Under the pieces are notes generated by a model that did not search any database, was not told where the DNA came from, and was given only the letters and a program-made list of their open reading frames with translations. A DNA stretch of 64,000 nucleotides from Ruditapes philippinarum. Its lineage: Eukaryota. This document shows positions 1 through 64,000 of the stretch, piece by piece. The position numbers and the translations under genes are program-made. Within the stretch, counting starts at the first letter, position 1. Each line of letters begins with the position of its first letter. The stretch is taken from assembly GCF_026571515.1 (NCBI RefSeq), contig NW_026856121.1, forward strand, positions 186,001 through 250,000. The letters are read 5' to 3'.

Positions 1-555
1 TACATGAAGACACCATACTTGAGCGCATTTTATCATAAAAGTCAATGCTCTACATCAATCCTTTTTTCAATTCTACGAAATTTGCGTCAGCAAAAATACC
101 ATAAAAAAGAAACGGGGATAAGATATCTCAGTAATATCTCTTTAACTAAAATACACTTAAAACCAACGTTATATATCCTTATTTTTGTGCAAAAAATGAG
201 CGTACTACATTTCATAATGATTTTCAACCTTACTGAGTTAAAACGTGCCGTGATTTAGCGCAAGAAACACATTGGCAGTAACAAAAGTTATCATAAGAAC
301 TCCAGGACATATTTTGAGTTATCACAAGAACTCCGGGACATTTGAAAAATCGGGTATAAATTTGTTAGCGGGGGCTTTATGTTTGCAATTTTGCAAAAAG
401 ATTAATTTAGCACCTAAAACTCACTTTTTAAAGATGAAAAATACCATTTTTGACGAGTGTTTTTAAAGTATATACAATAGTTTTCCGACGAACTCCATGA
501 CAGTTATCACAAGAACTCCTTGACAAGTTATCATAAGAACTCCATCCCTCGTGTA
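1..555. mobile_element. Terminus of a DNA transposon with subterminal direct repeats
   Basis: 18-bp motif AGTTATCA(C/T)AAGAACTCC at 286-303, 317-334, 502-519 and 526-543. This arrangement is typical of transposase-binding repeats near an element end; the other end is outside the window. Confidence 0.5.
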
Positions 556-2088
556 ACACTTCCTCCCCCGTGGTCGATATAAAATATTACATTTACTATT
601 CTTTAAATGTTGAGCAGACCAAAATTAATCACGAAGTTATTTACAATTGCATTCACATTTACCTAAACATTCAGTACTAATTAACGTTTGCTAAATACAT
701 ATTTCATGTGAACACGCAACCGTAATAACAGCGCCTTTGTGTAGCTTTATAACGGCGATAATTTGCAAGTTGAAACTTGTTTTTGAAGACAAACGTTCGT
801 GTGTTTTACATAATAAAGTGTTCAAGACACAGTTTTATTGACATTTAAAGCAGCACTTAAAATGGCACTTACAATCCGCGTAATTTTAAGCTGAAATATT
901 TTCGGTTTTTAATGAAAAACCAGTATGCTCTTTTATGAAATCAAACATACAAAAAGAAATACATGTAACAGTAGCACAACTAAGTTTAAACTTTACGTAA
1001 TCAAGATTTGAAAAAAAACATTGCATAGTACATACATATATTCTAATCCTTCTGAGCAAGATAAGACAAAAGACTTACGATTGTTTCCTTGTTGATCTTT
1101 GTTCTATTTTTTAAGGTACATGTCAGCCATATACATGTTCATAAAACCATAACAAAGTAGAGAATTACCAACCGGTTTTCTTGCTGCAGTATGCATACAT
1201 GAATATTGATCAGCGCCGTGCAGCGGTAACATGATACATGTTAACAAAAATTCGTCTGCTCTGCTGTGTACATGGCTCTACTTATTTAAAAAAATAGCAG
1301 GCTCAATTATTTGAGCTGTTGTAAAAAGAAAGAGAAAACCAACGTAAAACTACATCTTGTTTTTCTACATACAACAGAATAGTAGCTGATTGTTTATTAA
1401 CAGTTCAAAATCAAGTGTAACACCATAATTAAATATCATTTCGTGAAATGTACGAAACAGATTGCTTACATTTTTTTCTGTTTTTATTCTCTAATTTTGT
1501 TACCTTTACTCTAGTCACTATATTTTAAACGGCACAGTTGCTATTGGGGGTCATTTTGCTATGTAAATCGTCAGGTACCTGTTTATTTATTTTTGAATTA
1601 TCCAAGTCCTAAATACTAGCTGAATGTATGTATATTTTAATTTGAGCGAAAAACTCCAATAAAATGATCATATGAATATTTACATATTATGAAAGAAACA
1701 TAAAACAATATCCGGTAAGTATTTATGTTCAAGAATTTAAAGTTAGTTAAAAAGAAAAATACAAAAATCGAAGTCAAAGAACACAATAAACAATCAGACA
1801 AAGGTAAAGTATATATATTATTCGCTAAATGGTCATATATAAACAAAATTAATATATCTTATAAATTACAAAGCAGAAATGTATTTATTCAAAAGAAATA
1901 CATGTATTTACAAAATCTGCACGCAAAAATTTAGTCATGAATTTTCTGTTTTGTCGTTTCAAGATGATGGTCTAATGCACTTCTCTATGGTGAATTAAAC
2001 TTAAAGCATGTCTTTGTCATATAGCATGTGGCCTCAATCGTATAGTATATAAGTAAGACAGAAGCCAGATGGATGGGGGCAGTTAGAT

Positions 2089-5000
2089 TTATCCTAGATT
2101 ATAGACGAGGAATTCGTTTTTGTCTCTCTGACATACTATCAGCTTTGATCTTTTCTTATCGCACCACAGTGCAGTTGGCCGCTTTGCACCATTCAATTTA
2201 TTGAGGACAGTTCCGAAAATCTTCTCACCATCTGCATCCAAATGCAACACGGTGCTGGACTCATATTCACATACAAGCAGGGTTTTGTCCATTGACAAAC
2301 TTATTCCTCTTGACATCTTTAGCTCCTGTTCTCTTAAGGTAAATAGATGATTACCTTTTCTATCAATGGTTTCGAGACCCCCATAACCATCGACGATAAA
2401 CAGTTTCTCGCCGTCCGCACTTAAGGTCAACTTTGAAAAGCAAACCAATTCTGCATTTGATTTATATAGAAGATGTTTTCCCGATCCATCACTGTTATAC
2501 GTGTACACGAATCCTTCATCAGTAACAAAGAATTTTTTCTTATTGTAAATCAGACCAAGAATGGAATGCTCAAGCTCGAAGCTATTTTCTACTACCAAGT
2601 TGTCCTTGACATTCATTATCTGTATTGTTTTTCCCCATAACCCAACGGCTGCCTGGTTGTTTTCCATATAACACACGTCATATGGTGCATTAGGAAGCTC
2701 AATCTGGGTGACGAAATTAAATGTGCTGTCGAACTTCTTTAGACGTTTGTTGTTTTCATCAATGAATAGAAGGTCTCCATTTGGGAGGGCGCAAATTCCA
2801 TTGATCCAGCATATTGCATCATCAAGTTCCACTCTGGCATTATATTCTTTGACATCTGTCTTAGCATAGTTGATTTTCTCAGCCTGTGTTGTCTGTCTAA
2901 GTCCAGGACATGCTCTATAAAGATATATTATTGTGTAATTTTATCAGAGGGCAATTTCAATAAAAATGAACATTTTTGTATCTAAGATGTAGAAGTTTAT
3001 GTCAATAAAGCAAATATGCAATGGGCATAGATTTACATGGGCATCTGCATTCAGTTTGTGGCACGCAACATTGAAATAATTTGACCGACTTTAGTTACAA
3101 CGTTACGTTGCCATGCAGCAACATTCTGAAGTATATATATTCGAATCGTAATTTGGAACAGTGTGTTCCAATTATGGTGTCTATATGATTTTATAAATGT
3201 AATGTAAGTTATCATCTATCATCGTTTCAATACAATTTGTGAAATTATAGAATCATAATTACTGTTATCGAAATAAATTTAAATATCTGCATAAAATAAG
3301 AAACAAATTAGAATATATTAAAAAAGGACCAAAAATTATTAAAGCGCTGTTCTTTATATTTTGTACATTATATTATCATGTTTCAGCAGATTTGACAATA
3401 AATGAATTTTGTTTCAAACCTGTGATGCCGCAATGCGCAGATATGACAACAAAACTGCTCATCGTCGTTACAAAACATCACGATAGGGTGTGCATGGCCA
3501 GATCTACAGCTCAAATCATCATACGTGCCTATAACCAAACCTTGTTCACCTTTTATAAAAGGTAATTACAACTTTATTTGACAAGAAAAAAAAACAAAAA
3601 CATTCAGTGCAAAAGAGAGATTTATCTCTTACTTTTTTCTCAGGGTAATTAAATCTTCGACAGCGAAGAAGTGCATATACCTTTAATTATATATATTTTG
3701 AAAATGATTACGCAAAGAATAAGAGTGTTTTAAATCATTAAAAAACTGTTACTTTCTGTGTTATCTAAGCTACACGGCAAAGAGCAGAAAGGAATGAAAA
3801 TATTGTTGACTACATTACATGTATTTGTATTAGATTAATTTTGGTATATCTTTAATTGTTCTATGATTAATTTATTTTTACCTCAAATATGTTTATAGTT
3901 TACTTACTCAAATGATTTTCTGTTTCTGTTATACTTGATTCCATTACATGACATTTGACGTGAATGTTTCCTCCAAATTCTTTCTTTAAAGTTTCCGAAA
4001 TGTCGGTAAGTACAGCTTTGAAATCTGACGCAAACAATTTTTTCAGCACCTTCTTCATGGACCGGGCACTGGCACATTTAATATTTAAAAGGACATGGTT
4101 GTATAAGACTTCATGAATAGAGGCTCCGTCAATACTTTGTATGATTTTCGTGAGATTTCGTGCAGCGTCCACCATCGCATCGCTCGTTATCCTGATTACA
4201 TTTGGTCTTTGATTCTGGGCAACTTTTCCAAGGACCACGTGGAAGGCATTTAATAATAGAAGTGTTCCTTTGGTGACATTCTCGGCCTTCTGAGAACGAA
4301 TTTCTATACGTGCCTCAATAACTGGAGAGAGAAAAAGGCATCATAATCATCAAAAATCGTGGACCTTGTTTTTGAAGACTTTGTTTTCGTCCAAGTTTAT
4401 ATCAAGTTTATATTTGTTACTTAGTATATTTATATTTTGAATTTTGATTGTCCAATTTGATGTCACATCGCCTTTTTGATAGCTGTGGACTTTTATTTAA
4501 TCCAACTTTATGTCATACTTTCTTTTATTACTTTGTAAATTAATACTTTTGATAACTTAAAGTTGTTGTCTTTGTTTTAAGCGGACTTTGTTTTGTTGAA
4601 CTTTATGTCACCCGTTCTTTACATACTTTTGAAAGTATATCAGTACTTTAATTTTAAAAACCAATGATAAACGTCTGACGCCGGTTAAGCTTTAGACATG
4701 GAAAATTCTAACAATGTGTTGTGCTCACTGTGACATAATAAGCTGCATCCCAAGTAAAGAGCAAATGTGAATATTGCTATTCATCATATAAATGTTCAGA
4801 CAAACTCGCTTAGAATTCTATCAACATTTGTTTATCTTCAAGAAATATTTTATAAGAGTATCAAAATGATATATTCTTACCAATATTCAAAATACTTATG
4901 AAAAGATGCCCATTGTAGACTCACCCGCATTAATAGACGGACAAACGAAAATAACGAGTTTTTCTTTTTATCAACGAAATATAAACAAAAACTAACAAGA

Positions 5001-5977
5001 ACAACATACCATGCTCATATGCAAAGTCGATACCTTCTTTCAGCCTAGGTTTTGTCAGTGATTCCTCGAACCTTCGCAACATAAATTCGTACTCTGAAAC
5101 GAAACATTAGATAGATCTAAACAGTTATCTAATGTTTTAGGTGATATTGAATCTGAATTCCTTAATAAATTGATTTCTGGATCTGATTAATAACGTCTTT
5201 ATTATTAATATGAAAATATGTTTAAATTGTCCAAGAACGTATAAACACATGTTTGAAGAATGAGAATCAAATTTGCCAAATAAACACACACAAAAATCTC
5301 CAAAACATATTTGACATTAGAAAACCAACATATTGAATACGTTTCGACCCCCTACCTTTCATTTCCTCAATTGGATTCGATGTGTTTTTCTCATGTTTTA
5401 GTCGTTTGGCCTTGACACTGCCATCAATTTCTGCGACCATTTTGTTATCGTATTCATGACAAGCTCTGAGGCGTACCATTAGTTCTGCAATTTCTGCATG
5501 AGCTGAATCTTTTATCAGATCCTGGCATCTGTCATATGTTTCTTGGCCAATTTTCGCAGACAAACTGAGTAGAACCACGACGAGGTCTGACATGTCACGG
5601 GTAAATTCATGCTCCTCGTAGACTGCCAAATATCTATGAATCAGATCATTGCGGGAGTAACCAAAGGACTTTATTTGGATGCGCTCATGAAGGGTCAAAT
5701 CTTGCCCGAAAAGATCTAGAAGAATTTCCGACAGTAAACCAATGTCCCATGATTCTAAATCCGTATTGACGTGACCTTTTGATGGATAGAGCTTCTTAAA
5801 TTGACTATCATGTTTGAACAATTCACGCATATCGTTTTCCTTTGCTGTTAAGATATCAGACAATGATTTCTTACAGGTGTTTAATTCTCTGTTAATCAGA
5901 CTTCTCAGCACAAATGGGACCCCTTCTCCCAACAACAGCATATACCGCAGGTGATGTTCACCCCCGGAAGATGACAT
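2089..5977 (-). CDS. Five-exon gene (~670 aa): DZIP3-like HEPN domain + TRADD-N-like middle domain + C-terminal NHL/SGL-type beta-propeller
   Basis: Hand-built exons (minus): 5977-5341 (alternative donor 5356), 5093-5010, 4321-3904, 3680-3633, 2914-2089. All are GT-AG and phase-compatible; the total is 2013 nt = 671 codons. The N-terminus has QF..LYP...WDIGLL..IL...RNDLIH (HEPN Rx4H at 5636-5653). The last exon has repeated propeller blades (INGICALPNGDLLFID, PYDVC, SRGISLS, RPTALWCD). A splice acceptor at 5995 precedes the ATG; a likely 5'UTR exon donor is at ~9550. Confidence 0.8.
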
Positions 5978-6155
5978 ACTTGTCTTTAAATGTTCTGAAA
6001 ATAATAAAATGATTGGTATATGGGACCCAATCACGTAATGATCGGTTCAGTAAAATCTTTCTACTTCTTTTTTTTTAAATTTTTTACACGATTTATTAAC
6101 AATATAGTCAAGCTCGGTATGTTGTGATAAAGAATTTTCATCATTTTCTGTAGTT

Positions 6156-7480
6156 GGTTTAAACATATTTTATTTAGAATATTTGTACATGTGTAGATAA
6201 CAACATAACAATAATTATAGATTTTGGCCGAAAGCAGAAGCTTATAGAAGCCATTATCTAACAATAACAATCTTCAATGTCTGTGGTGGTTGTAATAAAC
6301 AAGTTACCAAAAAAAACGCATTTGATAATTAATTAATTCGCATTAATGCAAGATTGAAAAGGAAAAATGAAATGTTAATGGTAAGGACAAACTTTTAGTA
6401 AGTTTTGACAAAAATTAAGTAAAAAACTACAGAAAACAACTTAAGAAAAAAAAAACACAAAAAGGAAATTAAAAAAATAAAGATAAGGACAAGAAAAGAA
6501 TATAAGCAGCATAGCAGTAGCAGTCAGACATTATATAAATCGTTTCGTAGAATCAATATAAAGGTATACAGACTTGAAAAGCTCTACGTTTTGGTTGTTT
6601 GAAAGGGAATTAGAACCATGCAAAAGCAGAGTGTGAGTTATGATCAAGGATCTATCCAGCTGTATGATGTTCCTATAGAGGATATCTCGCATATGTTGAT
6701 ACAAAGGACAGTTTAGAAGAAAATGACACACTGTTTCTGTTTGACCACAGGCGCATGTGTTTGATTCGGAAATATTTTTTCGGAAAAGATCATCATTTAA
6801 GGAACTACAGGCAAGTCTTAAGCGAGTATGCAGGATTTGAAGTTTGCGAGGCCCTGTGGTTAAAATAATTAGGGGTTTGTGTGGGTTTGAAAGGAGTCGC
6901 TTGAATTGTTGTAAAGATTCTGATGATTTGTATTCTGAGGGAGCGTGTTCCAAGAACGGATGCTAGACGGGATGAGAGAGTTTTGATTAAAAGGATGTTC
7001 GACATAGATAGGAGGAATATCAGAGGATTTCTTGAAGGTGTATCTTCGTTTTGACGTGTTGGATAAGAGTGTGTAAGTAAGTAGGACCATAAACTATTTC
7101 GAATTTTGTAAATAAAAGACCAGTTTGTGATTACTACGTCGAGTTGATAATGATTCCCATCCTAGTCGTCATAAAATTTTCAAGAGAACAAAGTTTAGTA
7201 GCACCTGTGACTATTCTGGCAGCCTCGTTTTGAATCATATCTAATTCATGCTTTTCGCTAGCTGAACAATTATCAAAAAGTATATCTCCATTACTCTAAT
7301 AATGGACGGACTAAATGTCAAATATAATGTTTCTAATGTATTTCTGTCGAGTGTAAATTTTAGACTACGGAGAATATTGATCCTTGTCCAAGCTTTGTTT
7401 TTAATATATTCTAGATGATTTGACCATGAACAATCGTTTGATAGAACAACTCCTAAATGTTTGTGAGAAGAAGCTTCAAA
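6156..7480 (-). mobile_element. 5'-truncated CR1/L2-type non-LTR retrotransposon remnant (RT C-terminal region)
   Basis: Frameshifted ORFs with the typical tail motifs (HKHLGVV, SFIPSSIRSWN-like, HTRLRLACSSLN, CACGQTETVCHFLLNCPLY). The 3'UTR ends in AATAAAATATGTTTAAACC (minus) at ~6156-6177. It lies in the inferred 5'UTR intron of the HEPN gene. Confidence 0.85.
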
Positions 7481-9784
7481 AATTTTATGTAGTTAAAAAT
7501 TAGCTGTGAAATAAATGAAATAAAATCGATATCTTAGATGCAGAAAAAATTGTAAATAAAAAAAAAATATTCTATTCAAAACAACTTTATTGATCCGGGT
7601 TCTGCTTGACAACGTATTTTGCTAGTACATAAATGAAGAATGTCATATCAGTCGTTCACATATTAGTACATGTACATGTAGTTATTTTCAACAACTTCTT
7701 AAAAAGAATTTATCTTGTAACCGTATCACGAACTTAAACTTTTGGCAGAAACTCACGATAAACAAGTTGTGACGGGTCAATCTCCTGATCAATATAATAG
7801 TAAAAAGGTTATGTTTGGTTTAAACCTCTTGAGATTGGAAAATCAAATAAACAATGGACAACAATCAATAAAGTAAGATTTTCACCAACTGAACCATTAC
7901 ACACATTACCTATGAGGTCACGTTTTATCATCAAAACATTTCAGTCCATTTGAACTTGAGATAAAACACAGCTTTTTATTACATCTCCTATATAATTTAT
8001 CCACTTTTATGAAAACTCATACTAAAATACAGTGATTTAGAATTAAGATCAACATATTTGGTATAATTTATGAATATTTTTCATCAGTTAAATTAATTAA
8101 GAAATTTTTAAGTGTTGTCAAAATAATCGTGCATTTAATGTTTGGCTGCTTAACTAAGGAAAATCGCCAGTCTTTATTTAGATAGTGTTATTAATCTTAA
8201 ATATAAGACAGCACCAATAGAAATATTTGTTTAATAGCGATCCATATTTGAAAATGACGTTGATCTATTATAAATGACGATAGTTCATTCTAATTCTGAA
8301 TGACCTAAGTCCTCATCAGTATCTGTCAGTTGTGATTCTATGAGCGACCACATACATCCTCATAAGCACCGGACTGTAGCTTCTATTTATTCTACCACTT
8401 TATCTGAAGACTACAACCACAAGTTGAAACAAAAGTTGTCAACATTTACTTGTGTTTAATTGAAAATTAATTTACTAATTTGGCACCAATTAAGAACAGT
8501 AGTTACTGTAATATTCCTATAGTAAATCGTAATATAATACGATTCATAACTCGGATAAATTTTTTTTGTTATAACTGCTATGAACATAAACAATATTAAT
8601 GTCCTTTTTGATGTATATATTGTACAAGTACAACAATAACAAAAGAAGTCATAATTAAGAAATCTGAGACAAAAGTTATAGTATCCAAATCGTATCAATT
8701 TACTACATGGTTGTTTTCAATAAAAATTAGTCGAGCGGTATGTTAAACAAGGTTGTAATTTTTAATTGGTGATCGATCAATGACATATATCCGATATGGT
8801 GACAAAAATAAAATATTTAAAATAGATTTTAAGTCTGTAATGTTTACTCTTGTAATGTATTAAAATTTCAAATTACATATATTTGATATGGTATTATTGT
8901 TTTGTTTTACAAATCAGTTATATATACTTACATTGTATAATTTATTAGAGAACATTATTATATAGAATCATTAAAAAAGACATTAATTTTTGTTATTGAA
9001 AATCAATGTTAATGTAATTATAGACCTGTACCGTACATTTATAGAACTAAATGTATTACAATAAACACTTTAAAATAGAACCTGTAACAATTCTTATTCG
9101 GTAACAAAATGTCATGGTATTGCTTTAATCGCGGACAGATTATTATTTAAGAAATAAATGAAGAAAACAATAAACGCTCGTCTATCTTCATTATTGTAAA
9201 TGCAACTTGCTAACATTTATGCTTTTTTAAATAGCAAAACTAAACCATATCAATTCTGAATAATATACAATATATGTAAAAAGTAAAACTCTTAATGATC
9301 ATTTTCGATCAAGAGTCAGTTTGTCAGTTACGGCATTTAGTAGAAAGACTCTAGCAATCATCTCTAAATAGTAATTAATGACTGATATAAATCATTCTCA
9401 ACTTTTCAAATCTGTTGTTTTTAATTGCAAAAAGTATTTATGTATTTCATATAAATTATAAGTATTGATGATATCATTTTTTAAAGACACCTTGTAATAT
9501 CAACTTATATATCATCACTTTAAGACAAATGGAATAAATATTTCTTACCTGATCTGGTCTTACAAAGACCTCTCAATCCAATTAAGGCTATGCACTTCAC
9601 TAAATATTGTTATAAACACGAGATGGGAATAAAGTGTGAATGATCTACGAAGAGATTGTCCATAAACAGTTCAGTTTTAAAAATAGTTTAGTTTAAAAGT
9701 TTATATTGATCAAATCAATACCTGTTGAACGATTAAAAACGTTAGCATTTCACGATATTATACAAATAGATCGATCGTTCGAGT

Positions 9785-10108
9785 ACAGAAGTGACGTGAT
9801 AAACGCGACTTGTTTACAGCATTCTCCCGTTTTAAAAGCAGTGACTATCTATCTATTTTGAAAGTTATTATAAACACGTAAATACGCTAGAGTGTGCTTT
9901 CAATTGAGCTTTATTTAAAATGGTTAAAAGGGTAGCTAACTTAAAGGGACTTCACTGAGGTTTTTTGACAGAAGTGACGTGATAAACACGACTTGTTTAC
10001 AGCATACTCCCGTTTTAAAAGTAGTGACTATCTATTTATTTTGAGAGTTTCGATAGAGTGTGCGTTCAATTGAGCTTTGTTTGAAACGGTTAAAAGGATA
10101 GCTACCTA
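9785..10108 (+). repeat. Local direct duplication (~150 bp x2)
   Basis: ACAGAAGTGACGTGATAAAC...CAATTGAGCTTT...AGCTA at 9785-9941 and 9968-10108. Confidence 0.85.
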
Positions 10109-10434
10109 AATATAAATAATTATAAGAACATGAAACAAGACCAAGAGAAGCAATTAATGAATCTGTTTATTCTAGAGTTAATCAGTCGTGCATAAAGCGG
10201 TAAACAAATTTTATCCTTCACTGTTGTAACATTTGCTAGAAAACTTATTCACTGAAAGAAGACTTCAAATAATTGTTCAGTTCAAATAATTGTACACGTA
10301 TCGAATTTATCTAATTTAAACATTATGTATACCATTCTACAATCGAACATATTTGCTATCTTCTTTTGTTTGTTTTGTTTGTTATTCATACGATCGAGTT
10401 TATGATTGTTCGATTATGAAGTTATTTTATATAA

Positions 10435-10660
10435 ATTTTGGGTGGCTTTTACGTCTTACCAACACAATATAGGTCATAATATTATGGCGTCTTTCCAGCT
10501 TTACTGGTGTAGGAACACCTCAAGTGGATTATTTCAGGCACGAACGTGCGCCTGAGTAAAATAGCGACGTTCATGAAAGAATCCATAGTCTCTGTCAGGA
10601 TTGCACCCACATTGGTAAGGTGCAAGTGGTTTGAAATGAACGACCTTAACCACTCGGCCG
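10435..10660 (-). mobile_element. tRNA-derived SINE (degenerate)
   Basis: Minus strand starts GGCCGAGTGGTTAAGGTCG (A-box), has a decayed B-box GGGTGCAATCC, then a SINE body ending GTTGGTAAGACGTAAAAGCC. Confidence 0.7.
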
Positions 10661-11515
10661 AGAGATTGTGAAGAAAGCTAAAGGTAAGATACTCACTGTC
10701 GAATTGGTTCCTAATAATTAACAACAGGCTTAAAGAAGCAACAACTTTCCCATGACAAGGTTGGAAACTAAGCTTTTATTACTAAGTAATTCAACGTTTG
10801 AAGGAAATATGGTTTATTTGTTTGCACATAAAATGCAATATTCATAAAGTTTTTCCGGTCAAAGGCCGGTCTGTTTTCAGATTGACCTCCTGTAAAATTT
10901 ACAGGAAAGAACTGAATATAAGACGAGTATTCATTGGTCATTTTAAAATTTCAAAAATGAAACTGGGGAATCTCATTGGCCATTCTAAAATAAAATGTAA
11001 ACGATAGTTCTAAACAATAATGTAAAGGTATGAAATAAAATGTAAATGATAGTTCTAAAATAAGATATACAGCACAGGTCTTTAACTTTCTAGTTAAATT
11101 GCTCAGATACTTACGTTCTGTTTAACAATACCTCTTGTATTCAGGTCTCATTACATTTTTAGTGAACAGTTTATTTTATGTAAGAACTTAGTGAGTTTAT
11201 TTTACACAAGAGATCTAAGTTTTAAATTTTGTCCAAAATAATGTAAATAATATCAAAAATTATCAGGAACGATTAGTTTATGATGTTCAATAAGTGTTTA
11301 ATATTTTATATGATTACTAATGTGTTCAATTAATACACTGGTTATAATTATTATATTTTTTGCATGTTAATCAAGTATTTTTAAAAAAAAATTGATTTAC
11401 CGACTGCGTAGGTGTTGGTGTTAGAAACTGAGTTCACTTGCCGAAACACGACAGGTTTGTTTAGAAACATATACTTCTTAAAGTGTTCATTTTTCAAGAT
11501 TAATAAAGTAGACTG

Positions 11516-12222
11516 AAATAGGAATCCCTATAGAAAGCCCAACGCGACAAAATTGAAAATGTTGCAGGCCCGATTTGATTGAGCCTGTTCATGGACGGAA
11601 CTGTCAAGTGCAAATACCGTCCACGCCCCCTAGCACCGGCTTAAACAAAATTCAACATTAAACATGAACTGGTAAAATTTAGAATTTTTAATCATCCGCA
11701 GATGTGCCCATATGGCGCTTATCATGGAACCTTCACTGTAACACGTTAGTGCCATTCCATGAAAAGCGGCATATGGTCCCCAGGTAAAAAAAATGCGTGT
11801 GCCCTAAACGAAAAAACAATGGGCGGAACTAAATAAAATGGAATTTTGAAAGGGGATCTGAGGTTATGAAGCCTGCATATCACAGATATAACGTCAAAAG
11901 ACAAATTTAAAAAACAGGCCTCATATCCTAAGGGTGATTCAACAGTATTCAAGTGAGGAATACTGGAACCACTCAACAAGAAAGATGCCGAATAGAAAGA
12001 ACTAAAATACCACAAGCACAACAATAAAGTCGTGCTGAACGATCTTTAAGGATCGGAAATATAACATCCCTGATTGAATATACAGAGTGACTTTTTACAG
12101 CCTCCACACGGCACAAACAACGCTGATGTGGCGATAAAATAGAGTGAAATAAGAATCCCTAAAGAAAGCCCAACGCGGCAAAATTGAAAATGTTGCAGGC
12201 TCGGTTTGATTGAGCCTGTTCA
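11516..12222 (+). mobile_element. Non-autonomous element: ~500-bp core flanked by direct copies of a ~130-bp hairpin-forming repeat
   Basis: The repeat is at 11516-11642 and (truncated) 12146-12222. The core plus repeats recur in inverted orientation at ~58855-59405. Confidence 0.6.
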
Positions 12223-13372
12223 ACCCTACAAGAAATTATTATGTAATTATTATGTAAGCTATGCTAATATTTCTATATGACTTTGCATGGAAAACATAGA
12301 AATAACATATACAAGTGAACCAGTTTTACTTCGGCAGACAAAACAGCTAGAAATACAATATTTTTAAAGTTATTTTTATTAGTAATCAGCATTTTCTTTT
12401 TACTTTTTGTTATCAATTTTGACCTATGCATTTTTTTCAATCTAATTAAGTTCTTCAAAATAGTTATATATATAATAGTAATACAATAACAAACAAGATG
12501 GGAGAAGAAGTTTTGATTTCATTTTCACGAGGTGTTTAAATAGTTCAATAAAAATCAAATTGGAATTTATGTTCTAAACTTTTATCATTTCAAGGTTAAC
12601 GTTATATATACCGATATTACTATATATTTTTTTTAATTTGACATCTGTTTTTTAATTCTGCAACTTTATTTGGCGTCTATTTCGTGTAACCATCGAATGA
12701 CAGGAGACGTAAATCAGTTTTCCTGAAGCCATTTTTTTCTACTGTGTATAAAGGGGTAATCCCTTGGAAGGCAATGAAAACAACCATAATATGTGAAAAT
12801 TGCAGAGTCAGTTCGAGTTTGTTCATGAGAAATAATGCAATGTGCAATGTTCATCTGTCACAAACCCTAACACCAGCATAAGGGATTATTCAGTCTTCCA
12901 CACTAACGTCCTGGAAACAATGATTCCGAAGGACAAGAAAAACATGAACAAAGGAATTGAAGTACGGGGCTACGTTTAACAGCTGCCACAATTCACTTGA
13001 TACCTTCTGTTGTGAATAATAAAAATCTGGAAATGGAGTAAGGAAAGGAGAAAGTTAACGCTGTTCTGCTGTAACTTTAAAGTTCCACAATTGGGATAAT
13101 TAAGTCCATTTCTTTTAACATTAAAAATTGAATCATTACTCCTCGACATTGAAGATTGGATAATGACTGCTAAACAAGCGCATGACAGAGATGATGGGTA
13201 AGAGAAATGTGAAAGTAGTATTGCCTTAGAAGAATTAGATACTTTGCAAACGATTATTGACAATATCAATTATAGCAATGTAACACCACTCTTTAACGCA
13301 GAAACCCATTGACACCTCATACTTTTCCATTTATATCTCGTATTCAGGACTCATTTATTTATAACAGTATTA

Positions 13373-16300
13373 TTATGGAACTTCTTTCTCGCAAATAGGA
13401 TAAACACCGTCGGTTTGCAGACCGTGTAGGCACGTTACATCGTCAAATTTGTAACCAAATATATCAGATATCCATATACAATGACTTGACTGAGGCCAGT
13501 CGGGCAAGTCAGGATACCAGAAATAACTTGTCATCGGAATTGCCTCATTATCAGCCGTTTTATAAGCATCAGTAGCAAAAGGGTCCGAGGCGTTAGCATT
13601 GCTTCCATCTATCCAATAACTGTATCCGTGTATACCTGTCAAATAAAGTGCTACGATTAGAGAGAGGAACTCAGTCATTTTTATTGTTTACATTTCGTAT
13701 ATCAGCTGATTATATTTATTTATCATAAATTGTTATATATTATTCTATTATAATTCCGATATTTGCCCGTTGTATAGTAACAAAAAGAGGTGATTTATGA
13801 CAGAATGAATCACCCTGTAGTATGTATTATTTTCATGATATAAAACTGCGACAACTCTCATAGATATGCATTGTCACATAAGGACAAGATAGTAGACAAG
13901 ATGGTACTTTAATGTACTCAAACGTAATATCATATCCAAACCATGATATAATCTGAAATAGGTCTAGCGTTCATTTATTTTCAACAGAAAGTAATATATC
14001 AAACTAATATATGTTATTCAATTTGATGCTAAATAATTTATAGGTAAAATTGTCTTACTTTCACATTTTGTCAGATTATTTCTTACAAAATCCATTTTTT
14101 CTTCTGTCAGTATCTTTAACAGTCTCCCTCCAATGGAAGTACAGGACAAAAGTGCGTCTGGCTGAGACACCTTTGTTGTTCTCATTAACCTGTAACGAAA
14201 ACATATAAATATATTAGATGATAAGACTATAGAGTCAGCATAAGTTAGGCGTGAACATATTCCGGAAGACTAAGACATGGTAGTATCCCCAATATTCCCG
14301 CATTTGTCGTCCTTAAAGCATGTATCATAGCATCAAATCGAAACACACACATAAACATTCGTGCGGGCACGTATTAGCATGCATCCGTGTTGTCGTGTAA
14401 TGTGGTTTGTCTACGTGAATGTACTCATATGTATTATATCAACACATTTTAGCCATATTTTTCATTTTTCGGAGAAAACAAATCGTATTTGGTGAAATCA
14501 AATAATTATGATTAAACGTTGAAGAGTTAAGGTAAAATATACACTCTTTTAATCTAATTGTCAATTTAATATCAGCACCAGACATAAGGTCACATTTTAC
14601 ATTTGACTTACTTAAACATATATACTGTGCCATCTGTTAATCTTGCCTCAGCCCAGTTTCCATCATTCTGAGGACATTCAATGAAGTACTCTAAAACCAA
14701 CAATCAATCATGAGTTAGTTAGGTTCAAAACATATTAAAAAAAAAAGATCTCTACAGTGCAATTTGCTGTTACATATGCATAACTTGTACAGGGAACACT
14801 AATCTGTCAGTCGGCACACTCTATTTACAGTAATATATGTACTGTTTATATAAGTATTTGCAGTATCAAAAATGCAAACAATCGCCGTTCAGCCAGGTAT
14901 TCAAAAAACAATTTTAAATGAAATAGATTCCTTTCTGAACAAAAAGCTATTGTTTCTCATTTTAAGAGAAATATTTCGAATAATATTATGTCCCCCACAG
15001 GAATCTACACACTGGTCACTACAAACCCCATAAGGTTTGAGGCCACAGAAGTGCAGCCACCGTTTATTCCTGTGTCACTATGATTGTCCCCTTATATCCC
15101 ATCAACAACTTATGTCACTATGATTCATCCCCTTATACCCAATTAACAACTTATGCCACTATGATTTATCCCTTATATGCCATCAACAACTTTGTCACTA
15201 CGATTTATCCCCTTATATCCCATCAAGAACTTTGTCACAATTATTTATCCCTTATATTCAATCAGTAACTTTGTCTCTATGATCTTCTTATATCCCATCA
15301 ACAACTTAAGCACTATGACGTATCCCTTATAACCCATCCACAACTTATGCCACTATGATTTATCCCTTATACCACATCCACAACAACTTTGTCACTATAA
15401 TGTGTCCCTTATATGTCATCAACAACTTTTTCACAATGATTTATCCCCTTATATCCCATCAAAAACTTTAGCATTATGATTTATACCCTAATATCCCATC
15501 AACAACTTGTCACAATGATTTATCCCCTTATAACCCATCAACAACTTTGTCACTATGATTTATCCCCTTATAACCAATCAAAATCTTAAGCACTATCATT
15601 TATCCCCTTATATATGTCATCAACAATTTTTTTCACCGTGATTTATCCCCTTATATCCCATCAACAACTTTGTCACAATATTTTATCCCCTTATATCCCA
15701 TCAACAACTTTAGCACTATGATTCATCCCCTTATAACCCATCAACAACTTTGTCACTATCATTTATCCCCTTATATATGTCATCAACAATTTTTTTCACC
15801 ATGATTTATCCCCTTATATCCCATCAACAACTTTGTCACAATATTTTATCCCCTTATATCCCATCAACAACTTTAGCACTATGATTCATCCCCTTATAAC
15901 CCATCAACAACTTTGTCACTATCATTTATCCCCTTATATATGTCATCAACAATTTTTTCACCATGATTCATCCCCTTATATCCCATCAACAACTTTAGCA
16001 CTATGATTTATCCCCTTATAACCCATCGACAACTTTGTCACTATGATTTATCCCCTTATATCCCATCAACAACTTGTCACCATGATTCATCCCCTTATAT
16101 CCCACCAACAACTTAAGCACTATGATTTATCCCCTTATAACCCATCAACAACTTTTCCCCTTATATCCCATCAACAACTTTAGCACTATGATTTATCCCC
16201 TTATAACCCATCAACAACTTGTCACCATGATTTGTCACCATGATTTATCCCCTTATATCCCATCAACAACTTTAGCACTATGATTTATCCTTTTATATTC

Positions 16301-17203
16301 CATCAACAGCTTATGTCTAACAAACATTGACATGAATACGGACAATAATTGCATATGTTACTATAATTAGTAATAAAATTGCGTTTTTTTTTTCTCAATA
16401 TACACGTTACGTTATTGACAACTGCATCGCAAAAAATGACCGTCGAGAATAAGTTGATAGATTTAGATAATCTAATCGGACAACAATAGTAATAAAAATA
16501 GGTTTACTATAATTAGTTATAAAAATGCAATAACAGGTCATTACATAGGGCAAGTGCGCCTTAAGTCCATTTTGGCACACTTGGTTCAAAATTGCCCTCG
16601 GGCTAAAGCCTTCGGGCAAATAAGTCACCAAGTGTGCCAATATGGACTAAAGGCACACTTGCCCCATGTAATAACTTCTACATATTGACACCACATTTTG
16701 TTTTCGTCATCTTACCTTCCGTTTTTACGTAGTACTCAGTATTCACAGATGTTTGTAAGTCATAGTTGTCCTGGAATGTTGAGTTGTGAAGCTGACACAT
16801 TTTATCATCGTGTTTGTAGAAATAACTAACGCATCTTACGTTTTCATTACACACATAGCCGCAATGTATAACACTAGCAGCTGGCTGCATGTTCATGTAC
16901 CCTGTTGCTTTAATGGTGTCAGTGAGAGAAGAATTTTTCACAAACTCGTACAGTCTTTTCCCGTCTATGGCAGTAAAGTTCAAAACTACACAAAATAAAA
17001 TCAAATAATATTTCAAAATAAGTAATGCAAACTAATTTGCCGTATAGATAATTAGCATATACTGTTAAAATAACATTTTTTCTGAAGATTTAACATATTG
17101 TAAGATTATTATATAAAAACATATTGTAAAAACCATACTGATACTCAAAAATGTATTTACCAATGAGCAATACGAAAAATGTTCTTTCAGGTGACATGGT
17201 CAT
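13373..17203 (-). CDS. Secreted PAN/apple domain + C-type lectin domain protein (~261 aa, 5 exons)
   Basis: Exons (minus): 17203-17161, 16985-16716, 14690-14612, 14189-14059, 13635-13373; phases consistent, 786 nt. Signal peptide MTMSPERTFFVLLIVLNFTAIDG; PAN pattern HCGYVC...CVSYFY...CQLH; CTLD with YWIDG, WYPDLPD, HCIWI, FDDVTC, PICE. Confidence 0.85.
15070..16315 (+). repeat. Minisatellite, ~40-bp unit, about 30 copies, in intron 2 of the PAN-CTL gene
   Basis: Unit CACTATGATTTATCCCCTTATATCCCATCAACAACTTTGT with variants. Confidence 0.95.
16540..16672. mobile_element. Palindromic (fold-back) MITE-like element
   Basis: TTACATAGGGCAAGTGCGCCTTAAGTCCATTTTGGCACACTTGG is mirrored by CCAAGTGTGCCAATATGGACTAAAGGCACACTTGCCCCATGTAA around a central GCCCTCGGGCTAAAGCCTTCGGGC. 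Confidence 0.7.
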
Positions 17204-18047
17204 ATTTCGAATGTTTCGTAGATCTTCTCAATTACTGTGACAACTTTGCTCTAAATTTATTTGGACGGTGTCATACGGTTGGAAACGTGCAAACTGAATA
17301 ATAGATAATTGACTGATGCCGTTCAGATGACAAAGAAGATAAATGTCACGGATGAAGGTATCTCTATAAGGTAAGTCTCATAAAGTTTGTCCTGAAAACA
17401 AAAGATACTCGCATATACTGTTATAAATAATTGATTGTATTAATTGAATGATACAAGTTACAATATTTAGCACGCGAAAAGCTTAATAAAACAAATTCAC
17501 TTGATTTTCAAAATGCCATCTAATTGAACTTTTCGTGCAAAAATTTAATACTTTGACAAGATTGAATAAAATCACAATTCCCCGATGTTATCAATGTGTA
17601 AGGTCGGTTGTTAAAGTTGTCCAGCACCCCATATTTGCTTTAAAAAAATACAAATGTATTCATAAAATAGTCACCTGGAGGGTTTACTCCTCTTTTGTTT
17701 TGTTCACATATACATCCTTTTTTTAATCAGAAAGTAAGGACCTCGGATATTTGCCAATACAAAAACCATTACATTTAAGAGAAGGTTAGAAATTTAAGTT
17801 TGGCTTCCTATAAAATCTACAGGGAAGAACTGAATATAAGTAGAATTTTGATTGGTCATTTCAGAATTAGGAAAAAGGAAAATGACTCAATGAACTTTCA
17901 GCACCATAGCTTTATATTACTTTGCACATACAGTGATGAGCAGTACATGCACAACATGTTTATTAGTTTACTTAAAATTGAACAATTAAATAATTGCATT
18001 GAAGTCTTTTCATCATTTTGATATAATTCATGTATAGAATTGTATGC

Positions 18048-18262
18048 TTTGTTTGTTTGTTTCATTTTACGCCTTTTCCCAACATTATTTCAGTCATAAA
18101 GGCGGGTAGTTTCCTAACCATCGTTCCTGGAGAGTTACACCAGTATTAGACTACCTTCCTCCGCGCTAAACTACCAAAGCATCCCCCGGGGATCGAACCC
18201 ACGCCAGAGAGGTAACTGGATTAGAAGTCATCGACTCTAACCCCTCGACCACGGAGGTGGCT
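18048..18262 (-). mobile_element. tRNA-derived SINE with (CAAA)n tail
   Basis: Minus strand: GTGGTCGAGGGGTTAG A-box, GGGTTCGATCCCC B-box, body, then AAACAAACAAAC tail. Confidence 0.8.
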
Positions 18263-18422
18263 TGCAATAGGACATTTAATTACATATATAGGCAACACTT
18301 TATGTGATTCGTTTTGAATTCTCATTGTAGATAGTGTGTTAGACATTGTAAGATAAAATGTTACGATTATCTTATCTCTATGACTTTTAAAAAGGACTTC
18401 ATTTGAAACAATTACATACTGT

Positions 18423-21400
18423 ATGTACATGATAATGATGATTAGTTTGGCGTTGATATTTGTTCTCTTTATTGAAAGTAAGTACTTTCTATTTTAATCT
18501 TAACAATAAAAAAATTGTTCACAAACCTTTGTGAAAGTGTGGAGTTTACTGTTTTCATTCATTCATGCTCCGCCCACCCCAAATAAAAAAATAAACTCCA
18601 GTGTTATTTTTGTACCTGTTAATAAATTGCAATCAGGTTTTCTTCACTCTTGATCAATAAATGATATTAAACGCGTATTTGTCACCAAAAAGAATTTCTA
18701 AGAAATTATAAAATTATAGATTGCCAATAAGAACATTCGTCAAAGTAAATGTATAAAAACCAGGAATTTGAATTTGGAGCTGTGTACTAATCCAATAAAA
18801 TCTATATTGTATTCAACAATGTATATTGGCTTTTTTATGTCATTGCAAAGTTAACCTATTGTTTACATCACTTCGCTGCTTGTATCATTGCCTTTTAAAT
18901 ATCGTTTGCACTAATTTATACTCATTGATATATACATTTGGTATGACAAACTAGTGTTATATTGTGGCAATTAATTATTTGACATTAAAAAATAAAGTTT
19001 TATACACAAGTTATGGGTCTAGACCTACATCAAATGAAACCTTTATCTCGTGAAATTATTTCCAGTCCCGTCATGTCAATAACCGTAGTGAAGTCCTTTT
19101 AACATTGATTTCGTTTCTAAAATGATGATGGACTCACATTTACCATATTTGATCAAATTAATATGTTCAAGGTTCAGTTTATGCGGATACAAGTTGTCCA
19201 GATGCATGGGTAGCATACAAGGGTTCATGTTATCTGTTTGCTCACGACCAGTCGCAAACCTTTACAGAAGCTGAGGTGAGAACTTTTCTAGTTTATTATA
19301 TACTACTGCTGTAATAAAAACAGAATTTGGACGTTTGGCGTTGTATAAACACTCAAGTTGCCCAGTGTAGGGTAAATCTTTTATGATGGACTTGATAACC
19401 AAATAAAAGTATGTGGTGCATTACAAGATTGTTGTTAACATCGTTGTTGCTGTTTAAACTACCGGGAGACATTGCCATTTGTAAGATTTATAAGCATTGA
19501 ACATAAATATACTTGCTGGTTAAGGACTTTACAAGCTTGGTTTTCCGTGATTATGCAAGCAGCGATATGGTGTACAAATTTAAATCTGTTGTGAAACCAG
19601 TTTTTACAACATCACACCATACAATCGGATACACAACTGTCAGATAAGATGACAACAGTGATATCATATTATACATATAATATGATGGTCGGAGGGAATT
19701 ATATGTGAGGATCTCTTCAACTTTTACATCCATTTACTTTATCAATTTGTTTTTATCAGTCCAAATCATGGTTTCATATAATCACGTTATTGTTGTTACG
19801 ATATAAGCTAGAGTTATAATAAAGATAGCAGCATATAAAATTTTTAATGTAGATATTAAATACGGATAGTGCACAATATCAACAAATCGCGTAAATCGTT
19901 AAATAAAACAGCAACATTTTAAAATATTTTATTTGTGGTCATTTATTGATACAGCTGCAAACAAAAGACTATTAATATGATTCTTTGCGGATATGACCAG
20001 AAAGAATGTTCACAACAGAATGAAGCATTTTCATAATACATAAAATACATTTGTAGTATACATAACCTTTGTTTTACTTTCGAATTGTTTAACCTAGATT
20101 TGTTCTTATTGGCTTTTGAACTTTTATTCATATTTTCATGGAAAAGATCTATAAAATGATGCAACTATAGTCTGATGCATACAATAAGATCTATGGACCA
20201 ACATTAAGTAATACCTGGGATGTATGTAAACAATGGAAATCCCATTAACGATGCAACCCAAGACAAGTGGATTGACAACAAGCGCACATCGACCAGCATA
20301 AATTAGCTTGAGTTCGTCATTCCCAGAGGGTTCTCGATGAGCCGAATGACAGACTTTAGAACCCTCTTTATCTAGAATAACCCGTGTATCCTATACCTTG
20401 TATGTTCAGATGATTGTACATGTATATGTTCTAAATAAGCAGTGTTCTTAACTTATTTACCCACCGTGTTTATCTTTAACAATATAAAATGTCTCTCATA
20501 CGTTAAAATGATTATTTATTTTTCATGATTTATAAACACTGGTATGAATATTCAATATTTATTGCAATTGAATTTTGTTGAGTGCATACCAAATTTTAAT
20601 TTTGTGTAAAGTAAAGTAGTTTGCCATGACGAATTATAAATTAAAGTGTCTTTTATATAATAAATGTGTTTTCTCATATTTGTTTGATGATACCATAATT
20701 TATAATTGTAATTTCAGCATTTTTGTAATCAGCATTCGTCTCATCTTGTACATATTAATGATGTTCACGAGAACAACTTCCTTCAACAATTTCTGACCCA
20801 TTTCACTTGTAAGTTTTCCATTTCCTTGTGGTTGCATGTATAAATTGGGCATTTTCTAGTGGTCGCATTCATAAGTCAGGTGGTTTAACATGTATACATT
20901 TCAAAATAAATTTGAATCTTTACATATCCAGAAACACTCCATTTTTCAACTTCTTTCACAGTTATTGATAAATCGATCTTGTGAAAAAGTTACTAAGAAC
21001 ATTACAAGTACATATATTAGTTTGATCATATACATGCATAATCTTATTTCAAAGTTAACATTCTGAAGCTTAAAAGTAGTATAAGTTCGCGCATCGGTTG
21101 ATAATACTTCGGATTTTATGGTAAACATTCAACATTTTTATAATCTTTGATAAAATTAATCTTACTTGCTTCTTGATAAATCCACATGACAGATTAATTT
21201 AACTATGAGCAGCGGCGTAGCCGATTGAGTTACACGTCGAAAAAGTAATCTATGGTGGGCTGGACACGTGGGTTCGAACCCGGTAAGGGGCAATCCGTTA
21301 TATATATTTGAAACTAATTGCTTAGAACGCGTCCATGAGTGTTCAAATAAGTTTATAACTTCCAACACAATTGAACTATAATAATTCATATTAACTAATT

Positions 21401-22186
21401 TGACATTGGAATTATGTATAGTTTTGTGTATTCTGTAAAAGCAAATGATTGGTGGATTGGACTCTCTGATACAGTCATAGAAAGCGAATATAAATGGATA
21501 GACAGCAACACTATAGCTGATTACGTGGAATGGGGACCTCACGAGCCGAACAATAACCACAACGAGGACTGTTGTATCATCAACAGGCAAGAAGGCTTCA
21601 AATGGGCAGATGTGAAGTGCTCTCTACAGTTCCAGCCGATCTGCGAGAAAAAGTAAGTAGGAGATAAAACTTCCCCTTTTGAGCATCTCTGTATTCCATC
21701 CATGCATCTTTTAAATAAATCTTACCTTAAAAATCTTTTGGTAACATTGCCTTAAGTTATACATGTATACATCATTTAATGATCCTAAGTTCTAATCTAA
21801 TGCGGAATATGATACTATTTCTTGAAAAGAAACAAATTAAAGTAACTTTTTTTCATTCTTGAAGTAAATGATAATTCTATGAATATTCATCAGAGCCTCA
21901 TATACTGACTACTCGCCTGAGTCAGATAATTTGAATATTCATTGGAGCCTGATTCACTGAATATTCATCGACATTCTGATACCCAAATCTAATTCACTAA
22001 ATATTGAACGGTATTCTGATACACTGACTATTAAACTGAACCTGATACAATTTGTTCGTATGTATGTTTTCTAGGCTTAATGAGGGTCCATTCGCCGTTT
22101 CAGGCACTGAGAGTACGGAAACTGGACATGTCCCATTCATGTCCTTAAATGTTATTATCAACCAATATGTGACCTATACATTTTGA
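18423..22186 (+). CDS. Secreted perlucin-like C-type lectin (EPN motif), 5 exons
   Basis: Exons 18423-18477, 19172-19275, 20718-20808, 21442-21652, 22075-22186; phases consistent. Signal peptide, SCPDAW..YKGSCY, FC...SHLV, WWIGL, EPNN, WAD, PICE. The exact start Met and last exon are less certain. Confidence 0.85.
21208..21290 (+). mobile_element. Short tRNA-derived SINE head remnant (intronic)
   Basis: GGCGTAGCCGATTGAGTT ... GTGGGTTCGAACCCGG A/B-box-like; no convincing cloverleaf. Confidence 0.45.
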
Positions 22187-22789
22187 ATTCAGTAATTAAT
22201 TGAATGATACTAAATAATGTATGCATGCAAGTCGATTTTTGTGATGATACAATTTTGATGCACGGGAGACTAATGAGACCATTATATGCATCATGGAGAA
22301 AAATATGGTGTTGCTGCTAAAATAATTTTTTTAGGATAATATATAAGTCTAGAATATTAAAAGGCTGTCCATTCTTTTTATAAATCGAACTTTACAGAAA
22401 TTTTTAATTGGTCACACGATTTATTTATCGTTCATGCAAAGTTAATGTTAAAATTGAAACTAATTACATGAATTATGGCAAAATTTAAACTTATTTTGAC
22501 TCACACCTGTTCACTTTAGTTAAAAATCCTTGTGTGGACATAATATCACTTTAATTCTTTCTTATTTTCTAAATGTTGCAGTGTTGCCAATGAGAACGAG
22601 ATCATAGGATAGCTTCCGTCCTAATTAGCTTCATTTATATATGAAATAATGATATTTCTGCAACGAGCTTGTAATAAAGTTTCATAGCAATTGTGTTTCA
22701 ATTATCTTTCTTTTACTATAACCCAAAACTTACAAGAACCTAGAACATATACTTATTTGCTTGCGGCTCGAAATTCTCTATGTTTGTAT

Positions 22790-23338
22790 ATTGTTACATT
22801 ATGAGACGATGTGCAGAGCGCAATTATTGAATTGCTATACCCAAGGTCAAGGTCACACTTACAAGCCAAATGTTAGAAAGTCTACAATTTGTGTCTGCCC
22901 ATAACATCTAAATACTGTAATATTTTTAAGATAACTTGGCAGAAATGATCACCACTATTATACCATTGGCAGAGCAGAATAATCAAGGCAGAAACCTGAA
23001 GGTCAGGCTCACACTCAAAGGTCCAATATAAAAACATCTTTTTTTCATGTCCGCTCTATAACTTATTAACAATTCAAAGGTTTTAAAATTACTTGGCACA
23101 AATGATCACCACCATTACAACCTGCAGAGCTCAACATTTAGGTTGCTACCCCTAAGGTCAAGGTTATATGTTCTCCATAACTTTTGACTTTATGGAAGAT
23201 TTTGAATAACTTGGTACAAAAAATCAGCGTGCTGATGATATGCATGGATCAACATCAAGGTCATGGGTTGTAAAAAGACAAGAAGTACACATTCATTACT
23301 GCGGAAAGGGATTTAGCTGTCCTTCAAACTGCCTTGTT
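22790..23338 (+). mobile_element. HINE/Helentron-like non-autonomous element with ~155-bp internal tandem repeats
   Basis: Three to four degenerate repeats containing AAGGTCAAGGTCAC, CATAAC and AACTTGGCAGAAATGATCACC. It ends in GGGATTTAGCTGTCCTTCAAACTGCCTTGTT, the hairpin + CTTGTT end typical of bivalve HINEs. Confidence 0.65.
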
Positions 23339-24289
23339 ATTATACAACTCAACTACTAGTATATCACACCATACAATCAAACGGGCAGACAGCAGTTCAA
23401 GCGTCGACAGCTGTACTTGTATATACATGTCGTCGCAGAAAACACAATTGACGATCGGTAAGTAGGCATCTATTTTTAACACATTCTAAACGTGTTCGAG
23501 TAATCAATGTCAACATCCAAAGGAGCATGCTAACAAATTTCTGACCCTGTGCAAGCTTTACTTCACGTTGACTGAAAATAACCACACTATCCAATGAGAT
23601 GGGGAATTTTGTTTAAGTCACAAAAACTTATATTTTCTCATTATAATAAATCCTTTTATCATACGATTCGTAAACGTCAACATTTCGTCATTTATATTCC
23701 AAACCATACCTTCAAAAATGTTTTTCTGTTAAAGTTATAGGATATTTTAGTTTGAGTGTCATCAAAATTTTAGTAACGTCAACAGCCGTTCGCCTCTTGT
23801 TAATGATATCATCGACAGCCATTCATCAGCAAGAATGAATAACGCTGAAACCCGTTCAAGGAATTAAGTGTCTATTATGGTTCATAACTGTTTCTATCAA
23901 GCAGGGGAAGAGCTTAACTTTAGTTTTATTTCAAACACTACTTGAAAAAAGCGTCAGAAGCCATAGGTATAGATATTCATTTTATCGAATACGTAAAGGA
24001 TTGTTTTGTGGCGGCCAGAAACATGTAGTAAAACATTTACCTACAACATCATATGTACATTGCACAAACACTAGTTCAGCAATTTGCGCTCTGTTATTTT
24101 CATCACTGGAATAGTGCTCCTAGCATGTACCTTATTATATAGACAGAATATATTTGAAAATCATACTATTAATCATGACGTTTGCTCCATGCCCATTAAA
24201 GCAATATGCTTTAAGGCAGGAACAAGTATCAACACTATGACTTTATGATGAAATCACAAGTACAAGTTTGTACATATAATTATCTAAGC

Positions 24290-26050
24290 GAACGGTTACT
24301 TATCCTATCATCGGATGTTGAGCTTAATCCAGGACCCTCTGCAGAGACTCAATCTATTCTTGGTGCCATTGTGGCTTCTAACATTAAAACCTCAAAATAA
24401 ATTTATGAAGTAAAACATGAAATTCTGTCAGTTAGGTCCGAAATTGTGAATGTAAAAAAATGAACTGTCATCAATGAGAGAAAGTTTAGATACTGTTGAG
24501 GATTGTCAAAAACGACAACAGAGAAAGTGAATGAACTAGACAACAGAATGTACAATTTTGAATACTCACATGACATTTAAAAATAGTTTTTGACAGCATC
24601 AAAAAATCAAAGTTGCATTTAGTTTTACATCATCAGGGCATTAAAGGTATCTTTTAAGGGCAATAAAAGATATCTATAATTTTGTCAAAACTTGTGTCAG
24701 ATTGGATTCTAAACATATTGAAATTTTTGAGTGTACAGGGCTGTAATTAAGCCCGATCCTTTTTCTCTATTTATAAATGAACTATATGTTGCTATAGCAA
24801 CCATAGGTAATGCTGGCTTACAGCTGACACCAGATGCTGTACAAATTATACTTTTACTATTTGCTGATGATGTTGCTTTGACTGCTGATAATGTAAATGG
24901 TTTACAACAGCAATTAAATATTTTGTTAAAATATTGTAATGATTGGAAATTCTCTGTTAATATAGAATGTCTAAAATTTTGGTCTTTAGAAAAATGTTGC
25001 TATTCATCTCGTCATGAAAAATGGACATATAATAACAACCAATTACAATGTGTTAATGGATTTTCCTATGTTGGAATTATATTTTAGTAGTAAGCTATCA
25101 ATGCAAAAGATGGCTGAGTATAATGCTAATAAAGCCAAGAGAGTTTTAGTCTTCTTATTATCATCATTGAATCATTTAATGCCAATGTCAAAAAAAATAT
25201 TTTTCAAGTTGTTTCATGCTAAAATTGCCCCATTCTTTTGTATGGATCAGAAATCTGCGGCCTTGACTATATATATATCATATTGAAAAAAGAGCAATTG
25301 TAAACGATACATGAATGCACCCCACGTTCCCGCAATGCTGTAATTGTTGATGGCTGTGGAAGATACCCTATGCATATTTTGAGAAGTATACGCTGCATTA
25401 AATTTTGGCTAAGAGTTCTTTCTATGCAAAACTATAGATATGTCAAATATGTTACTATATGTTGTTGTATTACGACAGTATTGGATATAGAAATTGAATG
25501 TTGAATGTCATTCAAATGCTAAACTTACTATTTGTATATTTCTATTAATTATAAATCAGTGTTTTAGTATGAAAATTACCTTGATATTGTTGACATCAAG
25601 AAGTTTATAAATGCTTTAGTAAGTATTCGGTCATCATCGCACCTTTTATTGATTGGAAAAGGAAGACAAATAGGTATTGATAGGAATCAAACATTTTGTT
25701 TCTGTTGTGAAGACCAGATTGAAAATGAATTTCATTTTATTTTAGTTTGTCCAACTTACAGTCATCTTAGAGAAAACTATATTCATAATAAATATTATAA
25801 TAATCCAACTTTGGAAAAAAGTTCATGTATTAATGTCATCCAGAAAAGAACAGATTCAAGATACAGGAACAGGAAAATAAAATGTCACTCTTTATAGTCT
25901 TGTATTTATAAAACTATTTACATACTTGTTTATAAATGTTAATATGTTGATTACTATAGATTTTCACCGTATTTGTGATTATGTGTTATAATATGTAAAG
26001 GTATTTTGTGTTTATCGTGATGTACGGGCTGGTGGCCTGAATGGAATCCA
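24290..26050 (+). mobile_element. Decayed, internally deleted CR1/L2-group LINE: 2A-like motif, coiled-coil ORF1 fragment, RT domain and C-terminal Cys motif
   Basis: LLILSSDVELNPGP at 24296-24337; FSLFINEL and LLLFADDVAL (RT catalytic motif) at ~24760-24880; CFCCEDQIENEFHFILVCPTY at ~25695-25760; many stops and frameshifts. Confidence 0.85.
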
Positions 26051-26329
26051 TTTTCATTTTTTGTGCATAAAATACAAAATCGCACGGCAAATTTTGTTTA
26101 AAGTTTGAATACAGATATCCTTTAAGGAATACAACACAACTGTGTTGTTAATTTTCGAAACCTGATAGTGCTTTTTAAAAGTATACTTCCCAAAATGATT
26201 CCTCGTGCTTCAGCAGATATTGATACCTACAAAGAATTATTCATTTTCTGACAGTAATAATCCAGTCTCCCAAGATGTAATACAACAACAACAATAATAA
26301 CATACATGTACATAAAGATTTATTCATTA

Positions 26330-26684
26330 TTTACTCAAGATTTTATATAATGAAATAAACATTTCAAGTACTTAAAACAGCAAGATATCGTACATTCTTC
26401 ATCCAATGATACCGTCACTGTTAGCTTCACAAAAATTAAACACAACAAAAAATTTAATATTTTTGTAATAGATATCATATACCTAAATCAATAGTTAGAC
26501 ATAAATGCAAAAAGCAAGATACCGACCGAACTGCATAAATACGTAATATTCCATCAAGAGGCAATTTTCTCCTGTTATTTAGCTTAAAGTTAGCGTCACG
26601 GTAACTTGCACTTTCCAGTGCTGTCCATGAAAAAGCTTGAAGATATAGTACTATGCTCATCATTGTGTAAAGTATTTTAATCAT
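26330..26684 (-). pseudogene. Possible remnant of secreted PAN-like gene(s)
   Basis: Signal-peptide-like MIKILYTMMSIVLYLQAFS followed by ...YAVRSVSCFLHLCL, which stops early. It abuts a second signal-like frame MISITKILNFLLCLIFVKLTVTVSLDEEC. Confidence 0.25.
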
Positions 26685-27220
26685 AGAAATTTATTGAAAT
26701 CTATGAAATCCTTATTTATTATGTTTATTTGAATTAAAGAATTAATAAATTATATATGGGAAGTTGCGTTTCCTATTACAGTTTTAGTAAGGTTGGTCTT
26801 TTCTTTAAAAAAAAAATCTGCAGTTTTTTTTAATGACAATATATATTTTATTGTAACCACCTATATTGTGTAGAAAATTAAACATTAAATAGAAATCTTT
26901 TTTATGTCAAGTCAAAACATATTTATTTTATGTTTACAAAGAGACTGTGAAGCAATAATCAATATTCTCTAATATAAAATCTGAGTATTGTACATCTTTA
27001 ATCAAACCGAGTTTGCAACAGTTTCAAATTACATCTATATATATATTTCACTCAGTATAATTAACATAAGTATTAGTAATCTGAAAGATTGCCATTATAC
27101 AATCTATATTTTTGTCTCGATGGGGGAGGGGGAATAACTGTAATTATTTTACTTGATCAGATGTCTTTAAGGAACATAGAGCATTGTCAGCGGAAGCCGT
27201 CCCTTCTCGTAGACTTTGTG

Positions 27221-30200
27221 TTATTTAGTCAGATATATGGAAGGAACACTATAAAATTTTAGATTTGTTTGATATATGCAATCGCGGAAAAGCACACAAA
27301 ACCTGATAATTTCCCCCAACTGTTTGGAAATACTTGTATATCATACCTGACCAAACATTCGGAAATGCATTTATGGACCGTAGAGTTCATGTCTTTATAT
27401 ACATGCAAATGTTTTGTAATTACAATAGGAATAAATATATATTTTCTAGTTTTTCTTCGAATTGAGAATTTTAGATGTGACAAAAAAAACTTAAAATGAC
27501 GTCAAATATTACAAGGTATTACCGCGGTGCTCTATGTAACTTATATCACCCTTAATTAATGTTTGATATCAACTTGCAAGAGAACAAATGATGACAAAAC
27601 ATTATTATAACTTTGATGTATAACATGAAGGGAAACCGAACGTGGTAGCCTTGCTGCTTTAGGCGACGCGCTGTTGGTCAGATTGCAAAAAATGGCGGAC
27701 AAAAACCATTTAAGCAAACAATGTTCCTTGCAACATTGTTTACTTTAGTTGTTATTTAATTATGAACAGTCCGTAGGTCCGAATTGTGGCTTTAGTTAAC
27801 TTTTTTCAGTTTTGAAATAACTTTTGAACTATCGAGTGTGCCGATGTAATATTTTAAACAATAAACACTTTTGTATTGAATTGGAGTTGTTTTATTACGA
27901 CAAGTGATGGTACGTTGATAATAAAACAAATCAAACTATAACTAATGTTGATAATATTTATAACAAAATGCAATTAATAACTCTAAAATATATACTTAGC
28001 CTAAGATCACACACTTTTCGTCGTAAGGAATTACGTTTGTTCCTCATTAAACATACTTTCTTACGTGTCATCAAATCTGCCATCGACATAGTCAAATGTG
28101 AAATAAAACAAAAGAACAGGAAATATTTTTTTAAATAATTGCTGAAATTGATTAGTTTACCTCTCACAGATAGGTGCATGTGTCTGCAAGCAGCTAACGT
28201 CTACCCACTGGAAGTTAACGTGCAGTCTATCTAGGTACATAGATGCGCAATCTTCATCCAGCTTTCCCCCGTTACTGTTTGGCTCCCCAGGCACCCAGTC
28301 TTCATATTCAGGTCTCCGTTTTGTAGGGTACCATATCCATTCCCCTTCCACAAGTTCATCGGTGAGGCCAATCCACCAGCCCATCGCTTAATGTAAAATA
28401 AACAAATATTTCTGAATCAATTTGCAACCTTAATGCATTAATCAGTGTGACAAACCAAGGGAAAACAATGTTTATTAACCAACATAAGTATTTCATTGCC
28501 ACTTTTAAAATGTCTTAAGTGTCCTTCTAGGCTCCTTGCAGGTGGTTCTGTGTTCATCCTTTTTGTTGGGGGATGCGTTCATTGAATGCCGCCCATATTT
28601 GTTGATCTTTTTAACTTTGACAAATTTAGCTGAGCAGGAAGAATTTTACACATCGATACAAAAATCAACACGTCAAACATGAAAAGTACATTTTATAAGT
28701 GTAGACCTTTATTTGATAAAATTTATCATTGTGAAACCCTGTTCATACTGGTAACTGGTAACAAATACCGACGTGTTCACATAAAAATAAGTATAAATTG
28801 AACAGGTTTATATTAACTTATCGAAGGCATACATACTTTAAAAATATCAAAATATTCTTTTACCTAAACAATTTAACACACAAATTAACTATGAAGGAAC
28901 ACACGCTGCTTTTATAAATCATTGAATTATTTAAACTGTTAAGAATTAGTTTACATAATTATATAATTATTCTTACGTTTCAATCTCCTGAGAAAATCCT
29001 TGAGGAAATTGTTTTCATGCACGTCATCAATCACGACTAAATGCCCATTGTGTTGACTGCAAAATTGCTGTGTGAAATAAGAAGACATTTTAATAAAATG
29101 ACATTTTATTATCTCTCGAACTGTCATCACATTTTTACAGGCTTCAGTTTTAGAAGTGAACAGTTTGATGTGGTAACGTAAGTTGGCTGGATAAAATAGA
29201 AACAAACAAACAGAATCCATAAAAATAACGCACAAAAACTGCAAAATTGTAACAAATTAACTTAACCTACTTGTTCGCTAAAGAGTGTTTTTTTAATTCT
29301 CTTGTAAGATATGTCAGTACCACTATAGAAGTGCAAGATCATGATTACTATCTTATAACAAGTCGGACTTCCGTTCATACTCTCATAATCTCAAGACGCT
29401 GTTATTGTCAGAAGGAGTAAAGAGATACTATTAAGAGAAAAACTTAACCTTGACATTGTTCTTCAATATATTATTTTTTTTACCTTTTGGGATTTAGAAA
29501 TGCTATAGTTTTTATCTGATTTTGTTTCAAGAGATTTTCATGTCACTGCGGTCAATCAATTTAACTGAACTTTAACAAACCAAACAAGTAGATGAAATTA
29601 CAAATTTCTCCGCAAGTAACCGACTACTAATTTCATATGCTTTCATAGTAAGCGATGAGAGACAAAAATGACCATTAGACTCAATGTTAATATTGTCATT
29701 AAAAGTATTCTTGGCCCGTGAATCGACCCAGCGACCCCTCAATTATTAATCCAATACTCTCAATTTTGAGCTAAGCGAGCGAACTTTGGAAAATATAGAA
29801 AATCTAAATAGAAACCCCTTCTGGTGACAGAATCAAATAATTAAAAAAAACCGATAAATTCTAATTCTATTGTATGATAAAAATGATTATGGTGTCTTAC
29901 CCGTGCATCTGCGTAGTTAGATGCTCTATCTGGATTAAAAAGATAACATGATCCTCTGTCAGCCACCCATGTGTCCGGACATGAAGTATTACAAACAACG
30001 TCTCCTAAAAAGTTAGATTGACACTTTAAAGATCTTATGAAAACTAACCACCTACTGGTGAAAAACATCGTAGGTGTCCCAGCATCAGCGAGAACCCGAG
30101 TAAAACCATGAGCGGGAACCTAAATAGAAATAAGCAAATAAGCAAATTCGAGAGCTTCTTCATACACACACCCGCACGTATGCACTACACCCCATTCACA

Positions 30201-31355
30201 CGCACGCACGCGCCACAAGTATTGTGACTTCTGAATTTCTTTAATGGGCTTGTTCACCTTCTGTTTATATAACTGTTCATTACAAATATTTAGATATCAA
30301 TATGGAAATTTGAAGTTGATCAGCCAACAATATAGAGCCTGGCCAGACTGGATGAAATTGCATGCTGACCAGGCAAAGGCAGAGTGATCTATTACAGTTT
30401 TTTATTAAACATTCTAACACGACCCGCATTTTTCCCTATTGAACACAGAAGAAATGAAAGTGTGTGTTATTATGCAACAAAATCACTGTTTGACGTTCTA
30501 TATTTAGACATGTGACGTTATAATTATACATATGACGTAACCACTAAAAATGTTACGCGCTGAAAATAAGTACGGAAACAAACCAGGCGCAATTTAGCTT
30601 AATATCAGGTACGGCAGCATTCATTTGATGATGTGTTAGGATCGAAATAATATAGCCAAATCGGTGATTTTATCGCTTAATAAAATCACTGTTTTGTTGT
30701 TCGGATGCAAGGAATTATACCTCGTGGTATTATTCCTCGCATCCGAACTCCAAACAGTGGTTTTATTGAGCGTTAAAATCACTGTTTGGGATACAATATT
30801 TCTCAAGTAAAATTACTATAGCATTGTTACTTAATGAACATGTGTTTGTATAAACTTACATGCACGTACACCTAGTCTTACAAAATAAGAATCCTGCCGG
30901 TATCGGAGAGCGGTTGAGTCTCTGTTAAGCTGTGACCGGAGAGCTATAACGACAACCGGTGTTAATTCTTTTTCTTGCATAATACACATAAGTCATATGT
31001 TGGAAGAAATGACCGAACATTTATATTTTCATTTAGCAATTTTTAGCAGTGTATGAATTGCTAACTTCATTCATAACGGCGATTAGCAAGTAATTCGTTC
31101 GCAAAAGTTGCGTAGGAATGTCGTCATTTAAAGCACGCGACATGTCTTACACGGTGTGCTTTTTTAGCACCGATGTTAAAAGAAATAATAATGATACGTT
31201 TGTTTTTAATTATCTACGCCCCATATGAACCTATTGGCAGTCGTTAATAAAGTATATAGTTAAAGCACAATCACTTTAAAGAAAGCCAAAGCCGAATACT
31301 TACGAGTACAAAACACGAACAACACCAAACTCAAGTTCAGTATAAGTAAAGTCAT
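27221..31355 (-). CDS. Secreted perlucin-like C-type lectin (EPN motif), paralog of 18423-22186
   Basis: Exons (minus) 31355-31304, 30004-29901, 29067-28977, 28386-28161, tentative last exon 27248-27221. It has the same 104- and 91-nt internal exons as the paralog; SCPDTW..RGSCY, DVHENNFL, WWIGL, EPN, WVD, PICE. Confidence 0.85.
30655..30800. repeat. Palindromic MITE-like repeat in lectin intron
   Basis: AATAAAATCACTGTTTTGTTGTTCGGATGCAAGGAAT is mirrored by ATTCCTCGCATCCGAACTCCAAACAGTGGTTTTATT. Confidence 0.7.
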
Positions 31356-32371
31356 GACTGCAAAACCAAAGAAGAACTAGTGTATAATAATTTGTAATAG
31401 CTAAATAACAGTAAAAGATAAATAACAACTGTTTATTCTACAAATTTCGCGTACACTGTTAGTACGCATTTTTAAACCAGCTGAAATGTTATATGCTCTA
31501 ATTAATAACATTTCATTTAAAAAACAAATCTTTACAAAATCTGTATAAAACAGGTATTTTGAGTGTGTCCACAAGACGAATTTAGCCATTAACCGGAACA
31601 GTTGAGAATTCATCTGTGACAACTTCTATGGTATTGACTGTATATAAAGAACTACGAGATAAGATTTTTTATCATAAGTGGCACTGGCCTAAATTAAATT
31701 CAATATGAAAGTAATGTAGTTGAACTTAAGAAATAAAGTAATTGTTTACAGATCCTGTAACACATTTTTTTTATGATTTTATATCATAAATATGATGCTC
31801 AATTTAAGATTAAACAATTTTGTAAGTTCCAAAAAGCATCATTTATCAAATTTTTCAATAAGAAATGAATGCATATATTTCAATAATTGCATATAATATG
31901 TACAAATATTTGCAGTACATATTTAACTTATTCTTCGATGTTTGAAAATTGTTTATATGCATTATTATATACATATATATAATTTCACTCAAGTGTGGTA
32001 TACAACCTCAATTACAACATACAGAATCTTTAAGAGAACGAGATCTGTCAATGATCTTATTGTGAATTGGTTTACAATAAGTACTTTTTTCGATACGTAT
32101 TTTTAATGTCGAAAAAAGTACAACAATAGAAATGTATCATTTGGCTAGTCTTAAAATTATACTTGAAGAAAAAAAATGATTAAGTTCTAAGTGATTTAGT
32201 ATGAACATTTATATAATGTATTATACAATTTGTTCTAGAACAATTTATTATCTGCTATAATACTCATAATATATGTAGTATTGAATCATGTATCTCACAC
32301 TTGCCAACACCATCCAGCTATAATTTTTTTATGGTTGGTTGTTATATGTAATACTAAAAACTGTCAACGTA

Positions 32372-35300
32372 GGCGATACCGGGGCATAACGTTACATTTT
32401 ACTTATTTTTTATATTTAATGATTAAATATAATTGTGTGTATCATATAAACTATGTTTTAAAAATAAACAACATCCCTTTAATCAATCAGTGAATTTTAT
32501 TTGAACAATGCTATAAGTATTTGTAAATGAGGTTAAATGAAACATTATGAGTAACCGTAACACTTTGCCCCGATATTTGGGGCAAAGTAATACATAACAC
32601 GGGATAATATGATACGCTTACATATCAGTTCATTACTATGTTCGACTAGGCTCAACTAAATAACAATGTGTGTAAATATAATTGCAACAAGACGAAACCA
32701 TATAAATAAATGTCAGTCACAGCCTCTATGGTCAAAACACTAAGTACTGTGACAATCACTGTAATCTGAGTCACAGTTAAGACATATGAAAACATGGCCC
32801 CTCAAGACAGCAGCACATTCTTCTTGCGTCCATTCTTTACATTTAACACATCGGATCCATTTCTCTCCGGGTCGACTGTTGGAATATGGTTCTACGCAAA
32901 TCAGACAAAACCACTCGTCGTTCTCGGAAGAATCAGACTCTATCACTTTCTTTTTCTTATTAACTGATTTTCTTTTTTGATTTGTTATCTGTTTTGGTTT
33001 ATCATTTTCTGTTCTTTGATTTAAAAGTTTTTTATTCTTTTTCTGTTCGCGTATTCTGAAAATTTCTTCAATGGCATTTTTTTGAGTGTCTGTTAATATT
33101 GCTGTATTACGTTTCCTACGTCCAGCAGTGCCTTTTCTTGGAGCTCCTTTTGGGTGAGGTCTTATATGTTCTGGAGAGAACTGATGAGATTCATATCCTT
33201 GGCTTGATTGTATCCTTGGTGCACTACTTGGTGTATTGTTGTTATTTTCTTGACATATCCCAACGCAGTTATAATGGGCACTTCCATTTTGGCTAGTCTT
33301 GGCTATATGAATGCCACCATTAAATATAACCCCTTCTCTGCCAGGTGTATGTGCAAAAAAATCTGTACCTCGGTTTGCACACAAAAGTTTATAATAGTAG
33401 AAACACCAAAGCTATTGCATAGGGCTGCAAGAACTAAATCGATGGAGTCATTGTTAAACTCTTTTTTCGTGATGTAATTTTCAATATCAGAAACGATATC
33501 GCGGCCACCAGCAAATTCTGTGTAATAACCTCTGTTGACAATAATTTCATTTTAAAGTTTGAAACAAATTTCATCATGGCTTATATTTGCAATATTTTCC
33601 TCAGATAACGCTCTTCACACTGAATGCAAAAGACAGTGCCCATCTGCAGGTACATGTTGTAACTCTCTACCCATAACCTGTCTTGAAAACTTGCCAAGTA
33701 TCTTTTAAAGGGACCAAATACCGACCTATCCAAGGGTTGTAACTTATGAGAGCAATGAGGCGGACATGATAACATTACAATACCATTTTCGCGTGCATAA
33801 TTAGGAATATCGATATGAAGATGTGAGTCGTGGTTGTCAAGAAGAAGGAGAACTTTCTTCTCCTTTGTTACTTTGTGTGATGAGCGAAATGTTTCAGAAA
33901 TTTCAAGAAATTGTCATGAGTCATCCAACCTGAAGAATGCGCTGCACCTATGCAACCGGCTGGTCCATCACGGATAAAATGGTCCTGGAATTTAACACGA
34001 GGGAAATGAGCGTTAGAGGAATTGCATTGCCGCTAGCACTGACAGCTGCACACATCGTTACAAGCTCCCCACGTTCAGTAGACGTAATAGAACCAATTTG
34101 CTAAACACCTTTAGTCGCTACCATACTTCGTGGCTTTTGTACTGTGGTAACCCCTGTTTCATCAAAATTCCATACATCACTAGCTTGAAACTTTTCTCTA
34201 TCCATAGCAGCTGCAAGCTTATCAAAAAAAGAGATTTACATTAGCTCTGTTAAAACTTGTCGCCCGCGATAAACTTGTGGCTTCATGGGTTCTTATTGAT
34301 AGATCTTTGTTCCGCTTCATAAAACCAGAGAACCAGTCGGGTCCAGCACTTTTATCCCTTTTCCAAGACTCAGGCATACCAATACCAAACGCATCAGCAC
34401 ATTCGAACGCTAAAATTCGTACCTCCTTTGGACTTAACCCAAAATATACATTGGCTGCCGTCTTCAGATAGTTTTTCAGTATGTTTTCTTGGATGTCAGA
34501 GAAGACTGGCTTAAAAGATCGTTCTGAGAAGCTCTCAACATTATCTGTTCCAAGTTCTTTAGCTTTTTTAATGTATCTACACAGTGTCATAGGGTTCATC
34601 TTTATCTCATTGGCAACAGACCGGATACTTCGACCGCAAATGACTACATCACTAATTCCTCTTTTAATAACATCTGCGGAAACCTTACATAGCGGTGTTG
34701 ATCTCTTGTAGTTTCGTACCATTCTGAATGAAAAAAACAACATAAATTTGATATTGAATAAATAAATAAATATAGATACGTTTATATCCTATTTTATTAT
34801 TTACATGTTTGTTCTGAGTTTTTTATGTTTATTGTTGTTGTTTTTTTCCCCTGAGGATTAGCAATATATCTTGTAAGAAATCTATAGGTTTTTTATATAA
34901 ATCTATATTAAAGTAGAGATTGTAAAAAAAAACAACACTCATTTAGATTCCCTTGCTACTGTGAAAGAAATATTTATAATATTTTTCTTGTTTGATAAAA
35001 GCATAGGGGCTTAGTGTTACACTGTAGCAGATTGCCCCTACATACAGTAACACATTGCCCCAACGATATCACCGAGACTAGGCAGGTTTTTGGATAAAAT
35101 ACGAGGTAATCAGAATATCAGTTTATTGTACAACTTATTGACAAATGTATAATGTATAATTTTATACATGGGCTATATCATCACAAACGGTATAATTGAA
35201 AAAAAAATACATGTATATTCAAAAAATATTCAAAAGTTGCCTACGAAGAAGAAGTGTTGATTTGCGGCTTAATCTTTATTTTAAGTCCCGCTTCAGCTTA

Positions 35301-35419
35301 GGTAGTATGAAAAAATATGAATTTGATTGGCGTCCAAACTACAATTGTTACGACGTCATATGTGACGTTATAAGTTTTGTATCGCTTTACTCCATGCAAT
35401 ATTACGTCCCGGTCTCCCC
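32372..35419 (-). mobile_element. Decayed pogo-superfamily (DD35D, Fot-like/Passer spacing) DNA transposon with TIRs and TA flanks
   Basis: TIRs GGCGATACCGGGGCATAACGTTACA and GGGGAGACCGGGACGTAATATTGCA (18/25 match), each flanked by TA; internal GTAACAC(T/A)TTGCCCC repeats near both ends. Confidence 0.85.
32740..34722 (-). pseudogene. Disrupted transposase: HTH(psq/CENP-B)-DDE_1-OTU-like-PHD finger
   Basis: Start MVRNYKR at 34722; AGPDWFSGFMKRN; WNFDETG; LLLDNHDSH...35 aa...LQPLD; OTU-like segment 33674-33255; SPEHIRPHPK..PRK...AILTDT; C-terminal CLIC...WIRCVKC...C...CLNC. Several stops and frameshifts. Confidence 0.85.
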
Positions 35420-38400
35420 TACTTATTTGTTGTATAACAGACTTTAAATTTACAGGGAAGAACTGAATACATGTAAAAAGCATTGGTCATTTGAAAATTT
35501 AAATCTGAAATCTCGGAATCTGATTGATTGGCCATTAAAAAGTTAGCAAAAAAGCACAAAAAAAAACACAAAAAACCAGATTATTCTGACATAGTATACG
35601 CGTCTAATTTTTAATTGATCTAAAGGAATTCTGGAACGAACTATTTACATTCATAAGTTCTTTATACTATCAACCATGCCTTCTCCTACACCTTTTAAAC
35701 TTGCATCCTGCTACATATTATTTTACGCTGCTTTAATGAGTTATAAATTTTGTCAAACATTAACCAAACCACTACTTATAACCCATAAACCTGTTTATGC
35801 AACTTTTCGGTCCTTTTCGTTATTTCCAAAGGTTTACAAATCTATTGATTAGGATTTTTCGTATCAACAAAACGTTATATTTATAAAATTATTTCTATTG
35901 AAATGCCGATTTGACTAAACAACAATTACTTAAACATTTTCGTTGAGCTAAACCCACATTCATAATAATAGAAATAAAGAATAACGTGACTGTAAAAACT
36001 GAGACAAGAAAAGTGAGTACAAAATAAATTGTTTTGTTTGCAGTTGATATTTACTTCTTCTTTACTTTTAAAGATTTACTACAGACTTTCCTTTTTGTTT
36101 TTATATTTAAAAAAACTTCGTATGTGCCAACATATACATATGATTTTTATATTTCAAAAATTAATATTTCAAAAATTTAATCTTATATTAAAATAATAAG
36201 GTCAATATCATAATCCTTATGATTCTATTTCCATGTTTCCTAAGATACGATATGCAAATAAACCAGTTTTAGTTCGGCCGAGTATCTTTTTAAAATATAC
36301 TTCTTGTTTTATTTTAGACAGATCTATATTTTATCTATAAAATTTTCCAAGTCAATCATCATAATAATAAAAATATATAGTCAGTTCAGCTCAACTTGAC
36401 CATGAAAAATAAATAAGCATAATGTCAATTTAACTTTGAATATTCAGATCAGGACACACCAATTACACAAATTCAACAGTGTCAGTTAACAAGAATACGG
36501 GAAAGACGTCACAGTACTTAACGTTTATCAGAAAATATTTAAATATAAAGATCAAACATGAATGAGATTTTTATTCTATTTATTAAGTGAACTTTTCCCA
36601 AAACTGTTTGTCAAAGAATTATTTCAAATGATTAAATTAAAATGTCATAAAACTATTTCCAGTGTCTGCCAATTGGGGTGATTTCACAGCGGTATCACTG
36701 TAATCCCAAATAAAATGCAAGTTTGGAAGTATATATGTGTCAAAATCTTCAAATTAAGTTATGAATATCTTCCAAAAGCTAACTTTCTATAAAATTCAAG
36801 CTATATGAACAGTGAATATACCAGAATATTGGTTTATACCATACTTCTATTGACTCTGTGAAAACAATTAAAGGGAAATACTAGTCAAATATGACAATTT
36901 TATAATATAGTTTTCTTACAATGAGTATACTCATTATTCACAAATTTTTTATTGGCAGATGCTTTTCGATTTAGTGTCACAGTTTTAAGAAAAGTATCAT
37001 CAACATGCTTGATATCTTGCTTTCGCATGCAGTCACGGAAAATGAAAATACCGTGATATCATAGAACCCGTGATATCATAGGAACTGAGTATAACTGTTA
37101 ATTAACACAAAAATTATTTTTTTTTTGTAAAAATCAAACAGAGAGCACCAAACATGGGGAACAATTCCCTTACGTAATATGTGAGCAACAACTAAATGTT
37201 CATAGATCATTGAACAATTTAAAGATTGTCACTGATTTTTATGGGGCTTTAAATCATAACTATGATGCTAAAATGAAGATTTATCAGTATTGTAAGTTTC
37301 AAAAAGCATTATTTGTAAAGATATAACCGAATTTACATTTCATTTAATTAAAAGGAGGTTATTAGAAATTTATTTTCTAAAAAAGGGCCAAAAATTTTCA
37401 ATTACAAATGAATGCATATATTTTAATGATTACTAATAATGCGTCTAAACATTTGCAGTATATATTTAACACATTCTTGGATGTTTGGAAATTGTTTACG
37501 AAGAATGAATATATACGTATATAAAATTTCACTTAAGTGTTGTTACACGGTATCTTAAATATATTCACGCAAGTTAAAGTCATATATGCAAAAAGTATCT
37601 CAGGACACAGCAGTAAATTCTGATGAAACTGTTATTGTTGTATGAGTTATGTTTGATTTACATTTTCTATAAATCGTACGTGTAATTATGTTACTGTGTA
37701 TGTCTGGATATTGGTCATTTGAAGACAGCTTTGTAAACACGATATTGAATAAATAAGTTGTTATCATTATTACCATTTTATCATCATTATTATCATCATC
37801 TTCATAATTATCATTATTATTATTTTCAAATGTTTTCAAAAGAAAAAAAAATCTCTATTTGTAATCCTTTTCTCGCTTATATTGCTTATAAAAGACAAAA
37901 TATTTCACAGCAATGATTTAAAGTAGTCTATTCTTATTAGATAATGGAAGAAGCAATATCTTTGAGGCCCCTAAGCACCGGTTTCAGAGAAGAATTCGAT
38001 CTTAAACACTGTCATAAGTATTGAGATTATTCATGTATGATATTGATTTATATTTATCAGTCACACTGCAACACTTTTCAATACACGAATACAAGTAAAA
38101 TGGTTTCCTGCGGGGAACATTTTTAATGATATAAAGATATTTCATTTAACTATTTTCAACATTGTTTTTGGGAGAGGGGAATAAAAAAAAAGTTTGTATC
38201 AGGAATATAGTTGACAATAATCGATCAATATAGAAGAAGGTCTTTGGAAACTCGTGACCGTTGATGACCGGAGAAGGTCGAACATCAAACAATTATTTCT
38301 TTTTAAGAAAATGATTAAATAGGCCTACCATTTTATGAACAATTCCAAGCAAAAAAAAATAAAGTAAACACACAAGTTTACGCAGAAAACATCTCTATTT

Positions 38401-38800
38401 ATTATGGCAGATGCCACTACGAATATTTTAATTTTGTAGATTTTCAGTATAAACAATTTATTGTTTGTAAAATTTGAGATACATATATTAAAGAAACAAT
38501 GATAATTTTCAAGTACATCATTCAAGTTTTTCCACCTTAAACGGTAAAATAATAATAGGAAATTAGAAATATCACGGAATTAATTAGGTGTAATTCTGAC
38601 TAATTTCCTAGAGGTAATTCCGTAACGTACCGACAAACGGTATTTAGCCAGGTTTTCGAAGGTCAATTAACCAATCGTGTACGGTTTACAGATCACATGC
38701 TCCTCCATGTACCGAAAACAGGTCACGTGCTCCTCCATGCCTCAAAAGTTAAACGCGTACCAATACCCTGCGGTCTCCAGACCGCAGGGAATAATATATT

Positions 38801-39730
38801 GCGCAGTTATAATGCAAGAATAATTGGGTTGGGATTGATGGTATTGAAACGGTATATGAATCATGTATCTTATACATACAATGAAAATAAATTATTAAAA
38901 TATACAGTAAAGTATATGGCTGAAACCATTGCTTTAAAAACAAATCTAAACAAATAGGTTTCTTAATGTTAGTTTGTTTGTTTGTTTAAAAATAGTAAAA
39001 AGACAAATAATCTACTTTGCGGGTCAACTTTTATCTTGGTTAATTCATCAAAGTTCTACATAACTTCATATAATCCTCAAATGTAATTTACAATAAAACC
39101 AGACTTGAAATGTTTCTTATGATCCTGTAAAAAATTCAAAACAAACAATCTGGCGGTACTAAAATAGACTTTAAATTGACACAAAACAGACATGTTTATT
39201 TATTTTTCAATGTTAACCCGTCTTCATCATCTTAAATTTATTTCACATCTGTTTTAAAAATGCTTTAAGGACATACAGTACAGTTAGCTCAAGTCAGAAC
39301 TTAAATTTGCATACAGCTTTTCGCTAAGTCGATTTTATTGTTTTTCTACAACTTTTCAGGGTGAAATGAAATTAAAAAGATGGGTGGTAATGAAACGGTG
39401 TATTTCGTCAAGGCTAAATGATCGTGTCAGATTAATGAGGTCAATTGCCATAAATCATTAGGAATCTGGATATCAGAAAGCGGTGTAGTTGACAGAAATA
39501 TGTGTATGAAATAAAACTTGTTAAAATCAAATCAATTTGATATTAAACGTGCAAACAACAACACGTGGACACGAGAAACTATTCGTAAATACATACAGTT
39601 TTCGTCTCCGTAAATGCGCAGTTATAATGCAAGAACAATTGGGATGGGATGGATGGTATTGAAACGGTATATGAATAAAGTATCTTATACATACAATGAA
39701 AATAAATTATTAAAATATACAGTAAAGTAA
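38801..39730 (+). repeat. Direct duplication of ~115 bp
   Basis: GCGCAGTTATAATGCAAGAA...AAAATATACAGTAAAGTA at ~38801-38915 and ~39616-39730. Confidence 0.85.
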
Positions 39731-40489
39731 GGCAAAAAGTTTTTTTTTTCAAAACTACCTCGGTCAAACCTGAAATTCAAACTTGAGGAAAAAGTGTTCT
39801 AACTTTTGAAGTAAGTTAAAGTCATGACTAACATGTTATCTACTGCTTTTTTAAACTTCCGTGAAAATAAGCATGTATCTATAGACATGCCGCTTTAACA
39901 TTGATATTCATACTATGTTGATAACAAGGGACAAAGACTCCTGAACAACACGACATTTCACTTAATATAAATAGGCTCTATTCCACGTAAATCAATGGAT
40001 TAAATTGTATCTGTTATGTTGCTTTCCGAAGTGTTGAGTATTTTGCAACGAGCAGCGTGGTGTAATTGATATCTTGCGAGACCGGAGGTCATTGTAATAA
40101 TATCTGTTCACTAAATGATTTATTTATTTAATGTATCTGGTCTAATTTTCTAATTTATGTTGTTTATTCTATATTGTAATATATGTACCACATGGGTTTA
40201 TGACCTTCTGGTTTTGATTGAATAAAATCTTGAAAATCTTGAAATCTTATATTAAATTGATCATTGCAGCAGGCATTCTGGATGTCTAGTATGTTTGTTT
40301 ATAATGATTTCTCTCATTAAGACAGCGCCAGGTTGTGTTAGTTGTGTTATGTTTAACCAAGCTAAATGTTCAAGATCTCTGTAGACATATTAACTAGAAC
40401 GTACGGATGGTATAATCTAATAATGTATATTAAAATGCCTATAAGTTTACGTCTGTGTATGTATAAAAAGGGAAGAAGAGAATCTGAAG

Positions 40490-43400
40490 ATGATTAGTGT
40501 AGTTGTAATCATGCAGCCTAGAGTACCAGCTTTTGTGCTTCTCCTTTGTTCATTTGTGAACGTTTGCTTCTCCGAAGAGAAGTCGTGCTCGCGTTATGAC
40601 TTCCAGGAGAAAATACTCGAGAAAGTGTTGAGAATGGAATTCGAATTTAAAGAAATGCAAAAGAACGTAAACGTCGCGCAAATTGCTGTGGACACGTCCG
40701 TAAAATCAGCCGAAAATCAAATAGAAGAGCTAGAAGGGAAGACAGACAAGTTCATGGAAAATCTTGCAGCGAAAATGAAGGCCTTTGATGACCTGTACAA
40801 CACAAGCCGACCTGCACACGGTATGTTGTTTTTATTTATTTATGCAAAATTCTAACAAAATTGAATTATTCAATAATGAAATGTTCGAGTTGACTAAGTA
40901 ATAAAACAATCAACGAATTTCTTTGTTACATAAATATATATATACGTTGAAAATCTATTCTTTTTATATAAATTAGAAGATTTAAAAAAAATAAAAAGAA
41001 ACACAAATCATTTTAAAATGAGAATTCGCATTGATTAATGACGTAAAAGCCGCACTTTTATGTAACAATATCATTAAATTGCCCGCTTGAAAAAATTTAA
41101 CGTATAGAGACGTTGATTCATTAGGATTTTTTTCTACTGAATGTTGGAGAAATAGCTTTTTTTTCAATTCACTTTCCTGAAAAATACACACTGCCGGATG
41201 CAATGGAATAAAATGTATTGATTGTGAATTATTGTGAGGCTATTAAAAATAAGGATAAAAAGCAATGATTCTTAATATTGACATAATGTTCATATTTTAA
41301 GGTTAAAAGTGCGGATTTTGTAACGAATGCTGTTTCAACCGGTGCTAGGGGGCTTGGACGGTAACCTGCAATTAACAATTCCAAACAAATGAACAATCTC
41401 AATTAAACCGAGCCTGCAATATTTTCAATTTTGCTGCGTAGGGCTTTCTATAGGAGTTATGTTTTTTCTACATTTTATTGTTACTTTAAGTTTTTTAAAC
41501 TATCGTGTCTGTTATCTTTTGGGGTTTCTTTGCCTTTTAGCGTTAAGATTCTTTATAATGTAATATTGTCCTTGATTACATCTCACGTATAGTTATGATA
41601 AATCAAAGCAACTAAATGCATCTTGAATACAATATATGAGTAGGCAAGTGGTTAAATATCTGTAGTTTGTATCTTTTTGAAATATTTAAAGCAGTGTACG
41701 CATTTTTTCTTGTACATTCAGTACTTGATAAAGTTTTTCTTATGAAAATAATAAACTATTCCATTTAAATGATATTTTATCGCTATTAAACACTGTTAGA
41801 CATATCATAAATACCTGGTGATAGCGACCGACTCTTTGATCAAATTAAGAAAAGGGATACTTTAAGATTTATTATAAATAATGTCTAACAAGACATTAAT
41901 ACAAATGTGATTTTCCGTAATTTGTTATAAATCCATGCTATATCTTAAACTTATTCAGGACCTGAAACATGTCCAGATGGATGGATCTACTTTCAGAATT
42001 CATGCTACACATTTGGAAAAGATGCTGTACAGTTCTACGAGGCTCAGGTATGTTCCGCTTGCTTTATGATCTTAAAACTAAATTGTTGCAAAGTTTTGAT
42101 ACAGTAAATGTTTTATAAATTGTATAAACCTGTAAACCTATAAGTTACCTGGATTAATTTATATTTCTCTTCAAGGGACTGATGTATTTTGACATAATAG
42201 GATTAGAAACATACTTCTGAGATTTGTGTACCATTTGATGCAGGTCATGACAAATGACTTGTGTGCAAAGTTTAGGACCATTCCCTTGACCAGAATGTCC
42301 AAAATAATCATTTTTAGTGTTCAAAATGACCCGAAAATGAAGAGTTGCAGCGCTTTTTGCTCAAATCAGGCTAAGAATCACACATGTTCAGTGAAATTCT
42401 GAAAGTATTTCTTTATTATCATTTGCAGATTTTTCCTATTTTGATCTATGTATGAATTTCAGATTTTATTTTCTTTATGCTTTTTTACCACAGTGGAGCT
42501 CATTTAATCATATTACAATTACAGATTAAATACAATTTAACAAATCTAAGATATTTAAGTATCATAATATGCAGTATTATATATTTTTGGTATAATGCAA
42601 TATTATATCGAGTATGACACGGATTTGATATTATTCATTTGGACTCGAAAAATGAAATCTAGGCTTGATTGAGTACAATATGGATTTGATATGGATGTTT
42701 AAGACACAGGAGATGAAATAAGGCTAAATGGATATGATACGGTTCAACAATGATTTTTATTGGACCATCACATGGTGCAAACGCTGGAAATTAATATGTT
42801 GCATTTTATAAGGTGTAAACTTGAGTCTCCTATATTTCAATCTGATACAATGAAACCTGATATAATTCAACCTGATATAAAAATAAAGTCTGATATATAT
42901 CAAAATCTGGTTACCTTAAGTATAATTCATTTAATTCTTTTTTTAGAGGTATTGCAAACAGTTTGACGCCGGTCTTGTGAATATAGAGAGTTCTGTTGAG
43001 AATTTCTTTCTCCGAAATTTTCTGAAAGAATTGAAAGGTAAAACATCAATTTCTTATGCACTGTCAACATAAATACATTATTTTATAGAAGTGTTTATTT
43101 TAGCTAATGTCTATTAAACTTGTGAAGGTTTATTCATTTTTTTTATAAATAGACACTTAATCATAACGCATTTTAAACCCGTAACAGTCATAAAATATAA
43201 AGGCATCCCGACACTGGGAAATAAAACTATGACTTTAGTTTCATAGAGAAAGTTATTTATGTAAAATATCCGGTGAGCAGTAGAATCTTATTTATGTAAA
43301 ATGTCCGGTAAGCAATTGTTTACTGATTATATTAATTATAATTACCTACTTGAAAACTAAGATTTGCATGAGTTAATAATGTTGCATTCTTTTTTAAGCA

Positions 43401-44425
43401 CCAAATCACTGGATCGGTTTGACTGACGTAGAACAGGAAGGTGACTGGAGGCACTATCCGTCTTTGAAAGAGGTCACTTTCTTTGATTGGGGGAAGCACC
43501 AACCCAACAATGGAAGAGTGTCCAACTGTGCCGCGTTCTGGGAGAGTTTTCAACATCTTTGGGTCGACGAACCATGCACCAACAAATTTCGACCTCTCTG
43601 TGAAATGAAGTAAGATAATTTATATAATTAATTTATTTTGATTATTATTATTTTACTAATATCCAAAGTCGCAAGAGCGCATTATTGTAAAGCAGATAAT
43701 CTTTGTCTATCAGTATACAATACTATATATATGTACATTGTTGAGTTTCATACTGAAATCTATTGTAGGAGTACATAAGAGTCAATTCTTTATTAGACAA
43801 GCGGCTAGCCGAGTGTGATATAGGTTTTGTTGATGTGTACGAGTTCAATTGAATAAGTATTGTTCTCAACATTGTATAATGACCTCGTTTTTACATTTTT
43901 AAACATTTTAACAGTACTTTGTTTCTTAAAGTATTGTAAGGAATTGATATAATTTTTGACCCTGAAAATGAGGCAAGATGGAGTACAATATGCATATGAT
44001 GTAGATGCAGCAAACTCTTGAAATTAAAACGAGGCTTTATTGGATGTGATATGTGCATTTGATAAGGATGCATTGTACTCTGGAAATAGAAACGAGGCTT
44101 TATTGAAAATTTTAGATCCGATTATGATTTCTATTGGAACATCACGTGATTCAGACAATGAAAGTTCATTGGTTATACTTTATAAAGTGTGAAATAAATA
44201 CATGTATTTCATTTGGTTATACTAAGATGTAACAGGTTTTAATGCTTTAATTGTCCTTTTCTATATGGGCCAACAAATAAACACAAAATTTATATATTTT
44301 GTAAAAGAATGCAGGTAAAATCACTTTGTTTTTAGTGGGTGATTATTTTAGTAAAAAGACATTTGTATTTTTATATATTATACTTGTATTTTTATATATT
44401 TTACAGACTCAACTCAAGTGAATAA
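40490..44425 (+). CDS. Secreted coiled-coil + C-type lectin protein (QPN motif), 5 exons
   Basis: Exons 40490(or 40511)-40820, 41959-42047, 42947-43037, 43399-43609, 44407-44425; phases consistent. Signal peptide, CSRYDFQEKILEKVLRMEF coiled-coil leader, TCPDGW..FQNSCY, HWIGL, QPNN, WVD, PLCE. Confidence 0.85.
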
Positions 44426-44653
44426 TATCTTTGCTTCTATCAAGCCGACACTTATGTAACCAGACATTAATCTATTTCTATCAAATGATAAAGTCTGTTT
44501 TCGATAATAAAAATGTGATTCAGAATGACTATTTTGTTTTTGCTATAATGTTAAAGCGAGATAACTGTTCCTTCTGCAGTGTTTAAATAAAAACCACCAA
44601 AAAAACTTTCATTTTGTTTTTGTTAGCGCTTTCATGTAAATCATGTAGTATAT

Positions 44654-45686
44654 TGAAACGTTCCCGGAGTCTGCTAGCCCGGACACACTTCAATATCGAC
44701 ACGTGGGTTCTTCTCAAACACACGTAAATGGATAAGGGAAAATAGGGACACAAGTACTAAATGATATGGACACCTGAAATAAGATTAACACAACAATTTA
44801 TTAAATATACATTTCACAAACAATAAAATTCGTATATAGTATATTCTGTGGATGGCTCTGGCTTGGGCTCCTCGTCTTAGGTCAGGAATATTCTTCTGTT
44901 ACGTCTAGAATAATGTATAATATAAGATGAAATGAAAGGCTTGACAAATACGGTGTCACGTCTTGACTGTGGTCTGGTACAAATTCTATGGTAGGAATTA
45001 CCATGAAATGCTATAAGGTTGATGGGTATCTAAAATGGTGACTACAAAATACAGTGGTGTTCTACCCTGGTATATGGGTATCACTATTAAATATAGGATT
45101 ATGACTATGGAAACTTGGTCTTCAGTCAGGATTTATTATAAACGGAAAATAATGCCAAACTAGATGATTTAACATAAAGCTTCTATATGAACTATTACTG
45201 GCATAAAGTATTATATACCTTTCTGGTGGCTGGAGATACATCCATATTCAATATAGTATAGATTGTAGCTGTAAAGTATAGGTGTGGTCTGGTGGCTATC
45301 TACCAAGGTACTGACAATTCTGGCATATTCGGGCTGCTATTTATAGTCTCGGACGCTGAATGGCTAGCTTGGCTATGGTGCCTAGCTTGGCAGTATCGTC
45401 ATCGTCTCCGTCTCGCGCGGGCAAAAATTTAGCCAGTGCCAGCTGCCATGTTTAAATTGGCAGCGTGTGGCTAATTGATAATTAAAACGGCAAAAACGTA
45501 GAAAATAAGTTATTTTAAGTAATATAACCATCGTAGATATTAAAAGGATGAAGTTATCTGTGCATACAGTGTATGTTTTGATGATTAAAATCGATGTCAT
45601 AGAGTAGAGTGAATTACTTTGGTACTTGAGTAGTTTCCGGATACGGGTTCATTTTCGGATGTAAAATGATGGGCCTGATCGTTACA
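44654..45686 (-). mobile_element. Solo LTR (~1.03 kb), Gypsy-like
   Basis: Ends TGAAACG...CGTTACA with ATAT on both sides (44650-44653, 45687-45690). Minus-strand TATAAATA (~45340) lies upstream of AATAAA (~44800). No coding sequence. Confidence 0.75.
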
Positions 45687-46519
45687 ATATTGTTAATTTA
45701 ATTGTTTAATATTTCTTTTCGAATTGACGGGTTTAATACTATTGAATGACCACCAAAACTTATTTATACAGAGTATTGTTAAGATCATATAATGCCTCAG
45801 CTATATGTAAAACTTTCGTTCTGTTTGAAAGGGCGAGTATGTGTTTCATGATGTTGTAATAATATATTTAGAATACGAACATGTGAAATACTTATTACCC
45901 CCGTACAAATGAAAGTCAGAAAGGTAATAAATTGTACACAAAATGGTAAATGTATTTTGCATTCCATGCAAAATGCTGAATCACTCTAAAAGTACGTATT
46001 GCCTTAAGGCTTAACGTAAAAGAAGCAAAAAGATGGCCACCAAGCTAAAAAAGATGGCCGCCAGGCCGACAATAACCATTTGAAAACTGTAATATGAAAT
46101 TAAAAATAAAGGAGAGGTCACAGCATTCTTCTTCATCTCGTTTAAAAACAATTACCTTAATTACAAGGTAATAATAAGCTGATGGGTAGCACTTCATCAT
46201 ATACATATAGTTGTTTTACTTCTTTCATTCGTTAGCTATCAAGGGTGGGGGTGGAGAAGGTTGGTTGTTGCTAAAGGTTCAAGACATACTTTTCTTTGTC
46301 TGTGATATACACACTAAAATCCGAAGTTAAAGATAATAAGTGTTGTAATAACATATAAATAATTCAGCAAAAGAGAAACCCAACCCTCCTTATAGAAAAT
46401 AAGCAAAAAGTTGATAACCGCAGACACGGGTGTATTGACTTTATTCATGAGAATTATGGGTGCAAATGGTCAATGGGTCCAAATAATAAATTTAGGTGTA
46501 TCGGCAACTAAGTATATGG

Positions 46520-46612
46520 TAGTGTTTAATAATACGTATTAACAAAAATGATTGGTCAAGCCTGCCGCAGACAGGCGACCAATTATTTTTGTTAATGCGT
46601 ATTATTAAACAT
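46520..46612. repeat. Palindromic repeat
   Basis: TGTTTAATAATACGTATTAACAAAAATGATTGGTC is mirrored by GACCAATTATTTTTGTTAATGCGTATTATTAAACA. Confidence 0.8.
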
Positions 46613-49249
46613 TAACCTATTTAATGATCAACTTTTTTTTCAAACAAAAACAAGGCATTTCTATAAATCACCGATAGCTCCGCCCTTTCGCTCTACAAGA
46701 TGTCTACACCTTGTCAAGTTTCTAACATGTCACATTTAGATAAGCTAAATGATTGGCCCTTTCAATATATAATCAGGCACTTTTTTACTGAAATGTCACA
46801 GAATTTATACCTTTATCTACAGTAAGACTATCGTGTTTCTATAAAATATGTGGAAAAAAACAGCGAGGAAAATGATGCAATTAGGTAAAAACAATGGAGT
46901 TAATGAAATGTGTATATCCTTTTAAAATAAAAGGAAAATGTCAAGAAAATATATTAGAGATTATTAACTGATACAAATTCGTTGTTAGCTAACATTTAAA
47001 ATCCCTATTGATTTGCTCATTTGAAAAAACAGTTCATTTTTTCTTCTGTGTGTCAATTTAGGTTTAGAGGTGGAGAGGGTCCATTTACAATGAGTTTTCC
47101 AGTCCAAAAATGTAATCATTGTATTCTTAATATCAAGGATTGTTAATGCAATTCATTCCTATCAGCTGAAAGAAAATAATGTTTTGTTTACTTTTTCTAG
47201 AAAATATAATGTTTAAAACAGTCAGCAATTAATAACAGAAATTGTTTCTTAGAGTTAAAAGGGTATAAAAAGTTACTATGTAATCATTTGTCTCTGCGTG
47301 CCCCTCATGTTTTATGTATGTAATAAATTTGATTGTATCCTCACATTTAGAAACACATGACCTTTTGACCTGAGTTGAGATAGATATTTTACAATTCAGA
47401 GTGCAAACCACACCTCTTACTCCTCCCTAATATATTGCATTATTGGAATTAGTTAGACTGGTTAGACCACGGATTAAGTAAATTTTATTTAGTAAGTACA
47501 CATTTACCAAAGTTAGACTAAGCAGAAATTTGAAAAAAAATACTGCAATGTGATTGGACAAAAATAATGTTGATCATTAAGGAGTGTAGTAGTGGAATAC
47601 ACCAACTTTGCATAAATTAAAGAGCAAGTTATGAGTTTGTTTGTTAAAATTTTTGTTGCACGCACATTTTCGTGTGAGAAAAATCATTCAAAAGCAATTT
47701 CAGTACATTTAACTTTATCTTGATATTATCATGTTGTTTTTTATCTTCGTCACGCTGATGAATTTTGCTAAACGTACGTAGTTGGAAACTGACATCCTTA
47801 TAAATATGTTTATATGAAATTGAGTGTTATCGTGAAATTAATAAATATTATGCATCACCTTGGTCATGGTTAAACTATCAAGATAACTATATTTTTGTCA
47901 TGACAGTGTGACGGGTCCTACTTCAAATGTGTATTTTGTATGTCTTAGTTTATCTGACAAACGTTCAGAAAAAAGACCTAAGTACATTTTATACAACGAA
48001 CCAGACCTTGAGTTTTGTAAGCATAAAAATCACACACACTCACGCGCGTACACATCCGCAGAATGATTTTCCAGAGAAAAAAATATCTTTTTTTTCTATA
48101 ATTCGGATGAAAACACTGAAATCACTGGATGTGACGGACTAAAAGTAAAATAGAGAGAAGTAAAAATCAGGTTATAGGAAAGGAAATTCAGGCATACAAT
48201 TTATTAGTAAATAATTTTATGCGTGTCTAGTGCAATTAATTTATCATTAACATTTTATACACATATATTTGCATATTTATCTGCATTCAATGGCTGTTGA
48301 TGTATATTTAACACTAAGCAAATTACTACATTTTTGATCTAGACATTCAAAACTATAGGCCATTAATATTCGTTTTATGCAAAAAGCACATGATATACAT
48401 GTACATTTTCACGAAGGTCTCAAATGAGTACTAATCTGACTTTAATATTATTTTTGTATTAATTGTTCAAATTATGCGAGTCATGAATGCTCTAGCAGAT
48501 ATATTTGACAAATTTCTGTATTATTGGATGAGTCAATTGTTCCCTGTTTAATATTATCGAAATATTGTAACGTAACTCGCTGGTGGAAAAGAGATTGAGA
48601 GCTTGATAAGAAATAAATAAGAGTATAAAATCAAAGCACTGAATGTACTGATGGGGAGGCTATGACAGAATGTTTCAGACTTATAGTTTCTTTTCTTTTT
48701 GCTTAAAATGTGCTGTTAAATAAGAAGATATGCACATTGCGACATTTATCGTTCAGCCATTCATATAAATGGTTAATATGGTTGACTATTCATTTTGTTA
48801 ATATTCCAGAACATTTCATTGAGGTCTACATTCGGATTGTTAAAGAAAAACCTAAAAACCATTTATAAATGACATACCAGCAGGTATGACTACTGTTCAT
48901 TATACGATCATATAATACCATTTTACAACTGACGGTTCATTATCAAAATATTCTAGGACTGTTCATCATAAATACTTCATGTCATTTTAATATCATTGAA
49001 TGATAATAACAACTGCAAAATAAGAAACATTTTAATTGAACATAAAAATTATACATATTTACATGTACCATAATTGAGATCAATAAGACACTGTCTTGTG
49101 ATGAGTATTAATATTCATGCTCTACGGACAGAAAGTTGTCTTCTCCCGAAGCAAATCTCGAATAAAATCACGTTTCAGAAAATTATTCCCATTTCATTAC
49201 TCGTCGCTGACTTTGACGGCTTCGGATAATATTAAAGCGAAATATTTCT

Positions 49250-49896
49250 TGAAAAAATACATATATGCAAAGCTTATTCAAAATTGAATCAACCTAAGTG
49301 AAAATTGATCAGGAAGTTATATCTTCTTTTTTTATCTTCTTTTTTTACCGCCAACACTCAACCAACTTATGGATTTGAAACCTCACCAGCTTGAAATATA
49401 TACTGTGGAAAATCTCCTGTATAACAGAGTGTGCGGTTATTACGTTGGGTTTTCCTTGTCGACCATTTCCCGCAAATAGATGAGAACATCGAAGCGTCAG
49501 TGCTATGAATGGTGTTATAAATAGCGTGTTTTGGAGGTTTTTGTTGAAACTTCTCCAATCCCTCCAGAGGTATGCACGTCGCGGAGAAGGCACACGGCAG
49601 GTCAAGGTCAAGTCATCTCAAGTACCAGAGGTGATTGGTTGACCTGTCGTAACTTACTCTGGAGGTTTGACGCTAATGAATGACGTTTTTGTTGTCGTCA
49701 GTCAGGAAGTTGATGCCTTGACAATACTGTCGTCTCCTTTACCACTAACGAACGAAGAATGGGCTACAAGGAAGATTCTGCTTGAAAAAGACGTCCCCGA
49801 TGCTATAATCTCGGACATATGGTTATTCCGGTGCCGAGAATGAATGAACTTAAAACACACACTCTTGTTGAAAACAAAACAATAAAACAACAACAT
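49250..49896 (-). pseudogene. Possible decayed IL-17-like cytokine gene
   Basis: Across frames: hydrophobic leader, Thr/Ser-rich stretch, LTCRVP, NNRTLC (cf. N.RS.CPW), FPQYIFQA (cf. R.P..I..A.C), terminal ISFAYMY (cf. V..AC.C). There are multiple stops and several Cys are missing. Confidence 0.3.
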
Positions 49897-52800
49897 ATTT
49901 TCTGTAGTAATTTTTCAAGTGTTGTAAAATGAAAACGAAATTCGTCTTGTGGCGCCAATTCTTTTTAGAACACAAACATATACGTTCTTTTTATTTGATT
50001 TATTCAAATAAAAATTAATCACTTCAGCGCGCGCAAATATCATTTTCAAATTAAAATTTCGTAAGGTATGTTGATGAATTTCCCATGCTCGACTGTAAGT
50101 CATTCGTATATATATGCGTTTTTTATGTTTTGTTTTTTAAAGTTTCTTATTCTTTAATATTTTTATGTATCTCATAATCTGTATTGAAAATTTTATCACA
50201 CACTAACTATCAAATTATGATTCGTTGCCCTAGAATTGAATAAACTTTCTAATTACACAATACGGGGTCATTCATTTGATTGAAGACTGATCTTTGCGTC
50301 TTTCTCTGAAATAATTATTTGACCACATATTTCTGTCATTTAACTGTTCACTTTACTTCCGATTTTTGTTGTACCGAAACACATGTTTCTATTTGTGTTT
50401 TCTATTCGAATCTATGATCAGTTTAATGGGATCACCACCGGGTAAACGACTACTAGTTACTTTGGTCATGTTTTTTACCCCAAATATTTGAATGTTTCTA
50501 TTGGGATTAAAATGAGCGTAGATAGCTAAACTGCTGGTTGTATAAATCCCTGACCTGTCTAATTCTAATTATGAGATTAGTGGATATATTAAGACTTTCA
50601 CTACAAACTATTCCTAAACAAAAGAGCACATGTTTAAATTTATTCCTTTACAAATAGAAGATCAGAGTAGGGATCTGTCAATTGCCAGACATATTTTTAA
50701 AAGATACTTTTATGTTAAAAGTTTGATTAATGAATTATGTAAGATGAAAATATAAGTATTGCTTGTTTTTTTGGCTAATATTAAATGTAATCTTGTGGTG
50801 AAATTTTGTTGGAGGGTCCTTACGGATTTTGTAGTTAAATAGTTTTTTTTCGGCGATACACGGTTTAAGAATATAATGTTTTCAAACTATATGTTCATCA
50901 CCATTAGTGAATTTTTAGTTAAATGTATGCAAAATATTTACTAACAGCTATATGATATAACGGTTTATGAGCGTTTTCCACGTACAGCCTCCTAAGGTGT
51001 ACTAATAAGTTAGTTTTCCTTAGTTATAACGCAAGCATGATCCATGTCTCTGATGTAAGCGACAGTTTACCATTATTTGTCTTTAAAAAATATTAAGGAC
51101 TATTAATGGTTTATAACAACAAAAGAACATGCATGATATTGAGACAACGGTGTTGCAACGTTCTAGTTAATGACCCGTCATAAACAGTTGGTCGCTGCGT
51201 AGTAATTGGAAAATTGTTATCAAAAATAATAAAGAATTTTTGCCACCTAATTAAAGCATTTACCTATAAATTTTTATTTATGCTTTTGTTTAAAAAATAT
51301 TGATAAAGTTATTATATAGAAGGGTTTTCATACCAGAACTATTTATTACCAACGTACGTATGCCTAAACCTGATTACCGCGGCAGTATGACGTCACGGAG
51401 TAGTGATTTTGAAAAAATAACAAACAAAAATCAAGAATTTTTCAGAGAATTATTATCTTTACAAATCGCAGATATGAAATAAAAGTTCATATTGTAAATG
51501 TCTGTGATGAGTGATGAGTCAGCTTAGAAAAAATCAAGGTACTATTTTTCGACCTGATTACCGCGGCAGTAAGATTTGACGGACGGTTATTAACATTGGG
51601 TCAGCATAGCCTCCCCAAAAAATGAGAATACAAGGCAACGTTCAGAGGACACAGCACCGACATACTCCAGCTACCACAGCAGGAGCCCTGAATGCGCCAA
51701 ACAAAAGTCGGGACAGGACATAAGTAAATAAAAAAACAAAAAAAACTTTGATTTAAATACCTGAGTCATAGTCTCGTGGCTAGTGAATAAATACATAATT
51801 GACTGTATTGTTGTTTTTCTTTAAACTCAATCCTTCTTTCAAATTAAACAACGAACAAACAAAATAATGATACTTGCAAGACAAAAGTGATCGCTCGGAA
51901 GCATTTAAAGCAACAAAATTACATGAAAGTATTATTGAGTCTGTACATGAGACTTTTCTACTCTTAAAAGAAACTTTAAGAATTTAGTAAGCCATTAAAG
52001 TCAGCTAATACAACAAACGCCTATACATGTTTTAAAAAACTTCCAACACTTAGACTGTATACAAACTTGGGAAAGTGATGATCTTAACCAGGGTGTTTAC
52101 TCATTATAGCCTGTTTTATCATGACATACTCATTGTTAATAGTTTTGTAGATATCGTTAAAAAGCTTTCCAAGTTCAGGTTCATGTCCCGACTGTTTTAA
52201 TGTGGATGTGTTATGACACTTGAGACTGGTTTCAAAGAATGCAAAGGATAAATATTGATCTAAGTGCATTTGTTTGCATGAATAATTTGAGAAGATAGCA
52301 CTATCTTTCCTTCGTCTTTTTTAATTTTAAATCTTACTTTTATCACTTCTTTATACTTCTTGGCCACTTGAAAGCCTAAAAAAGAAATAAACACATGCAA
52401 CTTTGCAGTGCTCTTGTGTTGTTGGGTCGTGTGGTGGGGGTTGCGTTCGTTGTTGATCTTGTTTTTTTTATATTTGATGTATGAATACAAGATAGGGTGC
52501 GTGGTTTCTCGTTTTTCAAAAATTTATCAGATTAAAATTGAATAGAAAGAATTTGATATAGTACATTTAAGTAATTTCGGGGGTCACTATGTCACTTATT
52601 AAGTTATTTGATCCTAAAAGAGAGTTATAAGTATTTCACATGTTCATGTTCTAAAAATCTCCGTTTCTTATTTTAGTCATATGAATTGTTGGTAACTTCT
52701 GTAGAACATGTAAAACCAGCCTATATATTTTCATCAAACGCTCAGGTAGAAATTGCATTTTCTAGCGTAATTGTTGTTTCTAGCGTATGTGTTTGTTTGT

Positions 52801-55155
52801 TTGTTTGGATTTTTACGGTACATCAGCACATTACCTGGCCATTCGTGCCGAATGCTATAAAAGGGCTTAAAATGTTAATGTAAAACTTTGTAAATGACAA
52901 TAAAAATGAGGCCAATTAGATGTGTCACAAAACGCCATATTTATGTGCTGTCAAGAAATATGTTTTTAACAAATCGGCTTTGTATTTCTTATTCGGCTAA
53001 TCAATATCTCCTATTCTATGTCAAATGGAATTTTCCTTATCTGTAGCTTATCAAATCCTAATAATACCATGATACAGTTATGATGAATGTCTTTTGTATA
53101 TAGATTACTCGTATAGTTTAGTAAAATAATTACGGTTTTCTGATTCATTTTATCATATTTAAAGGGACTCCACTGAGGTTTAAAAGCCCAAACACATAAA
53201 ATTTGAATTTCTTACATAAAATAAGCTTGGGCACTTTAAACAGAAATATTTGCAACGATAGTTAAGAAAAATACTTGAAATAAATTGAAAATCGTATTTT
53301 TGTGCTTTTCTTAGCCCGATTTGAGTGAAAAGTGTTTTTCATTTTGGGGCATTTTTTTACAATTTGAATAATTATTCTGAAAAAACGAAGTGCGCGAATA
53401 ATCTGAAATTTTGCACAAAGATGATGTTGATTTGATAAAATGTCAGTACTCATCATCCGTTTAAGTCAAACATGCTATTTTTTGTTTGCATTTAAAAATA
53501 CATCATTTATTACCCAACGGTTTGTCAAATTTATTCATTATTTCCTGTAAAGCAGAAGCGCCGCGATTTATGTTCACCTACAGTATCTTAAAATCGTGAA
53601 AATTACCTTGATAATTTTGGTTTACAAACGATTAAAACTACAAATTGATTAATTTTAAAGAATGTTAACTACAAAAGATAATAATCAAGTGCTTTACAAA
53701 TTGGCATTTCTCATTAGTTAAAAAAATATTCATAAATAACAATAACGGTGTTTAAACACAATCGTTATGATAATGTTGATAAAAGCGATGTTTGCCATGG
53801 TTGCCAGAATAAGTATCATCTTTAAGAGATAATTAATGATTTAGCATTTCTCAGTCCTTAACTTGTTAAATAATATATTCATAAATAACGGTGAATTAAG
53901 TATAAATGATAATATATATTTTATTCAGTCAAATTAAAACAATTGTAAGATAGCAATTTTACTTGTGTAGCTGGGATGTCTGTAATTTATGATGAATATA
54001 TTCAACATATTGAAGTAAAATATATCAAATAAAAAGTAATGAAATTAATATTTTAGAAGAAAAAAATCAATGATTTAGGTAATATGTTCTTTGCCAAAGT
54101 TAATATTGAACAATTATATTGTCAGTTTTTAAGTTGCAGAACCAGTAAACATGGATTGTTCAGTTTTCTTCCTTGTCGTTCGACAGTTGCAAATCCTTGT
54201 TTAAACGTCCAGCTAAAAAGAAATGATAAACATGAAATCACTTATTTGATATTAAAGAAGACATTACAGATACAAATTAAACGTGAATAAAAAAATCAAT
54301 TTCGTAAACATTTACTGAATCATTTTAGTGAAAAGAATATGAAAGTACGTATAAAAATATGCATGGCTGCACGTAAAATATTTTTTATGATCCATTTATG
54401 GGTCATACCGAAAAGATAGTGTTACGTAATTTGCATTTTAGTTTTTACCTTCACGTTTGATGATTTCTTTGATGTGATTTGTATGTTTTAATCCATCAGA
54501 TGATAAACCAGAGTCTGAAAATTTGAAAAGAAATTTAATAGCTCGTATTCAAAATTCCCATGAATCTACCCTTCAAGTATTGTATAAACGACTTTTTTCA
54601 CACGAATATATTACAATATAAAATAGACTTATATTCGCATATCAGACTGGATTTACATATTAAATGACACAAGCTTATAATGTCGTCGTTCTAGTACCTT
54701 TTTGAAAATGTCGTTTGCCTCGGATGAATACGTTATAATAGATCAGAGACAGATCTTATCTTTAATAAATGAATCACTTGAATATTCACATTCTTGAGCA
54801 TACTGCTCCATGTTGAAGTTCTTATTTTTGAGACTAGTTTATTTTAATACAGTCAAATGTGCGCTGTTAAAAATTCTTTTTATTATTTAAAATGAGCATA
54901 GACTATGACTAAGCTTATCTAATAAAAATAAGCAAGCTTCTACAAATGTGGGTAACAAAATCACATCAAGAAACATTTATTACATTGACTGATTAAATGA
55001 CCAATTTAACTACAAACTCAATATGCCCATCTAAACACACATTAACACATTATATGCAAAGAAATTGAATTTGTTACAATATACAAACATTTTTATACTG
55101 AAAACACTGTTGATATATAAAAGCAAATGCCTTAATGAAACAATTAACATTACAT

Positions 55156-64000: not shown

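What the first reader, a model, noticed from the sequence alone, without database searches (positions are those of the whole stretch)
2089..5977. Intact HEPN-RNase / TRADD-N-like / beta-propeller gene: a candidate animal sensor-effector defence protein
Seen: three separate ORF-track fragments and two small exons splice into a single ~670-aa open frame. It has an intact Rx4H motif (RNDLIH), a middle segment (IHEVLYNHVLLNIKCASARSMKKVLKKLFASDFKAVL) resembling TRADD-N-like adaptor domains, and a terminal propeller like those of the expanded bivalve TRIM/NHL proteins, but no RING or B-box. Established: HEPN Rx4-6H domains are dimer-activated RNases in prokaryotic toxins, Cas13 and RNase L/Ire1 KEN relatives; DZIP3-like HEPNs occur as effector domains of invertebrate NLR-like proteins. 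Inference: a ligand-sensing propeller directly coupled to an RNase effector without an NTPase, located in a lectin/peptide immune cluster.
Basis: partly seen in the sequence, partly recalled or inferred. Interest (0 to 1): 0.7.

Follow-up and report, generated by a model that had tools for sequence, protein, structure and literature searches.

The report
Conserved clam RNase-propeller fusion gene
This bivalve gene is spliced into one 691-amino-acid protein that joins a predicted RNA-cutting domain, an adaptor-like domain, a zinc finger and a propeller; it is an unusually conserved, single-copy offshoot of a large shuffled family of bivalve defence genes already described in oysters, and it likely works as a ligand-triggered RNA cutter, though that activity is untested.

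Summary
Transcript-like contigs join five coding exons into 691 aa. Exon 4 (3420-3549) encodes a complete B-box, so "no B-box" is wrong. The architecture is HEPN (DZIP3-like) + TRADD-N-like + B-box + NHL-type propeller, with no RING, coiled coil or NTPase.

The theme is in print: Kaur et al. 2021 list oyster HEPN+Ig+DED+TRADD-N+propeller and TRADD-N+B-box+propeller proteins. This genome has at least 126 related HEPN exons, followed by cGAS-like, RIG-I-like, PARP14-like or propeller exons.

What is distinctive: the gene is single-copy and under purifying selection (19 of 23 listed coding variants synonymous), and the propeller and B-box are its best-conserved parts, which argues against an arms-race sensor. 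R109 and H114 are kept in 5 of 5 clade members. However, the basic residue three places before R (41 of 44 intact paralogues) is lost in all five, the residue after R varies, and the TRADD-N Ser/Cys hallmark is replaced.

Best reading: a ligand-gated HEPN RNase responding to a conserved ligand (0.45). Main rival: a non-catalytic scaffold (0.3). New variant of a known kind; interest 0.38.

The parts
9549..9648 (-). Non-coding first exon (no ATG; in-frame stop), spliced to the acceptor at 5994
   Evidence: X2 variant rows at the transcript contig's depth place a piece at about 9548-9648; loose ends at 5998 in X9 and X14 match this exon
5356..5994 (-). Exon 2: 17 nt of 5' UTR, ATG at 5977, residues 1-207: DZIP3-like HEPN domain (about 5-172) and a basic patch near 189-196
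   Evidence: Pfam HEPN_DZIP3 E 1.3e-4, below cut-off; all-helical model, pLDDT 92; best VIA match Csm6, Z 8.5; joint 5093/5356 in 4 of 4 runs
5636..5653 (-). Rx4H motif, R109 to H114, at the end of predicted helix 96-114
   Evidence: R and H invariant in 5 of 5 clade members
5010..5093 (-). Exon 3: 84-nt linker exon, residues 208-235
   Evidence: joints 4321/5010 and 5093/5356 in 4 of 4 runs
3908..4321 (-). Exon 4: TRADD-N-like (ferredoxin/RRM-like fold) domain, residues 236-373; His311 replaces the family's Ser/Cys
   Evidence: Atlas score 0.94 to clusters partly annotated TRADD-like_N; model pLDDT 88; VIA TRADD-N 1f2h, Z 5.7, 107 aligned; alignment A3
3420..3549 (-).
   Evidence: joints 2914/3420 and 3547/3906 (cut +2) in 4 of 4 runs; Pfam zf-B_box E 2.5e-4; database protein P0011 carries the same join
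2089..2914 (-). Exon 6: end of the B-box, short linker, NHL-type beta-propeller (about 440-691) and stop codon
   Evidence: Pfam NHL E 8.7e-4 in the window; above cut-off in orthologue P0001; weak TRIM2 NHL match, E 0.007
1700..2088 (-). 3' UTR (approximate; contigs reach 1700-1749)
   Evidence: contig pieces

Best explanation
The gene encodes a 691-aa HEPN + TRADD-N-like + B-box + NHL-type propeller protein, a single-copy conserved offshoot of the bivalve HEPN/TRADD-N modular family, and it likely works as a ligand-gated RNase that responds to a conserved ligand rather than to fast-changing pathogen shapes. Shown: exon joints, reading frame, domain order, R109/H114 kept in the clade, purifying selection, and the modular family around it. 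Predicted: the HEPN and ferredoxin-like folds. Inferred from known families and untested: the propeller binds an invariant ligand (a host protein, an RNA or a fixed pathogen feature); the B-box and TRADD-N-like domain relay this into self-association; two HEPN domains then form the composite active site and cut RNA in a stress or defence response.
For: Gene: four joints in 4 of 4 runs; 691-aa frame.

HEPN: Pfam HEPN_DZIP3 hit. The confident helical model has His114 at the end of a helix, where PMC3710099 (passages) places the motif. The best of 48,161 chains is Csm6 (Z 8.5, rmsd 3.7, 116 aligned), with titled HEPN structures 2hsb, 3o10 and 7ae2 also in the top 50. R and H are invariant in 5 of 5 clade members, whereas all 22 Ig-type paralogues examined have lost the His.

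Modular family: 32 of 39 middle-domain hits lie under 7 kb downstream of a HEPN exon. Such pairs are followed by Mab-21, CARD plus RIG-I C-terminal, or PARP14-like exons, which are nucleic-acid-sensing immune domains.

Published model: repeats sense a ligand and a TRADD-N switch releases the effector (PMC8195603).

Conserved ligand: the propeller is 75% and 54% identical in two full-length orthologues, against 70% and 40% for HEPN and 48% and 35% for the TRADD-N-like domain. 19 of 23 listed coding variants are synonymous.
Against: No activity, ligand or tissue data.

Motif surroundings are altered: the position three before R is K/R in 41 of 44 motif-intact paralogues but G or S in 5 of 5 clade members, and the residue after R is N/D/H in 40 of 44 paralogues but N, N, A, T, D in the clade.

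Conservation of R and H is weak evidence, because 43 of 168 HEPN positions are invariant in the same five sequences.

The TRADD-N Ser/Cys hallmark is present in 40 of 41 paralogues but replaced by His here and by Asn, Asn and Asp in three close orthologues; only the distant P0005 keeps Gly-Ser.

All Pfam scores for the window's own domains are below the curated cut-offs. VIA Z 8.5 is under the level the tool calls telling for helical bundles. Two raw-read RNA runs showed little or no exon cover and no listed joint for this gene (4 to 6% of each run read).
Confidence: 0.45

Rival explanations
1. Non-catalytic scaffold or brake: the HEPN domain has decayed into a binding module, and the protein is kept as an adaptor or as a regulator of its many active HEPN/TRADD-N paralogues.
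For: Loss of the basic residue before the motif in 5 of 5 clade members, Ala or Thr after R in 2 of 5, and replacement of the TRADD-N hallmark. Motif-less HEPN domains are common in this family: 25 of 69 paralogues examined lack R..H. PMC3710099 notes non-catalytic HEPNs. Single copy and strong constraint.
Against: R and H are both kept out to the 45%-identical P0005, whereas decayed paralogues lose the His. Tyr107 and Arg115 are invariant in the clade and might stand in for the lost basic residue (inference).
Confidence: 0.3
2. Domesticated RNA regulator: the propeller binds specific host RNAs, as TRIM-NHL propellers do, and aims an active HEPN at them. This would be a housekeeping or developmental RNA-decay enzyme, not a defence protein.
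For: B-box plus NHL-type propeller, with a weak TRIM2 NHL match. NHL domains of Brat and LIN-41 bind RNA (PMC4015489, PMC5908797; listing and abstract starts only). The propeller is the best-conserved large domain. A basic patch after the HEPN is kept in 4 of 5 clade members.
Against: The RNA-binding surface was not modelled. The propeller is slightly acidic overall (30 K/R, 35 D/E). It belongs to a large bivalve propeller family with at least 140 other hits, and the closest HEPN relatives examined are fused to immune-type domains.
Confidence: 0.13
3. Arms-race pathogen sensor: a variable propeller recognises pathogen ligands and fires the RNase, as one of many interchangeable copies.
For: Matches the published model for oyster HEPN..TRADD-N..propeller expansions (PMC8195603). 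C-type lectin genes lie nearby.
Against: No close duplicate: the searches for the TRADD-N-like and B-box exons return only this locus, and the next best HEPN and propeller hits are 39% and 34% identical. The propeller is the most conserved large domain, while in the expanded Ig-type paralogues it is the least conserved (mean 69% against 74%; 21 non-independent pairs from 7 genes). pN/pS is about 0.06.
Confidence: 0.12

Closest known systems
Crassostrea gigas HEPN+Ig(x4)+DED+TRADD-N+beta-propeller expansion (Kaur et al. 2021, PMC8195603; e.g. EKC27565.1, XP_011431928.1), with Ig+DED+TRADD-N+BBOX+propeller XP_011421835.1
   Same: N-terminal HEPN, TRADD-N-type middle domain and C-terminal propeller, no NTPase; a B-box between TRADD-N and propeller in some members; the HEPN..TRADD-N head also fused to Mab-21/cGAS. 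This genome holds its own Ig-containing expansion of this type.
   Different: No Ig or DED domains; about half the length; single copy and conserved rather than expanded; TRADD-N Ser/Cys replaced. The exact four-domain string was not found by term searches of the stored, cut supplement.
DZIP3/hRUL138-like HEPN proteins (Pfam PF18738; PMC3710099; pearl oyster PMC9646362)
   Same: Helical HEPN fold with the Rx4H motif at the N-terminus of a modular invertebrate protein; pearl oyster also has many without NACHT.
   Different: Score below the Pfam cut-off; altered residues around the motif; partner domains are a B-box and propeller rather than NACHT/LRR or RING.
TRIM-NHL proteins (TRIM2/3/71, Brat, LIN-41)
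   Same: B-box2-type finger followed by an NHL-type propeller.
   Different: No RING and no room for the coiled coil (about 20 residues between B-box and propeller); HEPN and TRADD-N-like domains stand in their place.
Csm6, Cas13 and RNase L-type HEPN RNases
   Same: Predicted fold and R..H motif; Csm6 is the top structural match. Activation by dimerisation is recalled knowledge.
   Different: About 10% identity; different sensor domain; catalysis not shown here.

Membership tests
DZIP3/hRUL138-like HEPN (PF18738) | Profile match at the curated cut-off | tested here: inconclusive
   22.3 bits against 27, E 1.3e-4; orthologue 18.6 bits. Near relatives such as P0008 and P0010 pass, and P0004 carries the family in precomputed annotation.
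DZIP3/hRUL138-like HEPN (PF18738) | Helical HEPN fold with the motif at the end of helix 3 | tested here: met
   Model pLDDT 92, helix 96-114 ends at His114. Csm6 tops the VIA list and several HEPN structures are in the top 50; Z values are modest for a helical bundle.
Catalytic HEPN RNases | Rx4-6H motif | tested here: met
   R109/H114 in the window and in 4 of 4 orthologues with this domain
Catalytic HEPN RNases | Polar N/D/H directly after the Arg | tested here: inconclusive
   Asn in the window; N, A, T and D in the four orthologues
Catalytic HEPN RNases | Metal-independent RNA cleavage by a HEPN dimer | not testable with these tools
   needs a bench assay
TRADD-N superfamily | RRM/ferredoxin-like two-layer fold with a four-stranded sheet | tested here: met
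   Model pLDDT 88, four strands. VIA rows are mostly ferredoxin-like folds; TRADD-N 1f2h has Z 5.7, rmsd 4.2 and the longest alignment of the 50 rows (107), but ranks 12th.
TRADD-N superfamily | uS (or uC) motif at the beta2-beta3 turn (PMC8195603 section 8) | tested here: not met
   His311 in the window; S/C in 40 of 41 paralogous domains; Gly-Ser in distant orthologue P0005. So the domain is read as family-derived but degenerate here.
TRADD-N superfamily | Pfam TRADD-like_N (PF20694) match | tested here: inconclusive
   No hit for the window; 1 of 44 aligned members hits at E 0.027; Atlas score 0.94 to clusters in which 14-23% of members carry the family
TRIM (RBCC) / TRIM-NHL | RING domain | tested here: not met
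   No RING pattern in P0001 or P0005; no Pfam RING hit
TRIM (RBCC) / TRIM-NHL | B-box2 zinc finger | tested here: met
   Full Cys/His pattern; Pfam E 2.5e-4, just under the cut-off
TRIM (RBCC) / TRIM-NHL | Long coiled coil after the B-box | tested here: not met
   Only about 20 residues separate the B-box from the propeller
TRIM (RBCC) / TRIM-NHL | Six-bladed NHL propeller with an RNA- or protein-binding top face | tested here: inconclusive
   One NHL repeat above the cut-off in P0001; propeller not folded, so blades and surface were not examined
Oyster HEPN-Ig-DED-TRADD-N-propeller expansion | Ig repeats and DED between HEPN and TRADD-N | tested here: not met
   Only a linker of about 60 residues; no Ig or DED Pfam hit
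HEPN-NLR / STAND receptors | NACHT or other STAND NTPase | tested here: not met
   All 691 residues are accounted for by other domains; no NTPase hit in the full-length orthologue

The most novel reading that the evidence does not exclude
A domesticated immune module: out of a shuffled family of more than a hundred HEPN/TRADD-N defence genes, one lineage froze into a single conserved gene in which an NHL-type propeller aims an active HEPN nuclease at specific host RNAs. That would be an animal sequence-directed RNA-decay enzyme built from defence parts.
Probability: 0.13. Interest if true: 0.72.

Novelty: new variant of a known kind. Interest (0 to 1): 0.38.

Why it matters
Invertebrate DZIP3-like HEPN domains are predicted RNases in hundreds of bivalve genes. 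My searches of the held library (listings and passages only) turned up predictions but no biochemical test. This gene is compact, has no NTPase switch, is single copy, has verified splice joints and has orthologues with natural changes next to the catalytic Arg. That makes it a tractable protein for asking whether these domains cut RNA and how TRADD-N-type domains gate them. It also shows that such a fast-turnover family can leave a conserved member.

Tried and rejected
Homodimer prediction of the HEPN domain: no verdict, score 0.02; not used either way.

No holder of the stretch is on record as RNA. The contig runs are 'RNA?' guesses, so only their joints were used. No DNA run was laid as a control. 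A processed retrocopy is unlikely because two exon searches found only this intron-containing locus.

Foldseek found nothing at E <= 0.001 for either model (TRADD-N 1f3v was rank 6 at E 0.15). Profile searches of PDB sequences with A2 and A3 gave nothing credible. Pfam on the middle domain was blank.

Two word-index protein searches each returned only P0001; candidates were capped near 8,000.

Alternative fourth exons at 3633-3680 and 3633-3654, and skipping that exon, were rejected for frame breaks or lack of joints. An upstream coding exon was rejected because the 5' exon has no ATG and an in-frame stop.

The propeller identities at the end used a wrong frame and were discarded; they were redone.

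A PF20694 search of the genome gave 2 loci, neither this gene. A paper search on bivalve B-box/NHL expansion returned 0. Searches of earlier findings by sequence and by the full word set returned nothing.

The propeller and the whole protein were not folded, because both fold jobs went to the two uncertain domains.
Full report
Gene model. The window is part of a 1.4-Gb animal assembly. The nearest named relatives of its proteins are Mercenaria mercenaria models, so I read it as a bivalve, probably a clam. Three long minus-strand frames lie at 5267-6046, 3900-4340 and 2089-2940. Contigs from public runs guessed to be RNA join them. In one search the joints 5093/5356, 4321/5010, 3547/3906 (cut +2) and 2914/3420, all with GT..AG ends on the minus strand, appear in 4 of 4 runs from four studies. 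In one search single contigs of 2 of 2 contig runs span all the exons. The two raw-read RNA runs (4 to 6% of each read) gave low or no exon depth and no listed joint for this gene, so expression is not universal or is low. The coding exons are 5356-5977, 5010-5093, 3908-4321, 3420-3549 and 2089-2914, giving 691 aa. A database protein (P0011) matches the last 361 residues at 359 positions and carries the same joins. A non-coding first exon lies at about 9549-9648 and has no ATG.

Correction to the finding. Exon 3420-3549 encodes a B-box2-type finger: Pfam E 2.5e-4, just under the cut-off, with the full Cys/His pattern in both full-length orthologues. Absence of a RING and of an NTPase holds.

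HEPN domain. Pfam HEPN_DZIP3 hits at E 1.3e-4, below the cut-off. A model built on 84 sequences is all-helical with pLDDT 92, and His114 ends helix 96-114, where PMC3710099 (passages read) places the motif. Foldseek found nothing. VIA ranked Csm6 first among 48,161 chains (Z 8.5, rmsd 3.7, 116 aligned), with entries titled HEPN (2hsb, 3o10, 7ae2) also in the top 50. That Csm6, Cas13, AbiF and Roquin carry HEPN folds is recalled. The tool warns that such Z values are not decisive for helical bundles.

Middle domain. The Atlas scores it 0.94 against clusters in which 14-23% of members carry TRADD-like_N. The model (44 sequences, pLDDT 88) has four strands in a ferredoxin-like arrangement. TRADD-N 1f2h is rank 12 (Z 5.7) with the longest alignment of the 50 rows. 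The Ser/Cys that PMC8195603 (section 8 read whole) calls the hallmark of the beta2-beta3 turn is present in 40 of 41 paralogous domains but is His311 here. Three close orthologues have Asn, Asn and Asp, and only the distant P0005 keeps Gly-Ser. I read the domain as TRADD-N-derived and degenerate.

Propeller. NHL repeat E 8.7e-4 in the window and above the cut-off in P0001; weak TRIM2 NHL match; 140 other hits at E <= 1e-8 among 141 scored candidates. It was not folded.

Family context. The HEPN exon has 126 other matches in the genome (150 of 189 candidates scored, so a lower bound). A search with one paralogue's middle domain gave 39 hits. Of these, 32 lie under 7 kb downstream of a same-strand HEPN exon (the script was given 46 of the 127 HEPN hits). 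Behind this head I found Mab-21/cGAS-like, CARD plus RIG-I C-terminal, and PARP14-like exons on the same strand; their splicing was not checked. Twenty of 127 HEPN hits, self included, have a same-strand propeller under 40 kb downstream, against 8 upstream and 0 on the opposite strand (given 71 of the 141 propeller hits). Ten such loci were fetched. They carry further exons, with Ig or DUF4559-type frames seen in all ten, and 8 of 10 show a B-box-like exon before the propeller. All ten lack the His of the first HEPN motif. Of 69 paralogous HEPN exons fetched, 44 keep R..H. The Atlas also holds a 113-member, mostly molluscan cluster of about 617 aa with HEPN_DZIP3 and NHL (score 0.89, a lead only).

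What sets this gene apart. In a 99-row HEPN tree the window groups (99/98) with four database proteins and with none of the 59 same-genome paralogues included. Ten fetched Ig-type paralogues and 57 unfetched hits were left out. Exon searches found no second copy. Identity to the full-length orthologues P0001 and P0005 is 67% and 45% overall: propeller 75/54, B-box 75/58, HEPN 70/40, TRADD-N-like 48/35. In seven Ig-type paralogues the propeller is instead the least conserved part (mean 69% against 74%; 21 non-independent pairs). Of the 40 variant rows shown (16 more not shown), 23 are coding: 19 synonymous and 4 not, pN/pS about 0.06. R109 and H114 are invariant in 5 of 5 clade members, but so are 43 of 168 positions, so this is modest evidence. 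The position three before R is K/R in 41 of 44 motif-intact paralogues and G or S in all five clade members. The residue after R is N/D/H in 40 of 44 paralogues and N, N, A, T, D in the clade.

Mechanism. I commit to a ligand-gated RNase (0.45). A conserved propeller binds an invariant ligand, the B-box and TRADD-N-like domain promote self-association, and paired HEPN domains cut RNA. Only the anatomy and conservation are shown; every functional step is inferred from HEPN RNases (dimer activation recalled) and from the model in PMC8195603. The rivals are a non-catalytic scaffold or brake (0.3), a domesticated RNA regulator (0.13) and an arms-race sensor (0.12).

Comparison with print. PMC8195603 (passages; sections 8 and 10 whole; supplementary file 4 by term search only, file cut when stored; file 13 not searched) describes Crassostrea gigas HEPN+Ig+DED+TRADD-N proteins ending in a propeller or Mab-21. 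It lists Ig+DED+TRADD-N+BBOX+propeller and TRADD-N+BBOX+BBOX+propeller proteins. The exact four-domain string did not appear in those term searches; only 10 of 41 'HEPN+TRADDN' places and 10 of 30 'BBOX' places were shown. PMC9646362 (passages) reports 194 of 202 pearl-oyster DZIP3-like HEPN proteins with the motif and proposes RNase activity. PMC9634614 was seen as outline and abstract only. PMC4015489 and PMC5908797 were seen as listings with abstract starts.

Neighbourhood. C-type lectin exons at 21.4-21.7, 28.2-29.3 and 43.4-43.6 kb and a PAN-domain exon at 16.7-17.0 kb confirm a lectin-rich stretch. Nothing links them functionally to this gene.

Verdict. A real, expressed gene whose architecture is a compact, conserved variant of a published bivalve theme. 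New variant of a known kind; interest 0.38. The domestication reading would merit about 0.7 but has low probability.

Noticed in passing
L043-L045 (G000:C10904:26000-55999): HEPN exon with an intact motif, TRADD-N-like exon, CARD exon and RIG-I C-terminal domain exon on one strand: a candidate RIG-I-like receptor with a HEPN head. Database protein P0047 has HEPN-like, Death, CARD and DEAD helicase domains. Splicing not checked.
   Followed up: partly
L027, L030 (G000:C7602, C10816): HEPN + TRADD-N-like exons followed by a Mab-21/cGAS-like nucleotidyltransferase exon; the L027 copy is split into two frames.
   Followed up: partly
L038-L039 (G000:C12507): HEPN + TRADD-N-like head followed by PARP14-like RRM/KH exons.
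   Followed up: partly
L047-L066: Expanded subfamily with a His-less HEPN, Ig domains, a DUF4559-type domain, a TRADD-N-like domain, a B-box and a propeller. One frame after the DUF4559 exon (L058:2347-2694) has an RNxxxH-like motif, so a second HEPN-like domain may carry the active site.
   Followed up: partly
P0016, P0023; L008, L010: HEPN-like domains with an altered motif fused to SH2/SH3 domains, a Crk/Grb2-like adaptor architecture.
   Followed up: no
P0035, P0059, P0063: CARD repeats + TRADD-N-like + B-box + propeller: the same tail cassette under a CARD head instead of an intact HEPN.
   Followed up: no
window 6531-7492: Decayed reverse-transcriptase retroelement fragment in the first (5' UTR) intron (zf-RVT E 0.002).
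   Followed up: no
window 13373-17031, 19162-21653, 28160-30119, 40445-43610: Four lectin-type stretches: a PAN exon with a downstream lectin-like exon, and three C-type lectin genes on both strands.
   Followed up: partly
window 32740-34788: Broken pogo/Tc5-like DNA transposon: DDE_1 hit E 3e-11, with a PHD-like finger recognised by eye.
   Followed up: no
window 11570-12222: Highly repeated element with thousands of reads and a recurrent go-back joint 12219 to 11622 in one raw RNA run: probably a tandem or non-autonomous repeat.
   Followed up: no
L042:3263-6223: Frames beyond the gene's 3' end that look like a CLCC1/MCLC-type membrane protein (resemblance recalled; no Pfam hit).
   Followed up: no

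What the first reader, a model, noticed from the sequence alone, without database searches (positions are those of the whole stretch)
33255..33674. Hidden OTU-like cysteine protease domain inside a pogo-type transposase (DDE-OTU-PHD)
Seen: between the DD35D catalytic domain and the SPE.IRP.PK/PHD C-terminus, a minus-strand frame missing from the ORF track reads MGRELQHVPADGHCLLHSV*RALSEENIANISHDEICFKL*NEIIVNRGYYTEFAGGRDIVSDIENYITKKEFNNDSIDLVLAALCNSFGVSTII. After one frameshift it continues ...AHTPGREGV...IHIAKTSQNGSAHYNCV, in frame with the PHD-bearing tail. Established: VPxDGxC and HY are the Cys and His boxes of OTU deubiquitinases; OTU cargo is known from Helentrons, some non-LTR elements and Dada transposons. 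I do not know it as a standard pogo feature. Inference: the ancestral element encoded one transposase fused to a deubiquitinase and a chromatin-reader PHD finger, possibly to counter ubiquitin-based silencing or turnover. The out-of-frame DDE/OTU junction at ~33680 suggests a later deletion.
Basis: partly seen in the sequence, partly recalled or inferred. Interest (0 to 1): 0.8.

Follow-up and report, generated by a model that had tools for sequence, protein, structure and literature searches.

The report
Dead pogo transposon with OTU domain
This is a decayed copy of a cut-and-paste (pogo-type) transposon whose transposase carries a built-in ubiquitin-protease (OTU) domain and a histone-reader-like PHD finger, and intact relatives show that the three-part fusion is real.

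Summary

It lies in a 3,048-bp element (32372-35419) with ~28-nt inverted ends and TA duplications.

Three sibling copies in the same genome carry the same segment. They also hold about 350-364 bp that the window copy lost at ~33678. One sibling keeps transposase and OTU in a single 672-aa frame.

A sister family has an intact 707-aa HTH-DDE_1-OTU-PHD ORF. It passes Pfam's OTU cut-off, and RNA reads of its family cover it thinly.

The domain is a true OTU fold:
- AlphaFold pLDDT is 94.
- Z is 15.6-15.9 to Otu2, OTUD3 and OTUD1.
- Cys and His are conserved in 53 of 54 and 56 of 58 relatives.

Among 122 close pogo transposases, 24 carry the OTU and 117 share the PHD tail. One origin of the OTU is not rejected (AU p 0.70).

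Such proteins already sit in databases, auto-named "OTU domain-containing protein". I found no paper describing them. OTU-bearing transposases are known from Ginger1 and Helentrons.

Verdict: a real feature and a new variant of a known kind. Enzyme activity and role are untested.

The parts
35420..35421 (-). TA target-site duplication, 5' side of the element
   Evidence: TA directly precedes the terminal GGGGAGACC in the window copy and in siblings L031 and L032.
35392..35419 (-). 5' terminal inverted repeat (~28 nt, GGGGAGACCGGGAC...)
   Evidence: homology to the sibling copies begins here. It is the inverted match of the 3' end.
34225..34722 (-). N-terminal DNA-binding region of the transposase (166 codons, still open)
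   Evidence: 98% identical to residues 1-166 of the sibling ORF. [quoted passage not shown]
33680..34229 (-). DDE_1 catalytic core remnant, DD35D (second D in 33821-33847, third D in 33728-33739), broken by frameshifts and stops
   Evidence: frames run 3, 2, 1, with a stop in the 34229-34005 piece. One search gives the motifs and the 35-residue spacing. DDE_1 scores E 4.6e-20 in the sibling ORF.
33678..33681 (-). Junction of an internal deletion of about 350-364 bp (end of the DDE_1 domain plus linker)
   Evidence: three siblings carry the extra DNA, and 4 nt are shared by both flanks; sibling residues 349-462 are missing.
33255..33674 (-). OTU-like cysteine protease domain remnant (Cys box 33633-33653, His box 33268-33279), with two stops and one frameshift
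   Evidence: The OTU identity comes from siblings and relatives.
33085..33177 (-). Conserved SPE.IRPHPK...AILTDT motif followed by a basic stretch (likely nuclear localisation; function unknown)
   Evidence: One search gives the coordinates. The tail matches in 117 of 122 relatives and the SPE-type regex in 72 of 122.
32773..32907 (-). PHD-type C4HC3 zinc finger; in this copy the invariant His ligand is replaced by Gln (within 32815-32832)
   Evidence: One search gives the coordinates. In one search, C23, C26, W39, C42, C45, W48, H50, C53, C64 and C67 are invariant in 61 of 61 sequences.
32372..32399 (-). 3' terminal inverted repeat
32370..32371 (-). TA target-site duplication, 3' side

Best explanation
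Window 32372-35419 (minus strand) is a dead, internally deleted copy of a pogo-superfamily DNA transposon. The element has DD35D spacing, ~28-nt inverted ends and a TA duplication.

In intact family members a single ORF encodes, in this order:
- a helix-turn-helix DNA-binding region;
- the DDE_1 catalytic core;
- a variable linker;
- a genuine OTU-fold cysteine protease domain;
- a conserved SPE.IRPHPK/basic motif;
- a C-terminal PHD zinc finger.

The OTU sits in the variable linker of a wider pogo clade that has the PHD tail but no OTU. It was probably gained once.

Shown here: the architecture, the fold, the conserved catalytic Cys/His, the family-wide presence, and the decay of the window copy.

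Inferred (about 55% likely): in intact elements the OTU is an active deubiquitinase working in cis with the transposase. It would either remove ubiquitin from the transposase itself to slow its turnover, or remove it from chromatin and repair factors at the excision or integration site. The PHD finger would tether the complex to H3K4-methylated chromatin.

Family feature:
- Siblings C9140, C14460 and C688 all carry the OTU.
- L031 has a 672-aa ORF with DDE_1 and OTU in one frame.

Intact fusion:
- The L042 707-aa ORF scores DDE_1 69.2 bits, OTU 29.4 bits (cut-off 23.3) and HTH_Tnp_Tc5 22.7 (cut-off 22.2).
- P0003 (782 aa) has the same order.
- 9 of 10 long hits have DDE_1 upstream of the OTU stretch.

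OTU identity:
- A family profile finds OTUD3 at E 1.8e-5, and 32 of 34 PDB hits are OTU proteins.
- The AF2 model has pLDDT 94.2 and pTM 0.89.
- Foldseek's top matches are all OTU domains, with probability 1.00.
- VIA-align gives Z 15.9, 15.7 and 15.6 to Otu2, OTUD3 and OTUD1, with rmsd 2.6-2.8 over 135-138 residues.
- Cys is kept in 53 of 54 non-gap rows and His in 56 of 58. Two residues after the His, 42 of 58 rows have Asp or Asn.

PHD identity:
- The ligands are invariant in 61 of 61 sequences.
- The best fold matches are H3K4me-binding PHD fingers: AL3, BPTF, MLL1 and TAF3.
- Sequence matches are EBS at 1.6e-5 and BPTF at 4.5e-4.

Clade structure:
- 24 of 122 relatives have the OTU and 117 have the tail.
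- All 24 lie in one 30-row subtree.
- The tree that holds them together is not rejected (p-AU 0.70).

Mobility and RNA:
- Sister-family copies are 95-98% alike, each with TA duplications.
- Empty-site joints were seen in 14, 13 and 2 reads. RNA reads cover the ORF at about 1-15x from roughly 4-5% of two runs.
Against: - The window's own pieces give no Pfam OTU hit (0 of 2).
- In the window's own family the Pfam OTU score stays below the cut-off in 5 of 5 proteins (13.6-21.4 bits against 23.3).
- Of 21 relatives scanned pass the cut-off, 6 hit below it, and 10 show no OTU at E<=0.01.
- No enzymatic activity, substrate or effect on transposition has been measured for any member.
- The RNA coverage is thin and lies on both strands. 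Most reads are 95-99% alike rather than 99% or more, so they may come from other copies, from read-through or from DNA carry-over.
- Six OTU-less proteins sit inside the OTU subtree. Some lineages therefore do without the OTU, or lost it.
- Assignment to the Passer family rests only on DD35D, short TIRs and TA. Fot-like elements share DD35D (PMC7386202, passages read).
Confidence: 0.85

Rival explanations
1. The OTU-like segment is a one-off capture or nested insertion in this single copy, or a chance reading, and not part of the transposon family.
For: The window's own pieces do not hit OTU in Pfam. The junction with the DDE part is out of frame.
Against: - Three sibling copies, a sister family and further lineages in the same genome carry it in the same position.
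- Intact single ORFs exist.
- Ten of 14 database representatives of 500 aa or more have transposase followed by OTU.
- The out-of-frame junction is explained by a deletion of about 350-364 bp.
Confidence: 0.02
2. The OTU domain is a self-processing protease, as in some RNA-virus polyproteins. It would cut the fusion protein into a separate transposase and a PHD-bearing piece, and would not act on ubiquitin.
For: The best single-sequence PDB match is a viral OTU domain (nairovirus L protein, E 5e-4). From my own knowledge, OTU-like proteases of some viruses do process polyproteins.
Against: - No conserved Gly-Gly site was found. GG occurs in the linker before the OTU in 1 of 24 OTU-bearing proteins, and after it in 2 of 24.
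- The linkers are variable and of low complexity.
- Profile and structure comparisons put it closest to the cellular deubiquitinases OTUD3, OTUD1, Otu2 and OTUD5.
Confidence: 0.08
3. The OTU domain is kept as a non-catalytic ubiquitin-binding or scaffolding module, or is a neutral passenger. Protease activity would be irrelevant to transposition.
For: - Six OTU-less proteins lie inside the OTU subtree.
- The residue two after the His is variable: D 27, N 15, S 8, E 5 of 58 non-gap rows.
- No activity data exist.
Against: The catalytic Cys and His, the Gly-Asp-Gly-x-Cys box and several core residues are nearly invariant across relatives that are only 23-63% identical. That is the pattern of selection on catalysis. 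The domain persists across at least molluscs and a sea spider.
Confidence: 0.12
4. The locus is a domesticated host gene (a pogo-derived OTU protein) and not a transposon copy.
For: Pogo transposases are often domesticated (PMC7386202, passages read). Database relatives carry gene-like automatic names.
Against: - The window copy has TIRs and TA duplications and is riddled with stops and frameshifts.
- Siblings are dispersed on other contigs at 88-92% identity.
- The sister family has near-identical copies with their own TA duplications, and an empty-site read signature.
Confidence: 0.02

Closest known systems
Ginger1 DNA transposons (Bao, Kapitonov & Jurka 2010, PMC2836005; abstract and passages read)
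   Same: A DDE-type cut-and-paste transposase is fused in one protein to an OTU (or Ulp1) cysteine protease, and one family also has a PHD finger. They occur in invertebrates, including a mollusc (Aplysia). That paper proposed that the ubiquitin pathway takes part in transposition.
   Different: - Ginger1 uses a Gypsy-integrase-like core with YPYY, H2C2 and GPY/F motifs. Here the core is pogo DDE_1 with DD35D and HTH_Tnp_Tc5/psq, and no integrase family appeared in the Pfam scans.
- Ginger1's OTU is listed as a C-terminal domain. Here it sits between the catalytic core and a conserved PHD tail.
- The TIRs here are ~28 nt. Ginger1's are listed as 44-270 nt.
Passer family of the pogo superfamily (Gao et al. 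2020, PMC7386202; Wang et al. 2023, PMC9976928; passages read)
   Same: DD35D spacing, TIRs under 30 bp, TA duplication, an HTH_Tnp_Tc5-type DNA-binding motif, a single ORF, and a wide spread in invertebrates.
   Different: - Described Passer transposases are 400-500 aa with DNA-binding domain, NLS and catalytic domain only. Here intact proteins are about 700-800 aa with an added OTU and PHD.
- Neither pogo survey mentions protease, PHD or ubiquitin (0 occurrences each).
- I did not place the sequences in a tree with named Passer references.
Helentron rolling-circle transposons with OTU domains (PMC9741609, PMC6431247; passages read)
   Same: A transposon-encoded OTU-like cysteine protease fused to the transposition protein, present in molluscs, with untested activity.
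   Different: - Helentrons use a Rep/helicase protein and rolling-circle transposition. They have no DDE core, no TIRs and no TA duplication.
- No Rep or helicase family was found here.
Cellular OTUD-type deubiquitinases (OTUD3, OTUD1, OTUD5, yeast Otu2)
   Same: Closest solved structures: Z 13.7-15.9, rmsd 2.5-2.8 A over 134-138 residues. The order Cys box then His box is the same, and the profile match to OTUD3 is E 1.8e-5.
   Different: Sequence identity is only 14-18%. Here the domain is embedded in a transposase. Linkage specificity and activity are unknown.

Membership tests
OTU cysteine proteases (Pfam PF02338) | N-terminal Cys box (Asp-Gly-x-Cys) carrying the catalytic Cys | tested here: met
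   VPADGHC lies at window 33633-33653. In alignment A1, D19 is kept in 50, G20 in 54 and C22 in 53 of 54 non-gap rows.
OTU cysteine proteases (Pfam PF02338) | C-terminal His box with the catalytic His, followed two residues later by Asp or Asn | tested here: met
   AHYN lies at window 33268-33279. His is kept in 56 of 58 rows and the next residue is Tyr in 54 of 58. Two residues after the His there is D in 27 and N in 15 of 58 rows, with S or E in 13.
OTU cysteine proteases (Pfam PF02338) | Score at or above the Pfam gathering cut-off (23.3 bits) | tested here: inconclusive
   The window's pieces gave 0 of 2 hits. The window's family gave 13.6-21.4 bits in 5 of 5 proteins, all below the cut-off. 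The sister-family ORF L042 scores 29.4 bits, and P0011, P0071, P0027 and P0019 score 30.8, 25.9, 24.7 and 23.6.
OTU cysteine proteases (Pfam PF02338) | OTU variant of the papain-like fold | tested here: met
   The AF2 model has pLDDT 94.2. All listed Foldseek matches are OTU domains. Z is 15.9 to Otu2, 15.7 to OTUD3 and 15.6 to OTUD1, and all 50 listed entries are OTU-type.
OTU cysteine proteases (Pfam PF02338) | Hydrolysis of ubiquitin or ubiquitin-like conjugates | not testable with these tools
   This needs a biochemical assay on an intact family member.
pogo superfamily (IS630-Tc1-mariner group) | DDE_1-type catalytic domain | tested here: met
   PF03184 scores E 4.6e-20 (L031 ORF), 1.9e-20 (P0003) and 4.2e-19 (L042 ORF), against a cut-off of 22 bits.
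pogo superfamily (IS630-Tc1-mariner group) | TA target-site duplication and short terminal inverted repeats | tested here: met
   TA lies on both sides of the window copy and of L031, with ~28-nt TIRs. The same holds in three sister-family copies. The empty-site joint has 2 shared letters.
pogo superfamily (IS630-Tc1-mariner group) | N-terminal HTH DNA-binding motifs (HTH_Tnp_Tc5, psq, CENP-B type) | tested here: met
   HTH_Tnp_Tc5 scores 22.7 bits against a cut-off of 22.2 in L042. HTH_psq is above its cut-off in P0020, P0027, P0071, P0109 and P0056.
Passer family of pogo | DD35D spacing | tested here: met
   35 residues lie between D26 and D62 of the frame 33913-33680. Fot-like elements share this spacing (PMC7386202).
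Passer family of pogo | Placement inside the Passer clade in a tree with named reference transposases | not tested
PHD zinc finger (Pfam PF00628) | Cys4-His-Cys3 ligand pattern | tested here: met
   C23, C26, C42, C45, H50, C53, C64 and C67 are invariant in 61 of 61 sequences. In the window copy itself the His is replaced by Gln.
PHD zinc finger (Pfam PF00628) | PHD fold and sequence similarity to solved PHD fingers | tested here: met
   All listed Foldseek matches are PHD-finger entries, led by AL3 at E 3.7e-4 and BPTF at 1.4e-3, with probability 1.00. phmmer finds EBS at 1.6e-5, BPTF at 4.5e-4 and JARID1A PHD3 at 4.7e-4. The Pfam score stays below the cut-off (15.7-20 bits against 24).
PHD zinc finger (Pfam PF00628) | Binding of methylated histone H3K4 through an aromatic cage | not testable with these tools
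   In the alignment, F22, Y30, W39 and W48 align with BPTF Y10, Y17, Y23 and W32. That these four form BPTF's cage is recalled, not from a call. W39 and W48 are invariant.
Ginger1 transposons | Gypsy-integrase-like core (H2C2 zinc finger, integrase DDE, GPY/F motif) | tested here: not met
   The Pfam scans of L031, P0003 and L042 list DDE_1 and DDE_3 and no integrase family. The resemblance is in architecture only.
Helentrons | Rep/helicase protein | tested here: not met
   No Rep or helicase family appears in the same Pfam scans.

The most novel reading that the evidence does not exclude
A so far undescribed clade of pogo (Passer-like, DD35D) transposons gained an OTU deubiquitinase once, inserted between the catalytic core and an H3K4me-reader-type PHD finger. 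On this reading the DUB is catalytically active and needed for efficient transposition. It would act either by stabilising the transposase or by erasing ubiquitin marks at the break or integration site. The clade would still be mobile in this bivalve genome, which gives a natural system for testing why unrelated transposon classes (Ginger1, Helentron, non-LTR, pogo) keep acquiring OTU domains.
Probability: 0.3. Interest if true: 0.6.

Novelty: new variant of a known kind. Interest (0 to 1): 0.45.

Why it matters
Transposon-borne ubiquitin proteases recur in Ginger1, Helentrons, Mutator (Ulp1) and some retrotransposons. [quoted passage not shown]

Pogo and Passer elements are small, single-ORF, and already work in cell-based transposition assays (PMC9976928). 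An OTU-bearing pogo clade with OTU-less sisters that share the same PHD tail is therefore a clean natural experiment. The domain can be deleted or mutated, and both transposition and integration-site choice can then be measured.

The window copy itself is a dead relic with no function. The value lies in the family it points to, which includes an intact copy in the same genome that RNA reads cover thinly.

Tried and rejected
Steps that led nowhere or gave only weak results:
- Pfam on the window's own pieces gave no OTU hit.
- Pfam on the window's family gave only sub-threshold OTU hits.
- The word-indexed protein search on the OTU region found only 3 proteins. The exhaustive search was needed.
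- I looked for a hidden, divergent OTU in the 97 OTU-less relatives with a family profile. Their matches are to profile positions 157 and beyond, which is the tail only.
- I looked for a conserved Gly-Gly self-cleavage site in the linkers and found none: 1 of 24 and 2 of 24.
- I looked for an intron joint in the sister element. Its first ~39 codons lie about 510 bp upstream of the main ORF, but no internal joint reached the listing threshold.
- Taxon names came back for few clusters. Only Pycnogonum litorale, Patella caerulea and Mytilus edulis are named among OTU-bearing relatives.
- The look-up of sequencing runs returned coded organism names.
- A findings search by sequence was blank.

Readings rejected:
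- A special kinship with nairovirus OTU domains. They were the best single-sequence PDB hit, but the profile and the structure rank cellular OTUD proteins first.

Literature:
- No paper describing a pogo or Tc1-mariner transposase with an OTU domain appeared in seven full-text searches.
- Repbase and Dfam cannot be searched here.
- Supplementary tables of PMC7386202 and PMC9976928 were not opened.
Full report
**Observation**

It reads MGRELQHVPADGHCLLHSV, stop, 20 residues, stop, then NEIIVNRGYY...GVSTII. The reading then continues one frame over inside the 214-aa ORF 32740-33384. That ORF holds AHTPGREGV...SAHYNCV, the SPEHIRPHPK motif, a basic stretch and a Cys-rich finger. Coordinates:

| Feature | Window coordinates |
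|---|---|
| Cys box | 33633-33653 |
| Stops | 33615-33617 and 33552-33554 |
| His box | 33268-33279 |

**The element**

A DNA search of the window's own genome gave 40 matches. Three sibling copies, on contigs C9140, C14460 and C688, align at 88-92% identity from window 35421/35422 down to 32369.

The ends are about 28-nt inverted repeats beginning GGGGAGACCGGG. They are flanked by TA in the window copy and in the siblings. The element is therefore window 32372-35419, 3,048 bp, with TA at 32370-32371 and 35420-35421.

All three siblings carry about 364, 360 and 350 extra bases exactly between window 33681 and 33678. The window copy therefore suffered an internal deletion, with 4 nt of shared sequence at the junction. 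The deletion removed sibling residues 349-462, which are the end of the DDE_1 domain plus the linker.

Against the sibling protein, the window's coding remnant runs through frames 2, 3, 2, 1, then the deletion, then 3 and 2, with several stops. It is a dead copy. Its catalytic motifs are still readable and show DD35D spacing.

**Is the OTU part of the family?**

Yes.
- Sibling L031 (C9140) has a 672-aa ORF that runs from MVRNY through the DDE_1 domain and the linker into the OTU-like domain in one frame.
- Sibling L032 has a 243-aa ORF with the whole OTU-like domain and the SPE motif.
- A protein search of the genome with that domain gave 20 matches on 18 contigs. They include a sister family that is 42-43% identical.
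- In that sister family, L042 (contig C6622) has an intact 707-aa ORF with transposase, OTU, SPE/basic motif and zinc finger.
- Outside this genome, P0003 (782 aa) is an intact protein with the same order.

**Is it an OTU?**

Pfam results:
- On the window's own two pieces there was no OTU hit at E<=1.
- In five proteins of the window's family, OTU is the best non-transposase family but stays below the 23.3-bit cut-off. Scores are 13.6-21.4 bits, E 3.7e-4 to 0.095.
- Of 21 more distant relatives scanned, 5 pass the cut-off: L042 29.4, P0011 30.8, P0071 25.9, P0027 24.7, P0019 23.6.
- A further 6 hit below the cut-off, and 10 show nothing at E<=0.01.

Searches against solved structures by sequence:
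- A single-sequence search found nairovirus L-protein OTU domains at E 5e-4. The alignment runs from the Cys box to the His box.
- An exhaustive search of 1.84 billion representatives found 253 proteins at E<=0.001 and 47 at E<=1e-10.
- A 60-sequence alignment of these (A1) used as a profile found OTUD3 at E 1.8e-5 over the whole domain. 32 of the 34 PDB hits at E<=1 are OTU proteins.

Conservation in A1:
- The Cys is kept in 53 of 54 non-gap rows.
- The His is kept in 56 of 58 rows.
- The following Tyr is kept in 54 of 58 rows.
- The residue two after the His is Asp or Asn in 42 of 58 rows.

Structure:
- AlphaFold2 on A1 gave pLDDT 94.2 and pTM 0.89.
- All listed Foldseek matches are OTU domains, with OTUD3 at 4e-6 and OTUD1 at TM 0.71-0.74.
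- VIA-align gives Z 15.9 to yeast Otu2 (rmsd 2.6, 138 aligned), 15.7 to OTUD3 and 15.6 to OTUD1. All 50 listed entries are OTU-type.

I take the domain to be a genuine OTU-fold protease with its catalytic dyad under selection. Activity was not tested and cannot be tested here.

**The tail**

An alignment of 61 tails (A2) has invariant C23, C26, W39, C42, C45, W48, H50, C53, C64 and C67. That is a Cys4-His-Cys3 pattern.
- The AF2 model has pLDDT 80.1 overall and 86-94 across the finger.
- Its Foldseek matches are PHD fingers, led by H3K4me-binding ones: AL3 at 3.7e-4, then BPTF, MLL1 PHD3 and TAF3, with probability 1.00.
- phmmer finds EBS at 1.6e-5, BPTF at 4.5e-4 and JARID1A PHD3 at 4.7e-4.
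- Pfam PHD stays below the cut-off (15.7-20 bits against 24).
- In the alignment, F22, Y30, W39 and W48 fall on BPTF Y10, Y17, Y23 and W32. I recall these four as BPTF's methyl-lysine cage. That is memory, not a call.
- In the window copy the invariant His is Gln.

**Where the OTU sits in pogo evolution**

A full-length search with P0003 gave 1,495 relatives at E<=1e-10, of which 120 were listed. I added the two ORFs from this genome, making 122 proteins.
- 24 have the OTU.
- 117 match the tail.
- 97 have the tail or PHD but no OTU.
- 1 (P0198) has neither.

The family profile found no hidden OTU in the 97. The six OTU-less proteins nearest the OTU group have low-complexity linkers in its place.

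I built a transposase-only tree of 121 rows, leaving out P0198 for its short match. The method was quick IQ-TREE with LG+G4. All 24 OTU-bearing rows fall in one 30-row subtree (SH-aLRT 93). The label needs 4 changes on that tree, and well-supported branches force only 1. None of 500 shuffles was as low.

The best tree that holds the 24 together has a log-likelihood 14.3 higher than the free search, with p-AU 0.70. One gain followed by some losses is therefore compatible with the data. It is not proven. The tree is unrooted and quick, and one long-branch warning concerns P0020.

Among the 150 listed representatives of the OTU search:
- 19 have the transposase upstream of the OTU.
- 13 have all three parts.
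- 10 of the 14 proteins of 500 aa or more have transposase followed by OTU.
- One of the other four (P0144) is a non-LTR retrotransposon protein with reverse transcriptase.

**Activity of the family**

- Sister-family copies on C6622, C7906 and C7732 are 95-98% alike over about 3.8 kb.
- Each has 27-nt TIRs and its own TA duplication.
- Three RNA-seq runs (raw reads) and one run of uncertain kind, held as contigs, all of the same coded organism, were laid on L047:1400-5500.
- Two RNA runs covered the ORF at about 1-15x with only 4-5% of each run read, on both strands. 818 of 976 and 800 of 950 laid reads were 95-99% alike.
- A third RNA run laid only 40 reads, almost all on the flanks.
- A joint that skips 3,821 letters, with 2 shared letters, was seen in 14, 13 and 2 reads. 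This is the empty site with a single TA.
- The flanks are themselves a high-depth repeat, so those reads may come from paralogous empty copies.
- I read this as transcription of the family at a low level. It is not proof that the intact copy itself is expressed.

**Mechanism**

Shown: one polypeptide with a DNA-binding region, a DD35D nuclease, an OTU fold with a conserved Cys/His, a basic motif and a PHD finger.

Inferred: the OTU removes ubiquitin, or a ubiquitin-like modifier, from the transposase or from chromatin and repair factors at the site of cutting and pasting. The PHD finger would dock on H3K4-methylated nucleosomes. I give this about 55%.

A self-processing role is disfavoured, because a Gly-Gly site occurs in only 1 of 24 and 2 of 24 linkers. 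A non-catalytic role is disfavoured by conservation of the dyad, but is not excluded.

**Comparison with what is known**

- Ginger1 transposases carry a C-terminal OTU or Ulp1 domain, one with a PHD, in Hydra, Aplysia and aphid (PMC2836005, abstract and passages).
- Helentrons carry OTU domains whose activity was never tested (PMC9741609 and PMC6431247, passages).
- Passer pogo elements have DD35D, TIRs under 30 bp, TA duplications and 400-500-aa transposases (PMC9976928 and PMC7386202, passages).
- The two pogo-wide surveys contain no occurrence of protease, PHD or ubiquitin.
- Seven full-text searches gave no paper on a pogo or Tc1-mariner OTU fusion.
- The proteins themselves are in public databases. 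P0205 (Patella caerulea) and P0211 (Mytilus edulis) carry the UniRef name 'OTU domain-containing protein'. P0200 and P0071 have precomputed Pfam PF02338 plus PF03184. P0020 is an 'Uncharacterised protein' of Pycnogonum litorale.
- Repbase, Dfam and the papers' supplements could not be checked.

**Other notes from this scan**

These are AI notes that I did not check. They report OTU domains in Ginger1, Sola, KDZ and Helentron-like elements of the same genome. One follow-up note calls the genome the Manila clam. I did not verify either.

**Verdict**

The window copy is an inert relic. The family is a real pogo-OTU-PHD lineage that is apparently undescribed in print, and I class it as a new variant of the known theme of protease-carrying transposases. 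Interest is moderate, because the function is untested but now directly testable with an intact copy.

Genomic context and sample identity of the database relatives could therefore not be examined.

Noticed in passing
L047:1549-5371 (G000:C6622, minus strand): This is a sister-family pogo-OTU-PHD element of about 3.82 kb with an intact 707-aa ORF. Its first ~39 codons (MVRNY...) lie about 510 bp upstream of the main ORF in another frame, which suggests an intron. RNA depth is near zero across that stretch, but no splice joint was listed.
   Followed up: partly
L047:1400-1548 and 5372-5500: The DNA flanking the sister element has 50-90x RNA-read depth, against 1-15x inside the element, and shows many loose ends. 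The element apparently inserted into another high-copy or highly expressed repeat. The empty-site reads may come from that repeat's other copies.
   Followed up: no
window 35047-35063, 32557-32571 and 32577-32593: Internal copies of a GGGGCAA.GT..TAC motif lie roughly 190-370 bp inside each end. One pair forms a palindrome 7 nt apart (I19 and I25). The motif resembles the inner part of the TIR and may provide extra transposase-binding sites.
   Followed up: no
P0144 (database protein, 1,202 aa): A non-LTR retrotransposon protein (reverse transcriptase plus weak, sub-threshold matches to an AP-type endonuclease) has an N-terminal stretch homologous to the pogo OTU at E 5e-6. Related OTU modules therefore sit in different transposon classes.
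   Followed up: partly
P0215 and P0257 (database proteins; P0257 named from Amphibalanus amphitrite): These OTU-less relatives lie inside the OTU-bearing subtree. In place of the OTU they have a long proline-rich tandem repeat (...PSSAPQCAPG...). P0257 is auto-named 'SH3 domain-containing protein C23A1.17-like', which looks like a misnomer for a pogo transposase.
   Followed up: no
window 33085-33177 and the equivalent region of relatives: A conserved motif of unknown function (S/T-P-E-x-I-R-P-x-P-K-A ... A-I-L-T-D-T-P-E-K) lies between the linker or OTU and the PHD finger. An SPE-type regex hits 72 of 122 relatives, and 117 match the tail as a whole.
   Followed up: no
G000 contigs C8756, C3914, C13369, C6405, C7883, C15660, C5931: There are further OTU matches, 34-47% identical to the query, most of them broken. 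For C8756, C3914, C7883, C13369 and C15660, one search also lists transposase-part DNA matches within about 2 kb on the same contig. The genome seems to hold several older pogo-OTU lineages.
   Followed up: no
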